A stretch of DNA of 64,000 bases, taken from positions 6,190-70,189 of IMG/VR virus record IMGVR_UViG_3300006920_000040; one strand, written 5' to 3'. Numbering within the stretch: the first letter of the stretch is position 1; each line of letters begins with the position of its first letter. The notes under the pieces are model-generated. The model ran no database searches. It worked only from the letters and a program-made list of their open reading frames with translations, and had not been told where the DNA came from. Both the position numbers and the translations under genes were made by a program. Source of the DNA: a virus. Below, one piece after another: positions 1 through 64,000 of this stretch.

Positions 1-774
1 CTGATTAAGAATAATCTAGGCGGGTTTAGAATTTTCTCCCCCATCCTAATGATATATGATTTCTTCACATCGGCAATCGGACAAGAGGTTGCCGCCAAAA
101 CGGGATCAGCTATAGGGGTTGCATTAGAATGGATATGGGAGTCCATAGTGAAATTGATCACGAATATCGGGACATACATCGGCGAACTGGGAGCGAGTAT
201 CGTTAACAGCATTTGGTTTAGAAAAGTAAAAAATAAACTAGGTCTAGCCGCTGTTAATTTAACCAAAAGTATAGTATCAACCTTTAGTTGGGTTATTGAT
301 ATTATGGGGTGGTTGTCGAGTAAGATGTTCGGCATAATTGATAACTATGCTGTTAAGAAGTTGGTTGGTGTTTTTAGTGACGATGGAGTGGCTGCAATCG
401 AAGCTACCGCAAAAACGTTGAAGAACCAAAACGCAGACACTATGATCAAATCACTGGAAGGTCTGAAGCTTAAATACACTGCCGAGGCGGAGTCCTTAAA
501 CAAAGAGGGTCGAAAGGCGGATAAGATACGGGAGGAGAAAAGAGCTAAAGCGGAGGAGAAGCGTCATAAGGAGAAATTAGAGCGAGATCAACGAAATGCC
601 GACAAAATTACCGATGCTGTAACTAACGGTTCGGCGTTAGTTGCTACAACTATTGGTGGTAATGATTCTGCCGAAAGGGAGGTTATCGTCATCAAAGATA
701 CTGATGGAAATGCAGCAACCCGAAGACTTCGAGATCTACACTGGGGAAAAACCTACGGAGCGCCTTCTAGGTAG
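1..774 (+). CDS. C-terminal part of a long helical virion protein (tape-measure/hub-like), 5' partial
   Basis: Frame is open from base 1. Amphipathic W/I/G-rich helical repeats are followed by a charged coiled coil, next to baseplate genes. Confidence 0.45.
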   Translation: MIKNNLGGFRIFSPILMIYDFFTSAIGQEVAAKTGSAIGVALEWIWESIVKLITNIGTYIGELGASIVNSIWFRKVKNKLGLAAVNLTKSIVSTFSWVIDIMGWLSSKMFGIIDNYAVKKLVGVFSDDGVAAIEATAKTLKNQNADTMIKSLEGLKLKYTAEAESLNKEGRKADKIREEKRAKAEEKRHKEKLERDQRNADKITDAVTNGSALVATTIGGNDSAEREVIVIKDTDGNAATRRLRDLHWGKTYGAPSR

Positions 775-778
775 AGTA

Positions 779-2698
779 TTAATCACCCTTGACATCTGTA
801 GGTTTACGGAATCTATAGAATTTAACACCCGTCACATCGTTAGTGTATACTCCACCAGATAGGTCTATTTCATGCTTAATCTCCATCGCCCACCAAACCC
901 CAAGGAGTCGGTTTAATGTTTCATCTTTTGGATCAGTTCCACCGTCAATATCTACACTAAAGAACCTCCCACTTTGCCTATATGATTGCCCTGTGGTTTG
1001 GAAATTCAGGAGATCGTTCATAAATATCATATTTCCAATCAAGCGATTCCGCCCCAAGGCTATAGCCGCAGTATAAGTTGGAATAGGCGTTTGGGTTCGT
1101 ATCTTTGGCCTTTGTTGATCTAACACAACACCTGAATTTGAAGTATTATCCACATTTAATTTCCCCAAACCCCTTTCGGCGTTACTATCATCAGTGAAGA
1201 ATGGTATGTATAATTCTGATATGAACTTTTTACAGAATTCCACACTTCCATCAACGTCAAATATCTGTGTTTTAAAGCCCGAACTATGATGTTCGACCAC
1301 ATGAGGTACAATGAATTTGAGGGAATCTAGAGGTTCAATTGGGTCATAGACAAATTGGGTGATGGGTTGCTCGCTACTCTTTATTTTATTTTCGTTTCCG
1401 CAAAATAAAGACTGAACAGAAAACCCCTTAGTCTTCCCCACCATCATATTGAGGAATGGTTCTTCGTTTTTCAATGAAAAACGATCCATATACTCTTCTC
1501 CTAAAGACGACCCATCAATTTTGCCGAAATTAGAAAACCACGAATACAGTGGTCGGAGTGTCATTTTGGAAAATCCAGTCTCGGTTTCCGGTCGAGAGTA
1601 ATGGAAGAAACACTGCTCCGAATTTAACTTGGACAGGGCACCAACAATATCCAGCGACTTAGAGTCACCATGATCCAGTGCTGATACATGAACGTCATGA
1701 AACTTATTCACAATGTCCCTAGTGTTACCGGAACCATCCAGAGCAGAAAAGTATATGCTGGTGTCGGACCCAAAATCCCACATATCAGTGGGGTCTCTAT
1801 CTGACCTTTTTACATCATAGGTTTTACCCTTCCTAACCCAAGTCTTCTTCTTGCCCTTCAATTCCGACTCATCGACAATATAACCCTTCCCATCGAAACC
1901 AATTTTTGGCAAAAACTCCAAACACTTAAATCCGGTGAGTCCTTGGAAATACCAAAGAGCGGAGTAATGTAACCAATACAATGCCTCTCCGGTTTTTGAT
2001 GCAAGAACCTTATTCTTGTCGAATGGCTTCTCTGTTGGATAGTCGGGTGCATTGGCAGATTTAACTGCAAGATCAGCTAACCCCTTACGAGCTACCTCGA
2101 AATCGTCAGGGTTCGTTGGGAAGAACTCTTCGATTTTACCAACACCAATACCCGCCGTAATAACGTCAGGTATCCGGTAGTTGGTTAGGACATTACTGAT
2201 AATATCTTCAAACTCGATACGGAATGCGTTATCAGCAAGAACACTATCCTTATTTTGAATTTTAGTTATGACGAATGAATTCTGGATAACCCAGTCCCCT
2301 GTTGGGAACTCGTCCTCCATACCCTCATCACTCAGAGGTGAGAATTTTATATGTATCATTTCGACACCAGTCCCCCTAAAAGTAAATGATGGGCCTTTAT
2401 CCTCGAATTCGGAATCTATACAGTCCTCACCAACCATCATCTTTATCTTATCAAAGAACCTACCAATACTAAAATTAGGATCTCTATATACCAATGATCC
2501 GGTTATAGAACTATCTCTAAAAGAATCCACTATCGAAACATCCTCAATATACGGGGTGGGGATGGCCAACACTCGGTCACCATTATCCAAAAATGCTGAG
2601 AATAGGTATTTCTGCCCGTTTAAAGAAACTATATTCTCGTCCCCATCATTAGAACTCACTGTGGATACTTTCGGGAATTGGTTATAATTAAATGCCAT
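779..2698 (-). CDS. Baseplate hub protein (T4 gp27/GPD-like)
   Basis: 639 aa. The C-terminal pattern G..YRQSGRF...LLGVWWAMEIKHEI...YTNDV.GVK is typical of hub/tail-D proteins. Confidence 0.6.
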   Translation of the reverse strand: MAFNYNQFPKVSTVSSNDGDENIVSLNGQKYLFSAFLDNGDRVLAIPTPYIEDVSIVDSFRDSSITGSLVYRDPNFSIGRFFDKIKMMVGEDCIDSEFEDKGPSFTFRGTGVEMIHIKFSPLSDEGMEDEFPTGDWVIQNSFVITKIQNKDSVLADNAFRIEFEDIISNVLTNYRIPDVITAGIGVGKIEEFFPTNPDDFEVARKGLADLAVKSANAPDYPTEKPFDKNKVLASKTGEALYWLHYSALWYFQGLTGFKCLEFLPKIGFDGKGYIVDESELKGKKKTWVRKGKTYDVKRSDRDPTDMWDFGSDTSIYFSALDGSGNTRDIVNKFHDVHVSALDHGDSKSLDIVGALSKLNSEQCFFHYSRPETETGFSKMTLRPLYSWFSNFGKIDGSSLGEEYMDRFSLKNEEPFLNMMVGKTKGFSVQSLFCGNENKIKSSEQPITQFVYDPIEPLDSLKFIVPHVVEHHSSGFKTQIFDVDGSVEFCKKFISELYIPFFTDDSNAERGLGKLNVDNTSNSGVVLDQQRPKIRTQTPIPTYTAAIALGRNRLIGNMIFMNDLLNFQTTGQSYRQSGRFFSVDIDGGTDPKDETLNRLLGVWWAMEIKHEIDLSGGVYTNDVTGVKFYRFRKPTDVKGD

Positions 2699-2701
2699 GA
2701 T

Positions 2702-5569
2702 TTATTCCTGTTCTATTTTAAAACATTGGATCTTATTGACCCCAATGAATTCGGGTTTGAATACGCCAAGTTCGTCTTTCGTCCTAAACGTGATGGGGTC
2801 TTCGGAGTATTTAAGGGTGGCATTCGGGCCATTTAAATAGTAACTCCACGGTGTGGTTGCCTGAGTATATTCGATATAGTTATTTTCCTCGTTTGTTGAA
2901 ACGAGGAAATCCTGTGACCAGACGAACGATTCTGATGTAGATACGAACAAGTCGGTGGTATCACCGCAATCTAGAGGGGTACGCAACACCATAGTGGAGT
3001 CGGTATCCGTCTCGGTAACCACACCTATATATGACTCGCAGTTGTTCTCTTTCAAGAAACAAGAATCTGGAGATTCGTTAAAAACCAACTCACAAGTTCC
3101 ACACCCCACGATCTTCCTTAAAAGATTTGGGCTTTTGAATCCAAAATCAAGAACCTTCCAAGTATCCGGTTTCTGGAAATCAACAGTGAACGTCAAATTC
3201 TCGCTCCAAATAAAGGGTTCACATGCATTACGGTTATAATTCACGTAATCATCGGATTTCAATATTATTGGACTCGGCTTAGGTTGTGTGGTTAGTAGGT
3301 AGTCGTTGACTTCAAACGCACTCAATCCCGTCCCCAGAGAGCCTACTGTTGGCGTTTCCGCCCAATAGGGCTTAGGTGCATCAAATTTGAGATTAAGCGA
3401 GTAGGCAGGCATATAGGACGTTCTATCGTGGGGTTGTTTATCCTTATACTGGGTGAAGCCGATACTCTTAACTCGATCATACTCATAATACTGACCAGAT
3501 TGGAGCAACATATCACTCGGCTCACCCGTGGTGGACCAAACCCCATCATCACCCTGAATCATTTTAATCCATTGTGGTGTATCGACATAAGAACTACCTC
3601 TATCAAAACAATGACAGTTATTAATGACGAAGCAAGGGGGTTTATTGTCACTACATCCGCCGAACGAAGCTCTCCTATAAACGTAACCCTTACCTTGTTC
3701 TAGAACTAAATCCTTACCAGTTAAAGTCTGCCAAAATCCAATACCATAACCCAAATCAGGCTCAACACCAGAGTGTTTAAATACTGCAAATTTGTCACTG
3801 GCTCTATAGTCATTACCTTCATCATCAACCCATGTGGTGAAAGAAAATGGCTCTGGACCCACGTCTAGATAGACAATGTCGGAATATTCTTTGATATTGT
3901 CAAATCCGGATAGTCCCAGATTACCATTACCTATGGGTGAGTAGTAGACAGCCTTACAGTTGCAATGCTCCCATTGATTTGTTTCCTCACCCACGATAGG
4001 CGTAAGCACCGATGAGTATTTATCAATTTTCAGATACTCACAATGCTCATCATGATCATACCCATTGATAACTTCGTTCAGATTTAGCTCAGGGTAGTCC
4101 CAGAAGAAATGATTACTTTCGCCGGATGCTGCAACAAATCTAACACCCGTTTGTCTAGAAGCTCCCGAAAATTCCTTAACGACAGGAAGGACACCGTTGT
4201 ATAAGGTCGATACATTTTCACTTGTAAGCGACCCCTCATCATAAAAGGATAAGATATTAAATCCGTTTGAACTCAATGAGTAAGCCTTCTCATCTTCCAC
4301 AACACCCGAGCCACTGATAGTGGTTCTCACTACAGTGACCACATCATCCTCCTTCAATATCTCGAAAGAATCATTGACCGGATCAGGCGAAGCGTAGTCT
4401 TCAATTAAGAGCAACTCTACACTGTCGGAGATAACCCCACCTGCGCTTACATAAGATCCGCCCACCGACAGGTAACCGGCACTTAAAGAGAAATCATATT
4501 CATCTATAAATATCGAAACACCCGCACTGAGGTATATATCTTTTGCCTGAGTGCCAATATCTATGCCCTCCAACCAAGCACCTTCAATCTGACTCCCACA
4601 GAAGCCATTATTCTTATAAAGCCTATCGGCAGTTTCGGGGGCAGTTCCCGCCACAGCACCACACATCTCCTTAGTGAGATTAACTGAAGCCAAGCTCCGG
4701 TCTTCCACCTGATCCCGTGGTATATTGAATGGAAATGTCTTGGCGGCATCGTCGTATCTAAACAGGGGGAAGTATATCTGATTCAACCCACACATTACCG
4801 GTATTTCGGTGTGACTAAAATCGTAAAGAAACGCAACTTCATAATCGACAGAATCTCGGGTATCTCTAACCTCTATCTGGTCGGCTTTGAATATATTGGC
4901 ATGTGCATATGCACCACTCTCAACCAAATTACTCTGGTTGAGGGGTATATCGTTGGATGATGATAGAGTGTTGTTAGTGGACCAGTAAGACGATTCGATG
5001 TCATCTTGGTATTGTTTTTGGGTTTCGGTCAAAAACACCGGCAAATCGGTATTATCGATAGATGGACCCGACCACCCAAAAACGTTTGAACTCAAACCTT
5101 TGTTGATGAATGGGTATCTAAACTCGTTATTACCTACATCTAGCTTCATTCTAGCTTCATCCAACACGATCTCTTCATCAAACCTCTTATAGAACGCGCC
5201 CTCTAAAGTGTTATCCACAAATTGCCACACTATGTCCGAGTTGTTCATATTACTACCCGCAGTTTTACCAATATTACTGGATGATAGCGGGATTGATAGA
5301 GACTCCCCTTCATTCTCCATGAAGGGGTTGAAGAAGTTATCACCAGACTCTATCTGGTTGGTGATCGTAGTTGTGGTATTTTCACCAACATCACCATCCA
5401 AGACATACAGGTCCTCTCCTAGGTATTTGTTGGTATCTTTGTAGAGGTCGCTCACATCCCCCGTCTTATCGAAGGGGTTCAAATAACTGCTAAGAGAATC
5501 CGACGTGGGCGCATTGTCATCTAGTTCTTCATTTTCTGAAGAAATCGTTAAGTTTACTGTATCCGCCAC
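2702..5569 (-). CDS. Large virion structural protein (baseplate/tail associated)
   Basis: 955 aa acidic, beta-rich ORF with GTG start. Late-type TAATTA box 5 nt upstream; coupled to the hub gene. Confidence 0.5.
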   Translation of the reverse strand: MADTVNLTISSENEELDDNAPTSDSLSSYLNPFDKTGDVSDLYKDTNKYLGEDLYVLDGDVGENTTTTITNQIESGDNFFNPFMENEGESLSIPLSSSNIGKTAGSNMNNSDIVWQFVDNTLEGAFYKRFDEEIVLDEARMKLDVGNNEFRYPFINKGLSSNVFGWSGPSIDNTDLPVFLTETQKQYQDDIESSYWSTNNTLSSSNDIPLNQSNLVESGAYAHANIFKADQIEVRDTRDSVDYEVAFLYDFSHTEIPVMCGLNQIYFPLFRYDDAAKTFPFNIPRDQVEDRSLASVNLTKEMCGAVAGTAPETADRLYKNNGFCGSQIEGAWLEGIDIGTQAKDIYLSAGVSIFIDEYDFSLSAGYLSVGGSYVSAGGVISDSVELLLIEDYASPDPVNDSFEILKEDDVVTVVRTTISGSGVVEDEKAYSLSSNGFNILSFYDEGSLTSENVSTLYNGVLPVVKEFSGASRQTGVRFVAASGESNHFFWDYPELNLNEVINGYDHDEHCEYLKIDKYSSVLTPIVGEETNQWEHCNCKAVYYSPIGNGNLGLSGFDNIKEYSDIVYLDVGPEPFSFTTWVDDEGNDYRASDKFAVFKHSGVEPDLGYGIGFWQTLTGKDLVLEQGKGYVYRRASFGGCSDNKPPCFVINNCHCFDRGSSYVDTPQWIKMIQGDDGVWSTTGEPSDMLLQSGQYYEYDRVKSIGFTQYKDKQPHDRTSYMPAYSLNLKFDAPKPYWAETPTVGSLGTGLSAFEVNDYLLTTQPKPSPIILKSDDYVNYNRNACEPFIWSENLTFTVDFQKPDTWKVLDFGFKSPNLLRKIVGCGTCELVFNESPDSCFLKENNCESYIGVVTETDTDSTMVLRTPLDCGDTTDLFVSTSESFVWSQDFLVSTNEENNYIEYTQATTPWSYYLNGPNATLKYSEDPITFRTKDELGVFKPEFIGVNKIQCFKIEQE

Positions 5570-5593
5570 ACCATTAATTATTAACGAATAATT

Positions 5594-5725
5594 TTAAATC
5601 AATCCCTCGATGACCTCGATGACGCTTTCCACCTCGCTTATTTGGTATTCATCACCGCCGTCGATTAGCATTGATTTGTAATCCTGCAAAATACCGTGTA
5701 GTTTCTCTAGAAGGTTGTCGTCCAT
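5594..5725 (-). CDS. Small hypothetical protein (43 aa, MDDNLLEKLHG...)
   Basis: Read manually; fills the gap between genes on the same strand. Confidence 0.4.
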   Translation of the reverse strand: MDDNLLEKLHGILQDYKSMLIDGGDEYQISEVESVIEVIEGLI

Positions 5726-5765
5726 AATAATCTAAGTTATGAAACTTATTTATGAATTCAACCGG

Positions 5766-6602
5766 TCATTTACTAAATTTAGAATTCATAAGATCGTTAC
5801 ATCTAACCAATTCCTCAAAAATCTCTCGCGGCCTATAGAATTGTTTCAGTTTACTGATGTCCAAAATATTATTGACCAGACATAGTCTCTGGTCTGTTTG
5901 TAGCTCCGTTCCGGTTATGGGTGGTTTCGGTGGGCATGACAGCGCACCCGCAATCTCACCGATAGTCGCATAACCCTCCTGTGCCACATTGAAGATACCA
6001 ATTTGCTCGTATTCCAACAGGGCCACCACCGACTCCACCACGGTATCCACCGAAGAGTATGAGTTAATTTCATTCAGGTGTTTCTCGAATTCCGGAATTT
6101 TACATAGAAGATTTTTGGGATCTATAAAACCTCCAAAAAATAGCCTCGGGCGAACAATAAGGTCTCGGTTGTGATTACATCCATTCTCCCCGAATATTTT
6201 AGATACGGTGTAGTGGCAATGAGTAGATAGATGGTCATCCTCCCTATTTGGTCTTGAGTTTTGGTCATACAGGCAACCTGTGGAAATATGGACGAATTTC
6301 TTATCAAAGTGCTCACAGCAACTAGAAAGATATTCGGGTAGAGTTGAGTTCCCAAAACGGACAGCCTCCCAGTTGGATAGATCCTCACAGTATCGAGTAT
6401 CAGAAATGCCGATGCAATTAATAACCGTATCGTAGGTGTCGTCCGCTAGGTATTTTTCGGAAAATTTTTCGAACGCATATTCATCATCAGGGTCAAACTC
6501 GAAATCTGAGCGACCAACTACGGCAAATCCGTTTTCCTTGAAGGCTTTACCCAGAAAGCCCGACCCCAAAACGAGGACCTTGTCTTTAATTAACTTTAAC
6601 AT
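5766..6602 (-). CDS. RmlD-like dTDP-4-dehydrorhamnose reductase / NDP-sugar epimerase-reductase
   Basis: VLVLGSGFLG Rossmann motif, HISTGCLY, and YTVSK (YxxxK). Confidence 0.8.
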   Translation of the reverse strand: MLKLIKDKVLVLGSGFLGKAFKENGFAVVGRSDFEFDPDDEYAFEKFSEKYLADDTYDTVINCIGISDTRYCEDLSNWEAVRFGNSTLPEYLSSCCEHFDKKFVHISTGCLYDQNSRPNREDDHLSTHCHYTVSKIFGENGCNHNRDLIVRPRLFFGGFIDPKNLLCKIPEFEKHLNEINSYSSVDTVVESVVALLEYEQIGIFNVAQEGYATIGEIAGALSCPPKPPITGTELQTDQRLCLVNNILDISKLKQFYRPREIFEELVRCNDLMNSKFSK

Positions 6603-6939
6603 AGAGTGATACGATTGAGTCTAAAAATTTATGATTCGAGAATGGCGAAACGTCCTCGATTTTGAACTCACTTCTGAATGGTTTATTTAGCGTTCCAATC
6701 CGGTAGTCCATATACACCTCGGATGTTTCCCCATAATCGTCGTCATGTGACTCCAAACCAAAAGGATATAGTAATTTGAAGATATCTTCCTTGGCGGGTG
6801 TCTCCAAATTAATTTCCGCGAAAAATGGGTTACATTTGTGGTTCACTAACACACCCTCTTTAATCACTTTACCTTTATGTTCAAGGAAAATATATTTATG
6901 CCCAAGTTTTGATAGTATTTTATTGAAAGATTCTAACAC
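6586..6939 (-). CDS. Hypothetical phage protein
   Basis: 117 aa ORF overlapping the next gene; TAAATA box upstream. Confidence 0.6.
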   Translation of the reverse strand: MLESFNKILSKLGHKYIFLEHKGKVIKEGVLVNHKCNPFFAEINLETPAKEDIFKLLYPFGLESHDDDYGETSEVYMDYRIGTLNKPFRSEFKIEDVSPFSNHKFLDSIVSLYVKVN

Positions 6940-6980
6940 GATGGCATTATTTAATACCGTATTTTAGTTTTGCAAACTTT

Positions 6981-7511
6981 TTAAAGACAAATTTCTCCTG
7001 TCGATATAATTGGTAGCAATAGGACTTCTTTTCGTGGCGTTACACAGTCTTCCAAATCGTTATTTTCACAGTAGGTGTTGGTTGCGCCCACATTATCCCC
7101 GAGTTTGGTAGCACCAGCAACATCACGCCCTTGCCATAGAGCAACATCTGTGATGTTACCCGACCCCAAATCCGACCCAACGATGGACACACCCCTGAGG
7201 TCGGGGACTCGGAATGTATCAAGAGCACCCTTACCGTGTCGGTATTTGATGGCAGAGAATAGAACTGGATACGTGGTGGTTTCGTAATAGGAGCCATCAC
7301 ATAGAATGTAATTTTTGGGAATGGTATCCAGACCACCCGCATACCAATGCGGGATACCTGCGGGTGTGACCGAATTAAGTAAAGCTCTTTCGATAACGGC
7401 CAAATTATAAGCATTCAATAGGACTTGGTCACCCACACATGTATTATCCGAAGGTTGTTCAACCAATGGACAGTCAAGTGGTGATAATGTGCTAAAATCA
7501 ATAACGCTCAT
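6981..7511 (-). CDS. Tail collar domain protein
   Basis: Collar signature IPKNYILCDGSYY...YPVLFSAI...TFRVPDLRG. Confidence 0.85.
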   Translation of the reverse strand: MSVIDFSTLSPLDCPLVEQPSDNTCVGDQVLLNAYNLAVIERALLNSVTPAGIPHWYAGGLDTIPKNYILCDGSYYETTTYPVLFSAIKYRHGKGALDTFRVPDLRGVSIVGSDLGSGNITDVALWQGRDVAGATKLGDNVGATNTYCENNDLEDCVTPRKEVLLLPIISTGEICL

Positions 7512-7521
7512 AATTTAGGTA

Positions 7522-7971
7522 TTAACGTCTACCCATGTTGGTTTCTGCTCCTTGGTATTTTTGGGAGGTGGAGGGAAGAGGTGGTGGTGACGCGGGTGGC
7601 GTTGGTACGGTCTTTTCACCTTGATACCTATCGGTATCGGGGCTTGTGTTATCGGAAATCCGATTAATGAGCGTATTAAAATTACTCTTGAATTGTTTTT
7701 GGTAATAATCCATCAACTCACCCTTTTCGGGGGCGTCTTTGGGGATTAGTTTGTCGAGATCTTTGTAAATTTCGTCATACTTATTATTCAAGTAATCGAC
7801 CAGTTGCTTCTCCCTAACATTGGTTAGATCTCTAGAGTCACCGGAAGCAACTGCTTTTAGGTTACCCAAACGGGTCCTACCTGCGTTAAGTCTGGCTTTT
7901 GCTCTATCAAGAACACCCTCCGTAAATAACACTTCTAGTTTATCACTCTCTGTTGACCATGCTTCACTCAT
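7522..7971 (-). CDS. Late hypothetical protein, possibly head-associated
   Basis: 149 aa; TAAATA box 5 nt before ATG; LFTE-G possible gp21-type cleavage site. Confidence 0.5.
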   Translation of the reverse strand: MSEAWSTESDKLEVLFTEGVLDRAKARLNAGRTRLGNLKAVASGDSRDLTNVREKQLVDYLNNKYDEIYKDLDKLIPKDAPEKGELMDYYQKQFKSNFNTLINRISDNTSPDTDRYQGEKTVPTPPASPPPLPSTSQKYQGAETNMGRR

Positions 7972-7975
7972 AAGT

Positions 7976-8194
7976 CTATTTATGGTCTTTTAACAACTTA
8001 TCTATAACTTTGGTTTCGGCGAAAGTTGGTTGGGATTTGCCCAGTATGAATCCAATGAATGCAAACGCCACGGTCTGGAACCATTCCAGCGGAACTATCC
8101 CTATAAAAAATCCCACAATTATCGCAAGAACGAAGAGGAGGGTAGCAATCCCGCGAACCCAAGAGGGATCTAGCTTTTTGATAAACTCACTCAT
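7976..8194 (-). CDS. Small two-TM membrane protein, holin-like
   Basis: Start reassigned to ATG 8194 (MSEFIKK). Two hydrophobic segments, charged C-terminus, late box. Confidence 0.5.
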   Translation of the reverse strand: MSEFIKKLDPSWVRGIATLLFVLAIIVGFFIGIVPLEWFQTVAFAFIGFILGKSQPTFAETKVIDKLLKDHK

Positions 8195-8199
8195 GGTAT

Positions 8200-8205
8200 T
8201 AATTA
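8200..8205. promoter_or_regulatory. Palindromic late-promoter box TAATTA shared by two divergent genes
   Basis: CAT-ggtat-TAATTA-gatgt-ATG: exactly 5 nt to each start codon. Confidence 0.7.
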
Positions 8206-8210
8206 GATGT

Positions 8211-9152
8211 ATGAGTCGACCATTTCCCAATTTAACCCAAACCGATGGGGGGTTTATTCGTAGGAATATTAACGCACCCATCGAGAACTTCCTCTCGTTC
8301 TTCAACAACGAAGAGGGTTCCTTTGCTTCGGGTTCCTTCGAGTATACAAACGGGTATGACCCTAGGGGTAATGGACCACCTGATTACATAAATCGACCAT
8401 TTATCCACTATTACAACACTTTATGTGACTTTTGTTACGCTTTACCACATGCACCGAAATGGGCGGTTTTTATCGAACCCCACAGCGAGGGGCATTTGCT
8501 CAATGAATTGGGGAAAATGAGGCAATATGAGCCGAGTTCATCGTCCGAAGATTGGAATGTCCAGAGACCAGCAGAATACTTAATGCGGGATGACGCCCAA
8601 AAGGTCATTGGCTGTATTTTTGCACTGTCGGTCACTGAGGCGGGTGGTAGTGTTGGTATCGGGCAATATGGAGGTGCAATGGGCGCTAACAATGGATTTT
8701 TGAAAGCACCCGTAACCCAAGGCAGATCCGACAATGAACCACTGGAGATCACTTTCAAAGAGACCAATTGTTCTTATGTGGACTTTGTTTTAAATCCATG
8801 GATGAAACTAATTGGGCATAAAGGTCTGGTGGCAAGGCCGAAAACCGAATCCCTGAAGGCGGATATTCGAATTTTTGAATTAGCACCAACTTTCGCAAAG
8901 CAATCTCCAATCGTCCGGAAAGTCTACCATTACCATGATTGCGCACCCATATCGGTCCCCATCGAGAGTCTGAATTATGAGGCAGATCGGGTTATTCAGA
9001 AACAAGTCCAGTTTATCTACAACCACTATACCATTCAAGACGGAAGTGGGTTCGGCGCTGATAATGCTTTCGAAGCAGGTCGGGAGGATAATGCAAACTG
9101 GGTCATTGGACAGGAGCATGTCTATGGTGAAGTGGACCCCAATGGAAAATAA
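8211..9152 (+). CDS. Tail tube / tube-initiator protein (T4 gp19/gp54-like)
   Basis: Tube-fold pattern LEITFKETN...PWM...RKVYHYHDCAPISV...VQFIYNHY. Start reassigned to ATG 8211. Confidence 0.6.
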   Translation: MSRPFPNLTQTDGGFIRRNINAPIENFLSFFNNEEGSFASGSFEYTNGYDPRGNGPPDYINRPFIHYYNTLCDFCYALPHAPKWAVFIEPHSEGHLLNELGKMRQYEPSSSSEDWNVQRPAEYLMRDDAQKVIGCIFALSVTEAGGSVGIGQYGGAMGANNGFLKAPVTQGRSDNEPLEITFKETNCSYVDFVLNPWMKLIGHKGLVARPKTESLKADIRIFELAPTFAKQSPIVRKVYHYHDCAPISVPIESLNYEADRVIQKQVQFIYNHYTIQDGSGFGADNAFEAGREDNANWVIGQEHVYGEVDPNGK

Positions 9153-9263
9153 ACGGATTTTCTTCTCGACTTCCTGTAGTTTTATAGGCGAATTATCCGG
9201 AATATTTTTAGACGATAAAACTTGCAATAGGTGCCGTGGTGTGGTAATAATTAACACCTACCT

Positions 9264-11552
9264 ATGGAACACAAAATCTTTGTAACGAAACGAAACGGCG
9301 AAACCGAAAACTATGATGCGGAGAAAATTAACAAGATCCTAAAGTGGGCTACGGACGGAATTACCGGCGTCAACATAGGTGATGTCGCCATGAAAATGTC
9401 CCTCAATTTAATCGAGGGGATTACCTCAAGTCAGATTCATGATACGGTCGTTGAATCTGCTGCCGACCTAATTTCGGAGAAGACACCCAACTACGCCAAG
9501 GTTGCGGCGAGATTATTCTCGTATAAGCTCCGAAAGGAAGTTTGGGGCGGAAAAAATGCACCGAAACTCTACGATATTATTGAACGAAATACAGAAAAGG
9601 GGTTCTACCACCCCGATATTCTGGAGAATTACACCAAGGGTGAGATTGACAAGATCGATGAGTATATTAACCACACCCGCGATGATTTCTTTGACTATGG
9701 TGGATTGATTCAGATGTCGGAGAAATATCTTGTCCAGAACCGTAAATCGAAAACAATTTTAGAGACTCCACAATTCATGTTTGCACTGATGGGCATGACT
9801 GTTTTCATGACGGAGGGGAAGAAGGATCGGCTCAAGTGGATCAAGAAATTTTACGATAAGACCAGTCAGTTCAAAGTCAATTGGCCAACCCCAATCCTAG
9901 CAGGTGCCAGAACATTAACCAATTCATATTCTTCTTGTTGCCTCATGGATGTGGCGGATACCAAGAACTCACTGTTCGCGGCAAATACTGCGGCAGGTTT
10001 GGTTACTTGTGACCGATATGGTATCGGTGTCAATTTGAGTAAAATTCGACCAATTAATGCCCCCATTAAGAATGGCGATACGTTGCATTCTGGGGTCATT
10101 TCATGGCTTAAGATGTATCAGGACACAATTCACGCTTGCCAACAAGGTGGGGCACGTAGAGGGGCGGGGACGTTCACTTTCAACATCTTCCACCCTGAGA
10201 TCATGACCGTCTTGGAATTGAAGAACAATCAAGGCACTCATGAGAACCGAGTTCCTCACTTGGACTATTCTATTGTAATCTCAAATATATTTTATGAGCG
10301 GCTTATAAAGAAGGAATCCATTTCGTTGTTTGGTTCGCATGTCGCACCAGATCTTTACGAAAAGTTTGGAACACCAGAATTTGACGAGTTATATTTGAAG
10401 TATGAGGCAAGTGATGCCGATAGGGTTGAGGTGTGTTCTCATGAACTTTTCACCAAATTATTCACTGAGCGTCTGGAGACTGGACGAATTTATGTTCTGA
10501 ATGTGGATATCGCTAACGAGACCAGCCCATGGTTGGACACGGTGCAAATGTCAAATTTGTGTCAAGAAATTCTCCAACCCCTTATCCCTGAACGGATTAC
10601 GAATGACCCTGTAGCGGAAATCGGGGTGTGTGTCTTGGCGGCAACGAACATGCTAAAAATTAAAACTGACAATGAACATAAGGAAGTTTGTGAATTGATC
10701 GTGAGGGGACTGAACCATGTCATCGACCGTCAACATTATTCGGTTAAAGCCTGTGAGAATTTCGCTAAAAACAAGAGATCACTAGGCGTGGGTATCACTA
10801 ACCTTGCAGCATGGTTGGCGTCACAAGGTCTTAATCACGATAGCAAAGAAGCCCCACAAGCCATCTCCGACTTCATGGAGAAGCAACAGTATTATCTCAT
10901 GCAATCATCATGTGATTTGGCCAAAGAACAAGGGGCTGCACCAGACTTCCACCGGAGCAAATATCATAAAGGAAGAAACTCCCCGTTGGACCTCTACAAG
11001 AAAACTATGGATACGGTTGTGGAGCCACATAACCTTCCAATCGAAATGTGGGATGACCTCATGAGTGAGATCGCGGAATACGGTATGCGGAATATGACCC
11101 TATCGGCACAGATGCCCGTAGAAAGTTCAAGTGTGATCCAAAACACCACAAACGGGGAAGCGCCCATTGGTTCCAATATTGTCAGGAAAACCTCTAAAGG
11201 TAAAACAGCAATTCAGGTGGTTCCAAGTCTAGCTAAATGGAAAAATATTTATCTCAAGAAGGGTGACATTAAAAACAATAACGGTATTATTAAGACAGGT
11301 GCATCACTTGTGAAATGGCTCGACATGGCAAGTTCGTTTAACTTGTATTATAATTCCACCTTGTTTGAAGACGGCAATATCCCGCTTAGTGTTCTGGTTA
11401 AGGATCACCTTTATGCCACTCACCTCGGGATGCCCACTTTTTACTATTGTAACAGTAAGAAGAAAGCCGATAGCCTAGCTACAGCGGACGTGGAGTCTGT
11501 TGAAGTTATTGAGGAGACCAGCGGATGTGTCGATGGCGCATGCTCCTTGTAA
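9264..11552 (+). CDS. nrdA: Ribonucleotide reductase class Ia alpha subunit
   Basis: N-terminal ATP cone (VTKRNG), PTPILAG, SSCC, SNLCQEI, MPVESSS, C-terminal CxxGAC. Confidence 0.97.
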   Translation: MEHKIFVTKRNGETENYDAEKINKILKWATDGITGVNIGDVAMKMSLNLIEGITSSQIHDTVVESAADLISEKTPNYAKVAARLFSYKLRKEVWGGKNAPKLYDIIERNTEKGFYHPDILENYTKGEIDKIDEYINHTRDDFFDYGGLIQMSEKYLVQNRKSKTILETPQFMFALMGMTVFMTEGKKDRLKWIKKFYDKTSQFKVNWPTPILAGARTLTNSYSSCCLMDVADTKNSLFAANTAAGLVTCDRYGIGVNLSKIRPINAPIKNGDTLHSGVISWLKMYQDTIHACQQGGARRGAGTFTFNIFHPEIMTVLELKNNQGTHENRVPHLDYSIVISNIFYERLIKKESISLFGSHVAPDLYEKFGTPEFDELYLKYEASDADRVEVCSHELFTKLFTERLETGRIYVLNVDIANETSPWLDTVQMSNLCQEILQPLIPERITNDPVAEIGVCVLAATNMLKIKTDNEHKEVCELIVRGLNHVIDRQHYSVKACENFAKNKRSLGVGITNLAAWLASQGLNHDSKEAPQAISDFMEKQQYYLMQSSCDLAKEQGAAPDFHRSKYHKGRNSPLDLYKKTMDTVVEPHNLPIEMWDDLMSEIAEYGMRNMTLSAQMPVESSSVIQNTTNGEAPIGSNIVRKTSKGKTAIQVVPSLAKWKNIYLKKGDIKNNNGIIKTGASLVKWLDMASSFNLYYNSTLFEDGNIPLSVLVKDHLYATHLGMPTFYYCNSKKKADSLATADVESVEVIEETSGCVDGACSL

Positions 11553-11603
11553 AAATAAATGTTGCACATTTACAACTACAATGGTAACTTATCAAGAAGA
11601 ATT

Positions 11604-12656
11604 ATGAAGACAGTATTAAACACTCAAAAAACCGACATCCTCAAGCAACCCATGTTCTTGGGCAATGACTTGGGATTGCAACGATATGATATTATCAAGT
11701 ATCCCGAATTTAAAAAATCCTACGAGGACCAACGGGGGAATTATTGGCAAGCTAATGAGGTCGCCATCTCAAATGACCGAGCCCAATTTGAAGAAATGGG
11801 TGAGATTGAGAAGTGGGTGTTCGTCAACAATCTACAGTTCCAGACTGTAGGTGATTCATGCCTTTCCAGAACGATTGAGACTCTAAAAGACCATGTCTCA
11901 AACTCAGAATTGGAGTTTGCAATGGGGTGGTGGAGTCTAATGGAGATTACCCATTCGGAGTCATACAGCTACATCCTCCAAAACATCGTAAAAGACCCCT
12001 CGGTATTCTTTGATGACATTTATGACAATGAGGCAGTAATGAAGAGAGCTACTCAGTTGTCGGACTCATTTAACAAGCTACTGGTAAACAGTGAAGCTAG
12101 CCCGAAAGAGGAATTATTCAACACGATCCTATCCCTACAAATTGCGGAAGGCATTTTGTTCTATGTTTCATTCGCATGTTCATATTGGTTTGGCTCCAAG
12201 GGTATCATGAAGGGGAATGCCGACATCATCAAGCTCATTAACAGGGATGAGGACACGCATGTCGCCATTACCCAGAACATCATGAAGCGTTGGCGTGAAG
12301 ACCCTTCGGAGGGGTTCAAAGAACTCGTTGAGAGTAAAACTGAGGTGATTTATGATGCATACCGGATGGCGGTTCAACATGAAAAAGATTGGGCTTCTCA
12401 TCTGTTCTCAAAAGGGGAACTCATTGGACTTAATGCTGGTTTGCTGCATGGTTATGTTGAGTGGTTGGCAAACACCCGTTTACGCTCCATGGGGTTTGAT
12501 CAAATCTTCGAAACCAAGAAGAACCCTCTGGGATCTTGGATTAAGGAATACATTAACTCTGATGAATCGGAACCAGCACCTCAAGAGAAGAACATTATTG
12601 ACTACGAGAAAGGTAAGATCAAAAATGACCTTGATGGAATGAGTTTTGACTTTTAG
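11604..12656 (+). CDS. nrdB: Ribonucleotide reductase class Ia beta subunit
   Basis: Diiron ligands in DS, EITHSESY (with radical Tyr), EGILFYVSF and RDEDTH; APQE near the C-terminus. Confidence 0.97.
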   Translation: MKTVLNTQKTDILKQPMFLGNDLGLQRYDIIKYPEFKKSYEDQRGNYWQANEVAISNDRAQFEEMGEIEKWVFVNNLQFQTVGDSCLSRTIETLKDHVSNSELEFAMGWWSLMEITHSESYSYILQNIVKDPSVFFDDIYDNEAVMKRATQLSDSFNKLLVNSEASPKEELFNTILSLQIAEGILFYVSFACSYWFGSKGIMKGNADIIKLINRDEDTHVAITQNIMKRWREDPSEGFKELVESKTEVIYDAYRMAVQHEKDWASHLFSKGELIGLNAGLLHGYVEWLANTRLRSMGFDQIFETKKNPLGSWIKEYINSDESEPAPQEKNIIDYEKGKIKNDLDGMSFDF

Positions 12657-12676
12657 CATTATGAAATTACATTATT

Positions 12677-12931
12677 ATGAAAAGTAATAGGAATCACGCA
12701 CATAGCACCAAAAAGAAGATTAGGGAGTTGGCACAAGAGATACAGAATTATGAAGGATTTGCCAGTAATGAGATCGAAAAGAAACAGTCGCCTTTCCAGA
12801 AAGACTGGGTTGACTTCTTAATCAAAGAAGGAATTGACCCCAATGACCCATGGGGTTATGATGAGTGGTATGAGGCGGGATGTTTGAAATTAGAGGGACT
12901 TTGGGAGGAGCATGTTGTTGGATATGAATAA
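12677..12931 (+). CDS. Hypothetical protein
   Basis: 84 aa ORF in a tightly packed run of small genes. Confidence 0.6.
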   Translation: MKSNRNHAHSTKKKIRELAQEIQNYEGFASNEIEKKQSPFQKDWVDFLIKEGIDPNDPWGYDEWYEAGCLKLEGLWEEHVVGYE

Positions 12932-13103
12932 AGCAAAACTTGAAAAGGAGATACGTGAAATGGTTGATGATTATCAGGAGGAATTACTCATGACGACTTG
13001 GGATAAATTCATATTCGATTGCCACTTCACGCCAGACGAAGAACAAAAAGACATAGAGGGTGTTATTGGCACTGGACTTTGGAGCAAATATGCGGTAAAC
13101 TGA
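12924..13103 (+). CDS. Hypothetical protein
   Basis: MNKAKLEK start overlaps the previous stop. Confidence 0.55.
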   Translation: MNKAKLEKEIREMVDDYQEELLMTTWDKFIFDCHFTPDEEQKDIEGVIGTGLWSKYAVN

Positions 13104-13108
13104 ATCCG

Positions 13109-13354
13109 ATGAAAGTAAAAAACGTAACGAAACCAAAGTATGTCACCTTCCTTGAAGAAGGTAACCTCGATAATAAATTCGGTGTCTTATTAGACGCATT
13201 TGGACCACTCCCTAGAGTTGGTGAAGGGTTTCAGTTTGAGACAGAAAATGAGGATGGTGTTGATTGGGTAACCGCCATCATCGGCACGGTCATCGAAGTC
13301 ATTCATAATTTCGCTTCAGATTCTATACTGATCGAATATAGAGAACTGAGTTAA
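13109..13354 (+). CDS. Hypothetical protein
   Basis: MKVKNV start follows the previous stop. Confidence 0.55.
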   Translation: MKVKNVTKPKYVTFLEEGNLDNKFGVLLDAFGPLPRVGEGFQFETENEDGVDWVTAIIGTVIEVIHNFASDSILIEYRELS

Positions 13355-13359
13355 ATAAC

Positions 13360-13812
13360 ATGACACCCGAAGAAAAAATTACGACAAATCTCAATGATAT
13401 CTTCCCTGATTATTTAATCACATGGGTTTGTTGTGGTGAAAAACATCATGACTTCTCGGTCAGGGGACGGATTTTGATTGACGGGGTGAGTGTGGGGGGT
13501 GACTATATTTTGGATTGCCAACATGGTCTCACCACTGATCACATCTTGTTGTTACAAGAGGATGTCCAGAACTGGATTGACAGAAACCCCAAACAAACTC
13601 CACTGGAAGAAGCACTTCAGGATACTTGGAATGACTTTGTGAATGACACCGGAAACTACCCCGATTGCGTATCTGGAGATGGAGATGGTCATATCGTAGG
13701 GGCATTTACCGGATCTCAGTTTGTTCAGAACGTGGAGTCTCTTCTGGAATCTCGCGGATATGGCGTCCAAAGGGTCCTAGGGGCGAAGTATCTTTCTTTT
13801 GAAAATGAATAA
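13360..13812 (+). CDS. Hypothetical protein
   Basis: 150 aa ORF in an operon-like run. Confidence 0.6.
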   Translation: MTPEEKITTNLNDIFPDYLITWVCCGEKHHDFSVRGRILIDGVSVGGDYILDCQHGLTTDHILLLQEDVQNWIDRNPKQTPLEEALQDTWNDFVNDTGNYPDCVSGDGDGHIVGAFTGSQFVQNVESLLESRGYGVQRVLGAKYLSFENE

Positions 13813-14137
13813 CATTGAAAATCTCACCAAAAACCTAAAGGAGTTGTTTCCAGAACGACAGATCGAACTCCAGAAATACGGAGAAGAGGATTGGTGTCCC
13901 CGATTCGGAATTATGGTTAATGGTAAACCGACGACCATCTGCTTTTCTTTAGAAATATTTGACGATATTAGTTATGAGCGAAATGTGCGAGAAAAGGGTG
14001 ATGGTGATGTCCTAAACATACAAAACTTAGCAATCCCCATTTCGATTAAAGATAACGACCAAACCCTAAACGATATCACCCAGACATTAGATACCCTAAT
14101 CAAAGAATGGTTATATTTTGAAAATGAAACCAGTTAA
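13805..14137 (+). CDS. Hypothetical protein
   Basis: ORF overlapping its neighbours. Confidence 0.6.
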   Translation: MNNIENLTKNLKELFPERQIELQKYGEEDWCPRFGIMVNGKPTTICFSLEIFDDISYERNVREKGDGDVLNIQNLAIPISIKDNDQTLNDITQTLDTLIKEWLYFENETS

Positions 14138-14339
14138 ATTAAAATATAACCACCAATTTAAAGTTGGTGATAAGGTGAGAGACCTTTGGTACTCCGAGTG
14201 GGGCGTGGGTGTGGTTGAAGAGGTTCTTAAAACAAGAATTCGGGTGAGTGGGTTCACCTGCTATGAAGATGGGTATGGGCGTGTTGTGCCATATACGACA
14301 TATGACAGTGGTCACTATCAGTTTTTGACTTTGGTATAA
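14124..14339 (+). CDS. Small SH3/Tudor-like protein
   Basis: FKVGDKVRD...WGVGVV pattern. Confidence 0.55.
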   Translation: MKPVKLKYNHQFKVGDKVRDLWYSEWGVGVVEEVLKTRIRVSGFTCYEDGYGRVVPYTTYDSGHYQFLTLV

Positions 14340-14719
14340 TGAAACTAATCATTGCGGGTGGGCGTGACCATATCCTCACTGAGGACGAATACAGCCTCCT
14401 AGACGAGCTTTTGGGGGATTTCGGTATCACTGAGGTGGTTTCCGGTAAAGCTCGTGGTGTGGACACCTGTGGCGAAATATGGGCGGAACTTAATAACATT
14501 AAAGTTGAGCATTTCCTAGCCGAATGGGCGAAATATGGGAAGAGTGCGGGAAATCTGAGAAATACCCAGATGGCATTATATGGAGACGCACTAGCTATTT
14601 TCAGTGGCGGTTCGGGTTCTGCGGATATGTTAAAACAGGCTAAACAAAAAGATCTTGTTATTTTTGACTTCAGGGAACCGGAAGAATCTTTTGAGGATGT
14701 TTTCGGAATTAATTCTTGA
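14339..14719 (+). CDS. SLOG-family (YspA/DUF2493-like) protein
   Basis: MKLIIAGGRD, VVSGKARGVD, WAKYGKSAGNLRNTQMA. Confidence 0.85.
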   Translation: MKLIIAGGRDHILTEDEYSLLDELLGDFGITEVVSGKARGVDTCGEIWAELNNIKVEHFLAEWAKYGKSAGNLRNTQMALYGDALAIFSGGSGSADMLKQAKQKDLVIFDFREPEESFEDVFGINS

Positions 14720-14743
14720 CTCAACCCACGAATCAACTATCAT
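14716..14743 (+). promoter_or_regulatory. sigma70-type early promoter
   Basis: TTGACT-16-TATCAT, 6 nt before ATG 14750. Confidence 0.6.
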
Positions 14744-14749
14744 ACCGAT

Positions 14750-15457
14750 ATGAGCACCAGAATAGAACAAATAGAAAAGGACTTTTCTGACCAATTGGCG
14801 GCAGTCTCAGATGAGGAACTTTTGGAGTTTTTCGAAGCTAGGGGTGTTAACATTACCATTAATAAGAATCCCGATAGTGTTGAGCACCATTTGTCAGCAA
14901 TTGAGGAGGCAGGTTACTCGAGTGGACAACCGCAAAATCATAAATTTATGAAACGGGCATTAACCGAAAAACAATACAAGGCACTCAAAGAAACTGGGGA
15001 TGAATTCCCGTCATTCGTAACTAACGAAGAAATTACGTTTTGGGAGAATAAATGGAAATTCGCATTCGACGAATACCCGAATGCGAAAACACTCGGGGAG
15101 TTCTTTGATTATTGTGAGAACTTTAATCATGATCTAAACGACATGCCTTCTGATTGGCCGGAAAACGCCACATTTATGGCGAACGAACACACTGAGAAAA
15201 CACCATTTAAGGTGGGTGATTACACGTTCAGATGGGTAGATATGCAGGGTGACGGTGACGAATACTGGTTTGTGTTTAGCGTAGAAGGAGCACCCATAAC
15301 ATTCTCTAAATCAACCGTAATGCGACCTGTCAAAACATTCTGGAAATGGTCGGGTTATTATTCGTCATATCAAGGTGGGTCTTTAGATACGCTATACCAA
15401 GTTACTCCTAGGGAAAAGACGATCACGGTATTTGACAGAGTTAAAAGGTGTGATTAA
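14750..15457 (+). CDS. Hypothetical protein
   Basis: 235 aa; C-terminal GYYSSYQG...VTPREKTITVF motif common in large phages. Confidence 0.65.
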   Translation: MSTRIEQIEKDFSDQLAAVSDEELLEFFEARGVNITINKNPDSVEHHLSAIEEAGYSSGQPQNHKFMKRALTEKQYKALKETGDEFPSFVTNEEITFWENKWKFAFDEYPNAKTLGEFFDYCENFNHDLNDMPSDWPENATFMANEHTEKTPFKVGDYTFRWVDMQGDGDEYWFVFSVEGAPITFSKSTVMRPVKTFWKWSGYYSSYQGGSLDTLYQVTPREKTITVFDRVKRCD

Positions 15458-15621
15458 GGTAATGAGTGAAATAATTAACGGCCCATATGGTGATTTTAAT
15501 GATTGGAAGCGCACCTGTGACACCCTCCAGCGAGATCACCGTTATCTTGGTGGTGATAATCGGTGGAGGGTGTATTCGGCCAAAGTAGCTAATTCCTCAT
15601 GGAAACATTCGTTCCGTTAGA

Positions 15622-16518
15622 CTAATCTAGTGATGCGACAATTGCATCGGCTAGTGCCAGTGCCTCTTTGTCATATTTGTCATCGAATTTATCATATTCA
15701 CTTACATTTGATGCGAAGAATGGTTCCCAGACGCCGGTAGGGCATTTCGGTGCCCTACAAAAACCACCACCACGACCACCACTGGACAGTAATTTGATAC
15801 CATTGTTATGACGAACTGTAACATCTGGGTAGTGTTCATGGAACTTCTTAATGAAAGGTTCAAATACTTTGCCAGACTCTTTGGAAACCACCAACATCTC
15901 CATACCATGAGCGGAAGGTGTGGCTGAATTAAAATGGACTTCCACAGCCAAAGTTGCACCAAAAGAATTAATATCCTTTCCATGTTGTCTCATTGCGGAG
16001 CCATAGGATAAGGATTTTTTTCGGTAAAACACTTTAGTGGTAATCCCACGTTCTTGGAGAATTTTAGCTGCCCGTGTGGTCACTTCATTTCGGGTTGTCC
16101 ACTCATCATCACCCTTGTGTGATCTAGCACCGGTAAATTTATTATGACCAACCGCCAGAGCTACTTTTTTATCCCCATATTTTGAGAAATCGTCAGGATT
16201 GGGCTCGAACACTTTGGGTTCCTCCTCATGCACGACACCAACGCTTGGGGATTGATCCAAGTCCATATGAGTCTCTTCATCACACCTGAGTTCCGTCAAT
16301 AAATCGTTACAGTCCGCTTTATATTCTACGACACCCCATTTTGCATCGCAACACCACCGAAGCGACCATAATGCAGAGAGATCCTCCAACACATTGGTTT
16401 TCCTCAATGCAGTCGATATGAGCGCGGTCACCTCTGCTTGGGTATCTGTTGAATTCCAATTCTCCAAGACTAGGACGTGAATCGCGGTCAAAATTTCTTT
16501 ATATGTGGCATTCTTCAT
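15622..16518 (-). CDS. N-acetylmuramoyl-L-alanine amidase (Amidase_3), probable endolysin
   Basis: Zn-amidase motifs ALAVGH...E, VEVHFNS, WEPFFASN. Start at 16518 with TAAATA 5 nt upstream. Confidence 0.85.
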   Translation of the reverse strand: MKNATYKEILTAIHVLVLENWNSTDTQAEVTALISTALRKTNVLEDLSALWSLRWCCDAKWGVVEYKADCNDLLTELRCDEETHMDLDQSPSVGVVHEEEPKVFEPNPDDFSKYGDKKVALAVGHNKFTGARSHKGDDEWTTRNEVTTRAAKILQERGITTKVFYRKKSLSYGSAMRQHGKDINSFGATLAVEVHFNSATPSAHGMEMLVVSKESGKVFEPFIKKFHEHYPDVTVRHNNGIKLLSSGGRGGGFCRAPKCPTGVWEPFFASNVSEYDKFDDKYDKEALALADAIVASLD

Positions 16519-16529
16519 AAATTTATTTA

Positions 16530-16557
16530 TTGACATCTCCCGATTTTTGTATATATT
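16530..16557 (+). promoter_or_regulatory. sigma70-type promoter for the ligase, back-to-back with the amidase late box
   Basis: TTGACA-16-TATATT, 7 nt before ATG 16565. Confidence 0.6.
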
Positions 16558-16564
16558 GGACTCG

Positions 16565-18016
16565 ATGAAAGCAGTTTACGATATTCTAAAGAAAATGGAG
16601 TCAATCCCAGGAACCAACGATAAGTTGGATGTTCTCCGAGAAAACAAAGATAACGTCGAACTCCAAACGGTGTTCTTTTTGGCATATAACCCGAAATTTA
16701 AATATTTCATGACATCGAAGACGTTCCCCGAAATCGAGAATTACGGAGTCCCTCGATGCACCATGGTGACTTTGGAGAAAATCTGTAGAAAACTCCACTC
16801 TAGAGAAATTACAGGAAATGCGGCTAGAGATGCCGTCCGAACGTGGTCCGAGACATTTTCCGAGGAATCCGCCATTATCCTCAAGAGAATCATTTTGGGT
16901 GACCTAAAGGTGGGGGTGTCGGCAAAGGGTGCAAACAAGGTCTGGAATGGTCTCATCCTCGAAAAGCTTTATATGCGCTGTTCCGGTCTGGAGAAGCTTA
17001 AAAACATCACTTACCCTGCGGTTGCCCAAACTAAGGCGGATGGGATCTTTTGTAATATTGTTGTGGAAAATGGGGAAGTTAGCTTCCTTACGAGAAGTAA
17101 CACTCTCCTTGAACTGGAGAGTTGGGGACAAAAATTCAAACTACTAAATGTGGATAACGTGGTATATCATGGTGAAATAACTATCCTTGGTGAAGATGGA
17201 GAGATTCTTGATAGGAAAACGGGGAATGGCTTGCTCAATAAGATTGGAAAGCGCAATCAAACCCAAGAGAGTTTCGAGGCAAAACTAGAGACTGCAACCG
17301 GAAAGAAATTGGTCCAGTTGACAGCCAAACATAAAATTCATTTGGCGGAACTTGAGGAGATCGAGTCAAACTGCATCATTGACTTGTGGGACATGGTTGA
17401 TTTGGATGGGTGGATGAAAGGTAAAGACGAAACACCCTATAAGGTGAGATTCACTAACCTCCAAAATACACTATCCTCACCAGCAAATGTAGACCTTGAA
17501 GCCATTGACACCCGAACTGTAAATTCAGAAGAGGAGGCTTTCGCGTTCTACGAGGAACAACTAGCGAATGGAAAAGAAGGATCTGTTTTGAAGAACGAAA
17601 ATTCACCTTGGAAAAACGGAACCTCCACTCAACAGATTAAATTCAAAGAGATCAAGGATTGTGATCTTAGAGTTGTTCGCCATTATATGGGCGAGAAGGG
17701 TTCCGAGATCGAAATGGGTATTGGTGGACTTGAACTGATTTCATCGTGCGGTAAATTGAAGGTTAATGTTGGATCAGGGTTATCTCGAAAAGAGCGGGGG
17801 TTGGAGTTGATCAACCCCAATGATTCCAGCAGTGGCTTGAAAGTAATCGACGGGTTTGTCTTCAACCAATATGATGATAAAATTGTAGCAACGAAGTTTA
17901 ACGAACTGGTAGATTCGGAATCGAAAGAAACTAAGTCGTTGTTTCTCCCACGGATTGTTGAGATCCGAGATGATAAAACTGAGGCAGATAGCTTGGCACA
18001 CATTGAAACACTTTAA
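16565..18016 (+). CDS. ATP-dependent DNA ligase (T4 gp30-like)
   Basis: KADG active site, EGSVLKN, VNVGSG, SLFLPR...RDDK. Confidence 0.95.
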   Translation: MKAVYDILKKMESIPGTNDKLDVLRENKDNVELQTVFFLAYNPKFKYFMTSKTFPEIENYGVPRCTMVTLEKICRKLHSREITGNAARDAVRTWSETFSEESAIILKRIILGDLKVGVSAKGANKVWNGLILEKLYMRCSGLEKLKNITYPAVAQTKADGIFCNIVVENGEVSFLTRSNTLLELESWGQKFKLLNVDNVVYHGEITILGEDGEILDRKTGNGLLNKIGKRNQTQESFEAKLETATGKKLVQLTAKHKIHLAELEEIESNCIIDLWDMVDLDGWMKGKDETPYKVRFTNLQNTLSSPANVDLEAIDTRTVNSEEEAFAFYEEQLANGKEGSVLKNENSPWKNGTSTQQIKFKEIKDCDLRVVRHYMGEKGSEIEMGIGGLELISSCGKLKVNVGSGLSRKERGLELINPNDSSSGLKVIDGFVFNQYDDKIVATKFNELVDSESKETKSLFLPRIVEIRDDKTEADSLAHIETL

Positions 18017-18017
18017 T

Positions 18018-18842
18018 ATGAAACTACTATATCAAAAACAAATCTGGAATGAGTATGGCTACTCGGAATTTATCGACACTTTGAGAAACCAATTCGAGTG
18101 TGTTGAATGTGAAGTGATTCCTTTCACAGAAGAGTTAGTAGCGCCTATTGATTTTATTCCAGACTTAGTTCTGGGGTCGGGTCGTTTGGTTGACATCGCC
18201 AGAAATAATAATTGGCCTACGTATAGATCATTCGATCCATCCGAAACCGAAGATATCAAAAAGAAACACTTCTTAAATTGTGGTGGTGGATACTTCAAGT
18301 TAACCGAAGTTGACATGATGCGCGAAGTGATTGGTAGTCGATTCGTATTTGTAAAGCCGTGCATTGAAAAAATGTTTACAGGTTGTGTGATTGATTTAGA
18401 TAAACCAATTGAAGACCAAGTTCAGTTCTCGACTAGTGACGTTGACGACCCGATGGAGGAATTGGTTCTCGCGGCACCAATTCGGGAGATAAAACAAGAG
18501 TATAGAATATTCGTTGTTCGCGGCGAAATCATCACAGGTTCCCTCTATAAAGATAACGGGGTCGCTCGCTACGAACTTTTGGATGGTGTGTTTAAAGGCT
18601 CCGACGTTTATGAATTCATCCGACATATCTCGACTATTAAGAAAGGTAAAAATCTCCTCAGGAATTTTACCGGATCTTTCGATGTCGCTCGCGTAGACGA
18701 TGGATACATGAAGATTATCGAATTTAACAATCTAAATTCGGCGGGAGTGTATGCTTCGGATTATCAGAAACTCACAGAGGCCCTTCATGATGACATCCTT
18801 CTCGGATTGGGTGCTAATTTGGATTCCACAATGTTTCCTTAA
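18018..18842 (+). CDS. ATP-grasp protein (R2K/DUF4343-like)
   Basis: FVKPC..KMFTG, EYRIFVV.G.IITGSLY, FDVA, IIEFNNLNSAGVY. Confidence 0.8.
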   Translation: MKLLYQKQIWNEYGYSEFIDTLRNQFECVECEVIPFTEELVAPIDFIPDLVLGSGRLVDIARNNNWPTYRSFDPSETEDIKKKHFLNCGGGYFKLTEVDMMREVIGSRFVFVKPCIEKMFTGCVIDLDKPIEDQVQFSTSDVDDPMEELVLAAPIREIKQEYRIFVVRGEIITGSLYKDNGVARYELLDGVFKGSDVYEFIRHISTIKKGKNLLRNFTGSFDVARVDDGYMKIIEFNNLNSAGVYASDYQKLTEALHDDILLGLGANLDSTMFP

Positions 18843-18852
18843 ATTCCAAAAT

Positions 18853-19764
18853 ATGAAAAAAATACTAGTAACAGGTAGCTCGGGATTCATCGGATCTCAC
18901 TTGGTGAAGAAATTGAGAGAGCAGGGTCATTTCGTGGAGGGATATGATTATACATATAACGACCAATGGTATGATTATAATGTGTCAAATGGACCAAATG
19001 AGACCAGCAACATACTCAATATTGGCCCCACTTTCCTTGACGAAACCGATGAACACTTTGATGTAATTTTCCACCTAGCTGCATATGTTAGTGCGAGTAA
19101 GTCTATAGAATACCCTTGGATTTGTAACCTTTACAATATTGGTGGGACTAACAATGTAGCCCAACTTGCGAGTGACAAGAGTCGAATGGTATTTGCTTCC
19201 TCTGCGGCAGTATATGGTGATCAGACCAAGTGGGTTGATGGGTTGAGACAACGTAGTGGCTTTTCGGAGGAAGAAGTCTCATTGCTAGGGGATTTAAAAA
19301 CACCCTATGCAAAATCTAAACTCATGGGTGAGGAAATCGTCAAAGATACCTGTAGCAATTATGCCAATCTTCGGTTCTTCAATGTTTATGGGAAGGGACA
19401 AAATCCTGCCTATGGTGCCGTCATCCAGTCATTCATTGATGACTATAAATCACGTAGAGCTTCGACTATATTCGGTGATGGTCAACAAACCCGTGATTTC
19501 GTTCATGTTGATGATGTGGTTGATGCTTTAATTCTCGCAGGAGACTCTACGGAGAACTTTACGGCAAATGTGGGGACTGGCGTAGGAACGACTGTCGAGA
19601 AGCTATGTGGCATGATCTCAAGGGACCATGAGTATATTAAATATGAACCCGCTAGAGGTGGTGACCCAGTTTATTCGGTTGCCGACAATAAAAAGCTTGT
19701 GGATATGGGTTGGTCTGCTAAAGTGGATCTGAAGACAGCACTGGATAGAATGAAATTATGTTAG
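18853..19764 (+). CDS. NAD-dependent epimerase/dehydratase (GalE-like)
   Basis: GSSGFIG, ASSAAVYG, YAKSK, LRFFNVYG, TRDFVHV. Confidence 0.92.
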   Translation: MKKILVTGSSGFIGSHLVKKLREQGHFVEGYDYTYNDQWYDYNVSNGPNETSNILNIGPTFLDETDEHFDVIFHLAAYVSASKSIEYPWICNLYNIGGTNNVAQLASDKSRMVFASSAAVYGDQTKWVDGLRQRSGFSEEEVSLLGDLKTPYAKSKLMGEEIVKDTCSNYANLRFFNVYGKGQNPAYGAVIQSFIDDYKSRRASTIFGDGQQTRDFVHVDDVVDALILAGDSTENFTANVGTGVGTTVEKLCGMISRDHEYIKYEPARGGDPVYSVADNKKLVDMGWSAKVDLKTALDRMKLC

Positions 19765-19920
19765 ACACACTGAAAACAACAACAATCCGAACTTACGGTA
19801 ATCTCTGCAAAAGACTCAAAATCAATGCTTGGCAAAGCCAAGTTTTTATGGACAACTCCATTGTAATCATGGATAAGTTGGAAGAACGAATCGCTAAACT
19901 GGAGAAGAAATTGAAAAGAT

Positions 19921-20229
19921 ATGAATAACTACAAACTATTACCTGAGAAATATAAGCCCCGTAATCAGACCACTTCAAACCATCTGATTAATGTCGGGGT
20001 TAATACAGAACTATACTGTAACGTGCATATGGATATTCATTCACAAACATTATCCGCATGGGTTAAATTTGATATGGGTGAGGTTAGAAAATCGTTCAAA
20101 TACGGGAATTTTAATGAAGCTTTGAGTTGGCTGGAGACGGAGCTATGGGAGTTAACCTTATTATTAGAAATTAGGGGTGCCGGAACCGTAATAAGGGAAC
20201 TTATTAACGAAATTAAAAACAATGAGTGA
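19921..20229 (+). CDS. Hypothetical protein
   Basis: 102 aa ORF overlapping the clamp loader start. Confidence 0.55.
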   Translation: MNNYKLLPEKYKPRNQTTSNHLINVGVNTELYCNVHMDIHSQTLSAWVKFDMGEVRKSFKYGNFNEALSWLETELWELTLLLEIRGAGTVIRELINEIKNNE

Positions 20230-21151
20230 TAAACTACTAGACCTACTTTGGCAGGAAAAATTCCGCCCCAAATCCCTCGATGAACTCGTTGTTGATGATA
20301 GCATCAAAAGACAAATTAAAGAGTTCACCACTGCTGGGGAGATCCCCCACATCCTTTTAATTGGAACCGCAGGAATTGGAAAAACTAGCCTTGCCAAAAT
20401 CCTTGTTGAGGACATTCTGGATTGTGAGTATCTGGCATTGAATGGCTCAGATGAAGGCGGCATTGACACCGTTCGGACAAAAGTCAAAGGATTTGCCTCA
20501 TCAGCCACATTTGATCGAAAGAAGAAAGTTATTATTTTTGGGGAAGCGGACGGGCTTACCAAAGCTGCACAAAACTCTTTGAAGGAAATCATTGAAGATT
20601 ATTCCGAGACCACTCGATTCATCTTCACCGCAAACGATGAGTCGAAACTATCAGCACCAATCATTAGCAGGTGTCAGAAGATCAATTTGTTCTGCAAATA
20701 TGAACCGTTCAAAGATCACTGCGTTTCCATCTTAGAGAAGGAAGGTGTGGATTACGATCTAGAGTCTGTCGAGAAGTGCATTAAACCATGCTTCCCCGAC
20801 TTCAGGAAGGCTCTTGTGGACATGAGGGCAAGCATTTCCGAGGGGGTGTTTACATTCAACCCAAAACAAGTTAATAAGAAATTCCCCCAACTGGTATGGA
20901 TGATGCTTGAGCGTGAGAAATCACCCGAGACTATCAGAGAGGTTTGCATTCAACAAAGCGCAGAATATGGTGCTCATGTCGAATTAATGGTTGACTTAAC
21001 GCATGTAGCTGTTAAAAAATACCCCGCCGCAATCAGTCGTGTAATACTACTTCTGATGAACAAATATATGGTGCAAGATAGCCAAGTTTATGATAAAGAG
21101 ATAAACTTCGCCTGTCTTTTGATTGACCTCTCAAAATTAGAATTAAAATAA
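20222..21151 (+). CDS. Sliding-clamp loader ATPase subunit (T4 gp44/RFC-like)
   Basis: WQEKFRPKSL, GTAGIGKT, NGSDEGGID, SRC, FPDFRK. Confidence 0.95.
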   Translation: MSDKLLDLLWQEKFRPKSLDELVVDDSIKRQIKEFTTAGEIPHILLIGTAGIGKTSLAKILVEDILDCEYLALNGSDEGGIDTVRTKVKGFASSATFDRKKKVIIFGEADGLTKAAQNSLKEIIEDYSETTRFIFTANDESKLSAPIISRCQKINLFCKYEPFKDHCVSILEKEGVDYDLESVEKCIKPCFPDFRKALVDMRASISEGVFTFNPKQVNKKFPQLVWMMLEREKSPETIREVCIQQSAEYGAHVELMVDLTHVAVKKYPAAISRVILLLMNKYMVQDSQVYDKEINFACLLIDLSKLELK

Positions 21152-21154
21152 CAC

Positions 21155-22381
21155 ATGTTACCAGAAACAAAAAAAATCAAAGAAACCCCGTTTTGGCAAA
21201 AACACATCCTAACACGAAATCCCGAAAAGCTGAAATATGAACTGCTTGGTAAGTTTGATAGGTTGGTTATTAACCATAGCGAAATACCGGAACTCGGGGT
21301 GGATGGGTGGGGTGACGTGATACACATCACCAGCATTTCCGATAAACTTAAGATCAGGTCGGGGTGTAAACTCCCAGATAATTTTTCACGATATTTGAAG
21401 GGGTTCGACTATTTGAAAAATGAGTGGTTAATGGAAAACTTCTACTATGTTGATTCTACTCAGGATCAGGATATTTTTGTGATCAAAGGATCGGAGGATA
21501 TTATATTGAATTTTACATTTAATTTCAACCCTGTTGACGACACTGAAGACGGGGTTGCTAGTAGGAAAAAAAACAAATTAACATATGAAGAGGGGTATGC
21601 TCATGTTGAGATCATATCCGGTCCGTTGAGCACCGATATGAAAATGGTATCCGACGAACTAGAACCATACATCTTTGTTGATGATGTTGAGGATGTGAAA
21701 TCAGCACATATGGTTGTTCAGAGATCCACGGGATTTGCTCTTTTAGATAATCCAGTGAAACCGTTCGATATTAATTTCGACGATCATTACAACGACGACA
21801 TTAATGACTTCAATGAACACATGAGGGCGTGGGATGAACACACCACACCTAATAAACGACTGTGCATTTTTTACGGACCTGCGGGGACCGGAAAGACGAA
21901 CTGGATCAAGAACTACATCCAACAGACTAACCGGAAGTCGATTTACATCCCACCATCAATGAGCCACATGATTACCGACGCCTCATTTATTGATTTCATG
22001 CTATCCCATAAAGGGTCTCTCATTATCATGGAAGACGCGGAAAATGTATTAGCAAGGAGGGAGGATATTACCAATAACCAGACCAGTAACATTCTAAATT
22101 TGACTGATGGTATGATGGCTGATTTTCTGGATCTTCGAATCATTGCAACACACAACAAGGATAAATCTTGGATCGATACTGCTCTCAGAAGACCGGGACG
22201 ATGCTACTGTGAGCACGAATTCAGGAAGCTCACCCCAGATAAATCAAAGAGCTTATGTGAGAAACTCGGATCACCATATGAGGGGGGTGAACTTTCGGTT
22301 TCGGAAGTGTTTAACTCCGAGGAGTATGGTCAGGATGACAGCCCAACCACAGATGGGGGTTTCATGGGATTTAACACTTAA
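21155..22381 (+). CDS. AAA+ ATPase
   Basis: GPAGTGKT, IIMEDAE, ILNLTDG, IDTALRRPGR. Confidence 0.9.
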   Translation: MLPETKKIKETPFWQKHILTRNPEKLKYELLGKFDRLVINHSEIPELGVDGWGDVIHITSISDKLKIRSGCKLPDNFSRYLKGFDYLKNEWLMENFYYVDSTQDQDIFVIKGSEDIILNFTFNFNPVDDTEDGVASRKKNKLTYEEGYAHVEIISGPLSTDMKMVSDELEPYIFVDDVEDVKSAHMVVQRSTGFALLDNPVKPFDINFDDHYNDDINDFNEHMRAWDEHTTPNKRLCIFYGPAGTGKTNWIKNYIQQTNRKSIYIPPSMSHMITDASFIDFMLSHKGSLIIMEDAENVLARREDITNNQTSNILNLTDGMMADFLDLRIIATHNKDKSWIDTALRRPGRCYCEHEFRKLTPDKSKSLCEKLGSPYEGGELSVSEVFNSEEYGQDDSPTTDGGFMGFNT

Positions 22382-22385
22382 TATT

Positions 22386-22934
22386 ATGGATACTGGAGAT
22401 TGGAGAACAACCGATATGGTAGAAACCCGCTTTTTTCAAGCGGGTGGTCCGGAAGATTGGACGGAAGATTGGGACCATGAGAATGGGAAATATTTTTGCA
22501 AATGCTCACAATGCGAAATTGGATTCGTGGGACATAAGAGGCGAACTATCTGTAAGACTTGTGATACCAAATTTCAGGACCTTATCGACTCTATGACTGA
22601 TGAAGAACGGGTGGCTTTTGACGAAAAACGAAACAAGGAGATCGCGGAAGCCTTTGCGAAATATTCGTTGGATAATTTCAAAACCAAAGTGAAAGGTATT
22701 GAGGAGGCTTATACCGAAAAACGGAGAACAGCTATACGAAAAGTGACGGAAAAGATGAGTAAAGAGCATTGGTCCGTCACCCGACCAATGCTAGTTAAAG
22801 AGTGCCTCGAACTGGGTGGTCACAAATATATCATAAATCCCAACTATAACCGTAACATGGCGGGTGATTATTCTTATACGTGCGAATATTGTAAAAAAAC
22901 CGCCAATAAGAATTCGGAGGGTGAGTTCTATTAA
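22386..22934 (+). CDS. Hypothetical protein with Zn-ribbon CxxC pairs
   Basis: CKCSQC...CKTC and CEYC. Confidence 0.55.
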   Translation: MDTGDWRTTDMVETRFFQAGGPEDWTEDWDHENGKYFCKCSQCEIGFVGHKRRTICKTCDTKFQDLIDSMTDEERVAFDEKRNKEIAEAFAKYSLDNFKTKVKGIEEAYTEKRRTAIRKVTEKMSKEHWSVTRPMLVKECLELGGHKYIINPNYNRNMAGDYSYTCEYCKKTANKNSEGEFY

Positions 22935-22939
22935 ACGTT

Positions 22940-23626
22940 ATGGGTAATATTATAATACAGAAAGGTTATAACGGTAGGGAGGTGGCGGCATCATTAAATT
23001 TCGCTTATGTGAATGAAGATTATGATGTTTTCTTTTCGGATGGTGATTTACGTGACTTCAAACGTAGACCTGCGGTCATCATCGGAACTGTGGAATTCTT
23101 GGAATCCATAATCTGGAAACACCGACCAAATTACTACCCAGAATGGAGTAAGGATTTCTGGTTTAGGGCAATAACCGAATTCCTATCTTTTGATGACGTA
23201 AAAGTCGGGAATTGGTTTATTAAACCCAGTGATTCGTATAAACGTTTTGATGGACGGGTAATTTATGAGTGGTCTGACACAGACCCATACCCAATGTATA
23301 TTCCTGAGGATTTTCCGGTCAATGCATCCGAGGTAGTAGAATTCGTTGATGAGTGGCGGTATTATGTTGCCAATGGTAAGGTTTTAACCTCTTGGTGGTA
23401 TCAAGGTTCTGATGAGACGTGTGAAAACGACCCCCATGGACCCCGTATCGACCACATGCCTATCCCTGAAGACTATTGTGGGGCAATTGACATGGGTATC
23501 CTGTCCACAGGGGAACTCGCTCTAGTCGAAATACAGCACCCATACGCCATTGGCTGGTATGGTGAAAATTCGGGCTTTGGAAAATATATAGAATTCCTTG
23601 AAAAAGGATTGAATCAACTATATTAA
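22940..23626 (+). CDS. Second ATP-grasp protein (R2K/DUF4343-like)
   Basis: FIKPSDSYKRFDG, EWRYYV, AIDMG, LALVE..HPYAIGWYG. Confidence 0.8.
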   Translation: MGNIIIQKGYNGREVAASLNFAYVNEDYDVFFSDGDLRDFKRRPAVIIGTVEFLESIIWKHRPNYYPEWSKDFWFRAITEFLSFDDVKVGNWFIKPSDSYKRFDGRVIYEWSDTDPYPMYIPEDFPVNASEVVEFVDEWRYYVANGKVLTSWWYQGSDETCENDPHGPRIDHMPIPEDYCGAIDMGILSTGELALVEIQHPYAIGWYGENSGFGKYIEFLEKGLNQLY

Positions 23627-24075
23627 AGCGTCTGGAAATCGGAAGTAGTTTCTTCCTTTTTCTGGGCTTTAGTCCCGCTGATGAGATCAAGAACTTCGGG
23701 CTTTCCGTCTTTATCTTCTTTGGACTTGTGCCTCCACGAATCGGGAATTTCTGGCGGGACATTATATCCGACAACCTCAAGAGCATCAACAGGCACGGTG
23801 AACTTCTGGGGGAAAATACCACTAGCAAGTTCCTGACCGATAACTGCCGCGAACAAATTAGGCTTATTTCCGCCGTCTTCCGGAGTGACCTTAACCACCT
23901 CAAGAACCTTAATATTTAGATCCTCGCCTTTAATTCGCTTAAGCTCATCATTCATCGAATCGGGGGCACCCTCGATGTCAGTTCTTTTTAGTTTAACATA
24001 ATCTAGAACCTGAACCCCACCTTGGGTAAAGCGACCTACTGAATGTTGATAGAGTTTCTCGAATTTGGGAGTCAT
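23623..24075 (-). CDS. Late hypothetical protein, probably virion
   Basis: Start reassigned to MTPKFEKLY; TAATTA box 5 nt upstream. Confidence 0.6.
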   Translation of the reverse strand: MTPKFEKLYQHSVGRFTQGGVQVLDYVKLKRTDIEGAPDSMNDELKRIKGEDLNIKVLEVVKVTPEDGGNKPNLFAAVIGQELASGIFPQKFTVPVDALEVVGYNVPPEIPDSWRHKSKEDKDGKPEVLDLISGTKAQKKEETTSDFQTL

Positions 24076-24226
24076 GATTTTAATTATTATTAATTGTTGA
24101 CAAATACAACCCATACCTCATTGTATTACAATACATGCGTCCGTATGTGTTCACGTAATATTGGTAGTCACCTCTCGCCTAAATAAACTTGAAAACACCC
24201 AAACCAACCATATAATAAATTTAACA

Positions 24227-25588
24227 ATGACAAATAACCAACCCTTAGTGGTCACCACAGCAGGAACTAAAGTTCATCGTATCCTAACCATCCTCCTAGA
24301 GGATGACTTCCCCAAATTCCCCACTTACGCCGAGGCTACGGAACACCTAAACGAACAGTATGCCGAAGATATTTCCAAAAGCCAGTTTAGAAAAACGGTA
24401 AACAAATACAACAATGGAAAATATTCGGTGGACGGCAACACATGGTTGGATACAGGTTCCATTAACCTACTATCCGATAATTCGGAAACTGGTGACGACC
24501 ATGAAACATCGGTTTCCGAATTATCCGAAGCAGTGTATAGTGACGACAGTGTTGGTGATGAGATCATTAATCGCTATCAAGAATACTGTAAGAAGCTGGG
24601 TATTACGCCCGAAGCAGCTGGAGGCTCTTACGTTAAATTTGGAGATGTCACTGTCCGTATTCCCACCACGAAAGGTGCGGTTGGAGGGGATCTGGAGGAG
24701 ATGACAAAGAACTTGGAGATCGCGAAAGAGAAACTCAAGAAGGACATTAAAGGTGATAAACTCTCATGGAAATCCTCCAAGTCGGCTGTTGGGGGTCGGG
24801 TTGGTGTTCTAAATATCGCGGACATTCATCTCGGTGCCTTTATCCAAGGACTCCAGCAGACGCCCAATTACTCATTGGATGTTATTAAAGAATTCTTCAT
24901 GGAAATTGCCGACAAAATTAACAGTTTTGGGTATGGCCAAGTTCATGTAAATTTCTTGGGGGACTTGGTTGAGACTGGGTTTGATCTCATGCACTCTGGA
25001 CAATGGAAAGAAATCGAGAATGGTATTCATGGCGTGAAAGCGGTCAAGATCTGTGTGGACATTATGCATCAGTATCTGTTGAGCGACATTACCAACCTTG
25101 TCGGAGTGAACATTATTAGTGGTAATCATGACCGTAGCTCTGCCGATAAGAGCGCAGGAACGGAAGGTTACATCACTGAACTCATCGCTTGGGGGTTGGA
25201 ACTCATCGGATATGATCTGGAATATAACCCGCTGATTATCTCCAAAGAGATTGATGGAATCCAATACATCCTTTCCCACGGTGACCAACGCATCTCAAAG
25301 TTGTCCACGGAACAGTTGGCTTTACAGTGGGGTTCTCATGAACTCTACAATTTAAATCTACAGGGTCACCTCCACTCACTTTCTAAGTTTGCATCACAAC
25401 GCCCTAAGAACATTGAGACTCTTAAGATTGACGACAACCTCAACAATCGACTTCGTAAGATGATTCTCCCTTCATTATTTGGCGGTAACGCTTATTCGGA
25501 AAACGGCGGGTGGACATCCCAACAAGGTTACGTTATTATTGAAAATAACGGAAAGGGGACTCCAAATGTCTTTGACTTCACATTATAA
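24227..25588 (+). CDS. Calcineurin-like metallophosphoesterase with N-terminal extension
   Basis: DIH, GD, GNHD, HGD and GHLH motifs. Confidence 0.88.
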   Translation: MTNNQPLVVTTAGTKVHRILTILLEDDFPKFPTYAEATEHLNEQYAEDISKSQFRKTVNKYNNGKYSVDGNTWLDTGSINLLSDNSETGDDHETSVSELSEAVYSDDSVGDEIINRYQEYCKKLGITPEAAGGSYVKFGDVTVRIPTTKGAVGGDLEEMTKNLEIAKEKLKKDIKGDKLSWKSSKSAVGGRVGVLNIADIHLGAFIQGLQQTPNYSLDVIKEFFMEIADKINSFGYGQVHVNFLGDLVETGFDLMHSGQWKEIENGIHGVKAVKICVDIMHQYLLSDITNLVGVNIISGNHDRSSADKSAGTEGYITELIAWGLELIGYDLEYNPLIISKEIDGIQYILSHGDQRISKLSTEQLALQWGSHELYNLNLQGHLHSLSKFASQRPKNIETLKIDDNLNNRLRKMILPSLFGGNAYSENGGWTSQQGYVIIENNGKGTPNVFDFTL

Positions 25589-25590
25589 AA

Positions 25591-25833
25591 ATGACAGATA
25601 GACAAAACAAAGGCGACTGGCTGACCAATAACCCAAAAACGATCCACTCATGGTGGCCTCGAAGGGCGGTTAAAATGAAACAAGGTCCACCTAAAGCCAC
25701 CGAGTCCAAATCCCAAGAAGATCTTATTAAAATGGGATTGGTTGGGATTTATCTTGACGAAGACCTAGAAAACCCGTTTAATGAATACCCACTTTGTGGA
25801 AACCAAAAAGATTACAAACAAAAATTAAAATGA
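25591..25833 (+). CDS. Hypothetical protein
   Basis: 80 aa; ATGA overlap with the next gene. Confidence 0.55.
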   Translation: MTDRQNKGDWLTNNPKTIHSWWPRRAVKMKQGPPKATESKSQEDLIKMGLVGIYLDEDLENPFNEYPLCGNQKDYKQKLK

Positions 25834-26615
25834 CAGACAGCAAAATTAAACAAATTAAACAAATAGTTACCGAAGTCACCGAAAGATTTATCGGCACAAC
25901 CGCAACACAATATACGATTGCCCATATGCAATCAGTATTACATTGGGAACTAGGGCCTTTGATCGAGGATTTAGCTCGTGTTACAGTTACAATAACGGTT
26001 GGTAGTGGCGAAGCAAACGCAATATTCATTGATTCCTCTGGAGATATTATTGATATCACAGAAAAATCTGTTGAGGATATCTGCTGGGACAACATGAACT
26101 ATTCGGGTCTATTCAAGGAGAGTGACTCAGCGTTTATTGATATGGTGCAAGATATAGTCAAAGCAAAATACACCAATGAAACCGAACTGGAGTGTGTGAT
26201 GTGTGACGAAGTAAGGGCGGGTTTGGACCAACACCTGATGGGTGCGCTAAAAACCACACCAACATTCGAAGACCTCACCAATGATGTAATTGATTGGGCT
26301 GAAAATAAAAACCTTTTCACCGAGTCTGATCCAGCCAAACAACTTGAGAAAACTCAAGAGGAACTCACAGAGACTAGAGATGCCCATATTGCTCTTAGGA
26401 CGCTACGTGAGGCTGGTTTACCAGAAGATCATGAACTCATAGTGAAATACAAGAAGGAGCTTGTGGACGGGCTTGGTGACACCCTAGTAACATTGATCAT
26501 TTTCGCTGAACAGGCTGATCTGGAGTGTGTAACTGCACTCAAAACTGCATATGATGTTATTAAGAATAGAACTGGTAAAACCATTGACGGTAAATTCGTG
26601 AAGGATGAGTCATAA
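25830..26615 (+). CDS. Protein with C-terminal MazG-like NTP pyrophosphohydrolase domain
   Basis: WAENKNL...QLEKTQEELTE...DGLGDTLVTL...AYDVIKNRTGK..DGKFVK. Confidence 0.85.
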   Translation: MTDSKIKQIKQIVTEVTERFIGTTATQYTIAHMQSVLHWELGPLIEDLARVTVTITVGSGEANAIFIDSSGDIIDITEKSVEDICWDNMNYSGLFKESDSAFIDMVQDIVKAKYTNETELECVMCDEVRAGLDQHLMGALKTTPTFEDLTNDVIDWAENKNLFTESDPAKQLEKTQEELTETRDAHIALRTLREAGLPEDHELIVKYKKELVDGLGDTLVTLIIFAEQADLECVTALKTAYDVIKNRTGKTIDGKFVKDES

Positions 26616-26820
26616 TACACATGACTGTTATGTTTCTGGTAAAATCGACACACCAGAGTCCGCCAACAGAATAGCGGCGGGGTTAAAAAAATACATTAGA
26701 TCGGAATGGCCCACAGCAACAGACATTAGTGTAAAATACTCCAATAAGACCACCACATTCTCATGTAGGTATGTGGTGGATAGGGTGGAGTATGTTTCAA
26801 CACACCGAATTCGTAATTAA
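26605..26820 (+). CDS. Hypothetical protein
   Basis: 71 aa ORF. Confidence 0.5.
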   Translation: MSHNTHDCYVSGKIDTPESANRIAAGLKKYIRSEWPTATDISVKYSNKTTTFSCRYVVDRVEYVSTHRIRN

Positions 26821-26825
26821 ACTAT

Positions 26826-27263
26826 GTGAGCATCATCCTTAAAGACACCAGCCTGAAGAACAGCACATCAGGCAATTTTACTTATAGGGATGTTAATCTG
26901 AACTTAAATGGTCGTCAACCGGTTACTAGCGTAGTCGTTGACGACCTTTTTGCGATTACAGAGTCCATGAGGAACATCCTCACCATAAAAAAAGGGAGTC
27001 GCTTCCTTAACCGTTCTTTCGGGAATGAGCTGAGTGAATATATGTTCGAACCGATCACTGAGGAGCTTGGTAAATCATTAGGTGACGATTTGGCCGAAAC
27101 TTTAAAACAGGAGACCCGAATCGTTGTCCAAGAGGTTAACGTAACGGTTGACAAAGCGGAGGGTATCTACGAATTGGACATTATCTTCACCGTCCCCACT
27201 TTGAGTCAAAGCGATATTTCTATGCAAGTTGATTTTGCAATGAACCAAGGTTTGACCTTCTAG
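26826..27263 (+). CDS. Baseplate wedge / sheath initiator (T4 gp25-like)
   Basis: AITESMRNILT.KGSRFLNRSFG..L.EYMFEP...ETRI. Confidence 0.88.
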   Translation: MSIILKDTSLKNSTSGNFTYRDVNLNLNGRQPVTSVVVDDLFAITESMRNILTIKKGSRFLNRSFGNELSEYMFEPITEELGKSLGDDLAETLKQETRIVVQEVNVTVDKAEGIYELDIIFTVPTLSQSDISMQVDFAMNQGLTF

Positions 27264-28388
27264 TTAGAAAGCCCTCTTAACCAACCCACCAATAACCGAG
27301 GAAGCCTCCTTGATCGTCTTACATAATAGGTCGGGGTCGTTGTTTATTGCTCTGAGTTTATTACCGGTGTGGATGTATTCGTGTTGTAAGTTACGATAGC
27401 TTGGGAGCAACTCCTTAACCATGATTCTACACTGATATGCTTCCGGCACAGGCTCTCCATCGATGTAAAGAAAATTACCCACACCCGTATATTCAAAGTC
27501 CAATTTAACAAGGGGTGCATATCGCAAACCCCCTATTTCGGCTTCTGCAATGATGGGAGAGTCTTCAATGTATCGATTTCTGCTCCGTGCTGACACCTGA
27601 TATGCCATAAAACGAACAAACTCTTGGTTGAATTTCGTGGTTTCGACATCAATGGTGTTCAATAGGTCTATGTTGAGTTCATAACCAATAGGACTAGAAC
27701 CCCGATAAAACCTATCAGCAGAATCCGAAGCATTGACCGAGGGGTATATCGTCCGTCCGATAGTCCCCATCAATTTACCCGAACCGGCTATAGTTGACCC
27801 AATAACATTACCTACACCACCTCTTGAGCGAGAATTATTAGCGAAATAACTTGTAATATTATTGGATAATGCGCTGAAAAGATTACCACCTTCCCCCTCA
27901 CCATTACCGAAAGATGTAGTGTAGGTTTGGGGTAGCAATGAGAGCATTGGTAGCTTGACCGTCCATTTCAAATCATCCGCAATCATCATGTTCGCATATG
28001 GGTTGGTGATATCAAGACCATCCCTCACCTCCTTAAAATTGACACCATCGGATAGGTTTTGATCTGCAATTTGGAGACCTTGTGATATGTTGGTGAACAG
28101 GTTGGTTAATACGCTCGAATATTTCGGTTGATGAAATTTCAAGGTATAACTCACTAAGTCCTCTTTGGAGAGGGTAGGGCTTTGACTCCAAGACGTGGAT
28201 TTCGTTAAGTCAATAACTCCGGCTGGTCGAGAAAGAGCCTTATAAGCCTGTGCGGGGTTCTTGGAGTCAATACGATACCGTATCTTATCACCAAAGGTCC
28301 CATCCGATCTTTGTTTTAACTTTTGATTAAAAGAGAAATCAGAAGCTGTAATCTGATCATCAAATTTATTTTTAACATTCGTTGCCAC
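27264..28388 (-). CDS. Baseplate/tail-tube cap protein (T4 gp48-like)
   Basis: Late box 5 nt upstream, tube-like C-terminal pattern (PVPEAYQ..I..KEL), baseplate context. Confidence 0.5.
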   Translation of the reverse strand: MATNVKNKFDDQITASDFSFNQKLKQRSDGTFGDKIRYRIDSKNPAQAYKALSRPAGVIDLTKSTSWSQSPTLSKEDLVSYTLKFHQPKYSSVLTNLFTNISQGLQIADQNLSDGVNFKEVRDGLDITNPYANMMIADDLKWTVKLPMLSLLPQTYTTSFGNGEGEGGNLFSALSNNITSYFANNSRSRGGVGNVIGSTIAGSGKLMGTIGRTIYPSVNASDSADRFYRGSSPIGYELNIDLLNTIDVETTKFNQEFVRFMAYQVSARSRNRYIEDSPIIAEAEIGGLRYAPLVKLDFEYTGVGNFLYIDGEPVPEAYQCRIMVKELLPSYRNLQHEYIHTGNKLRAINNDPDLLCKTIKEASSVIGGLVKRAF

Positions 28389-28448
28389 AATTTTAATTAC
28401 TGAAAAAAATATTGACGAATTGGAGTTTGCATGGTAATCTCCAAACAG

Positions 28449-28664
28449 ATGAGAGCACTACAAAAAATTGACAAATATCTCGAACGGAGAGGTAAACCCA
28501 CCACCATCAAGCAAATTCAAAGTCGCCTGAAGACCCAAGGGACTACCTGTGATGATATTTTTCACTTGCTACAGACCAGCAGCAGGGTGAGAGTCACTTA
28601 TTCCGAGCGGGGGGTGTCTTGCTATGAGACCAGTGTCATTAAAAAAATCAAGATGAGAGGATGA
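28449..28664 (+). CDS. Small basic winged-helix-like protein
   Basis: Start ATG 28449 follows a TTGACG-17-TAATCT promoter. Confidence 0.45.
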   Translation: MRALQKIDKYLERRGKPTTIKQIQSRLKTQGTTCDDIFHLLQTSSRVRVTYSERGVSCYETSVIKKIKMRG

Positions 28665-28843
28665 AGGGCGGCACTACATTATCTCAAGATGAAATTAAAG
28701 CCATTATTGGTGACATTGACCTCGAAATATTAACAACATTGGATATGATCAAAAAAGACCCCTCAATTAGACGGGAACTTATGTCGCGTATTGACGATAT
28801 TTTAGATAATCGGTGGGATGCCATGTATCTACTCAAAAAATAA
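28661..28843 (+). CDS. Hypothetical protein
   Basis: 60 aa; ATGA overlap. Confidence 0.5.
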   Translation: MKGGTTLSQDEIKAIIGDIDLEILTTLDMIKKDPSIRRELMSRIDDILDNRWDAMYLLKK

Positions 28844-28847
28844 ATCT

Positions 28848-29330
28848 ATGAAATTTGAGGATATTAAAGAAGGACAATACCTGTTCTATACCGAACGGTC
28901 TAGGAATGGTAACATGGATGATAATTACGCCGACTCCCTAAATCTTGTTGTATCAAAAGACGGTGTATTGTTTCCTAAGTGTTTATGTTACGCTTATTAC
29001 GGGGGTTATAAAACAGGAGAAACGCTTAGTCGAGAGGTTGAGCTTGAACTGGAATCTTGTTTTGATGAAAATTGCTGGCATCTCGTCGATGATTTTCATA
29101 AAGCAAATTACGAGGAAGCCGTCCAATACCTGAGAGCGAAATTCCCGTTAAATCACACTTATGAGGAAATCATGTCAACGCTAAACCACAATACCCAATT
29201 GACAAAACCCATCGGGATCAATGATCTCTATTTGGCTTGCAAGGCATTACCTTTAAATTTCGAAAATATGGACCATCGGGATATAATCTTGGGGATCGTC
29301 ACACAATGCCATGAAATGATGAGAGAGTGA
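28848..29330 (+). CDS. Hypothetical protein
   Basis: MKFEDIKEG start. Confidence 0.55.
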   Translation: MKFEDIKEGQYLFYTERSRNGNMDDNYADSLNLVVSKDGVLFPKCLCYAYYGGYKTGETLSREVELELESCFDENCWHLVDDFHKANYEEAVQYLRAKFPLNHTYEEIMSTLNHNTQLTKPIGINDLYLACKALPLNFENMDHRDIILGIVTQCHEMMRE

Positions 29331-29375
29331 TAATCTAACATTGTTCTTTTAATTGCTACCAATAATTAAAAGATA

Positions 29376-31088
29376 ATGGCAACGGACCCGAAAGAATATT
29401 TACAATTTGACATTGGGTCTATTGACGCTTTGATAAAATCAAAGCTGACACCGGAATTTCCTGATGTTGCACGGGGGGGTTCTTCTGCGGCGATCCTATC
29501 GGAGGCAGTTGCTTCTACATTTTCCCTGCTCCTCTACCAACTCAATAGAACGGCATCTAATAGCTCATTCACTAAAACCAATTCACTAGAATCATTAATA
29601 AATCAAACAAAAATACTCGGGTATAATCCAATTGGCCACCATGCCAGTTCGGTATTTGTCGATATCTCGGTAAATACCATATTGTCAAACGGGAGTTATA
29701 CCATACCCCGATATACCTACATCGAAACACCTCAAGGTAAATTCTCAACAACGAGCGACCTAACCTTCACCAACGATTCCCAGTTGACCGAAAGGGTCAT
29801 TTTTAATGACATCGTAATGAAGGGCGGTCCTTATGTGGAACATGACCTCATTTTATCCGATGGTTCCAGCAATCAAAAATTACTACTCAGTATCGGTGAT
29901 AATCAAGTTGACCATGAGGATATTGACATATACGTTAAGGAACCGAATGGCATGTGGGTGCAATTCTCCCGAGTTGATAGCCTGTTCCTCTCAACCCCAG
30001 ACTCGACTGAATTCGAAGTCAGATATAATGAATTTGGATCTTACGACATTGTATTTGGTGACGGTATAAACGGGTGTCTCGTTCCCGAAGATGCCGAGAT
30101 TGCAATCTATTATCTATCGGTTAGCTCCAGTGAGGGTATATTGGATGTAGGTGAAGTGGATACCCAACCCTTCCGATTTAACACCAACAGGATCAATGCC
30201 ATCATTATCGATGTCGCAGACACCACGGGATCAGTGTTCGTCAATGATGTAAACACAAATTTCACATTCACCAACACTTCACAGTCTACACCCAAAGATG
30301 GACCCGAAAGTCTGGATGATATTAGGAGGAATGCCCCCTCCACATTCAAATCACAGAATCGATTGGTAACTAAAGAGGATTATGAATCCTTCATCAGGAA
30401 CAACTTCTCGGACTTCATATCAGATGTCCTCATTCTGGATAATGACGAGTATATGAATTCATATATAAAATATTATTCCGATCTAGGTCTCAATAAACCC
30501 TACGAAGAGAATCGGGCACTATTCAACCAATTGAAATTCTCGTCCGCAGTAAATTTCAACAATGTGTATGTATTTGTTGTTCCGGTAATCGGGGATTACT
30601 TGATAGATATTCAAAAAAGGAATATCGTGGATCGGTTATCTAAGACCAAAACCCTATCTGCCGAGATCACACCATCCGACCCCATCTACATAAACTTCGC
30701 GGTCGCAACGCCAACAAATACCATAGAATTTTCGGACACAACAACGTCCGAAATAATCATAACAAAGACACCCAACACCACTAGAAGCGAAAGTGATCTA
30801 TTGGTTGACTTTCAGGATGCACTGGTGTCTTATTTCACCGACAGAGGTAAGTCGTTCAATCAAATAATTGATGTGTCTGAGTTGACGGGCATTTTGTTAT
30901 CAATTGACGGTATACAGCACATTTCCACTAAAAACGGAACGGTAACCAATACTGGTTTGGGGTTATATGAGTGGAACCCATTTTTCCCAGAAAGGGTGAC
31001 TACAGCACCACCAACCAACAGATTCACCGGAATATTTGTCCCTAGATTTGAGTCCAACAGCATCTTTGACCGTATAACGTTCGTTTAA
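29376..31088 (+). CDS. Baseplate wedge subunit (T4 gp6-like)
   Basis: KILGYNP, FGDGING, ESLDDIRRNAP..F.SQNRLVT.EDY. Confidence 0.92.
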   Translation: MATDPKEYLQFDIGSIDALIKSKLTPEFPDVARGGSSAAILSEAVASTFSLLLYQLNRTASNSSFTKTNSLESLINQTKILGYNPIGHHASSVFVDISVNTILSNGSYTIPRYTYIETPQGKFSTTSDLTFTNDSQLTERVIFNDIVMKGGPYVEHDLILSDGSSNQKLLLSIGDNQVDHEDIDIYVKEPNGMWVQFSRVDSLFLSTPDSTEFEVRYNEFGSYDIVFGDGINGCLVPEDAEIAIYYLSVSSSEGILDVGEVDTQPFRFNTNRINAIIIDVADTTGSVFVNDVNTNFTFTNTSQSTPKDGPESLDDIRRNAPSTFKSQNRLVTKEDYESFIRNNFSDFISDVLILDNDEYMNSYIKYYSDLGLNKPYEENRALFNQLKFSSAVNFNNVYVFVVPVIGDYLIDIQKRNIVDRLSKTKTLSAEITPSDPIYINFAVATPTNTIEFSDTTTSEIIITKTPNTTRSESDLLVDFQDALVSYFTDRGKSFNQIIDVSELTGILLSIDGIQHISTKNGTVTNTGLGLYEWNPFFPERVTTAPPTNRFTGIFVPRFESNSIFDRITFV

Positions 31089-31089
31089 C

Positions 31090-32847
31090 ATGGCTATCGA
31101 CACCCCAATTACCCTAAACGGGACCAACTACCTAAAATTCCCCTTGGTTGACGATTTCTACCCCAAAGATAGTATTTGTGTGGATTTTGATCTAACACTA
31201 CCAGATTGGAACCAACCTTATAGTTCACAATTGGTTGGTAACTTCAAGAATCAAGGGTATGGTGTATTTTACCAGAAGGGGTTGGAACAAGTAATTAAAC
31301 TGTCCATAATGGATCAGGGTAACAGTCACTTATTCTCGTTAAATAGTGGCGGCGCATTGATCTCGCAAAGATCAATGCCCCCACAGACCAATCCGGTTAA
31401 TTTGACCACCCAAGCTATTGATCGGCTGGAGAATAAAGCTATATTTGACGCAGGGAATAATAAAATATTCATATTGGACACCAATAACATTTTATTGAGC
31501 GAGTTCACAGTTGTCGGGACACTATTTGACATAGCTCGTTTAGATTTCGATTCGGTCGGAAATCTCTATATTTATAACCGAGCAGAAAGCGTCCTTCTAA
31601 AATATACGAAAGCAGGACTGCTATTATCTTCAACCGCACACGCCTCAATGGACTGTAGCATGTTCGGTATCGACCGCAATGACATGCCCGTATTTTATTA
31701 TGCAAACGACCACACTCCATTGTTATTTGATTGTGAAAATTCTCACTACACGTTGTTTGGGGTCAATATCCACAAGAACGGTGTCCCCTTTTTCACGGTC
31801 GGGTCAAATTCCAACGGTATAGGTATTGATGGTGAGGATAATATATGGGTAGTTCGAAATGATAATGAGATTTTGAAGGTAACTACGGCGGGTAAGGTTC
31901 TTTTTAATAAAAAATTCCACTCCATAGAGCCGTGTGACCCAGACCCGTGCGACACATCAACAACACCGGTCAGCATATCCTTTACCCGAGAATTGACATC
32001 AGAAGGGGTTAGTGATTATACGTGGGTTATCTTAAAAAACTCAAACTACGCCCTAAAACTCAATTCCAACGGAACTACGGTGGATTGTACCCTAACCACC
32101 AGTCTCCTGAATGTCGAGAAATTCACCGACACCTCATATTCGGCGGTCAGCGTGGGTATTGATGGTGATTTCACATCTTTCCGTTCGAAAAAGAATTTTG
32201 GCCAAAATTGCGATAATACGGACGATTCCTTAATAGTAGCTAAGATAGCCGTTGTGGGTGTCTGTGACGGTGCGGCACAGATAAACATATTGGAACATAA
32301 GGTCACTGATTTGAACGGAACGCACTCCATAAAATTCCTTTTTGATGGATCGTCAGGGGTGGGTAGTTTGGTGGTTGACGGTGTAGTCGTGGACACATTT
32401 ACCCAAAAGGGGTCCATCCACTACACCGACAGTAATTTGATTCCAACGCTGGTTGGTGCTGATAGCGGGGACTACCGATCACTGAAAGAGGAGTTGGGTG
32501 ACCAAAATCCACAATATACCATTGCCACCATTGATGAACTTCTGATTTCCCGTGGGAATGGTGGGAATTTTGTGGAGCGCAGTAATACAGGTCCTCTTAG
32601 GATCGAATTACCCACACCCAACCACATCTCATACCAAGAGACTGTCAGAGATCTTTTCTTATTTCGTTCAAATGGTTATAAATCACCCACAGTTAACTTG
32701 AAGATTTCCGATAGTGGGTTCACCGATGTATCATCACAACTAATTATATCTGAGGATATCACAACTGTATTTGGTGATAATACACCGGTTCCCAGTAAGA
32801 TTAATACAATTGGATGGGTTGAAACTGTAAGACTAAAAGATATTTAA
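31090..32847 (+). CDS. Virion structural protein with beta-propeller/LamG-like segments
   Basis: IGIDGEDNIWV-type repeats; follows gp6 directly. Confidence 0.55.
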   Translation: MAIDTPITLNGTNYLKFPLVDDFYPKDSICVDFDLTLPDWNQPYSSQLVGNFKNQGYGVFYQKGLEQVIKLSIMDQGNSHLFSLNSGGALISQRSMPPQTNPVNLTTQAIDRLENKAIFDAGNNKIFILDTNNILLSEFTVVGTLFDIARLDFDSVGNLYIYNRAESVLLKYTKAGLLLSSTAHASMDCSMFGIDRNDMPVFYYANDHTPLLFDCENSHYTLFGVNIHKNGVPFFTVGSNSNGIGIDGEDNIWVVRNDNEILKVTTAGKVLFNKKFHSIEPCDPDPCDTSTTPVSISFTRELTSEGVSDYTWVILKNSNYALKLNSNGTTVDCTLTTSLLNVEKFTDTSYSAVSVGIDGDFTSFRSKKNFGQNCDNTDDSLIVAKIAVVGVCDGAAQINILEHKVTDLNGTHSIKFLFDGSSGVGSLVVDGVVVDTFTQKGSIHYTDSNLIPTLVGADSGDYRSLKEELGDQNPQYTIATIDELLISRGNGGNFVERSNTGPLRIELPTPNHISYQETVRDLFLFRSNGYKSPTVNLKISDSGFTDVSSQLIISEDITTVFGDNTPVPSKINTIGWVETVRLKDI

Positions 32848-32853
32848 AATAAG

Positions 32854-33573
32854 ATGACTATTTGTGTAGATAAGCGTATTGGGTATGCCAAACTGGAGAC
32901 TTTTTGCTTCAGGTTGGGAGGTATTGTTGACCCTGAAGCTATAATAGACTTTGGGGATGGTTCTACCGAGGGTGTAAATGGTAGAGCGATCATATCACAT
33001 CAATATGACCAATATGGCACTTATTCGGCATGCGTCACCACTTGTCTTGAGGGTGAGATCATTTCCGAGGAATGCCAAAAGATAACAGTAAAACCCTACG
33101 TAGAGGATCGGATTGTTTTCGACAGTTACCCTCTGAGTGGTTTCACGACGACCGACGATGGTATGAATTTCCAAGTTTCATTATCGGCCAATTGCCCACC
33201 ACCCATTCGTGTAAAATTGGATCTGGTGGGGACAATTTCGCCACCTGTTTCAGAATTACCCGATACTTCTTTTCAGGACTGCTTACCCAAGCACATTATA
33301 ACGGCAAACATCCCATTTGATGTTGACACGTTCATCATAGAAAATCCCAGCCGAATAATCGTTAATGGCGAAGTTTGTGGTTGGCATGAGACATTCTGCT
33401 TCGGGTTTTATGACGACTACCCCGCAGATAACATTATGAAGTTAACTCTGGAGCGTGACTGTAAGGATTGCTTTGATATCGATTGGGATGTTTGTGACCC
33501 TGTTTCTTCATGTGACATCTACGGACAGGACCACTTACCCATCAGATATATCGATGAAGACTTGGGGTATTAG
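32854..33573 (+). CDS. PKD-domain Cys-rich virion protein
   Basis: IDFGDGS...HQYDQYGTY. Confidence 0.65.
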   Translation: MTICVDKRIGYAKLETFCFRLGGIVDPEAIIDFGDGSTEGVNGRAIISHQYDQYGTYSACVTTCLEGEIISEECQKITVKPYVEDRIVFDSYPLSGFTTTDDGMNFQVSLSANCPPPIRVKLDLVGTISPPVSELPDTSFQDCLPKHIITANIPFDVDTFIIENPSRIIVNGEVCGWHETFCFGFYDDYPADNIMKLTLERDCKDCFDIDWDVCDPVSSCDIYGQDHLPIRYIDEDLGY

Positions 33574-33611
33574 GTTGACAAATTCGGACAAACGACATAT
33601 ATATTGGTATA

Positions 33612-34244
33612 ATGATTGGCGTTACTATTAGTTCACCGAATTACAGTGAAATGACTGAAGAGTCACGGAAAGCTTTCCAGAAACATACGGGATTGGCATG
33701 TCACGTAATACATACAAACAATGATCACAACTATCTAGCCAAATTGCAGCTACATCGGTATTTTCAACAAACAATCGTGTTCTTCGATTCGGATTTGCGG
33801 TTTATCAGAGATGTGGATCTACACCCATACGACAATAGAGAGGAATTTTTTGGAGTCAAAGATTGTAGTGGACACCCACTTAATGCCGCCACTTTCGAGG
33901 AGTCATTTTCATACAAAGATTGCCAAAATCTAAAAATGAACCCCAACACTTATATCAATGGTGGTTTTATGATTTTCAACCGAAAACACCATGGGGTTAT
34001 GATGAATGATGCGCTGAATCATATTAGGCAAACTCCGGAGGACTTTGCCGATTTCGGTGAACAGTCTGCCGTGAACTATCAATTGCAAACTTCTGATGTA
34101 AAACTCGAACTACTGCCCGTTAACTACAACGTCATGGTTGGTGGGTCGGCATCTGTCGAATCCATATGTAGCGACCCCTACGCAATACACCCCGCTGGAA
34201 TGCCTTATGCTGATAAGCAGGGGTGGTTTGATGAGTTCTCCTAG
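33612..34244 (+). CDS. Glycosyltransferase family 8-like
   Basis: FFDSD (DxD), YINGGFMIFN, EQSAVN, LPVNYN, IH.AG. Confidence 0.82.
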   Translation: MIGVTISSPNYSEMTEESRKAFQKHTGLACHVIHTNNDHNYLAKLQLHRYFQQTIVFFDSDLRFIRDVDLHPYDNREEFFGVKDCSGHPLNAATFEESFSYKDCQNLKMNPNTYINGGFMIFNRKHHGVMMNDALNHIRQTPEDFADFGEQSAVNYQLQTSDVKLELLPVNYNVMVGGSASVESICSDPYAIHPAGMPYADKQGWFDEFS

Positions 34245-34921
34245 GGATTGGCAAGTTTCCAAGTTTCGTTGTCTGCATCGTCTCTAATACTGAATTCGGA
34301 CACATGATCAGTCAACCACGGGGTGTGCTCGATGACATAAATATTAAACAACTTCAAGTTTTCTGGGTTAGATAGGAAATTATCAATTTCGCAAGTCAGT
34401 GGAAATGCGTCTATGAGTCGCTGAAATACCTTTCGGGGCTTAACCAAATAACTAAACATCCCCGTGCAGCAGGGTTTGGTTATTTTAGAAATACCCTTGG
34501 TCGTTGACCCTTGGTTTGCACTTCCACATTTTATGTCCCAGTATGACAAATGTATGAAATCCCAGTCATCAGGAATTTCTATTTCGGACAAATATTCGAA
34601 AACATTTTCATGAATTGAAACATCATCCTCCAGAATCATCACAAAATCATCCTCATTGGGGCATTGGCCTATTGCTCCCAATATCATACTCAAATGAGAA
34701 TAACACACGGCTTTGCTACCCTTAAGGTGTGTCAGGTCACCGTCCCATCGACCTCGGGTCCAATTTGAAGGAACTTGTTCAACCCTACCATTCAACCCGT
34801 AATGTACATGCATGGGTGCTGCCTCAGAAACACTACAAGGTAATCGCTCCACGAACTCCTGTAATCTTTTCGTGGATTCGTCGTCGTCGAGCGTTAGAGT
34901 ATAAATGGCTTTTGGTTTCAT
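34241..34921 (-). CDS. Glycosyltransferase family 25-like
   Basis: CYSHL, MILEDD, DWDFIHL; ATGA-coupled start at 34921. Confidence 0.8.
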   Translation of the reverse strand: MKPKAIYTLTLDDDESTKRLQEFVERLPCSVSEAAPMHVHYGLNGRVEQVPSNWTRGRWDGDLTHLKGSKAVCYSHLSMILGAIGQCPNEDDFVMILEDDVSIHENVFEYLSEIEIPDDWDFIHLSYWDIKCGSANQGSTTKGISKITKPCCTGMFSYLVKPRKVFQRLIDAFPLTCEIDNFLSNPENLKLFNIYVIEHTPWLTDHVSEFSIRDDADNETWKLANP

Positions 34922-35703
34922 AATTGTAAGAAGGTTTCTGGTTGGTTGGTGACAAACCAACACATGTTATCGGATCGCAATGGACCGACATGGTATATGA
35001 CGGACCCTCTAGCTCTCGCCGGATCGGTGATGCTGGATTTGCTTGAGGAAGTAACTATAACTGGTATTTTATTGAGTGTCAAGAAGTTAGACATAAAAAA
35101 TCTCATCTCTAATAACGAAATCCTGTCTAGATCATTGCTCAACTCATTACCCAACCCCTCCACATATGGGATTTTATGAGAATCCAAAATTTCTTTTATT
35201 TCACCTCTGCGAGAATCTGACATTAAAAACAAAGAATCGGTGGGTTCCGTCTCAATACCCCCCCATATTTCAATTACATGATGAACAAAATCCCCCAGAG
35301 AACCAGAAGCTTCCCCCAAACCTCTCCAGTGCGCGGCCATAGGGAATGTCCTTGTGTCGGGTTTGGCTTTAAATGAATTTAAAATTCGATCATAATTTTG
35401 TTTCAACACATCTATAGATGAGATAACCCCATTCTGTGGATACCAATACGTGGAATAGGCATCCTCATCACAGACACACCCCCAATGTCTTTCGGCATCC
35501 ATATGCCCAACATCCCCCGAGAAATAATTGCACACATCAAACCCCAAGTCGTCCTTAAATATCCACCTGAATGGAAACGGCATATGTTGGTTTACCTGCC
35601 AGTTTAAAACAGAACGACCCGACGAGGGGGCTCCATTCACCAACTCATTCACCCTATTACCCAAACCACCATAACCAACTGCGATTTTATTTTTACAATC
35701 CAT
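34918..35703 (-). CDS. Putative GDP-fucose-type glycosyltransferase (GT-B, NodZ/GT11/GT23-like)
   Basis: GGLGNR, AHWRG, LFLMSDS, SSKSS pattern. Confidence 0.55.
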   Translation of the reverse strand: MDCKNKIAVGYGGLGNRVNELVNGAPSSGRSVLNWQVNQHMPFPFRWIFKDDLGFDVCNYFSGDVGHMDAERHWGCVCDEDAYSTYWYPQNGVISSIDVLKQNYDRILNSFKAKPDTRTFPMAAHWRGLGEASGSLGDFVHHVIEIWGGIETEPTDSLFLMSDSRRGEIKEILDSHKIPYVEGLGNELSNDLDRISLLEMRFFMSNFLTLNKIPVIVTSSSKSSITDPARARGSVIYHVGPLRSDNMCWFVTNQPETFLQL

Positions 35704-36364
35704 AATGCGGGTTTTTCTCGGTCCATGATGAGATGTCAGTTTGCTTCAAGTCATGAAACCCGAATTGATCAGTGTATACCCCACATTCCTTAGAGAATTT
35801 TTTGGCAAGTTCCAACGGCGCAAACTCTACACCATAACCCTCCAGTATTTTCTTATACCACCCACTCATAACAACATCTTCGGGGTGGTAGTGGGGCATG
35901 GTTCCGTCTCGGGATAGTGTTTGTGTCAAATCCAACAATTTTTTACTCCGTAAACTAAATCCACCATTACCGACAATATGATTGTGCCCAACACTGTCCA
36001 CCCCCATCATAGCGAACAATTCGGCACTTTCCACAAAGATCGGTGCCCCGATATAATCATAATCCAAAAAACGAGAGTCCCAAGCCGATGGGTTTAATAA
36101 ACACCCATCATACTGAACAACCAATGCAAAATCCGTGTCAACATAATCCGATAGATTCTGTATACAGAATCTAGAATATTCCTCGATAGATCCTATTTGG
36201 GGTATCTCGACCCAACGAGGGTCATCATTCACAATGTGGGATAATAATTTAATGTCCCCGAAATCAACCGAAACTGTTGATATATCCAGTGCTTTTTGGA
36301 TACGAGGTATATCAATACAATCAACGCCAATTAAGGTTACATTATCTAGCGTAACCGAACTCAT
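35693..36364 (-). CDS. DUF5672-family GT-A-like protein
   Basis: LVVQYDG, YDYIGAP, VGNGGFSLRSKKLL, PED, FGFH. Confidence 0.85.
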   Translation of the reverse strand: MSSVTLDNVTLIGVDCIDIPRIQKALDISTVSVDFGDIKLLSHIVNDDPRWVEIPQIGSIEEYSRFCIQNLSDYVDTDFALVVQYDGCLLNPSAWDSRFLDYDYIGAPIFVESAELFAMMGVDSVGHNHIVGNGGFSLRSKKLLDLTQTLSRDGTMPHYHPEDVVMSGWYKKILEGYGVEFAPLELAKKFSKECGVYTDQFGFHDLKQTDISSWTEKNPHYGL

Positions 36365-36888
36365 TATTTTTCGGCAGGTTTGATGTAATATACAATGACA
36401 TCATCATAACGACCAGTGAACCCCCGACCATCATACACACCAGAGCGCCACCCATGGGGGCATTTGTTGAGAAACTGGGAGATTTCTCTATCCGGATCTT
36501 GTATATCCTCAATCACAATGACACCACCTGCTGCCGTAAGCGGTAGTGCTAGTTCGAGAAATTCGTTTTGATGCAGCCTTTCGTGGGAACCGTCATCAAT
36601 CAGTAGATCAAAAAAGGACCCCTTTAGTTTGGGCATTACACTCTGGAACCCGTCATGAAAGAATTTAAAGTTAGGGAGATTACAAACCCCATCATCCAAA
36701 TCATCAATATCACAACCAACCACACTCTCTATACTGTCCGCCTCCAACATAGCCTTTATAGACCCACCCTGTCGGACACCGACTTCGAAAACGGTTTTTA
36801 CATTACGGTGTTTTATAATATCAGTGTAGAACCTACCGTAAGAATGTTTGGTCTCCTTGTCGCTACCGAATTCTGTAAATCTTAACAT
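36364..36888 (-). CDS. Class I SAM-dependent methyltransferase (sugar O-MTase-like)
   Basis: SDK...HSY, FEVGV..GGS, DLLIDDGSH, GGVIVIED. Confidence 0.85.
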   Translation of the reverse strand: MLRFTEFGSDKETKHSYGRFYTDIIKHRNVKTVFEVGVRQGGSIKAMLEADSIESVVGCDIDDLDDGVCNLPNFKFFHDGFQSVMPKLKGSFFDLLIDDGSHERLHQNEFLELALPLTAAGGVIVIEDIQDPDREISQFLNKCPHGWRSGVYDGRGFTGRYDDVIVYYIKPAEK

Positions 36889-36978
36889 AAGCAATGTTAA
36901 TTATTGGGGTATGTATTTAGTTCAATGGGGTTCTTCCGTTTTTTTAATATATTGTGTTGATTACTAAATATAAGTATT

Positions 36979-37308
36979 ATGAGTAATATTGAAGAAACAA
37001 AAGATGTGATCAAGCTTATCGCAACCCTCGCGAAGGCATTCAACGATGCTAATGAAGACGGTAAGGTCAATGCGGGTGATATCGGAACTCTCATCCAAGT
37101 CCTCCCAGCAATCGGACCAGCCCTCAATGGCATCAATGAGATCGATGACGAATTGAAGGATCTGGATGGAGCGGAGCTTGTCGAACTTGAGGATGCAGTT
37201 AAAGATGTGATTGGAATCGTTGCCGATGACAAATATGTTGACGTTGCGGCACATGCACTTAAAGCTGGAATCGAAATCTTCGAGATCGTGAAGCTTATTA
37301 GAGGGTAA
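36979..37308 (+). CDS. Late hypothetical helical protein
   Basis: 109 aa; TAAATA upstream, terminator downstream. Confidence 0.65.
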   Translation: MSNIEETKDVIKLIATLAKAFNDANEDGKVNAGDIGTLIQVLPAIGPALNGINEIDDELKDLDGAELVELEDAVKDVIGIVADDKYVDVAAHALKAGIEIFEIVKLIRG

Positions 37309-37331
37309 CCCTACACAAAACCATTTAAATC

Positions 37332-37365
37332 AAAAGAGGAGATCGTGAATGATCTCCTCTTTTTT
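37332..37365. terminator. Bidirectional intrinsic terminator
   Basis: AAAAGAGGAGATC-gtgaat-GATCTCCTCTTTTTT between convergent genes. Confidence 0.85.
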
Positions 37366-39226
37366 ATTTGCCCATCAACCCAAGGATACTCTTACGGTGA
37401 TTTGGTGGTAGCTCTAAAAACTTCTCCACACCAGTCGCCCATATTTCATCATCATTGGACAATCCGTATTCGTCCCAACCAACGATGGCGCTCAGGTTTT
37501 CGCGAAGCTTATTTTTATCCTCACCCGATAAGTTGTGAGCAGCAGTAGGTAGTGTATTGTGCTTATACAGCTTATTCGTCACACTGAACAGGTAGTCTTT
37601 AATATCCATCAAGATGTCGCTATCGCCATTCTTGACACGCTCGATGTAGTTGCCCTGTATTTCTTCGAGATATTCGGTGGGGAATTCCTCACTATATTTC
37701 TCCGATTCCTCGGAAGCATACCACATGTCCTTAACCGTAGGATACATGTCCGTGGTGATCATCTGCATTATCCTACCAACCACCTTATCAATCAACCTAT
37801 CATCATCAAATCGAGGTAACTCAAGACGATCCCATTCCTCTTTGATAATCCTCTTGATACTTCCCTCATAACTTTCAACCCCATTGAGGGTATTTTTCGA
37901 GGTGGGCTTTTTAACCGGTTCGCCGCCAAACCCATCGTCATCACCGGACGTGGGGGTGTTGCCATAAACCAACCAACCGATCATATTTGTGATCTTTTTA
38001 GACAAACCGTCAGTGTCCATCTTGTCCTGTAACTCATGTTCCAAATTGGAAAACTCCCTATCTTCCTCGCTACCCGCCCAATGGTCGGAGTCAGTATCCA
38101 AGTCATTCTCCATGTGGTCACCACCAATCATCTCTTGATAGTAGTCGTAGACTGCCCTCTTAAAACCTTTACTATTATTGAACATCCATAAATGCGCCCA
38201 CTCATGGACGACTATATTGACGAAATGATGGGAGCGGATGGTTTCGTTTAAGGAATCATCAATGTCGATAAATTTGGAACCGACAGACATGTGCTTGGCA
38301 TGTGACCTAGAAGCCCAACCCCCAACACCCCCACCGGTATTTTGGTTAACAGTATCCGACACATCCTTGATGACAATATTGGCATGCATCTTGGGGAACC
38401 CCATCTTGGTAATATTGCGAAGGGCAATACTCAAATCCTTTTTAATCTGCGGGATTTTTTTCTCAAAACCTGACATCTCATCATCGGAGAAATCGGATTT
38501 ATCTACAAAGACCGAAAACATCTGAACATCCACAAGGTGATTAAGGTTTTTCTTTTTTCGAAATTTAGAATTCTCTGTCAAGAAAACACCATAACCCTGT
38601 GGATCAATGGAACTTGTAACTAGACCCAATGCTCGATCAAATTTGGATTCCTTGATAGAGTTGGAGTATTTATCGAATCTACGGGAAAGGGGGGTTATGC
38701 CACCCCTTTTATCATAAGTGACGGGGTCTGCGGATTTGATTTGACGAGGATCAAATACGGCATATTCGATAATATCACCGCTCTCTACATCTTTGTTTAT
38801 GGATGAGGAGAATCCACGCTCTTTAAGATCATCTACCGTTTCGTCTGTAGAAAACTTCTCAACGGATTTACCTAACCGCAAATATGCGCGTTGGACAACC
38901 GGAACACCACCCCCTCTATCTGATGATAGTTGCGCATACATATCTGCAAAATTCTTATCTATCGCAAAAAAAACAGCAGGTCTAACCTCAATGCCCTTCG
39001 CATTACTCCCAATCTGAGGTATGAAAACATCAGGTATTTCTCCTGATGTCCCATGAAACCCCTCCACACTATAACCTGCGCTCTTTGCAGCACCATCAAC
39101 CATACCCTGTAGTTCTTCGGCATTCTCTTCAGGGTATTGCGCAAGCTCCATATATCGCTCATCACCACCCTGAACTGGTTGTTCGGATTCTATCAAAAAC
39201 TTAACATATTCCTTGAAGGAGTTCAT
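37364..39226 (-). CDS. Leader-tagged two-domain protein: ART-PolyVal-like ADP-ribosyltransferase plus HExxH metallopeptidase
   Basis: MNSFKEYVKFLIESE leader; FHGT...VFFA...EYAVFDPRQIKSADPVTYD; VHEWAH...DEIWA. Confidence 0.75.
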   Translation of the reverse strand: MNSFKEYVKFLIESEQPVQGGDERYMELAQYPEENAEELQGMVDGAAKSAGYSVEGFHGTSGEIPDVFIPQIGSNAKGIEVRPAVFFAIDKNFADMYAQLSSDRGGGVPVVQRAYLRLGKSVEKFSTDETVDDLKERGFSSSINKDVESGDIIEYAVFDPRQIKSADPVTYDKRGGITPLSRRFDKYSNSIKESKFDRALGLVTSSIDPQGYGVFLTENSKFRKKKNLNHLVDVQMFSVFVDKSDFSDDEMSGFEKKIPQIKKDLSIALRNITKMGFPKMHANIVIKDVSDTVNQNTGGGVGGWASRSHAKHMSVGSKFIDIDDSLNETIRSHHFVNIVVHEWAHLWMFNNSKGFKRAVYDYYQEMIGGDHMENDLDTDSDHWAGSEEDREFSNLEHELQDKMDTDGLSKKITNMIGWLVYGNTPTSGDDDGFGGEPVKKPTSKNTLNGVESYEGSIKRIIKEEWDRLELPRFDDDRLIDKVVGRIMQMITTDMYPTVKDMWYASEESEKYSEEFPTEYLEEIQGNYIERVKNGDSDILMDIKDYLFSVTNKLYKHNTLPTAAHNLSGEDKNKLRENLSAIVGWDEYGLSNDDEIWATGVEKFLELPPNHRKSILGLMGK

Positions 39227-39235
39227 TGATTGTAA

Positions 39236-39571
39236 TTATACCACGGGCTTCTCACCATCAGGACGCCAAATCAGGCGATCCTCACACTTTGGTTTATATG
39301 GTTTCCGACCAGCCTGTAATAGCTCTTTAACTCTAACCGGATCATCAAATCTAGAATTGAGGAAAAGGTTTGCGAAGTGTTTGAACAACTCACCACCCTC
39401 CTCCTTATAGAAAAAGATCAAGCCCATGAAGCGATTCTCACGAAGAGTCTTGAGTTGTTTTTTGATATGTTCATCGTCAACCAAATCCGTAGGTGAATAA
39501 TATTCATCTCGCCATCTCGTTTTAAGGTTATGGATATAATCTTCGTCAGTGGTTTCTAGATATTTTGTCAT
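39236..39571 (-). CDS. Hypothetical protein
   Basis: MTKYLETT start. Confidence 0.55.
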   Translation of the reverse strand: MTKYLETTDEDYIHNLKTRWRDEYYSPTDLVDDEHIKKQLKTLRENRFMGLIFFYKEEGGELFKHFANLFLNSRFDDPVRVKELLQAGRKPYKPKCEDRLIWRPDGEKPVV

Positions 39572-39668
39572 AGTAATTTGTTTGGGATGATTTTGGAATT
39601 CACACAAACACCGTCCCTCTTGAAGACGAGAGTTTTAAATTGTTCTCGGGTTAACAGTTTAACATTGT

Positions 39669-40400
39669 TCATTTTAACAATCCCCCATAACCATATAAGA
39701 GGACTTCGCAAGCAAAATCATTATCGAAAGTATAACCCACAGTGTCCTCAAGTTTATCCACTTTTTTGATTTGCTCTTCACACAGTTTCGAAACTTCGGA
39801 AAGCTCAAATTCTTCTGGATGCGTCTTCAGCCGAAGACAGATATCAAACACGGGAGTTCCTTTCAAGGAAACCGGAAACACCCCCGTTTTGAAAAACTGC
39901 TCACCACAATAAGCCAGACGGATCATGTGAGAGACGTTTTTGGGCGAGAAACCATGTTTGTCTAGGGCGGCTTTACGAGCACCACCCAAATGCCCCGTGC
40001 GGACACCCCGAGCGTGTTTCGACTCATTAAAGACATGGCCCTTCAAGCTGTGCATGAGTGCCTTAGAGTCCATTAGGCGTTTATAATTCTTCTGGATCAT
40101 GTCAAAGACCGGTGTCTTCATCCTGAAAGAATCCTCTGGTGCAAATAGCGCCTCGATTGAATTCGTATTTGTCCTTTTCAGTTTCTTCAGGAAGTAATTT
40201 AATTCGAAGTAAGCATAATCTTCTTCGTCGCTCTGGTTTACTTTGGTCTCATCCTTTTTAAACCCGAATAGTGCTGGTGTTGAATCTGTTAAATACACAC
40301 CTCTCAGATCAATATCCGAGTTTACCGTGTTCAAATTATACAGGTGACTTCCGCCCAAGTATTCGCAGACTATGTTTTTTCCAAATTTTGATGTTCTCAT
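39669..40400 (-). CDS. Pol-beta superfamily nucleotidyltransferase
   Basis: GSHLYNLNT..SDIDLRGVY, K..SHMIRL. Confidence 0.88.
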   Translation of the reverse strand: MRTSKFGKNIVCEYLGGSHLYNLNTVNSDIDLRGVYLTDSTPALFGFKKDETKVNQSDEEDYAYFELNYFLKKLKRTNTNSIEALFAPEDSFRMKTPVFDMIQKNYKRLMDSKALMHSLKGHVFNESKHARGVRTGHLGGARKAALDKHGFSPKNVSHMIRLAYCGEQFFKTGVFPVSLKGTPVFDICLRLKTHPEEFELSEVSKLCEEQIKKVDKLEDTVGYTFDNDFACEVLLYGYGGLLK

Positions 40401-40729
40401 CGTTTTAGTTTTCTTGATTCTTTCTTCCACGCACGGGCGATTAGATTGGCTCTATTTTTATGTTGAGCATCTTCCGTATAACCGGTGTAGCCAAAAGCGA
40501 CGAAACGCCTTTCGGTACAGAATGGGCTTAATTTATCTAGATTTAACAAATTAAAATACGGTGACATTTCATCTGCTCGGGAGTTACACGAACCCACCAC
40601 CATAGCAGGTCATCCCCGACCAGTCAAGCCGTCCCTCCAAACGGTTGTGATGTTGACTCGATTATAATCCCACATCGTCAATGCCAGTGCCGCTTTCCGC
40701 AATCCTCTCTTTCCGCATTTTAGTCTCAT
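40397..40729 (-). pseudogene. 111-codon ORF interrupted by in-frame TGA at 40610-40612 (pseudogene or readthrough)
   Basis: ATGA overlaps with both neighbours; the frame continues across a single TGA. Confidence 0.6.
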
Positions 40730-41055
40730 TTTTTTAGAATTGTCGAAGCAAGGTCGGTAAGGTTTTTATAAGAACCAAGCGAATGTGATTTTAGATCACT
40801 TCTGGAAGAAATAAATTTCAGTGCTGAGTCAATTGCCTTTTCGGGACTCCCTGCGGAATGCTTAAAATTACCACAATTAACATTAGCTGCATTTAAATAC
40901 ATGAAACCATAGCCGGATCTGTGGCGCACTAGGATTGCTGTATCATTGGCCGTATGGTAACCCACTATTGATCTACGATCACGGAATGAGGTGGCGGCTT
41001 CTTTTACAGAGATTGGGGGTTCGATCAACGGTTCTTTTTTAGTAATTGGGTTCAT
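40726..41055 (-). CDS. Hypothetical protein
   Basis: 109 aa coupled ORF. Confidence 0.55.
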   Translation of the reverse strand: MNPITKKEPLIEPPISVKEAATSFRDRRSIVGYHTANDTAILVRHRSGYGFMYLNAANVNCGNFKHSAGSPEKAIDSALKFISSRSDLKSHSLGSYKNLTDLASTILKK

Positions 41056-41708
41056 TATGGTCGTTCTTTAATTGTTCCTGATGTCCAAGACCATACACCT
41101 GTCTCATTACAAGTCAACTCTATAATTGAACAATTTTTTGGAGTGTGGTATCGCAGATAATCATCCACGGTCCAATCAAGCAACCTCATCATCAAAGTCC
41201 TGATTGCGGTCCCATGTGAGACGATGACACCCTTCCGGTCATACACCCTACCACTCCCCTCGATACGGTCCATCAAGAAGCTGGATGTTCGGTCATAACA
41301 ATCCGCCATACTCTCCCCGCCCTCGAATCGGTAAAAGAACCGACCTTGATCTCGCATCTCTCGGATTTGGGAGAATTCGAACCCACCAAGCTTACCCCGA
41401 TATTCGTGTTCTCTAATTCTAGGGTCTTCGATAATATTCTCTATATTATCTAAGACTTTACCTGAGAGACCTTCATGGATACCCTCCCAAGTTTGCCTAC
41501 CTCTCAGGTAAGGCGTAACAAACACATCTGTAGCACCCCAAGGGGAAATCTGTTCGTTGAGACCCAACCCACATTGGGTTGACTGCCCCTTACCAATTTC
41601 GGTGAGGGGGATATTGCTATCAAGGACACCGTCATATGCTCGGTGGTCAACATTACCTTCGCTCTCCCCATGGCGGATGAGGTATAGTTTGTGATATGGT
41701 TTACTCAT
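41055..41708 (-). CDS. Histidine phosphatase (phosphoglycerate mutase family)
   Basis: IRHGESEGN, PYLRGRQT, GESM, VSHG. Confidence 0.92.
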   Translation of the reverse strand: MSKPYHKLYLIRHGESEGNVDHRAYDGVLDSNIPLTEIGKGQSTQCGLGLNEQISPWGATDVFVTPYLRGRQTWEGIHEGLSGKVLDNIENIIEDPRIREHEYRGKLGGFEFSQIREMRDQGRFFYRFEGGESMADCYDRTSSFLMDRIEGSGRVYDRKGVIVSHGTAIRTLMMRLLDWTVDDYLRYHTPKNCSIIELTCNETGVWSWTSGTIKERP

Positions 41709-41709
41709 A

Positions 41710-41889
41710 TTAAATTCCTACGACATTTTTGATATATGCGTCTCGACCATTCTCTTCGATATAGTCATCAGAGAATTTGTCGAAATCCTCCGCCGATATT
41801 TGTCCGATAATTTCTTTCATTTCTTTTTTCATTCTGCACAAACTACGTTCCAGATTTTCAATCTTAACTTCTACTTCTTTACTGTTCAT
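41710..41889 (-). CDS. Small coiled-coil hypothetical protein
   Basis: MNSKEVEVK start. Confidence 0.5.
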   Translation of the reverse strand: MNSKEVEVKIENLERSLCRMKKEMKEIIGQISAEDFDKFSDDYIEENGRDAYIKNVVGI

Positions 41890-42613
41890 TATTTTCAATT
41901 CTATTTTTGGCAAATTTAAAGTAACCTTCATCAAGCTCAATTCCTATAAACGACCTTTTAAGGTTCTTACATGCAACTCCTGTGGTGCCAGATCCCATAA
42001 ACGGATCAAGGATAAGCGCACCCTCTTCGGTGAAATTGGATACCGCTTTCTCCACAAGCTCAACCGGAAATGTTGCACCGTGAGTTTTACACGACTTTTT
42101 ACCCCTTTTTTGTGCCCACACATTGGAGAGTGTTCCTCTGTCAAATTGGGCGGTCTTAAATAATCTACTCATCGGACTAGTCCTCTCAAGGACTAGGATT
42201 ATCTCAAATTGACTATTCATAACCCCTGAAGAGATAGCGGGTTGAGCATTAACTTTATCCCAGATAATAATCTCTTTAATATAGTCTGAGAAATAACCCA
42301 TCAGTTTAAAGAAGGCGGGTTTGTTTCCAGTTAGAATCTGGATATTATAAAACACCAATGGTGATACCCTCAGACACTCTTCAATGACATCCACATTGAA
42401 GTTATAAAGGTCATCCATTGATAGATTGTCATCAAAATTCTCATATTTGGTTGACAATTCTTTGACGATTTGTCGTGAACAATATTTACCTTTACGAATA
42501 CGGAGATTCATATTGTATGGTGGTGAAGTGAACACCATATCCACCGAATCACTAGGCAGTTCCTTCATTACTTCGAGACAATCCCCTTGGAATAATAATT
42601 CTGACAAATGCAT
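41879..42613 (-). CDS. DNA amino-methyltransferase (N4-C/N6-A, beta class), orphan
   Basis: TSPPY motif IV precedes DPFMGSGTT motif I; no adjacent endonuclease. Confidence 0.92.
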   Translation of the reverse strand: MHLSELLFQGDCLEVMKELPSDSVDMVFTSPPYNMNLRIRKGKYCSRQIVKELSTKYENFDDNLSMDDLYNFNVDVIEECLRVSPLVFYNIQILTGNKPAFFKLMGYFSDYIKEIIIWDKVNAQPAISSGVMNSQFEIILVLERTSPMSRLFKTAQFDRGTLSNVWAQKRGKKSCKTHGATFPVELVEKAVSNFTEEGALILDPFMGSGTTGVACKNLKRSFIGIELDEGYFKFAKNRIENNEQ

Positions 42614-42614
42614 A

Positions 42615-43226
42615 TTACTTAAATGCCCTGAAGGTTAGAGATGTGCGAGGTCCACAAGGTTGCCCGTGTTTCGGGATGCGGTGTAAGTGGGTCTCCTGAT
42701 AATGTGGGGGCATGATGAATAGACTACCTTCAGGAAGAAGAATTCTTTGTTCCTTTGGAACAAGTCCCGATTCACCAAACGGCTTCACCCAAATTTCACG
42801 CTCTGCCCCAAATGACATGACGGCAATGGGTGCCTCTGGGTCCATTGCCTCGAAGTCATCCGCATGCCAACCAAGATGTTGTTTTTCCGTATCATAACGA
42901 TTCAGGAAACAAGCACTAAAATTAACATCCAGTCTACGATTCAATGTGGACATGAGATTTTTAATAATGGGTGACATTGGGTTACTGTCATAAAACTCCT
43001 CACCCGTATTTCGGTTTCCGTAAGAATACGTCCTCTGAGTTTCGGACATGAAATATTCGTGTCTTGCTGATTTCCGTGTTAACCAATCCAAACCATCAAG
43101 TTCTCGTTTAATGGCATCCGTCACATCCACACTTGGCTTTTCGAATTTCGTGATCAAAATTGTCTCACAATGCGTAGTAACGGAATCACCCAATCTAGCT
43201 TTTTTTAATTCTTCTATTGTTTTCAT
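42615..43226 (-). CDS. AlkB-family 2OG-Fe(II) dioxygenase
   Basis: NRY...GWHADD, H.HRIPK, R.SLTFR. Confidence 0.9.
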   Translation of the reverse strand: MKTIEELKKARLGDSVTTHCETILITKFEKPSVDVTDAIKRELDGLDWLTRKSARHEYFMSETQRTYSYGNRNTGEEFYDSNPMSPIIKNLMSTLNRRLDVNFSACFLNRYDTEKQHLGWHADDFEAMDPEAPIAVMSFGAEREIWVKPFGESGLVPKEQRILLPEGSLFIMPPHYQETHLHRIPKHGQPCGPRTSLTFRAFK

Positions 43227-44266
43227 TTTTTATCGAATAATCGTTGCATGGAGTTCTCCACCCACTGTTGGTTATTAATATACCATTTGACAGTTTTGTC
43301 AAGACCTGTTTCAAAGTTTTCTTCGGGAGTCCACCCTAAGTCTGTTTCAATTTTAATAGGATTGATGGCATAACGCTGATCATGCCCCAGACGGTCCTCA
43401 ACGAAAGTCAGGTGACTCTTACCTATAAGCTCGGGCATTTCTTTGTAAACGATTTTTAAGATCTTGCTGACAATGTCGATATTGTTTCTTTCACAACGAC
43501 CACCGATAACATAAGATTCACCGATAACACCATTGGTTAAAACCGCAACGAGCGCCTTACAGTGATCTTTGACATACAACCAATCTCGGATATTCTGACC
43601 GTTCCCATAAATCGGAAGATCTTCACCTGCCAACACCTTCCCAATCATCAATGGAATCAACTTCTCAGGGCATTGGTTTGGCCCATAGTTATTTGAACAG
43701 TTGGTGGTGATGACAGGAAGTCCATATGTTTTGAAATATGACCGAACCACGAAATCACTAGATGCCTTAGAAGCCGCATAGGGGCTGTTTGGAGCGTAGG
43801 GCGTCTCTTCGGTAAATGGTGCATCAGATTCACTCAAAAGCTCACCATACACCTCGTCAGTGCTTACATGGATGAATCTATGATCAATACTGGGGTCCGG
43901 TTGAGCACCAATATGGTTTTTGAAGCACTCCAGAAGAATTGCCGTGCCCTTCACATTAGTCTCCATGAAGATATCCGGACCTTCGATAGAATTATCAACG
44001 TGGCTTTCCGCCGCAAGGTGGAAAATATGAGTGATATCGTAGAAATCCATATAATGTGCAATTTCTTCTTTATCACAGATATCAACCCAACGGTTGTGGT
44101 ATCGGCTATCCTCTTTGATACTATGGTTGATATTTTTGGGGTTACCCGCATAGGTCAAGGCGTCGATATTAACTAAGTTGTCGATCTCTAAGCCGGATTC
44201 GATTAGGAGATATTTGATGAGGTTTGATCCAATAAACCCACACCCACCTGTTACCATTATATTCAT
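43223..44266 (-). CDS. rfbB: dTDP-glucose 4,6-dehydratase
   Basis: GGCGFIGSN, DALTYAGN, HLAAESHVD, HVSTDEVYG, YAASK, NCSNNYGP, RDWLYV, GHDQRY. Confidence 0.96.
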   Translation of the reverse strand: MNIMVTGGCGFIGSNLIKYLLIESGLEIDNLVNIDALTYAGNPKNINHSIKEDSRYHNRWVDICDKEEIAHYMDFYDITHIFHLAAESHVDNSIEGPDIFMETNVKGTAILLECFKNHIGAQPDPSIDHRFIHVSTDEVYGELLSESDAPFTEETPYAPNSPYAASKASSDFVVRSYFKTYGLPVITTNCSNNYGPNQCPEKLIPLMIGKVLAGEDLPIYGNGQNIRDWLYVKDHCKALVAVLTNGVIGESYVIGGRCERNNIDIVSKILKIVYKEMPELIGKSHLTFVEDRLGHDQRYAINPIKIETDLGWTPEENFETGLDKTVKWYINNQQWVENSMQRLFDKK

Positions 44267-44338
44267 ATTATTTTTTATTTAGCAAAGATTAGGTAGGTTG
44301 CAAACCAAATCGAGTGGTGGTATCGTCATATTAGGATT

Positions 44339-44539
44339 CTACCGTTCGTGGAGAATGCAACCAAAATTTTCATCTGTTTCAATGTCAATAATAGTATGAC
44401 CCTCCCAGCCGGAGTCTACCTCAGGTGAAATATTATCGGTAATTTCAGGATGATTACATACACCGTCCGTCACATATGATGGTTGATTCACGGGCGCAAG
44501 CCAACATCTGCACGTTTTACATCTATTCGTATTTGTCAT
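44339..44539 (-). CDS. Small Cys-rich protein
   Basis: CKTC...C.H...FGCI. Confidence 0.55.
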   Translation of the reverse strand: MTNTNRCKTCRCWLAPVNQPSYVTDGVCNHPEITDNISPEVDSGWEGHTIIDIETDENFGCILHER

Positions 44540-44975
44540 AAATTTCTTTAATTTGTTTTTTGGTTATTCCTTTGTGGGTCTCACACCATACAATTCTCTT
44601 TTTCATTTCCGGTGAAGCGTCCTCATAATGCATTTCCAAATCCTCTAAAATAATATAAGTGTCTGGTTCATGTCTCATAATCCAGAATGCCACCTCCTGC
44701 CACCTATGACCGATAACAGGCGTCATCCAGTCCTCATGTAAGTATCTTGCCAGTGGACCGATGAGCCGTTCAATTTCCCCCTTTTTCTCGAAGTTGCGCC
44801 AATCGGAAGAAACCACGATTTTCAAATCAAGAGTCTCACAGACTTTTGCTAGGTCCCTCATTCGATCAGGGCAGAACTCGAAATGGTCCGGTGTTAAAAC
44901 CAACCCCGAAGAGGGCACACGAATGACGCCATCAAAATCGAGCATAATTACTCTAAGTTTTTCGACGGTATTCAT
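44523..44975 (-). CDS. HAD-family phosphatase (Swiss-Army-Knife RNA-repair-like)
   Basis: LDFDGVI, IVVSSDWR, YIILED. Confidence 0.85.
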   Translation of the reverse strand: MNTVEKLRVIMLDFDGVIRVPSSGLVLTPDHFEFCPDRMRDLAKVCETLDLKIVVSSDWRNFEKKGEIERLIGPLARYLHEDWMTPVIGHRWQEVAFWIMRHEPDTYIILEDLEMHYEDASPEMKKRIVWCETHKGITKKQIKEIYDKYE

Positions 44976-45103
44976 GATGTTACAATAATCCCCACAAATA
45001 ACAGCCAACCCCATCCATGGATGCCCATGACCGCCATCACAACACCTCCGATAAAACAGATGTAGGACCCTAGGTTGGAGGCTATGTATTCTTTGATTTT
45101 CAT
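44972..45103 (-). CDS. Small membrane protein (43 aa)
   Basis: MKIKEYIASNLGSYICFIGGVV...GWGWLLFVGII; preceded by TTGACA-16-TAAATT. Confidence 0.5.
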   Translation of the reverse strand: MKIKEYIASNLGSYICFIGGVVMAVMGIHGWGWLLFVGIIVTS

Positions 45104-45180
45104 CTGAGACGAATTTAGCATTTTTTCAGAGGATGTCAATATTTTATTTTGCTTTTCTCCTTTCCACCCTAATTAAATTT

Positions 45181-46221
45181 ATGGCTGAAACCGATCCCTG
45201 TAAATGCGCAACACCTTCCACAGGTCTTTCTGTTGTGACCGCATCCACTTTTAGCTTTCAGATGTGTGAAGCCGGTCAACTAGTAACCGTCCCTGCTGCT
45301 ACCGTTGCAGAATATCTGGTTAATACGATTTATGGCGATGTAATTGGCGATCCTCCTGCCGAAGGTTGTTATAATGTTTGTTATGATGCCGGTGGGAATC
45401 GGACCATTTCCACCAATGAATCCACCCCCCTGACTCATTATGAGCTACAGGAAGCTGTGACTATTTTTCCCGATGCTCCGGTAGACCCCGATGATAGGTT
45501 AACTTGGGGGCGAGCAACGACACGAATTCTGGGTCTAATTCAACCACCAGTAGGATATATCCCAACTCATGTAAAATTGAGAATATGGGGGTTCATAGGT
45601 GGTGGTGATAATACCAACATTTTGAGGGATACTAACTCCAACCGAATATTTATCATGCAGGGGTTCGGTGGTGATGATGATCATAGTTCGGTCACAGATG
45701 TAATGGTCCCTGTGCAACAAAACATTAATGATGATTATGAGGTGTATATTACTGGTGATTTTGCTAACGGGGTGGTTAATATAAAACAGATCGGTTATAG
45801 TCAAATGTGTTCTTTTGATGGTGACGGCAATGTCACACCACCAACCGGAGGAGAAACTCCAGAGGTGGAAATTCCACCAACGATACCGGTGCCATTGGAG
45901 ATCACATACCTAAATCATACCTATTCTGTTTCTGGGGTAGACCAAACAATTGTGGAATGGTATATTGACGACACTTTGGTTGGAACCGACGAATACAACA
46001 TTCATATCGACATGGGTGAGGTCATTCATACGGAAACTGTAACGCATGTTGTGGGCCTAACCTCCGATAAACAAAGACTCACTATTGATTGGACTGTTCT
46101 AAACAACCTGAAGGTCGATGTGAGTGTCCAAGAAGCCACGTATGGTTCTGTTCAAACTTCAAACTTCGGCACTTCAGACGTGTCGATCCCACCCTCATAT
46201 GAGACTGCGGTTGTCGTGTAA
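45181..46221 (+). CDS. Late beta-rich virion protein (fibre/decoration-like)
   Basis: Start reassigned to ATG 45181 with TAATTA 5 nt upstream; isolated + strand gene among - strand early genes. Confidence 0.55.
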   Translation: MAETDPCKCATPSTGLSVVTASTFSFQMCEAGQLVTVPAATVAEYLVNTIYGDVIGDPPAEGCYNVCYDAGGNRTISTNESTPLTHYELQEAVTIFPDAPVDPDDRLTWGRATTRILGLIQPPVGYIPTHVKLRIWGFIGGGDNTNILRDTNSNRIFIMQGFGGDDDHSSVTDVMVPVQQNINDDYEVYITGDFANGVVNIKQIGYSQMCSFDGDGNVTPPTGGETPEVEIPPTIPVPLEITYLNHTYSVSGVDQTIVEWYIDDTLVGTDEYNIHIDMGEVIHTETVTHVVGLTSDKQRLTIDWTVLNNLKVDVSVQEATYGSVQTSNFGTSDVSIPPSYETAVVV

Positions 46222-46223
46222 TA

Positions 46224-46415
46224 TTAATAATCAAATCGTAGTTTGAATGCGATACCCATACAGCCACTTATAGGTTGTATGGGTATGACCTCACAACCCT
46301 TCATTAGAGGGTAGGCGTCCCAAATAGGCGTCATTACATCGTGCCTGTTGCCCCGTGCGTCAAAATATTGGACACGAACCGTAATATTCGCACCAGATGA
46401 TCCCGTAATCATCAT
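46224..46415 (-). CDS. Hypothetical protein
   Basis: 63 aa coupled ORF. Confidence 0.45.
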   Translation of the reverse strand: MMITGSSGANITVRVQYFDARGNRHDVMTPIWDAYPLMKGCEVIPIQPISGCMGIAFKLRFDY

Positions 46416-46615
46416 GCGTAGAATTCTACCCTCCCGTCATCTTCCAGAGCAATCAATCGCTTATGGATATCTAGAAGTTTCTCGTCGGTGGTTTTCGATT
46501 GCCAAATAGCCATCGCTTCGCGTGATTTTCTCTGATGACACTCCGGACATTGTCCGTTTAGGAAATGTCGTTCTTTTTCGCAGTGATTGCAGTATTCGAG
46601 GTTTATATATGCCAT
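46412..46615 (-). CDS. Small Zn-finger protein
   Basis: CNHC...CPEC. Confidence 0.55.
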   Translation of the reverse strand: MAYINLEYCNHCEKERHFLNGQCPECHQRKSREAMAIWQSKTTDEKLLDIHKRLIALEDDGRVEFYA

Positions 46616-46621
46616 GATATT

Positions 46622-46948
46622 TTATTCTACTTCCTCCCATTTGTTGAGGGCTTTGAGGAATGCTTCGGCGCGTTGTGGTGCTGTAGCGTTGTGGTAGTGC
46701 ATTGCTCCACAGATATCCGCTAGGATCTCGCGATATTTCAGTTTGAATTCTCCACTCTTCGACATCACCGCTACGTGCATCGCGTCGAGGTCGTCTAGGT
46801 AGTCCGGTGGCATCTCTAATTCATGATCTGCACCACCGGCACGAACCCAACATCCCAACGCTATACATTTCAGGTCAGCATCGTAATGTGGGCTGAACCT
46901 CCACCCACACGCTTCGGCGATGGTGATTCTTTGTGTTTCGGGTTTCAT
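46622..46948 (-). CDS. Phage protein (ABA-sandwich-like)
   Basis: IAEACGW...PDYLDDLDAMH...ATAPQRAEAFL. Confidence 0.6.
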   Translation of the reverse strand: MKPETQRITIAEACGWRFSPHYDADLKCIALGCWVRAGGADHELEMPPDYLDDLDAMHVAVMSKSGEFKLKYREILADICGAMHYHNATAPQRAEAFLKALNKWEEVE

Positions 46949-46974
46949 TATGTGTAGTTGGTGGATATGTCTTT

Positions 46975-47643
46975 TTATTTTCTGTGTCTGAAAGATATTT
47001 TTTTATCGAAACCTGCCATGACGATTTTTGAGTCATTGTCGGTGTTCTGAGGTGCTTCGGGGTTGTCATTCATCCAACCAAGGAACTCGCTAATTTCACC
47101 GTAAACCTCATGCGCGGTCATGGCTTTTTGGAAAGCGATGGAATCGAGAATGGGTATTTTGATACCATAACCGGTATCCGCAAGGACAGGTTGCCTATGT
47201 TCTTTATTCAGTTCGGTTGGTCTCTTATTGTATCGATTCCATAATGACAACGCTATTTTACGAAGGTAAGTTCCCTCAACCTCCATTGAAAACTTATCAA
47301 TGGATCGGAAATAATCTTTGTAGTAAATTCTAGTGGAATAACGGCAACGGTAATTGTCACTATGGGTCTCCAAATAAGCAGAACCACTCTTCCTCAAAAT
47401 TACAAACAATTCAAACAACTCATCCGATGTGTGGTAAAATTTCTGGTTGTATGAGAATATAGTGTAGTATTGGTGGTTAATATGGATCTTTGTTCGAACC
47501 ATCATATCCTTCCTCCACAAACACAAATCGTTAGTGAGATTACTCACGGGCATCTTTCGGCGATCATAGTATAGAACTGGATCGATGCCGTAGATGCCCG
47601 TGAGGTAGTCGTAGTAATCTTTATGCTTGGACAGAATCTTCAT
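46975..47643 (-). CDS. Conserved phage hypothetical protein
   Basis: MKILSKHKDYYD...KIVMAGFD.KISFRH; early promoter upstream. Confidence 0.7.
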   Translation of the reverse strand: MKILSKHKDYYDYLTGIYGIDPVLYYDRRKMPVSNLTNDLCLWRKDMMVRTKIHINHQYYTIFSYNQKFYHTSDELFELFVILRKSGSAYLETHSDNYRCRYSTRIYYKDYFRSIDKFSMEVEGTYLRKIALSLWNRYNKRPTELNKEHRQPVLADTGYGIKIPILDSIAFQKAMTAHEVYGEISEFLGWMNDNPEAPQNTDNDSKIVMAGFDKKISFRHRK

Positions 47644-47648
47644 ACCGG

Positions 47649-47677
47649 TTTATAACGGGATTTTGTGGAGATGTCAA
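47649..47677 (-). promoter_or_regulatory. sigma70-type early promoter
   Basis: TTGACA-17-TATAAA, 5 nt before ATG. Confidence 0.7.
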
Positions 47678-47696
47678 CCCAAACTTGAGATTTATT

Positions 47697-48131
47697 TTAA
47701 TCCTTAAGAAGTTCCGCCAGTGCCGCAACTTCCAATTCCCGCCGCATCTCTGGGGACACCACTTGATTCAGGCGCTCTTCAAGAACTTTGAGTTCCTTCT
47801 GTTTTTTCATGACTGTCACCTTCTCAAATCGAGCAGTAATGTCATGCTCCCAATCCTTAAATGAACACCCCTGCCAAGTAAACGGGAGATGGGTTTTTAG
47901 ATGCTCTGATGCATCCCTCCAATAATCTCTCTTTCCAATAATGAATGCGAGGATCTCCACCAGTTCTTTTTCGGCGTTAACCACATTTAGGTTTATGGAA
48001 TTTTTCGGAGACTCATCATAACTGAAAATCATGTTTGTCCTGTAGTTGGGGGACTGAATCCTCTTAACTTCTTGCTTCTTAGCTTCTACTTTGTTGAAAA
48101 GTAGTTTAATTGTTTCGTCTATTTTGCTCAT
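47697..48131 (-). CDS. Hypothetical coiled-coil protein
   Basis: 144 aa ORF. Confidence 0.65.
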   Translation of the reverse strand: MSKIDETIKLLFNKVEAKKQEVKRIQSPNYRTNMIFSYDESPKNSINLNVVNAEKELVEILAFIIGKRDYWRDASEHLKTHLPFTWQGCSFKDWEHDITARFEKVTVMKKQKELKVLEERLNQVVSPEMRRELEVAALAELLKD

Positions 48132-48142
48132 TGTATTTTGTT

Positions 48143-49237
48143 TTAAAGTTTCGTGTCTTTGTAGTCTTCCTCATACCACCACCCCTTAGTTTTTCGCTTG
48201 ATGGTAGAACCGTCATCCATTTTAAAGTAGAGGTCCACACATTGATATTGTGTGATATCTTCGATTGGTGTGTTGGGTCGAGCTTGCACTAACACTTCAA
48301 GTCCTTCGATGGTAGCCGACGAAGTTATTTCATGACGCCTTGTCATAACCCGATCCTGATAGTAACCTCGGTTCCCCTCAAAGTCCTTTTTACAGTTCAC
48401 CATCAATAACTCATTTTCGGGACTTAGGAAATATTTGTAATCATCTATATGATCATATTTGCAATATTTCAATGCAACCTTTTTAGTGATGATCTTGTCG
48501 ATCTCCTGAGTATGAATTGTCTTGCTATACTTGTCCAAGATATTTGCCCAGTCATCAGAAGTATCCGATACTTTGGAGGCAAGATAGGTCCACCCATCTT
48601 TTCCTACAAACTGTTTCCGTTCAACATCCCAGAAGATGTTCTTACGCTTACCTTCAACCAAACCGTTGTTGTGATCGTAGTTATCAACCCTTTTGTAGAA
48701 CATTTCGCGCTCAATAAACACAAATTGTTTCATGTTTTTGTCAATGAATACATTACCTTGTGCAACATCCTTGGCGGTAATCTTCTGCGATTGAATATTG
48801 GTAAATTTGGAGATCTTACTATACTCCTGACAACCAACTGGGAGTAGAATGAGGGTTGGTCCTTCCCAACAATAAACAAACTCACCTTCCAACCCCTTAC
48901 CTTTGATGGAGTTGGTTTCCTGTAGGATGAACAATAGGTTGGCTAGACTGATCTCAATCTCAAAGCCTCGTGGGTCATATACTCTGATAAACTCCTTGCG
49001 GGAAGTATACCCCCTACCACCACCCCCGTTTCGGTTTAATACAAACCCTTCGGTTGGTTCATTCTTAAATTCCTCTGGGGGAATTTCATGATCCCGAAAA
49101 GTTTCCCAAGAATTCTCCTTGCGAAGAGTCCCCTTCGCATCCCAATAAATAATGTATGCTAATTTTGCACTATAAGTATCTTTTCGCAATTGGAATCCGA
49201 CGTTGATTTTTTCTGGTATAAATAGTTTAGTTCTCAT
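48143..49237 (-). CDS. Conserved large-phage hypothetical protein
   Basis: 364 aa; KLAYIIY...LRKE.SW...RVYDPRGFEIEI. Confidence 0.7.
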   Translation of the reverse strand: MRTKLFIPEKINVGFQLRKDTYSAKLAYIIYWDAKGTLRKENSWETFRDHEIPPEEFKNEPTEGFVLNRNGGGGRGYTSRKEFIRVYDPRGFEIEISLANLLFILQETNSIKGKGLEGEFVYCWEGPTLILLPVGCQEYSKISKFTNIQSQKITAKDVAQGNVFIDKNMKQFVFIEREMFYKRVDNYDHNNGLVEGKRKNIFWDVERKQFVGKDGWTYLASKVSDTSDDWANILDKYSKTIHTQEIDKIITKKVALKYCKYDHIDDYKYFLSPENELLMVNCKKDFEGNRGYYQDRVMTRRHEITSSATIEGLEVLVQARPNTPIEDITQYQCVDLYFKMDDGSTIKRKTKGWWYEEDYKDTKL

Positions 49238-49274
49238 TTTCGTTCATTATATATTAGTTGATATTTTTGATTAT

Positions 49275-49641
49275 TCAATCCTGATAATTGGATTGGGTGC
49301 TTGATTTTAGTTCTTCTTCGGTGGCGTCTTCGATTTCACCATATACATCCCGCCCGAGGGTCTTGAATCCACAACCTTTGTCGTATTCCTTATAACCACA
49401 GACTAAGCAGATTCGATTATCGAATCTATTAAACATACTACCCGTATATTTCGTTCTGCTTCTGAGGGATTCCTGCCGCAACCACTCAAGTTTATGTTCA
49501 CAATTATCGACGAAGTCGGAAATGTATTGTTTTTTAGCTGCTTCGATATCGACAATATCCTCTGTGAATTTTTTAATGTCGGCACGATAGTTTACCATTT
49601 TTAATGTCGGCACGATAGTTTACCATTTTTAATGGGTCCAT
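49275..49641 (-). pseudogene. Hypothetical gene whose 5' end is frameshifted by a 28-bp tandem duplication (internal ATG at 49598 could rescue it)
   Basis: MDPLKMVNYRADIK and MVNYRADIKKFTED lie in different frames. Confidence 0.55.
49570..49634. repeat. Perfect 28-bp tandem duplication (2.3 copies)
   Basis: tttttaatgtcggcacgatagtttacca twice, plus tttttaatg. Confidence 0.95.
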
Positions 49642-49642
49642 A

Positions 49643-49831
49643 TTAATCATGTTGCGGGACATCCACAAAAATTTCATTCTCCTGAAGTGCGTCCAATATC
49701 CGTTGGCCCGTCCGAGCGATTGCCGCTGTGGTTTCGGGGTCACAATAGGGGTCGATAGTTCGGGTGTAATCCACAATATAGAGATTGTGGGTGAGTCTAT
49801 TTCGAATTTCTTCTGGTGTCGGCTGTTTCAT
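49643..49831 (-). CDS. Hypothetical protein
   Basis: 62 aa; TTGACG-17-TATAGT promoter 6 nt upstream. Confidence 0.6.
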   Translation of the reverse strand: MKQPTPEEIRNRLTHNLYIVDYTRTIDPYCDPETTAAIARTGQRILDALQENEIFVDVPQHD

Positions 49832-49837
49832 GAGTGA

Positions 49838-49866
49838 ACTATATTCAATTTATTGGGGTTCGTCAA
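49838..49866 (-). promoter_or_regulatory. sigma70-type early promoter
   Basis: TTGACG-17-TATAGT. Confidence 0.65.
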
Positions 49867-49869
49867 TGT

Positions 49870-50352
49870 TTATTTTCGGTAATTTCGGATGACGGTAAAT
49901 TCGTCATGTTCCAGTAAGACTTCTTCTTTAGCGAAGTGAGATCGGTAATTCGGGAAATAAATATCTCCAGTATAATCGCCCTTAATATGACTGACAATTA
50001 GCTCGTCACAGAGAGGTAGGAATTGTCGATAGATTTCCGCCCCGCCGATGATGAAGATTTTCCATGTATCCTTCGGACTATTCCAACAATAGTCAACCGA
50101 CAGCATGTCATGGATGACTTCAACACCTTCATGGGTCCAATTTCGATCCTGAGTCATGACAATATTGGTCCGGTTTGGAAGAGGTTTGCCGATAGACTCA
50201 AATGTCTTCCGTCCCATCACGATAGGGTGTCCGGTTGTTTGCTCTTTGAAGAACTTGAAGTCGTCGGGGATATGCCATGGGATCTCCGAACCGTTTCCGA
50301 TCAGATTGTTTTTGTCCATGGCGACAATCGCGATTAGTTTGCATGTTTTCAT
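49870..50352 (-). CDS. folA: Dihydrofolate reductase
   Basis: IPWHIPDD, IVMGRKTFESIGKPLPNRTNIV, IIGGAEIY, GDIYFP. Confidence 0.97.
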   Translation of the reverse strand: MKTCKLIAIVAMDKNNLIGNGSEIPWHIPDDFKFFKEQTTGHPIVMGRKTFESIGKPLPNRTNIVMTQDRNWTHEGVEVIHDMLSVDYCWNSPKDTWKIFIIGGAEIYRQFLPLCDELIVSHIKGDYTGDIYFPNYRSHFAKEEVLLEHDEFTVIRNYRK

Positions 50353-50449
50353 AAATTTTTAACCCTCTCAGCAATATAGAAATCACTGAGAGGATTCATT
50401 ATAACCCCGTGCAGTCCTCGTTAGAGATCCCCCAAGGGGTTGACATATC

Positions 50450-50962
50450 TTAGAACGGAATTTCCTCGCTGTCAAGAAATTTTAAATATTCCTTTTCGCC
50501 ACCCGCTTTAGCCTCCCGCAATCTTCGATTAAAATCGGCTCGGTCCAACTCAATATTAATGCGTTCTAACCGGAACAGATCAAAATATTCCTTTTGATAA
50601 CCCTCCCTCTTTTTAAGCTGAGATAATAACCAGTATAAATTACCGCCACTTTCACTGCACCCGAAACAATGGAATCTATTATACCTTTCATCCATAACCC
50701 AATCTCGCACATAATTGTTGTCAATTCTAAACCACCCTTTGAACCGTTCATCGGGGATAAGTTTAGCGTTGGTCATGCGTATGGTCTCCCTGCGGAAGGT
50801 GACTATGAGTGATGGGCTTTTCTCTTTATGGAACGGACATAGCAGATAAATGCGCCCAGATGAGTTGTAGTAGCCGATGAAGTGTTTTACGTCTGAGTTA
50901 TACTCTTTCTTGGAAGACGCAATAGGGAGCGTGTGGAAGCCCGAAATGGGTGCTTTGGTCAT
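50450..50962 (-). CDS. Stand-alone CHC2 (primase-type) zinc-finger protein
   Basis: CPFHKEKSPS...FHCFGC. Confidence 0.75.
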   Translation of the reverse strand: MTKAPISGFHTLPIASSKKEYNSDVKHFIGYYNSSGRIYLLCPFHKEKSPSLIVTFRRETIRMTNAKLIPDERFKGWFRIDNNYVRDWVMDERYNRFHCFGCSESGGNLYWLLSQLKKREGYQKEYFDLFRLERINIELDRADFNRRLREAKAGGEKEYLKFLDSEEIPF

Positions 50963-50967
50963 CGTCT

Positions 50968-51306
50968 TTATTTCTCCAATTTAAAGTGTGTGATGAATTC
51001 TTTACGCCCACCTTTGAGTTTTTCTCGTTCCAGTAGAACGGACTTGGAGACATCTAATATAACCGTAGTAATTTCGAACCCCCTGTCTTCAAAAAACTTT
51101 TCAGCAACAGCGCGATGCTCCCTGAAAGATAGATATGGATCTGTGACAACAACCCGATCCCGTTCGATATGGGGTAAAACGTCTCGATCTATATCAACCG
51201 GATCATCGATTAAGAAGTGGTCGGGGTAATCTTCCTTTGCACAGGTGGTCTTCCCGCTACATGGAAGACCACCGATCAATACAACCTCTTTAGAGTTGGT
51301 CTGCAT
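50968..51306 (-). CDS. Small P-loop kinase (AAA_33/PNK-like)
   Basis: GLPCSGKTT. Confidence 0.75.
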   Translation of the reverse strand: MQTNSKEVVLIGGLPCSGKTTCAKEDYPDHFLIDDPVDIDRDVLPHIERDRVVVTDPYLSFREHRAVAEKFFEDRGFEITTVILDVSKSVLLEREKLKGGRKEFITHFKLEK

Positions 51307-51717
51307 CTTTTAGTGCATTATAGAGTCTATCTAAGGAGAAGGCGAATCCCGAGTAGCTGGTGGAGTTTCCATAATATTCTTGGTCAAAACCCAATTTACA
51401 TTCAAACACAACATCCGCCTTAAGTTTATTATACAGCTTGTGGGACACATTCTCGTTAACTAAGGTGAGGATGTCCCCTAGGGGGTCCTCACCTTCACCA
51501 TGGGTAGTGGTAAAGGGGTGGGGGTTTCATCATCCCAATAATTACCCCCTTCATAACCGTAGGTTTTGGTCACGACACTGATGTAATGTTCACCATCCTT
51601 GATTGGGGTTGGGGTTCTACTGCTCCGTTCGATATCATTTTTAATACAGACAATGTCTGCTTCTTCAATTTTTTGTAGGAATTCGTTGCAGTTCATTGCG
51701 TTTTTATTTTGGTTCAT
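51290..51717 (-). pseudogene. Phage gene split by a -1 frameshift near 51511-51517 (lesion or programmed)
   Basis: The first frame GGNYWDDETPTP continues in the -1 frame as TTTHGEGEDPL...QEYYGNSTSY...LDRLYNALKDADQL. Confidence 0.65.
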
Positions 51718-51745
51718 TTTCTGGAATTTGTCAAGCTTATTGGTA

Positions 51746-51937
51746 TCAGTCGAAGTGGATTTCTGCAACTTCCGCAACTACAGGCGTTATATATCGCCAG
51801 TAAACCCCAGTAACTTCATGGAGTTTGTTCTGGTGGAACAACGAATCACCAATACGTGGGACGTTGTTCACGAATCGGACTTCAGCTTCGTGGGGTGGAC
51901 ACCCACTCCAATATATTATGATTTTAGTTTTTATCAT
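51746..51937 (-). CDS. Hypothetical protein
   Basis: 63 aa; VPRIGD motif. Confidence 0.55.
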   Translation of the reverse strand: MIKTKIIIYWSGCPPHEAEVRFVNNVPRIGDSLFHQNKLHEVTGVYWRYITPVVAEVAEIHFD

Positions 51938-52530
51938 TTGTTCGTAGTGAGATAGTCAAAAGCCCCCTTCAATCGGACCCCTGCGGCTCTTCCCGCCGCC
52001 ATAATATTGTCCACCGTTGCAGGTGGTAGCTTGGTTTCGATGACCAAAGGTTCACCGGTCTTGGAGTTTTTGAGTCTATCACACACGATACTCTTCGTCT
52101 CCGATTGGGTTGATTCGTTGCTCTCTTTAATGGCATTCAAACACTTGTGGAAATTGGACGCATATGAGTTGAGGGTGTGATGTTTGGCGTCATTGGGGTT
52201 GGAGATGTATTTTTCGATCCAAGCTTCACATAACTTATAATCAACATAGTTCCCGCTAGGATACCAGAACAATACCAATTTACCCTCAATTCGAGCCCAA
52301 TTTACCCTCATCCAAACTTGTAAATCCAGCTTATTATCACCGATATTGCCCACATGGACACCCCAACCGTTACTGATCTGATCCCATTGGACACCCTTGT
52401 TATCACCCCTCTCATAACCGTCATGGGCGTTTTTGTTCCAGAGGGTGGTGAGTTCAAAGCTGTTTGCTTCAACGGCGAAAAAGGTTTTCTTCATTCGTTC
52501 TTCGGCACTGCCGGATTGTTCGTTAATCAT
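51934..52530 (-). CDS. Hypothetical protein
   Basis: Start ATG 52530, 6 nt after TTGACA-16-TATGTT. Confidence 0.65.
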   Translation of the reverse strand: MINEQSGSAEERMKKTFFAVEANSFELTTLWNKNAHDGYERGDNKGVQWDQISNGWGVHVGNIGDNKLDLQVWMRVNWARIEGKLVLFWYPSGNYVDYKLCEAWIEKYISNPNDAKHHTLNSYASNFHKCLNAIKESNESTQSETKSIVCDRLKNSKTGEPLVIETKLPPATVDNIMAAGRAAGVRLKGAFDYLTTNK

Positions 52531-52563
52531 GTTCGAAACATACAAGGTTTCTCGGAATTGTCA

Positions 52564-52593
52564 AATAAAAAACCCACTATTTCTAGTGGGCTT
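52564..52593 (-). terminator. Intrinsic terminator
   Basis: AAGCCCACTA-gaaa-TAGTGGGTTT followed by a T run on the minus strand. Confidence 0.8.
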
Positions 52594-52597
52594 AATT

Positions 52598-53335
52598 TTA
52601 GACATTTCTTTGATTGTTGACATAGATGCCATAATTTTTAAAATACCATTCGTGGGGTTTATATGCCCTATGGACACCAAGCTCCTTAGATAGCTCATCC
52701 ACCTGTTTAGCCTTCCATTTGTCGAATGACAGTGTTTCGTTATCAGGCGGGAAGAAATTCTCAAAAGCCGAAACAATGACACCTAGGGGCAACCCCGTTA
52801 ATTGAGCCATAGACTCTTTACCTTCGTCATTGTTCAGATCTTCTAGTATATAACGGACGGAGTGAGCAATTTTCCAGTCATCATTTGCCCCCTCAACCGG
52901 ACATGTTTTGTGTTTTGGTAATCCGAACACCCACATTCCCTCCCCTTCCTCCACCATAGTCAATGGTGACTTATAAGAAAAAGGTTTCTTCAAGTATTTT
53001 TGGAATTCATCCAAGATGAATTGTGGCTTCAATAATACACGACCATCATCGGTATCCGCTCCGTCCGTCAGGTCTTGACTGAAGTTGGCATAATCGGAGC
53101 AAATATCGAATAGCGTTTCGCCTCTATTAGTCCCGAACTCATCGGGCTTATAGGTGACCGAATAATACCCCGATGATACGGAATCTTCAAAATCGAGGTT
53201 AAGGGACTCCCTAACCATACGGTTCGTTACTCAAGTCTCGGGGTCTTCGATATCAATGGGTGTATCGGGATTTTCTTTGATTTCCTTTTCAAGCCATTTG
53301 ATGACATTCTCGGTGGTGATTACTTCTAGGTTCAT
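52598..53335 (-). pseudogene. 246-codon ORF with in-frame TGA at 53231-53233 (pseudogene, readthrough, or two genes)
   Basis: MNLEVITTE...EDPET*VTNRMVRESL in one frame, directly after a TTGACG promoter. Confidence 0.55.
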
Positions 53336-53380
53336 ATTATCAATGTATAGTTTGTTTTTTTGGGGTCGTCAAGATTATTC

Positions 53381-53779
53381 TTAGAATAAGAATAAATCGA
53401 TACGGGGAATATCCGGTGTGTTGGTATAAATCACCCGAACCTCTTTATCGAACCGGTAACGGGAATTTGGGGAATTTGTTGTTACCTCATCAAACAACAA
53501 ATCCAATTCACTCTTTTCTGTGGGTTCATTGCATGCTGGTGCTTTGTTGTTGGAGCTTAGGACCTGTATATTCGGAAACTTCAACTTAAATATACGTAAG
53601 ATATCCTTTTCTCGATATGGGTTGGCTAAATCGTGTGAATATACCACAAGATCTAGATCCTTCTTCGACTCCCCAGAAAAGAGAACCGATCCTGTGAGTG
53701 AAAGGTGCCCACCCTGTCGGGCAATATCAGGCTCCAGTTCTTGGACGAGAGCCACCGCTTGTTCCAATGTGATTAACAT
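53381..53779 (-). CDS. Minimal nucleotidyltransferase-fold protein
   Basis: LTGSVL..GES.KDLDLVVY...RIDLF. Confidence 0.7.
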   Translation of the reverse strand: MLITLEQAVALVQELEPDIARQGGHLSLTGSVLFSGESKKDLDLVVYSHDLANPYREKDILRIFKLKFPNIQVLSSNNKAPACNEPTEKSELDLLFDEVTTNSPNSRYRFDKEVRVIYTNTPDIPRIDLFLF

Positions 53780-53783
53780 GATT

Positions 53784-54434
53784 TTATTTGTTTAGAAACT
53801 CATCCAAATCAAAATCGTCACTTGAGTGGGATATATTATATTCAACCACGCAGATCTTACGACCCAACTCCTCACAGATCTCCTCAACCGTCACCTCCTC
53901 AACCGTCACCTCCTCGACTGGTTCTGTGATTCTAGTGAGGCACCACCAAGGGACAAAGTGATAGAAACCATCTAGGTTAAATCCTCTAGATGGATCACCC
54001 CACCCATAGCCTTTAATCTGAAAATTTCCACCCACAACCTTCTTAATTTCATAATCTCTTTCACCAGAGTCTACGACACCCCACCCACGGTAGTTGTCAA
54101 TCACTGGGTAGTTGGTAATCTCCACCCAGTCACCCGCCACCAAACCGCTCGCCTCTTGGTCACGGATGTATTGTTCTTCGGGGTCAATCTTGAGTTGGAG
54201 ATCCATTGAGGGAATGTCACTATTCTGACCTCGACGGCATACCCCCACACCATCCCAGCCATAGGGATATATTGAGTTATTTGTGTTCGAAGTGACGACA
54301 CCGATGACGACGACACCTTGGTTGTCCGTGGTTTTGATTTTGAGGATTTCCACTTCTTCATGACCACCAGTCCGGTAGGTGTCATCGAGATTGATCGTGT
54401 GATCTGTGGGGATGGGGACGTATTTGTCTGTCAT
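53784..54434 (-). CDS. Hypothetical protein
   Basis: ATG 6 nt after TTGACA-16-TAGGAT; C-terminal TVEEICEELG motif. Confidence 0.65.
   Translation of the reverse strand: MTDKYVPIPTDHTINLDDTYRTGGHEEVEILKIKTTDNQGVVVIGVVTSNTNNSIYPYGWDGVGVCRRGQNSDIPSMDLQLKIDPEEQYIRDQEASGLVAGDWVEITNYPVIDNYRGWGVVDSGERDYEIKKVVGGNFQIKGYGWGDPSRGFNLDGFYHFVPWWCLTRITEPVEEVTVEEVTVEEICEELGRKICVVEYNISHSSDDFDLDEFLNK
53881..53915. repeat. In-frame 15-bp tandem repeat (EEVTV x2)
   Basis: tcctcaaccgtcacc twice. Confidence 0.85.
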
Positions 54435-54464
54435 GGGCACATCCTAACAGAATCGATGGGGGTG

Positions 54465-55475
54465 TCAACAATTAATTTCGATGGATTCTGACATAATTGT
54501 GATTAAGTCAACAAACTTGGATTCTTCAATCTTCTCGGTTTTCAAAGAATCCCACCATTGGATTGCTGCTGGCATTTGTTTCGGCCATAGATAATTTTCA
54601 AGTATTTCTTTGGGTGTCCAATCACCATTAGCCAACATTTTGAAAGTCTTTAATGTTTCCTCCATAGATTTCCGAGAATTACCTGCGTCTCTTAAAAGAG
54701 TATCAACGTCGAAATCATCACGGGGTTCGAATATCTTCTTTTGACCTCGGGAGTCATAGCCGTCGCGTTTCAGATTTTTCTCGGAATAGGTATCATCCAC
54801 CTCCTTAAGAAACTCTTTTCTGGATAAACGGCGAAAGGGTTTATTGGTCATCTGATAACCATTTTCGTCCAATTCCCTTACCCAAAATGCTCTTATCGAA
54901 TTGGGGTTGAGGTCACCTGTAAACAGTGCTTGGTTTTCACCACCCATCTGCAAGAACCATGCTAAATCCGGACGATCACTCTCAAGAACCCATTCCAAAC
55001 CTTGCTTTTCAGCTTCCTTTTTAATCTCTTCGGTTCGTTTGACTTGCGCTTCCTTTCGCTGCTGGGTATTCTCTTCAGGGTCATTCGAGAAATATTCTGA
55101 CATTTGTCCTTGAACGGTATAAGATCCACTCGGCCAAACCGGAATTTCCAAATCAGATTCCTTGGCATGAAATTCGGCGATAACCGCCAATTTTTCATTT
55201 GCTCCTGTGAATTCTTTAGAGACTTTAAGCTCGGAGGACACAAATATACCCTTCGGGTTATTATTAGCTTCGTAGGAATATACCCGTTGCGCTTCACCTC
55301 TACCAGATATTCCTACTTTAGCGGCATCAACCGCATCCCTCGTATCCCTAAATCCATGGTAAACTCTTAGGGTGTCACCGTAGTTAACTTCTTCTGTATC
55401 AGAGCTACCTATATTGTGGTTAATAACCTTAGCCTCACTGATGGGATCTTGAAAATAGTCGGTAAAGTGGCGCAT
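54465..55475 (-). CDS. Leader-tagged ADP-ribosyltransferase-fold protein (H-type)
   Basis: MRHFTDYF...ISEAK leader; LRVYHG, GIFVSS, ENQALFTGDL; late box. Confidence 0.6.
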   Translation of the reverse strand: MRHFTDYFQDPISEAKVINHNIGSSDTEEVNYGDTLRVYHGFRDTRDAVDAAKVGISGRGEAQRVYSYEANNNPKGIFVSSELKVSKEFTGANEKLAVIAEFHAKESDLEIPVWPSGSYTVQGQMSEYFSNDPEENTQQRKEAQVKRTEEIKKEAEKQGLEWVLESDRPDLAWFLQMGGENQALFTGDLNPNSIRAFWVRELDENGYQMTNKPFRRLSRKEFLKEVDDTYSEKNLKRDGYDSRGQKKIFEPRDDFDVDTLLRDAGNSRKSMEETLKTFKMLANGDWTPKEILENYLWPKQMPAAIQWWDSLKTEKIEESKFVDLITIMSESIEINC

Positions 55476-55495
55476 AAAGGTATTTAGTCTATATC

Positions 55496-55738
55496 TTAAG
55501 AGTGGAATAGTGATTCAATGAGACAGATAATGACTTGATCGGAGATACTCTCGTCGGGGAAGTTAATCGAGCTACTGCATGTAAACGTAATATCATTCAA
55601 CCCCTGTTTTATTAGGTTGATGACGAATTCATCCAAATCGTCTTCAGTCTTCACCTCCCATGTCTGTTTGTCAGTCGAGAGCCGGAGGATGTCTTCACCT
55701 TTGGTGTTTTGGGTGGCGGTGGCATATATCAGTGTCAT
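55496..55738 (-). CDS. Hypothetical protein
   Basis: 80 aa ORF. Confidence 0.5.
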   Translation of the reverse strand: MTLIYATATQNTKGEDILRLSTDKQTWEVKTEDDLDEFVINLIKQGLNDITFTCSSSINFPDESISDQVIICLIESLFHS

Positions 55739-55983
55739 GATGGGAATGTCCTTTCTACAGTGTCGCGTTGGTGTTTCAATAACTCTGCATGCTTCAGTGA
55801 CTTCACCTTGATCGGAAGCTCATCCACAATCTCAACCCTGCCCCTCAGACCGTTGATACCACAACTTCGCAACATTTCGTAGTGGACGATATTGACGACT
55901 ATATACCCCCTGTTGAACCACCTTTTTCTAATCACGGTGTAAATTCTGAGGCAACTCTCGGTCCATTCTCCTTTTGGATACAT
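55735..55983 (-). CDS. Hypothetical protein
   Basis: MYPKGEW start. Confidence 0.45.
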   Translation of the reverse strand: MYPKGEWTESCLRIYTVIRKRWFNRGYIVVNIVHYEMLRSCGINGLRGRVEIVDELPIKVKSLKHAELLKHQRDTVERTFPS

Positions 55984-55991
55984 AATATTTA

Positions 55992-56150
55992 TTATCTGGT
56001 TTTGATATCGGGGTGGGTGTCTAATAATGCCCACCCAATAGTCGCCAATGCGATACCGCCCCAAGGTGAGCAGTAAGCCATCACCACAAACCCTGAGGAT
56101 ATGAGTATGGCGGCTAGGATTATGCGGGAGTGGCGTTTGAGGAAAGGCAT
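55992..56150 (-). CDS. Small membrane protein
   Basis: MPFLKRHSRIILAAILISSGFVV...; read manually. Confidence 0.45.
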   Translation of the reverse strand: MPFLKRHSRIILAAILISSGFVVMAYCSPWGGIALATIGWALLDTHPDIKTR

Positions 56151-56159
56151 GATAATAGT

Positions 56160-56432
56160 CTATTGTCCAGCGTGGAAATGAAGCTCACCGACGAGATAAA
56201 CTTTACCTTCACCGTCAACGGCAACCTCAATGGTGTTCGTCCCAATATAACCGTCTTCATATGGATCATCCTCATCCAGAATCTCCTGTCGTCGTTTATC
56301 AGTGATATCACCATCATCATTGGCGGGGTGATTGGCAATCAGTTCATCTTGCGAACCATATCCAAAGAAACTATAACCCCCATCTTGATTGTCTTGGAGG
56401 CGGGTGTGAATTGTAATCGTTTGTTGTTTCAT
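56160..56432 (-). CDS. Acidic hypothetical protein
   Basis: 90 aa; TTGACT promoter upstream. Confidence 0.6.
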   Translation of the reverse strand: MKQQTITIHTRLQDNQDGGYSFFGYGSQDELIANHPANDDGDITDKRRQEILDEDDPYEDGYIGTNTIEVAVDGEGKVYLVGELHFHAGQ

Positions 56433-56514
56433 CGGGGGTCAAGTTAACCAAAAACCAGAATAAGTCAATATTTATCTTTGACAATGAGGGTGCATCGATT
56501 ATTATACAGGGACA

Positions 56515-57207
56515 ATGAACCGACGAAACATTATCCAAGTCCTTGCCACGTCTGCACTAGGGACACTAAAACTGACTGCTGTATTGACACCCAATCCCCA
56601 ACAAATCACCGATAGATACAATAGAAAGGTCTGTAGGGAAATGCTAGCCACCATTAATGGGCTAGGGGAAGCTGGTGATCGATTCGACATCCACCGCATG
56701 ATGAAATCTGATTTGGCCAATAGGCGAAACCTCTTTTCCCCACTTATCCACAATGTGGTGGTGTCACCCGACACCAAACAGATCCAACACCCCAATGGGA
56801 AATGGTCAGAGGTCAGACACTCCCGAATTAACCAAGCCCATTATACACTTACTGAAAATGGAGAGGGTCTCACGGCATGTCTAGCGAGTGAAGCAAAGGT
56901 GCGGGTTGTCCAAAAGCTCTTAGACCAAAAACGATACACGGTTGTGGACGATGTAGACTCCGTGGATATCCCCGAAGGTTTCGTGGTTGATGATCTAGAT
57001 AGCATTGGCGCTAAAAGGTGGAGGCATGGGATTATATGCAAACTCGTTCACAACAAACCTCTGGTAACTATTAACTGGGCTTGTCTGTTGAAGCTACAGG
57101 AACCTATTTCGGTGGAAGGCTTCAGCCCATTACCCGCATTTTACACCCAATATGCAATCCACATTGGGGAACTGGAAGACACCCATTTGTGTATTCAGCG
57201 TGGTTAA
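56515..57207 (+). CDS. Hypothetical protein with twin-arginine-like N-terminus
   Basis: MNRRNIIQVLATSALG; TTGACA-16-TATTAT promoter. Confidence 0.6.
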   Translation: MNRRNIIQVLATSALGTLKLTAVLTPNPQQITDRYNRKVCREMLATINGLGEAGDRFDIHRMMKSDLANRRNLFSPLIHNVVVSPDTKQIQHPNGKWSEVRHSRINQAHYTLTENGEGLTACLASEAKVRVVQKLLDQKRYTVVDDVDSVDIPEGFVVDDLDSIGAKRWRHGIICKLVHNKPLVTINWACLLKLQEPISVEGFSPLPAFYTQYAIHIGELEDTHLCIQRG

Positions 57208-57208
57208 A

Positions 57209-57598
57209 TTAGGGGGTCCAAATCATGGACTCCCGTGTGGTGTAGTCCTTGGTTCTCCCCTTGTTGGGTTTAAATCCAAAGGACTTATAGAATTTCTCCA
57301 ACCTACCAACAGAACTGGCACCAAAGACCTTACTGGGTGTTAATAGAACTCTCATGTGATACCTCTGAGCAAGTTCCAGAAGCTCTCTCATGGCAACACT
57401 ACCAAGACCCTGACCTCGGGATTCTTTGGCGATCTTGATCTTATTAAGAGTAATACTCCCCCTGTGAGCGGATACGAACGACTCAATGCCACGTTCCTCC
57501 CACTGGTCACTGAGTGAATCCAAAGCTTTGTTTGCCGAGACATCCGCCTCTCTGGCAGTATTGGACTCGGTCAAGAAGTAGGCTTGAAAGGATATCAT
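57209..57598 (-). CDS. Leader-tagged GNAT acetyltransferase
   Basis: MISFQAYFLTES leader; RGQGLGS acetyl-CoA motif; LEKFYKSFGF. Confidence 0.88.
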   Translation of the reverse strand: MISFQAYFLTESNTAREADVSANKALDSLSDQWEERGIESFVSAHRGSITLNKIKIAKESRGQGLGSVAMRELLELAQRYHMRVLLTPSKVFGASSVGRLEKFYKSFGFKPNKGRTKDYTTRESMIWTP

Positions 57599-57617
57599 GG
57601 TATTAATTATTATCCGC

Positions 57618-58136
57618 CTAGTTTAGCCCCATTATCCGTTTGGCTCGGGGGTGGATACCGTCATCAACCACCTTCACAAGGGGATTTCCTTTGAAATCCT
57701 CTATTCGGCCTTTAACTTTTCGGCCAAGCTTACGGGAAGCGAACAACCTATGGTGACCATCATCCAATTGAATGCGACCATTTCTACCGATAATGAGTTC
57801 CACCGGTTCCTCAAAGCTGACCGAATTCACCCACTCCATCCCACGTAATTCATAGAGATACTCGGGGTTTGCCAAATCGTCCTTCCAAATAATCTCGATG
57901 TCATCGGGATCTAAATGTAGAATTTCACCACGTTCATATCCATATGCGAGGAAATCCAATTGATTAGTGATCTCCTTGGGGATTGGGATTTTACCTTCGG
58001 CAGCTTGGTGGGAAATACCACGAACATATTCCTCGTCCCAACCATCGGGTAACTGGGTGTATTCTTGGATAATATCCCCTGTTGTGGCAAATGTCTCCTC
58101 TATGATGTGGAGCATCCTGTTGAACTTGGTGGACAT
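57618..58136 (-). CDS. Leader-tagged ParB/Srx-like domain protein
   Basis: MSTKFNRMLHIIEET leader; PVEL...LDDGHHRL. Confidence 0.75.
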   Translation of the reverse strand: MSTKFNRMLHIIEETFATTGDIIQEYTQLPDGWDEEYVRGISHQAAEGKIPIPKEITNQLDFLAYGYERGEILHLDPDDIEIIWKDDLANPEYLYELRGMEWVNSVSFEEPVELIIGRNGRIQLDDGHHRLFASRKLGRKVKGRIEDFKGNPLVKVVDDGIHPRAKRIMGLN

Positions 58137-58144
58137 GATGTTAT

Positions 58145-58678
58145 TTAGTTCTTGATAATTACCTCATCCTCATAACCGAACATTTCAGGAGTTCCAATAC
58201 GAGTTCCCTTCATCCCCGCCATGACTAATATATCCGAATGATGAACACGGAATTTCTCAACACCAACCGAACCCATTGAATCCCCCACGGTGTCAACATA
58301 TTCTTTTGAGGTCGTTAATGATTTCCCCTTTATATCGGAGGGGGAATCACCCTCTCGCATTGCCCGATAGGCAGTCAAGTAACCGTCACCAGCAACGACA
58401 TCCTCTGCCTGAAACGACAAAGCGGCTTTGCTTATGTCCTGCAAGTTGTCATAGGCATCAAACATCTTCTGTTTGGAGTCACCCTCATTCAACATTATCC
58501 AGCGATCAAGATGGGGGTTTAACCTGTTATGGGCAACTTGTGCCTCTTTATCTATCTGCTCATTAGTGGGGGACACTTTATGCTCCTTACCATCTGGAGC
58601 CACCCACACCCTTTGCTTAGGCTCACCCTCAATGGATTCAAGGAACTGGGAGAGGGTTCGGTCGAACTGGGAGGGCAT
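58145..58678 (-). CDS. Leader-tagged ADP-ribosyltransferase-fold protein (R-S-E type)
   Basis: MPSQFDRTLSQFLES leader; AYRAM, SLTTS, EDEVII. Confidence 0.65.
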   Translation of the reverse strand: MPSQFDRTLSQFLESIEGEPKQRVWVAPDGKEHKVSPTNEQIDKEAQVAHNRLNPHLDRWIMLNEGDSKQKMFDAYDNLQDISKAALSFQAEDVVAGDGYLTAYRAMREGDSPSDIKGKSLTTSKEYVDTVGDSMGSVGVEKFRVHHSDILVMAGMKGTRIGTPEMFGYEDEVIIKN

Positions 58679-58732
58679 GTTGTTATTTAGTTCTTGCTAA
58701 GAAGACCAAACACCCCCATATAACCACTACAG

Positions 58733-58942
58733 ATGAACAAAATGGTAAACATAGATGTGATTGGACAAGAGCTACTTAAGAATCTGTTGGAGAAGAACCG
58801 AATCAGAGAGGTGAGGTCGGCAAACCCCGAACGCACCGACATATACCTACCCTTCCTACAATTCCTCGAAGAACAAGCGGAGCGGCTGACAAAGGTGGTT
58901 GTGGATAGCATAGAAGATGTAGATACCCCCATGGTGTATTAA
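58733..58942 (+). CDS. Hypothetical protein
   Basis: 69 aa ORF on the opposite strand between leader-tagged genes. Confidence 0.5.
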   Translation: MNKMVNIDVIGQELLKNLLEKNRIREVRSANPERTDIYLPFLQFLEEQAERLTKVVVDSIEDVDTPMVY

Positions 58943-58950
58943 TTTTATCC

Positions 58951-59613
58951 TTAGGACAGGGGATCAAAGATGACCAAACCACCATCACTGTCAAAACCAA
59001 AATTACCTGTGTGGACATCGTTCGTATAATTCCCTGTGACATCATACAAGATCTGGCCGAAGTCATAGAGTTGATCATATGTCCGGTTGTATTTCCTCAA
59101 GAAAGCATCCACTTGGTGACCAACTTCCGGCTCAATCTTATCCTGAATCATCAGGGGTATCAGACTGACAAAATTAGTCTTAGAGGGCAGACCCTCAATA
59201 TCCCACAACTCCATAACAACATTGGCGTTGGTGCTACGATCAACCTTAAGCTTCGCCATGACATATAAGTCAATCCCATAGGGACCAAAGTCATTCGTAT
59301 AATCAACGGTCTTGTGAGCGACGATGTTGGGGAGAATAGGATTATCATACTTCACCGTCTGTTTAGCAAACTCTCGGAACTTATCATCATCATAAGAAAC
59401 CTTAACAACAAAACCCCCATCAGGACCACCATATACTCTGGCGAAGGCACCCTTACCCAACTGAAAACCATGAACATCGAATATATATTTTTCAACCGCC
59501 AATTTGGCCTCTCTCATGCTCTCCTTGTCCTTGATTAAAGACTCAAGATCGACAACGATGGACTGGGCGACTGACAATCGCTCAGTTAGGAAGTAGGATT
59601 TAAAGGACTGCAT
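58951..59613 (-). CDS. Leader-tagged protein-kinase-fold enzyme
   Basis: MQSFKSYFLTE leader (start 59613); LGKGAFARVY, VVKV, DVHTGN, IFDP. Confidence 0.85.
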   Translation of the reverse strand: MQSFKSYFLTERLSVAQSIVVDLESLIKDKESMREAKLAVEKYIFDVHGFQLGKGAFARVYGGPDGGFVVKVSYDDDKFREFAKQTVKYDNPILPNIVAHKTVDYTNDFGPYGIDLYVMAKLKVDRSTNANVVMELWDIEGLPSKTNFVSLIPLMIQDKIEPEVGHQVDAFLRKYNRTYDQLYDFGQILYDVTGNYTNDVHTGNFGFDSDGGLVIFDPLS

Positions 59614-59621
59614 AGTAATAT

Positions 59622-60275
59622 TTATACTGGATGCACAACCCAAGCACCAATGGTATCATAATCTTGTTCTTGTGCATATGTGATACGATGATTGCCGTCT
59701 AATATCTTATACACCCCATCTATCAACTCCAAGGTGACAGGCGGAATACCTCTCAGGAAGGACATTTCATATTCCCGCCAATCATATCCACCATCATCTT
59801 GTTCATACTCGCTTACGAACTCTTGTATTCTATTCTCCAGTTCAACCACATTTCCCAACCACATTTCCCAGTCTTCGGGATCTTCCACATAATCGTCGTA
59901 TTGTTGTATATAATCTTGATACTCGTCCACGTCACTTGCGAATTCATCATCAACCTCTCCGTTTTCTGTTAGTTTCTCCAGTTTTCTGAGTTTGGCTTGA
60001 AGTCGGGGGAATTTGTCGCCAATGAACCACCCCCAGTGTAGTGTGGAGAACTCATCTAATGTGTCTTGTGTTTCCTGTCTACCATATTGTTCTGCTAACT
60101 GGGGGGTTAGTTCGTCCAAGTCCACCTCTTCTCTTGTGATGTTACTCACAGGCATGCCGTAGAACTCCGCCACGGTGTTCTTATCCCACTTGCCACTCAC
60201 TTGGACATCCTCCTTATCCCAATCGACGGGGACCGATTTTGACTCGGTTAGGAAGTATTCTTTGAAAGACTGCAT
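59622..60275 (-). CDS. Leader-tagged acidic protein with ParB/Srx-like domain
   Basis: MQSFKEYFLTES leader; PPVTL...ILDGNHRI. Confidence 0.75.
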   Translation of the reverse strand: MQSFKEYFLTESKSVPVDWDKEDVQVSGKWDKNTVAEFYGMPVSNITREEVDLDELTPQLAEQYGRQETQDTLDEFSTLHWGWFIGDKFPRLQAKLRKLEKLTENGEVDDEFASDVDEYQDYIQQYDDYVEDPEDWEMWLGNVVELENRIQEFVSEYEQDDGGYDWREYEMSFLRGIPPVTLELIDGVYKILDGNHRITYAQEQDYDTIGAWVVHPV

Positions 60276-60295
60276 GTTGATATTTACTCCTCAGA

Positions 60296-60730
60296 TTAAT
60301 TACCCTTCAAATAACGAGGATTGATAATAATCAACTCACTCTCATCATCACCCGCACCACGAAGCTTAGTAGTGTCAATAACCCCCTCATAAGAGAAATC
60401 AGAAAGAGGGAAGGTGTATCGCCCATAAAACTTAGCATTGCGTTTAGCCACCTCTGGATCTTTATGGAAAGTGAAACTAATGGCTGGATCGGAACTCACA
60501 CCATCATCACCCCGAAAAGCATTCTTAAGTTTCCATGCAGGGGGTGATATCTTCTTTTTGTGCCCATCCGAGAGAGAACTGTATAACTCAGCCAAATATG
60601 CCCTTGGGGCATAACCACCAACGGGAACGGTCTGGTATTCGATGACCGTGTCAAGGAATTCCTTCGGGTCGGTGGTCTTTATGGTCTCCTCGATAAGCGA
60701 GAGAGTTTGTCCGAACTTGGATTGGTGCAT
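60296..60730 (-). CDS. Leader-tagged ADP-ribosyltransferase-fold protein (R-S-E type)
   Basis: MHQSKFGQTLSLIEET leader; AFRGD, ISFT, ESELII. Confidence 0.6.
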   Translation of the reverse strand: MHQSKFGQTLSLIEETIKTTDPKEFLDTVIEYQTVPVGGYAPRAYLAELYSSLSDGHKKKISPPAWKLKNAFRGDDGVSSDPAISFTFHKDPEVAKRNAKFYGRYTFPLSDFSYEGVIDTTKLRGAGDDESELIIINPRYLKGN

Positions 60731-60785
60731 AGTAATATTTAGAGCCGTTTGTTACGATTTAACAGATCTTAAATTGGGGAATGCC

Positions 60786-61640
60786 CTAAACACTAGCGAA
60801 TTTTATGTCTCGCTTGGGTGTTCTCATATTCTTACCAAGTAAACCCTCTCGGTTCATTTTCCGAACAATCTCTTTCGAGAACTCATCCAGATCCTCTTGG
60901 GGCAATTTACTGGTTGCATTTCTATATGCTTGCCTCAAAGAAGAATGTTTATTGAATAAATTAACGAATGATAGCTTATCCCAGTCTTTTTCAGAAACCC
61001 CCCTTTTGACTTGAGACATTTGATGAATAAAGGACTCAATCTCATGAGGACTGGTATTTCGAAATTTAACCATATCACGGGGTGTGGGCTTGACATTAAC
61101 CCGACTTAGTGCTTTGGACACCTTATTTTCATAGAGTGCCTCCTCCAACCAGTGAGTCAATTCATGTGCAATTGTCCCTTTTATTCGCTGGGCGCTGAAC
61201 TCATTCGTTATATTGGGGTATTCCGCTATTATTTCTTTGTTACCCAAACCCGCTTTACCCAGAACATCAATAGCATTGGAGTTAAGTGCAATATAAAGTT
61301 TACCTTCAGCGGGATTGTAATGACTGGGACCACTGGCAACCAAGTATATCTTAATCGGTTTGTTGTCATGCGCTCTGTCGGATACCTCAGAAGGCAAGTC
61401 ACCACTACGGATTGGACCCACCATAAGAGGGGACCCCCTATCATAAAGATGTCTGGGGTTTTTAGCATATTCCTCAAGGTGATCACTCACCCCCAATTCA
61501 TCAAAAAGATAATCCACATCCTCATCAATATCAAACAAACTCTCCAGAACCAATTCCTGATGAGCCTCAATAAGAACATCCACCCCACCATAGTGACACA
61601 TCTGCTCCTCGATAGTGGATATTAGATTCTCAAATTTCAT
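60786..61640 (-). CDS. Leader-tagged HExxH zinc metallopeptidase
   Basis: MKFENLISTIEE leader; TIAHELTHW...SPHEIES. Confidence 0.78.
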   Translation of the reverse strand: MKFENLISTIEEQMCHYGGVDVLIEAHQELVLESLFDIDEDVDYLFDELGVSDHLEEYAKNPRHLYDRGSPLMVGPIRSGDLPSEVSDRAHDNKPIKIYLVASGPSHYNPAEGKLYIALNSNAIDVLGKAGLGNKEIIAEYPNITNEFSAQRIKGTIAHELTHWLEEALYENKVSKALSRVNVKPTPRDMVKFRNTSPHEIESFIHQMSQVKRGVSEKDWDKLSFVNLFNKHSSLRQAYRNATSKLPQEDLDEFSKEIVRKMNREGLLGKNMRTPKRDIKFASV

Positions 61641-61647
61641 GTAATTT

Positions 61648-61678
61648 TAATTATAGGAGAATTGGGCGGGTATGTCAA
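61648..61678 (-). promoter_or_regulatory. Consensus sigma70 promoter overlapping a TAATTA late box
   Basis: TTGACA-17-TATAAT(TA). Confidence 0.7.
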
Positions 61679-61684
61679 CAACTA

Positions 61685-62153
61685 TTATTCACTCATTTCA
61701 CCGTCTTCACCAAAGAAGTTCTCATAATCCAAATAAGTGCTATCGGTGTCAATGGAATCAGGATTCAACTTAACATCAGGCAACTTCTTCCAAGTGTAAC
61801 CGCCACCCTCCTCATACTCATACGGACTAAGCCCTATTCTATAAACCTCTTTAGACTTGTGGTTCACAATATACAAGTCAGTATGAAACTCATATTCATC
61901 ATACTAGGTGAACGGCTCCCAATCAGAAAAAGGGGTGCCTTCCACAAGCTCACCAAATACATCACCCATAGAAGATGCCACATTGTCACAGATGCCACCA
62001 TTCCCGTAATCACACGAATACCCCCTCTTCATCCTGCTCCCAGTCATCATAGACCTGTTGCGCACCAGCAATGAGTTGCGGCTTAATACTGTTGATGAAG
62101 TCTTCAATGGAACCAGTGGACTCAGTTAAGAAGTAGGATTTGAAAGATTGCAT
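61685..62153 (-). pseudogene. Leader-tagged gene disrupted by an extra base in a G5 run (62021-62025) and an in-frame TAG (61904-61906)
   Basis: MQSFKSYFLTESTG...DEEG / YSCDYGNGGICDNVA...PFT*YDEYEFH...EEGGGYTWKK. Confidence 0.75.
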
Positions 62154-62230
62154 AATGATATTTAGGAAATACCTTATAGGGTAGATCGTGTTCTCTCGGA
62201 ACTCGTATTAATATCGAGATACACCAAACC

Positions 62231-62238
62231 TATAAATA
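62231..62238 (+). promoter_or_regulatory. T4-type late promoter TATAAATA
   Basis: Exact T4 late consensus, 5 nt before ATG 62244. Confidence 0.8.
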
Positions 62239-62243
62239 CCTGT

Positions 62244-64000
62244 ATGCAAAGCTTCAAAGAATTTTTTGATGAGTCACTTCTATTAGAAGCCAAAGATCCC
62301 CAAGCTTATGTTGAAGAATTATTCGGAAGCTTTTTTGATTTGTTTGAAGTATATAAAGAGGATTTACATTTCTCCCCCCAATTTGAACATTATCTGGAAA
62401 ATACAAAAAATATTATTGAAAGTTCGTTTGGGTATTTGCGTTCCTCAGACAGAATTAACTTCTTCGCACCCTTCTTCATGTTCGCCTTGTTGAATAAAAC
62501 TTCGGGTTACGTGGATGTTATCAACCCAAAAACAGAATTTACCAAAAAGTTAAAACGAATTGACAATAATAATCAGAAAAAGATCGACGTTGGGTCACAG
62601 ACTAATATGAGTATTAACAATATGGCAGATACCATTAAGCATTATTTTAGAGACCAAGCTAACATCCAGACAATCCAAGCCTACACGTTCGGTAATAAGC
62701 CGAGAAATTATAATGATCGTATTGGGGATTTAGAACTCCTCGAAAATAAGTTTAACGAGAAGGCGGGTAAGGTTCTCGACCCTGCTCAAGATGATCCCGA
62801 GGGAACCGAGCTTATCACAAAATTAGTAGATAGCAAGAAGGTGTATTTTGAGTGGGTCAATTTATACACGGAAAATTGCCCCACAAAAGAAGCCCAATTA
62901 ATGAATCATTGTGGGTCTAGTGATAAAGCAGATACCATGTTTTCATTGAGAAGAGCTTTTAATAAACAAGAATTGACTAATTTGGGTATTACCCAGAAAG
63001 AAGGTAGACTTTTAAGAAAACCCGTAATAACTTTTGCAATGGAATATGATGGCGATTCATATATCCTAGTGGAATCACACGGAATTTCAAATTCCAAACC
63101 ACAAGTAGAATTCCATGAAGCGATTGTTGCGTTGTTTGAAACTAAAATAATTTCCGGCATTAATCAAAGGGGTGCATATAGTAAGGGAACTACTTTTAAG
63201 CTTGATGATCTTTCTCCAGAATTAAGAGCCAGAGTGGAAGAAGCAAATCCCGATCTTGAGGAAGAAGCAGCTCCTATTTTTGAAGAAGAAGAAATTAAGC
63301 GTGCGGAGCAACTAATCGAGAATGTGGATTTACCTGAAGGGGTTGCGGTTTATATGGATGAAGATTCGGATGCGTACGCGGACGATGATTATACCGATAA
63401 ATACGGTATCCCTTATCGAATTGATTGGGGGTATGAAATAGATATGTCTCAGTTTAACCTTGATACATCCACATTGGAATGGGATAATATTAAATCAAAA
63501 TTAAACATACACGATAACACCGAGTGGGGATCTGGTGGGGATTCAGAAGATGTAGATATATTATCGGTTAGGTTACACGAACCGATAACAGCTTACCCTT
63601 CAGAAGATAACCTATATGTAACAGTTAATGGTGCTATTGATGACGCAAGGGGCAGTTATGAAACTTTCATCGAAGACATATTACCCCTTATTATTACAAA
63701 CTACGGACCCGAAACCAGCTCCGAGATTGAAGAGTATTTTGAAAACTTTAAGGAAATTAAAGATGACTTAGATGTTGAAGTGGGAATTACCCCTGATGGG
63801 CTTATTTATAAGCACGAAATTACTACGAATTTAAACACGGTAGAAATGCCCCAAAAATCAACACTGGTTAACTGGATTCGTAAGTGGAACAAAGATGATA
63901 TTTTGGATAAGACATTACCGAAAAGCCGTAATAAAAACGACTTCGATCCAAACCAAATGGAATTTGAATTTCCTGAAAGACAAATGGTTGAAGAACATTC
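62244..64000 (+). CDS. Large leader-tagged protein with PcfJ-like domain, 3' partial (absent from the ORF track)
   Basis: MQSFKEFFDESLLLEAK; EAQLMNHCG...FSLR...PVITF...ESHGISNSKP; acidic region follows, apparently open to the window end. Confidence 0.75.
   Translation, partial: MQSFKEFFDESLLLEAKDPQAYVEELFGSFFDLFEVYKEDLHFSPQFEHYLENTKNIIESSFGYLRSSDRINFFAPFFMFALLNKTSGYVDVINPKTEFTKKLKRIDNNNQKKIDVGSQTNMSINNMADTIKHYFRDQANIQTIQAYTFGNKPRNYNDRIGDLELLENKFNEKAGKVLDPAQDDPEGTELITKLVDSKKVYFEWVNLYTENCPTKEAQLMNHCGSSDKADTMFSLRRAFNKQELTNLGITQKEGRLLRKPVITFAMEYDGDSYILVESHGISNSKPQVEFHEAIVALFETKIISGINQRGAYSKGTTFKLDDLSPELRARVEEANPDLEEEAAPIFEEEEIKRAEQLIENVDLPEGVAVYMDEDSDAYADDDYTDKYGIPYRIDWGYEIDMSQFNLDTSTLEWDNIKSKLNIHDNTEWGSGGDSEDVDILSVRLHEPITAYPSEDNLYVTVNGAIDDARGSYETFIEDILPLIITNYGPETSSEIEEYFENFKEIKDDLDVEVGITPDGLIYKHEITTNLNTVEMPQKSTLVNWIRKWNKDDILDKTLPKSRNKNDFDPNQMEFEFPERQMVEEH

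Follow-up and report, generated by a model that had tools for sequence, protein, structure and literature searches.

Why should eleven genes with unrelated bodies begin with so similar a leader peptide? Within the window (the whole 64,000-nt stretch analysed, from a 70,189-bp viral record), 11 ORFs carry such a leader, ten of them within 54465-64000 and the eleventh at 37364-39226 (Table 1). We propose, with a probability of roughly three in four, that the window belongs to an uncultured T4-like phage from fresh water and that the eleven products are head-packaged internal proteins, matured by a gp21-type protease and injected. The presence of a T4-style head tag on at least eleven unrelated genes suggests that the phage probably injects an enzyme kit with its DNA. 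The principle is already known from the T-even internal proteins, which are described as diverse with the leader alone in common (PMC3012670, PMC9026906, PMC12373910). The finding is thus an enlarged, enzyme-rich version of the T4 mechanism in uncultured T4-like phages, and no new mechanism.

Table 1. Leader-bearing genes of the window; a caret marks the junction of leader and cargo.
Gene	Coordinates	Strand	Product	Leader	Junction	Other features
A7	37364-39226	-	620 aa	class A, MNSFKEYVKFLIES; with junction MNSFKEYVKFLIE	^S
A1	54465-55475	-	336 aa	class A, MRHFTDYFQDPISE	^A	TAAATA 5 nt from ATG
A2	57209-57598	-	129 aa	class A, MISFQAYFLTES, read MISFQAYFLTE	^S	TAATTA 5 nt from ATG
B1	57618-58136	-	172 aa	class B, MSTKFNRMLHIIEE		DDGHHR motif
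B2	58145-58678	-	177 aa	class B, MPSQFDRTLSQFLES; with junction MPSQFDRTLSQFLE	^S
A3	58951-59613	-	220 aa	class A, MQSFKSYFLTE	^R
A4	59622-60275	-	217 aa	class A, MQSFKEYFLTES, read MQSFKEYFLTE	^S
B3	60296-60730	-	144 aa	class B, MHQSKFGQTLSLIEE
B4	60786-61640	-	284 aa	class B, MKFENLISTIEE		HELTH (HExxH motif)
A5s	62010-62153	-	47-aa ORF	class A, MQSFKSYFLTES, read MQSFKSYFLTE	^S
A6	62244-63998	+	>585 aa, runs off contig end	class A, MQSFKEFFDE	^S

Two leader classes on unrelated proteins

All eleven leaders quoted in an earlier sequence-only reading are present where it had placed them. They form two alignable classes ending [L/I]-x-E, with M-Q-S-F-K-E-[YF]-F-L-T-E as the class A pattern. 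The bodies behind them are, as that reading had claimed, pairwise unrelated: when every body, from residue 17 on, was compared with every other by BLASTP in an 11-sequence database, the best E was 0.17. A leader HMM was run against the 96 full-length proteins of the record, a set containing 10 of the leader proteins, and matched only the N-termini of these 10 (6.1-17 bits; best match elsewhere, 1.9 bits). Such a scan had been expected to return only late genes with variable cargo; late timing is part of the model below.

In leave-one-out comparison against 689 other N-terminal candidates, 7 of the 11 leaders ranked first and the remaining four ranked 2, 8, 29 (B4) and 119 (A1). On window evidence alone the A1 and B4 leaders would be weak calls; both are rescued by relatives. 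An A1 homologue in records L032/L033 (38% identity) starts MRSFSEFYKIQE followed by ^ARVIN and aligns with the A1 leader and junction, while the B4 leader resembles both the recurrent G007 leaders MKFD[DE]L..[IL]LE and MKFEELYKLVTIEE on the L047 metallopeptidase.

A six-frame translation of the record contains YFLTE four times. Comparison of 12 leader codons in 6 pairs gave 37 identical, 21 synonymous and 14 non-synonymous codons, and leader serines use both TCN and AGC; the ratio of synonymous to non-synonymous differences points to selection on the peptide and not on the DNA. [L/I]-x-E triplets are also frequent within the cargos, so the motif alone has little predictive value.

Start signals of the leader genes

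Each leader gene was said to have its own TAA(A/T)TA box 5-7 nt upstream, and this is borne out: eight of the 11 have TAAATA exactly 5 nt upstream of the ATG, and the other three have TAATTA at 5, 6 and 7 nt. In A6 the full TATAAATA ends 5 nt before the ATG; in A3 the boxed ATG is at 59613, and the listed 230-aa TTG ORF begins further upstream. The box is not leader-specific, since leader genes account for 8 of 12 TAAATA+ATG ORF starts and 3 of 10 TAATTA+ATG starts. Among eight boxed non-leader genes scanned, three encode endolysin, tail tube protein and baseplate gp6, and five had no match in the family search. A general AT-rich start context would look similar to the box, a point we counted against our preferred explanation. 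In a pooled scan of all fetched DNA, leader criteria were passed by 48 of 692 boxed and 17 of 4482 unboxed N-terminal candidates. The 44 unique leader proteins formed 31 cargo clusters.

Shine-Dalgarno sites, scarce throughout, were found upstream of none of the 11 leader genes. The T4 late box is described as spanning -13 to -6, and a T4-like box ending at -6 would make the A of the ATG position +1 (PMC2988020). Given the box spacing of 5-7 nt, the common first codons might serve translation, the 5' coding sequence recruiting the ribosome on leaderless or Shine-Dalgarno-less late mRNAs. We consider this the least probable of the explanations weighed. The endolysin, tail tube and gp6 genes are boxed at the same spacing without a leader, and the synonymous variation indicates that it is the peptide that is conserved. 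Moreover, the peptide pattern is retained in distant phages despite different DNA, T4 has a homologous leader with normal ribosome-binding sites, and A7 keeps a leader internally, where no initiation role is possible.

Likeness to the T4 capsid-targeting sequence

Direct comparison with T4 sequences supports the claim that the leader is of the T4 capsid-targeting type. T4 IPII and IPIII share the start MKTYQEFIAE^A, and IPI begins MKTFKEF (NC_000866), against MQSFKEF or MQSFKEY in the window. The leader end FLTE also stands at residues 62-65 of T4 gp23, where gp21 cleaves. In G007 and G001 the capsid protein has L-x-E-A at the equivalent position, 58-61 and 61-64, respectively. The longest T4 propeptide is given as 65 residues, the targeting residues as the aromatics at positions 4 and 7, and the gp21 motif as L-x-E (PMC9026906); class A has aromatics at 4 and 7 followed by L-x-E.

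An N-terminal tag could instead serve another fate, such as membrane targeting or secretion, a chaperone or degron function, or a place in the tail or baseplate. A7 lies 6 kb from baseplate gp6, head genes are absent from the window, and the leader is predicted to be helical (first block pLDDT 59), all of which would fit. However, the leader is short, amphipathic and charged, without a signal-peptide-like hydrophobic core, it agrees with the T4 head-targeting sequence at each of the positions reported as functionally mapped (PMC9026906), and in G001 a leader gene adjoins the head module. We regard another fate as very unlikely.

That G001 gene has the exact MQSFKEYFLTE leader, and a gp23/scaffold/Peptidase_S77 module (83 bits against a cut-off of 27) lies ~5 kb away. 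Peptidase_S77 scored 98-107 bits in 4 of 5 large records with leader-tagged metallopeptidase homologues. In all, five larger leader-bearing records encode a gp21-type protease, with 29-35% identity to T4 gp21, and homologues of T4 gp55 occur in G001 (E 1e-8) and G007 (E 2e-8). Protease, scaffold, capsid and gp55 genes were not found in the 70-kb record, which is ~30% complete, and none of the four records with the closest gp6 relatives (4-33% complete) had a protease. The gp21-like protease predicted for this genome is therefore documented through other records, on which the protease link rests. G000, the 70-kb record, and G001 carry an identical leader, yet have only 5 of 96 proteins in common (24-31% identity), a distance that we counted against the protease link.

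A fused pair of cassettes and exchange of leaders

A7 consists of the leader, an ART-PolyVal domain (~57-167), a remnant leader inside the protein (SKFDRAL ... YGVFLTE^N, residues 195-218) and a HExxH metallopeptidase. The C-terminal part has 22 solo homologues; of the 16 fetched, 13 start with an M-x-x-F leader, which is missing in three. The internal VFLTE-NSKFRKKK of A7 aligns with the leader ends of these homologues. Because the solo proteins have their own leader, kept internally in A7, we read A7 as a fusion of two cassettes. An identical 620-aa protein is also encoded on a 198,680-bp contig.

Leader and junction are kept together in the metallopeptidase family (E^A-K-F-R/S), in the A1 homologues (E^A-[KR]-VIN) and in both A3 homologues (E^RLSVA). 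The metallopeptidase has a class A leader in L027-L034 and one of class B in L047/L048, and one cargo cluster carries MKFDELVQKLLE in G007 and MKSFRNFLLE in L042. The occurrence of one cargo with either leader class in different phages suggests that the leaders are interchangeable. Exchange of leaders and solo homologues with their own leader support the core of the proposed plug-in cassette (start signal, leader and variable enzyme); several of the cargo identities attached to it found no support.

Such mobility could make the leader a passive by-product, its start copied onto many genes by recombination at promoter-leader segments. A 45-bp tandem duplication of box, start and first 10 codons precedes the L047/L048 metallopeptidase gene, and the fused A7 shows that cassettes recombine. 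Recent copies would, however, be near-identical DNA, whereas the leaders differ at synonymous sites; the pattern lasts across phages sharing almost nothing else; and recombination accounts for the spread of the leader, not its retention. We hold this to be less probable still than a tag for another fate.

Cargo domains

Of four ADP-ribosyltransferase (ART) calls, that on A7 has fair support (Pfam ART-PolyVal, E 3.5e-6, 28.3 bits, cut-off 31.2; PF18760 in the database's own annotation). A1 is possibly ART-PolyVal-like, on a weak match (E 0.084, 14.1 bits, same cut-off), and the calls on B2 and B3 found no tool support. B2 had no Pfam, PHROG or PDB sequence match, its homologue search returned B2 alone, and its best ESM Atlas score was 0.88, with nothing informative. 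B3 had no Pfam or PHROG family match, every PDB sequence match was at E of at least 0.22, and its single-sequence model (pLDDT 44) was unusable.

The GNAT and kinase calls fared better. A2 is, with fair support, a putative GNAT acetyltransferase, matching Acetyltransf_7 (E 8.6e-6, 26.5 bits, cut-off 27) and positions 2682-2795 of the 3925-position profile phrog_10691 (E 1.2e-18). A protein-kinase-like fold is fairly supported for A3: the sequence matches phrog_15752 (protein kinase; E 2.5e-5), the Foldseek matches listed for its predicted model (pLDDT 82.9) are all kinases or aminoglycoside phosphotransferases (E at least 2.5e-3), and the best VIA match is MPS1 kinase (Z 6.5, rmsd 4.4, 135 aligned).

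Two ParB-like domains had been claimed. B1 is a fairly supported candidate ParB/Srx-like domain with 187 relatives at E <= 1e-3, and its family profile matches sulfiredoxin (E 0.0034) and SbnI (E 0.06). A4 has a strongly acidic region followed by a C-terminal ParB/Srx-like motif, LDGNHR; residues 157-205 gave E 0.0018 but a probability of 14.7% against the B1-family profile (hhalign), and no match to Pfam ParB. Likewise, of the two HExxH peptidases, A7 is fairly supported as a putative zincin, HEWAHLWMFN being invariant in its family alignment and 7 and 6 of 12 members having SprT-like and YgjP-like matches, respectively. B4 has the motif but no Pfam or PHROG family match. A6 had no Pfam or PHROG match; its residues 114-340 have relatives in L034 and G007, and in the ESM Atlas it scored 0.92 to viral clusters, with PcfJ on 26% of one cluster's members, making the claimed PcfJ-like domain a lead only. 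The claimed Cys/His protein was not found. A5s could be a cassette in decay or else an internal protein of very small size; downstream of it, other frames open as short ORFs.

If the leader addresses the prohead core, the products might still be assembly or head-internal parts (scaffold, DNA-condensing proteins, enzymes of packaged DNA) that are degraded or retained. T4 gp22, gp67 and gp68 are described as sharing the protease and motif and never reaching the host (PMC9026906), several cargos have no recognisable enzyme domain, and A4 is strongly acidic, like T4 gp67. Against this, the GNAT, ART-PolyVal, kinase-like, ParB/Srx-like and zincin domains are of host-modifying or conflict type, and the same domains are found in polyvalent proteins described as injected (PMC5512222). 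Cargo turnover, with 31 clusters from 44 proteins, is also better explained by an arms race than by a structural role. We consider a purely head-internal role unlikely.

Proposed delivery and closest known systems

Under the preferred reading of injected internal proteins, each leader gene would be read from its own T4-late-type box, with the transcript starting at or beside the AUG. A capsid-targeting sequence of 11-16 residues, homologous to the one in T4 IPI/IPII/IPIII, would open each product and attach it to the scaffolding core of the prohead. A gp21-type serine protease would then cut after the Glu of the leader-end [L/I]-x-E to leave the mature enzyme free inside the head. At infection the enzymes would exit alongside the DNA and, ahead of any phage gene expression, act on nucleic acids or proteins of the host. 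A7, as an in-frame fusion of two cassettes that retains its second leader, may yield two enzymes on cleavage. What we infer in this model is the late timing, the targets and the steps of packaging, cleavage and injection. The large cargos (>585 aa and 620 aa) were counted against exit through the tail.

The cassettes had also been likened to a polyvalent protein split into separately addressed units, a picture that has support for three domains (ART-PolyVal, GNAT and the B1 ParB/Srx-like domain). The support comes from the Pfam ART-PolyVal match, from A2, which matches inside a 3925-position PHROG profile, and from B1, which falls inside LPD23/ART-PolyVal and LPD22 proteins. The B1 domain is internal in proteins of 800-2772 aa in 27 of the 150 relatives listed (of 187), and Pfam matched three of eight relatives scanned (Portal_Mu; LPD23 plus ART-PolyVal; LPD22). 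ART-PolyVal, GNAT, ParB-like, metallopeptidase and kinase domains belong to the polyvalent repertoire of Iyer et al. 2017, for which, as for the window cassettes, delivery with the DNA is proposed; the same paper mentions solo versions as well as small ORFs resembling cassettes (PMC5512222). Polyvalent proteins are described there as single polypeptides of 2-15 domains, and the available part of the paper does not link solo domains to a CTS. The window units, in contrast, are separate genes with their own start signal and leader, only A7 has two domains, and none is a MuF or portal fusion.

As in phiKZ, 201phi2-1 and SPN3US, many head-internal proteins would be cut by a gp21-related protease after the Glu of a three-residue motif (PMC9026906). 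In those phages the motif is S/A-x-E, and a common N-terminal leader is not described in the available part of that source. Their tail and baseplate genes are not T4-like, and we liken them to the window by description.

T4 IPI/IPII/IPIII likewise have unrelated bodies behind one short N-terminal leader, and their genes, like the T-even ip loci, are gathered in hotspots. They are 95-193 aa, the characterised ones being non-enzymatic restriction inhibitors, whereas the window products range from 47 to >620 aa and several are enzyme-like. T4 has three internal proteins plus Alt, against at least 11 here in 30% of the genome. Unlike T4, the window has two leader classes, with one residue inserted before L-x-E, and leader genes without a Shine-Dalgarno whose box abuts the ATG; packaging here is predicted. 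The gp6 of the window phage is only ~26% identical to T4-like gp6.

The enzyme T4 Alt has a short propeptide at its N-terminus whose last residue is Glu (MELITELFDE); when N-termini are compared, this leader shows no obvious alignment with class A or B. Alt is described as belonging to the R-S-E clade, not ART-PolyVal (PMC5512222), and as entering the head by way of the prohead core, with processing by gp21 (PMC9026906), the route proposed for the window enzymes. The T4 alt gene adjoins baseplate genes, and A7 likewise lies near gp6.

A leader family shared by eleven genes

Eleven genes of the window share a short N-terminal leader of class A or class B, ahead of bodies that are mutually dissimilar (best pairwise E 0.17 among the 11 proteins). 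All eleven ORFs and leaders quoted in the sequence-only reading are present where it placed them. We put at roughly three in four the probability that these genes encode head-targeted, protease-processed internal proteins. The core of the sequence-only reading is supported, while its cargo list and its novelty were overstated.

Features of the window referred to in the text (strand where reported)
Position	Feature	Remarks
7971, 8194, 8211, 16518, 24075, 29376, 36979, 45181	boxed starts of ORFs without leader	box 5-8 nt before ATG, no Shine-Dalgarno sequence; 8194 and 8211 divergent, 16 bp apart
20164-20592 (-)	twelfth leader candidate, rejected	MISFKEF..., 7.4 bits; no box; overlaps a conserved plus-strand gene
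37364-39226	leader gene A7 (620 aa)	ART-PolyVal, zincin peptidase
39236-39607	small ORF	between A7 and the nucleotidyltransferase
39669-40430	nucleotidyltransferase, no leader	phrog_388, E 2.2e-27; ~440 bp from A7
54465-55475	leader gene A1	
54465-54540	end of A1	last ~25 residues
55496-56432 (-) and 56515-57207 (+)	four leaderless ORFs breaking the array	no family match; one on the opposite strand
57209-57598	leader gene	GNAT
57618-58136	leader gene B1	B1 domain
58145-58678	leader gene	leader ends F-L-E
58951-59613	leader gene	putative kinase-like fold
59622-60275	leader gene A4	putative ParB/Srx-like motif
60296-60730	leader gene	
60786-61640	leader gene	HExxH motif
61641-62153	leader ORF of 47 aa (62010-62153) and the stretch behind it	two more short ORFs behind it, other frame, same strand
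62244-63998	leader gene	leader ends F-D-E

MAFFT alignment of the eleven N-termini places both classes in one frame, with the joint pattern Met, 1-4 residues, Phe, two residues, a hydrophobic or aromatic residue, 1-4 residues and [L/I/F]-x-E. Four leaders end in L-T-E and others in L-I-E, I-S-E, I-E-E or I-I-E; the two departures from L/I are listed in the table. A leader HMM, suggested earlier as a check, was run on the 96 called proteins of the source record (G000) and matched only the N-termini of ten leader proteins, the next best score being 1.9 bits. In leave-one-out ranking against 689 background N-termini, seven of the eleven leaders came first and the rest came at 2, 8, 29 and 119. 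The two weakest, those of A1 and 60786-61640, are both supported from relatives. A homologue of A1 (38% identity) has the canonical leader MRSFSEFYKIQE, followed past the predicted cut point by ARVIN, which aligns with MRHFTDYFQDPISE and AKVIN in the window. The leader MKFENLISTIEE of 60786-61640 resembles a type that recurs in the related record G007 and on a metallopeptidase of the viral fragment L047.

A degenerate DNA search for the identical leader pattern MQSFK-x-YFLTE found one further viral record, G001, and the presence of the same leader in phages as distant as G000 and G001 argues for strong constraint. The four FLTE leaders gave 21 synonymous and 14 non-synonymous differences in 72 codon comparisons, and in a fifth leader Ser is coded by AGC, not TCN. 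This synonymous variation speaks against a purely nucleic-acid role, as a translation signal or a recombination handle, and led us to reject the idea that the leader DNA is a mere recombination handle. Recombination at the promoter-leader segment does occur. At 4350-4440 of L047, and likewise in L048, the start-signal box, the start codon and the first ten leader codons form a 45-bp tandem direct duplication, left by recombination or slippage there. The duplication precedes a metallopeptidase cassette (box, leader and cargo body), and its upstream copy has ACG instead of ATG.

Source phage and its relatives

G000 is a linear IMG/VR virus record of 70,189 bp, of which the window covers bases 6190-70189. 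CheckV estimates the record to be 30% complete, which implies a full genome of roughly 230 kb. It codes for ribonucleotide reductase, DNA ligase, exonuclease and a T4 gp6-family baseplate wedge protein (phrog_219, E 2e-38), whose closest deposited-phage relatives are the gp6 proteins of cyanophages and RB16-like phages (26% identity). This gene content marks G000 as a distant T4-like phage. A sequencing-run search listed near-identical DNA in five DNA runs, all labelled freshwater metagenome and belonging to two studies, and in no RNA run; the latter has no bearing on whether the genes are expressed. The A7 protein is recorded identically on a 198,680-bp contig; an exact 60-nt search across metagenome contigs gave no match. 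With 54000-64000 as query, megablast returned nothing from 50,697 phage records. Tblastn of A7, 62244-63998 and a homologue, P0016, against the same records also gave no match, so no deposited phage carries those cargos at that sensitivity. Protein-cluster look-up of three further proteins (P0008, P0019 and P0001) yielded no names. Of the relatives compared, G001 is 208 kb long and 99% complete, and G007 is 242.6 kb long and 100% complete by CheckV; five of the 96 G000 proteins are common to G001, at 24-31% identity.

Likeness to T4 internal proteins and the prohead protease

T4 IPII and IPIII (NC_000866) start MKTYQEFIAE/A, the slash marking the junction after the leader, and IPI starts MKTFKEF, which the class A pattern M-Q-S-F-K-E-Y/F-F-L-T-E nearly equals. 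The T4 capsid-targeting sequence (CTS) has Tyr or Phe at position 4 and Phe at 7, and class A has Phe at 4 and Tyr or Phe at 7; class B has its aromatic residue displaced (Phe at 3-6) and fits the T4 positions more loosely. T4 Alt starts MELITELFDE, and its F-D-E end is also seen in 62244-63998. The tetrapeptide that ends the class A pattern, FLTE, occupies residues 62-65 of T4 gp23, which the prohead protease gp21 presumably cleaves after Glu65. That site is consistent with the 65-residue maximum given for N-terminal propeptides removed by gp21, which cleaves after Glu in L/I-x-E (PMC9026906). According to the same source, the first 10 residues of IPIII are enough for head incorporation, residues 4 and 7 are the main determinants of targeting and residues 8 and 10 those of processing, and the CTS is possibly an evolutionary device to package various proteins. 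Ip1-3 have only the leader in common and inhibit different GmrSD enzymes, and at least ten Ip types occur in a genomic hotspot (PMC12373910). The principle of diverse proteins sharing only a leader is already published. We found no account, in the published text available to us, of distant environmental T4-like phages having such a leader family with polyvalent-type enzymes, two interchangeable classes and a fused internal-leader cassette; supplements and Repoila et al. (1994) may hold closer precedents.

No gene of the gp21 family (Peptidase_S77) was found in G000, an absence that carries little weight because of the incompleteness of the record. Among the large records with leader-tagged metallopeptidase homologues, four of five have Peptidase_S77 (98-107 bits) and the fifth is 67% complete; none of the four small fragments carrying the closest gp6 relatives has it. 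The relatives' proteases are 29-35% identical to T4 gp21, and G007 and G001 capsid proteins have L-x-E-A at the site of L-T-E-A in T4 gp23. In G001, ~5 kb separate a 201-aa leader gene starting MQSFKEYFLTEA from three genes, one homologous to gp23 (252 bits), one scaffold-like and one encoding Peptidase_S77 (83 bits).

Leader genes of G007 cluster at 79.9-86.9 kb, 126.6-129.1 kb and 31.2-33.6 kb. Leader clusters there lie 20-25 kb from the Peptidase_S77 gene (60.6 kb) and the gp23 homologue (62.9 kb), and many of the genes start with the class B-type MKFD[DE]L[IV]..[IL]LE.

Start signals and expression

The proposal that each leader gene has its own box holds: the ATG is preceded by TAAATA at exactly 5 nt in eight of the eleven, and by TAATTA at 5, 6 and 7 nt in the other three. 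The full TATAAATA is present in two leader genes, and no Shine-Dalgarno sequence precedes any of the eleven. Other genes share the box, which also precedes 11 further ATG ORFs. Eight of these were scanned, and the three with a family match encode an endolysin, a tail tube protein and baseplate gp6, all typical late functions. The scarcity of Shine-Dalgarno sequences across the window hints that the host does not rely on such sites.

The T4 late promoter is an 8-bp TATA box with its first base at -13 (PMC2988020). If the box here is of that type and ends at -6, the 5-nt spacer after it would make the A of the ATG position +1 and the mRNA leaderless. The near-complete G001 and G007 encode homologues of gp55, the late sigma factor of T4 (E about 1e-8); none was found in the G000 or G002 fragments. 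It is reasonable to infer from these start signals that the cassettes would be expressed late, possibly from leaderless mRNAs.

Modular cassettes and a fused gene

The A7 protein has 22 homologues, all matching its C-terminal part only. Thirteen of the 16 fetched start with their own M-x-x-F...L-x-E leader followed by A/S-K/R-F-R/S, and three do not. The internal ...YGVFLTE-NSKFRKKK... of A7 aligns onto the leader ends of these homologues, which gives A7 the order leader, ART-PolyVal, retained leader, zincin peptidase. HEWAHLWMFN is invariant in the aligned metallopeptidase family, and SKFDRAL, just upstream of the internal leader remnant, is class B-like. To judge from this alignment, A7 is a fusion of two cassettes and its product a candidate polyprotein. 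Such a gene suggests a route by which cassettes with one domain and injected proteins with several may interconvert.

On this peptidase the leader is of class B in L047/L048 and in L035-L041, and one cargo cluster has a class B leader in G007 and a class A leader in L042. Both homologues of the kinase-like cargo keep the leader and the junction E/RLSVA. L032, L036, L045 and L049 contain arrays of 3-6 boxed leader genes, and the complete G007 has at least 11 leader genes under a conservative filter. In the pooled fetched DNA, leader criteria were passed by 48 of 692 boxed and 17 of 4482 unboxed N-terminal candidates, and 44 distinct leader proteins fell into 31 cargo clusters; these counts are lower bounds because the HMM was trained on the window's leaders only. 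At least 11 cargos in one third of a genome appear to use this same addressing system, and at least 31 unrelated cargo families, most of them without annotation, are found across the sampled relatives.

Cargo identities

The cargo list proposed earlier is supported, with graded strength, for the GNAT, ART-PolyVal, zincin, kinase-like and B1 domains, and is unsupported for two ADP-ribosyltransferases (ARTs), the PcfJ-like domain and the Cys/His protein. Support is fair for the GNAT, the ART-PolyVal domain of A7, the zincin peptidase and the B1 domain. The GNAT cargo scores 26.5 bits against Acetyltransf_7 (cut-off 27), matches three further GNAT models (E 5e-4 to 1.6e-3) and phrog_1758 (acetyltransferase, E 2.3e-4), and matches phrog_10691 at E 1.2e-18 inside a 3925-position profile. 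A7 matches Pfam ART-PolyVal (PF18760) at 28.3 bits and E 3.5e-6 (gathering cut-off 31.2), and database annotation lists PF18760 for its protein. The zincin family is SprT-like in seven and YgjP-like in six of 12 members. As for the other three of the four claimed ARTs, A1 gives a weak match (14.1 bits, E 0.084), and 58145-58678 and 60296-60730 give none.

The B1 domain has 187 relatives, and 27 among the 150 matches listed are 800-2772 aa long. Eight large relatives were scanned, and included one Mu-type portal fusion, one protein with LPD23 and ART-PolyVal, and one with LPD22. The relative P0032 (800 aa) carries the domain at the C-terminus of a Mu-type portal (Portal_Mu, 250 bits), a fusion that is another route placing the B1 domain in a phage head. 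Compared with solved proteins, the family profile gave E 0.0034 against sulfiredoxin and E 0.06-0.33 against SbnI. A4 aligned with this profile in hhalign at E 0.0018 and a probability of 14.7%, and its putative ParB/Srx-like motif has moderate support.

Moderate support also exists for the predicted kinase-like fold of 58951-59613 (model pLDDT 82.9). Foldseek gave only kinases and aminoglycoside phosphotransferases among the matches listed, none at E <= 0.001 (E >= 2.5e-3), and the best VIA Z was 6.5, with none at Z >= 8 and thus below the safe-match level. A PHROG kinase match reached E 2.5e-5, and the three sequences of the family share invariant Gly-loop, VVK, H-x-G-N and F-D-P motifs.

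For 58145-58678 there was no homologue and no PDB match, and ESM Atlas was uninformative. PDB matches of 60296-60730 were at chance level (single-sequence model pLDDT 44), as were PDB sequence searches with A1 and A4. No Pfam PF14284 match at E <= 0.1 was found for the claimed PcfJ-like 62244-63998; 26% of the members of its ESM Atlas neighbour cluster (score 0.92) carry PcfJ, a lead only. For 60786-61640 the motif in the table is the sole support. The claimed Cys/His protein could not be identified, and the 47-aa ORF has neither Cys nor His. Pfam scans of eight G007 and two L032 leader proteins gave one match above cut-off (DUF6934), the others being weak.

Relation to polyvalent proteins

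Solo versions of polyvalent-protein domains beside late genes, and cassette-like small ORFs, have been noted (PMC5512222). Polyvalent proteins have 2-15 effector domains per polypeptide, whereas ten of the genes here show at most one recognisable domain and only A7 has two. The earlier view of the array as a split polyvalent protein has support in only three cargos (ART-PolyVal, GNAT and the B1 domain). A large branch of uncultured T4-like phages may have replaced the giant polyvalent protein with a modular set, comprising a universal head-addressing leader of 11-16 residues in two interchangeable classes, leaderless late mRNAs, dozens of swappable enzyme cassettes and fused polyproteins cut by the prohead protease at retained internal leaders; we hold this tentatively, at slightly less than an even chance. 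If true, the leader would be a 'zip code' naming the injected effector repertoire of environmental phages, most of it without known fold, straight from metagenomes.

Injected phage proteins act first in infection, and the characterised T4 ones (Ip1-3, Alt), a small set, serve in counter-defence or host takeover. Should the leader work as it does in T4, candidate injected effectors of uncultured T4-like phages, including anti-defence enzymes, could be listed from sequence only. It would also join the T4 CTS and polyvalent-protein literatures and provide natural leader variants for T4 protein-packaging technology.

Other features of the array

The 47-aa leader ORF and the two short ORFs behind it may represent three small genes, or one cassette disrupted by a frameshift and a stop. 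At its C-terminal end A1 has ~25 residues (…EESKFVDLITIMSESIEINC) that are missing in its L032 homologue and are class B leader-like. The DNA coding for them also bears a sigma70-like promoter, TTGACA-N16-TAGGAT, located 6 nt upstream of the start codon of the next gene (ATG at 54434).
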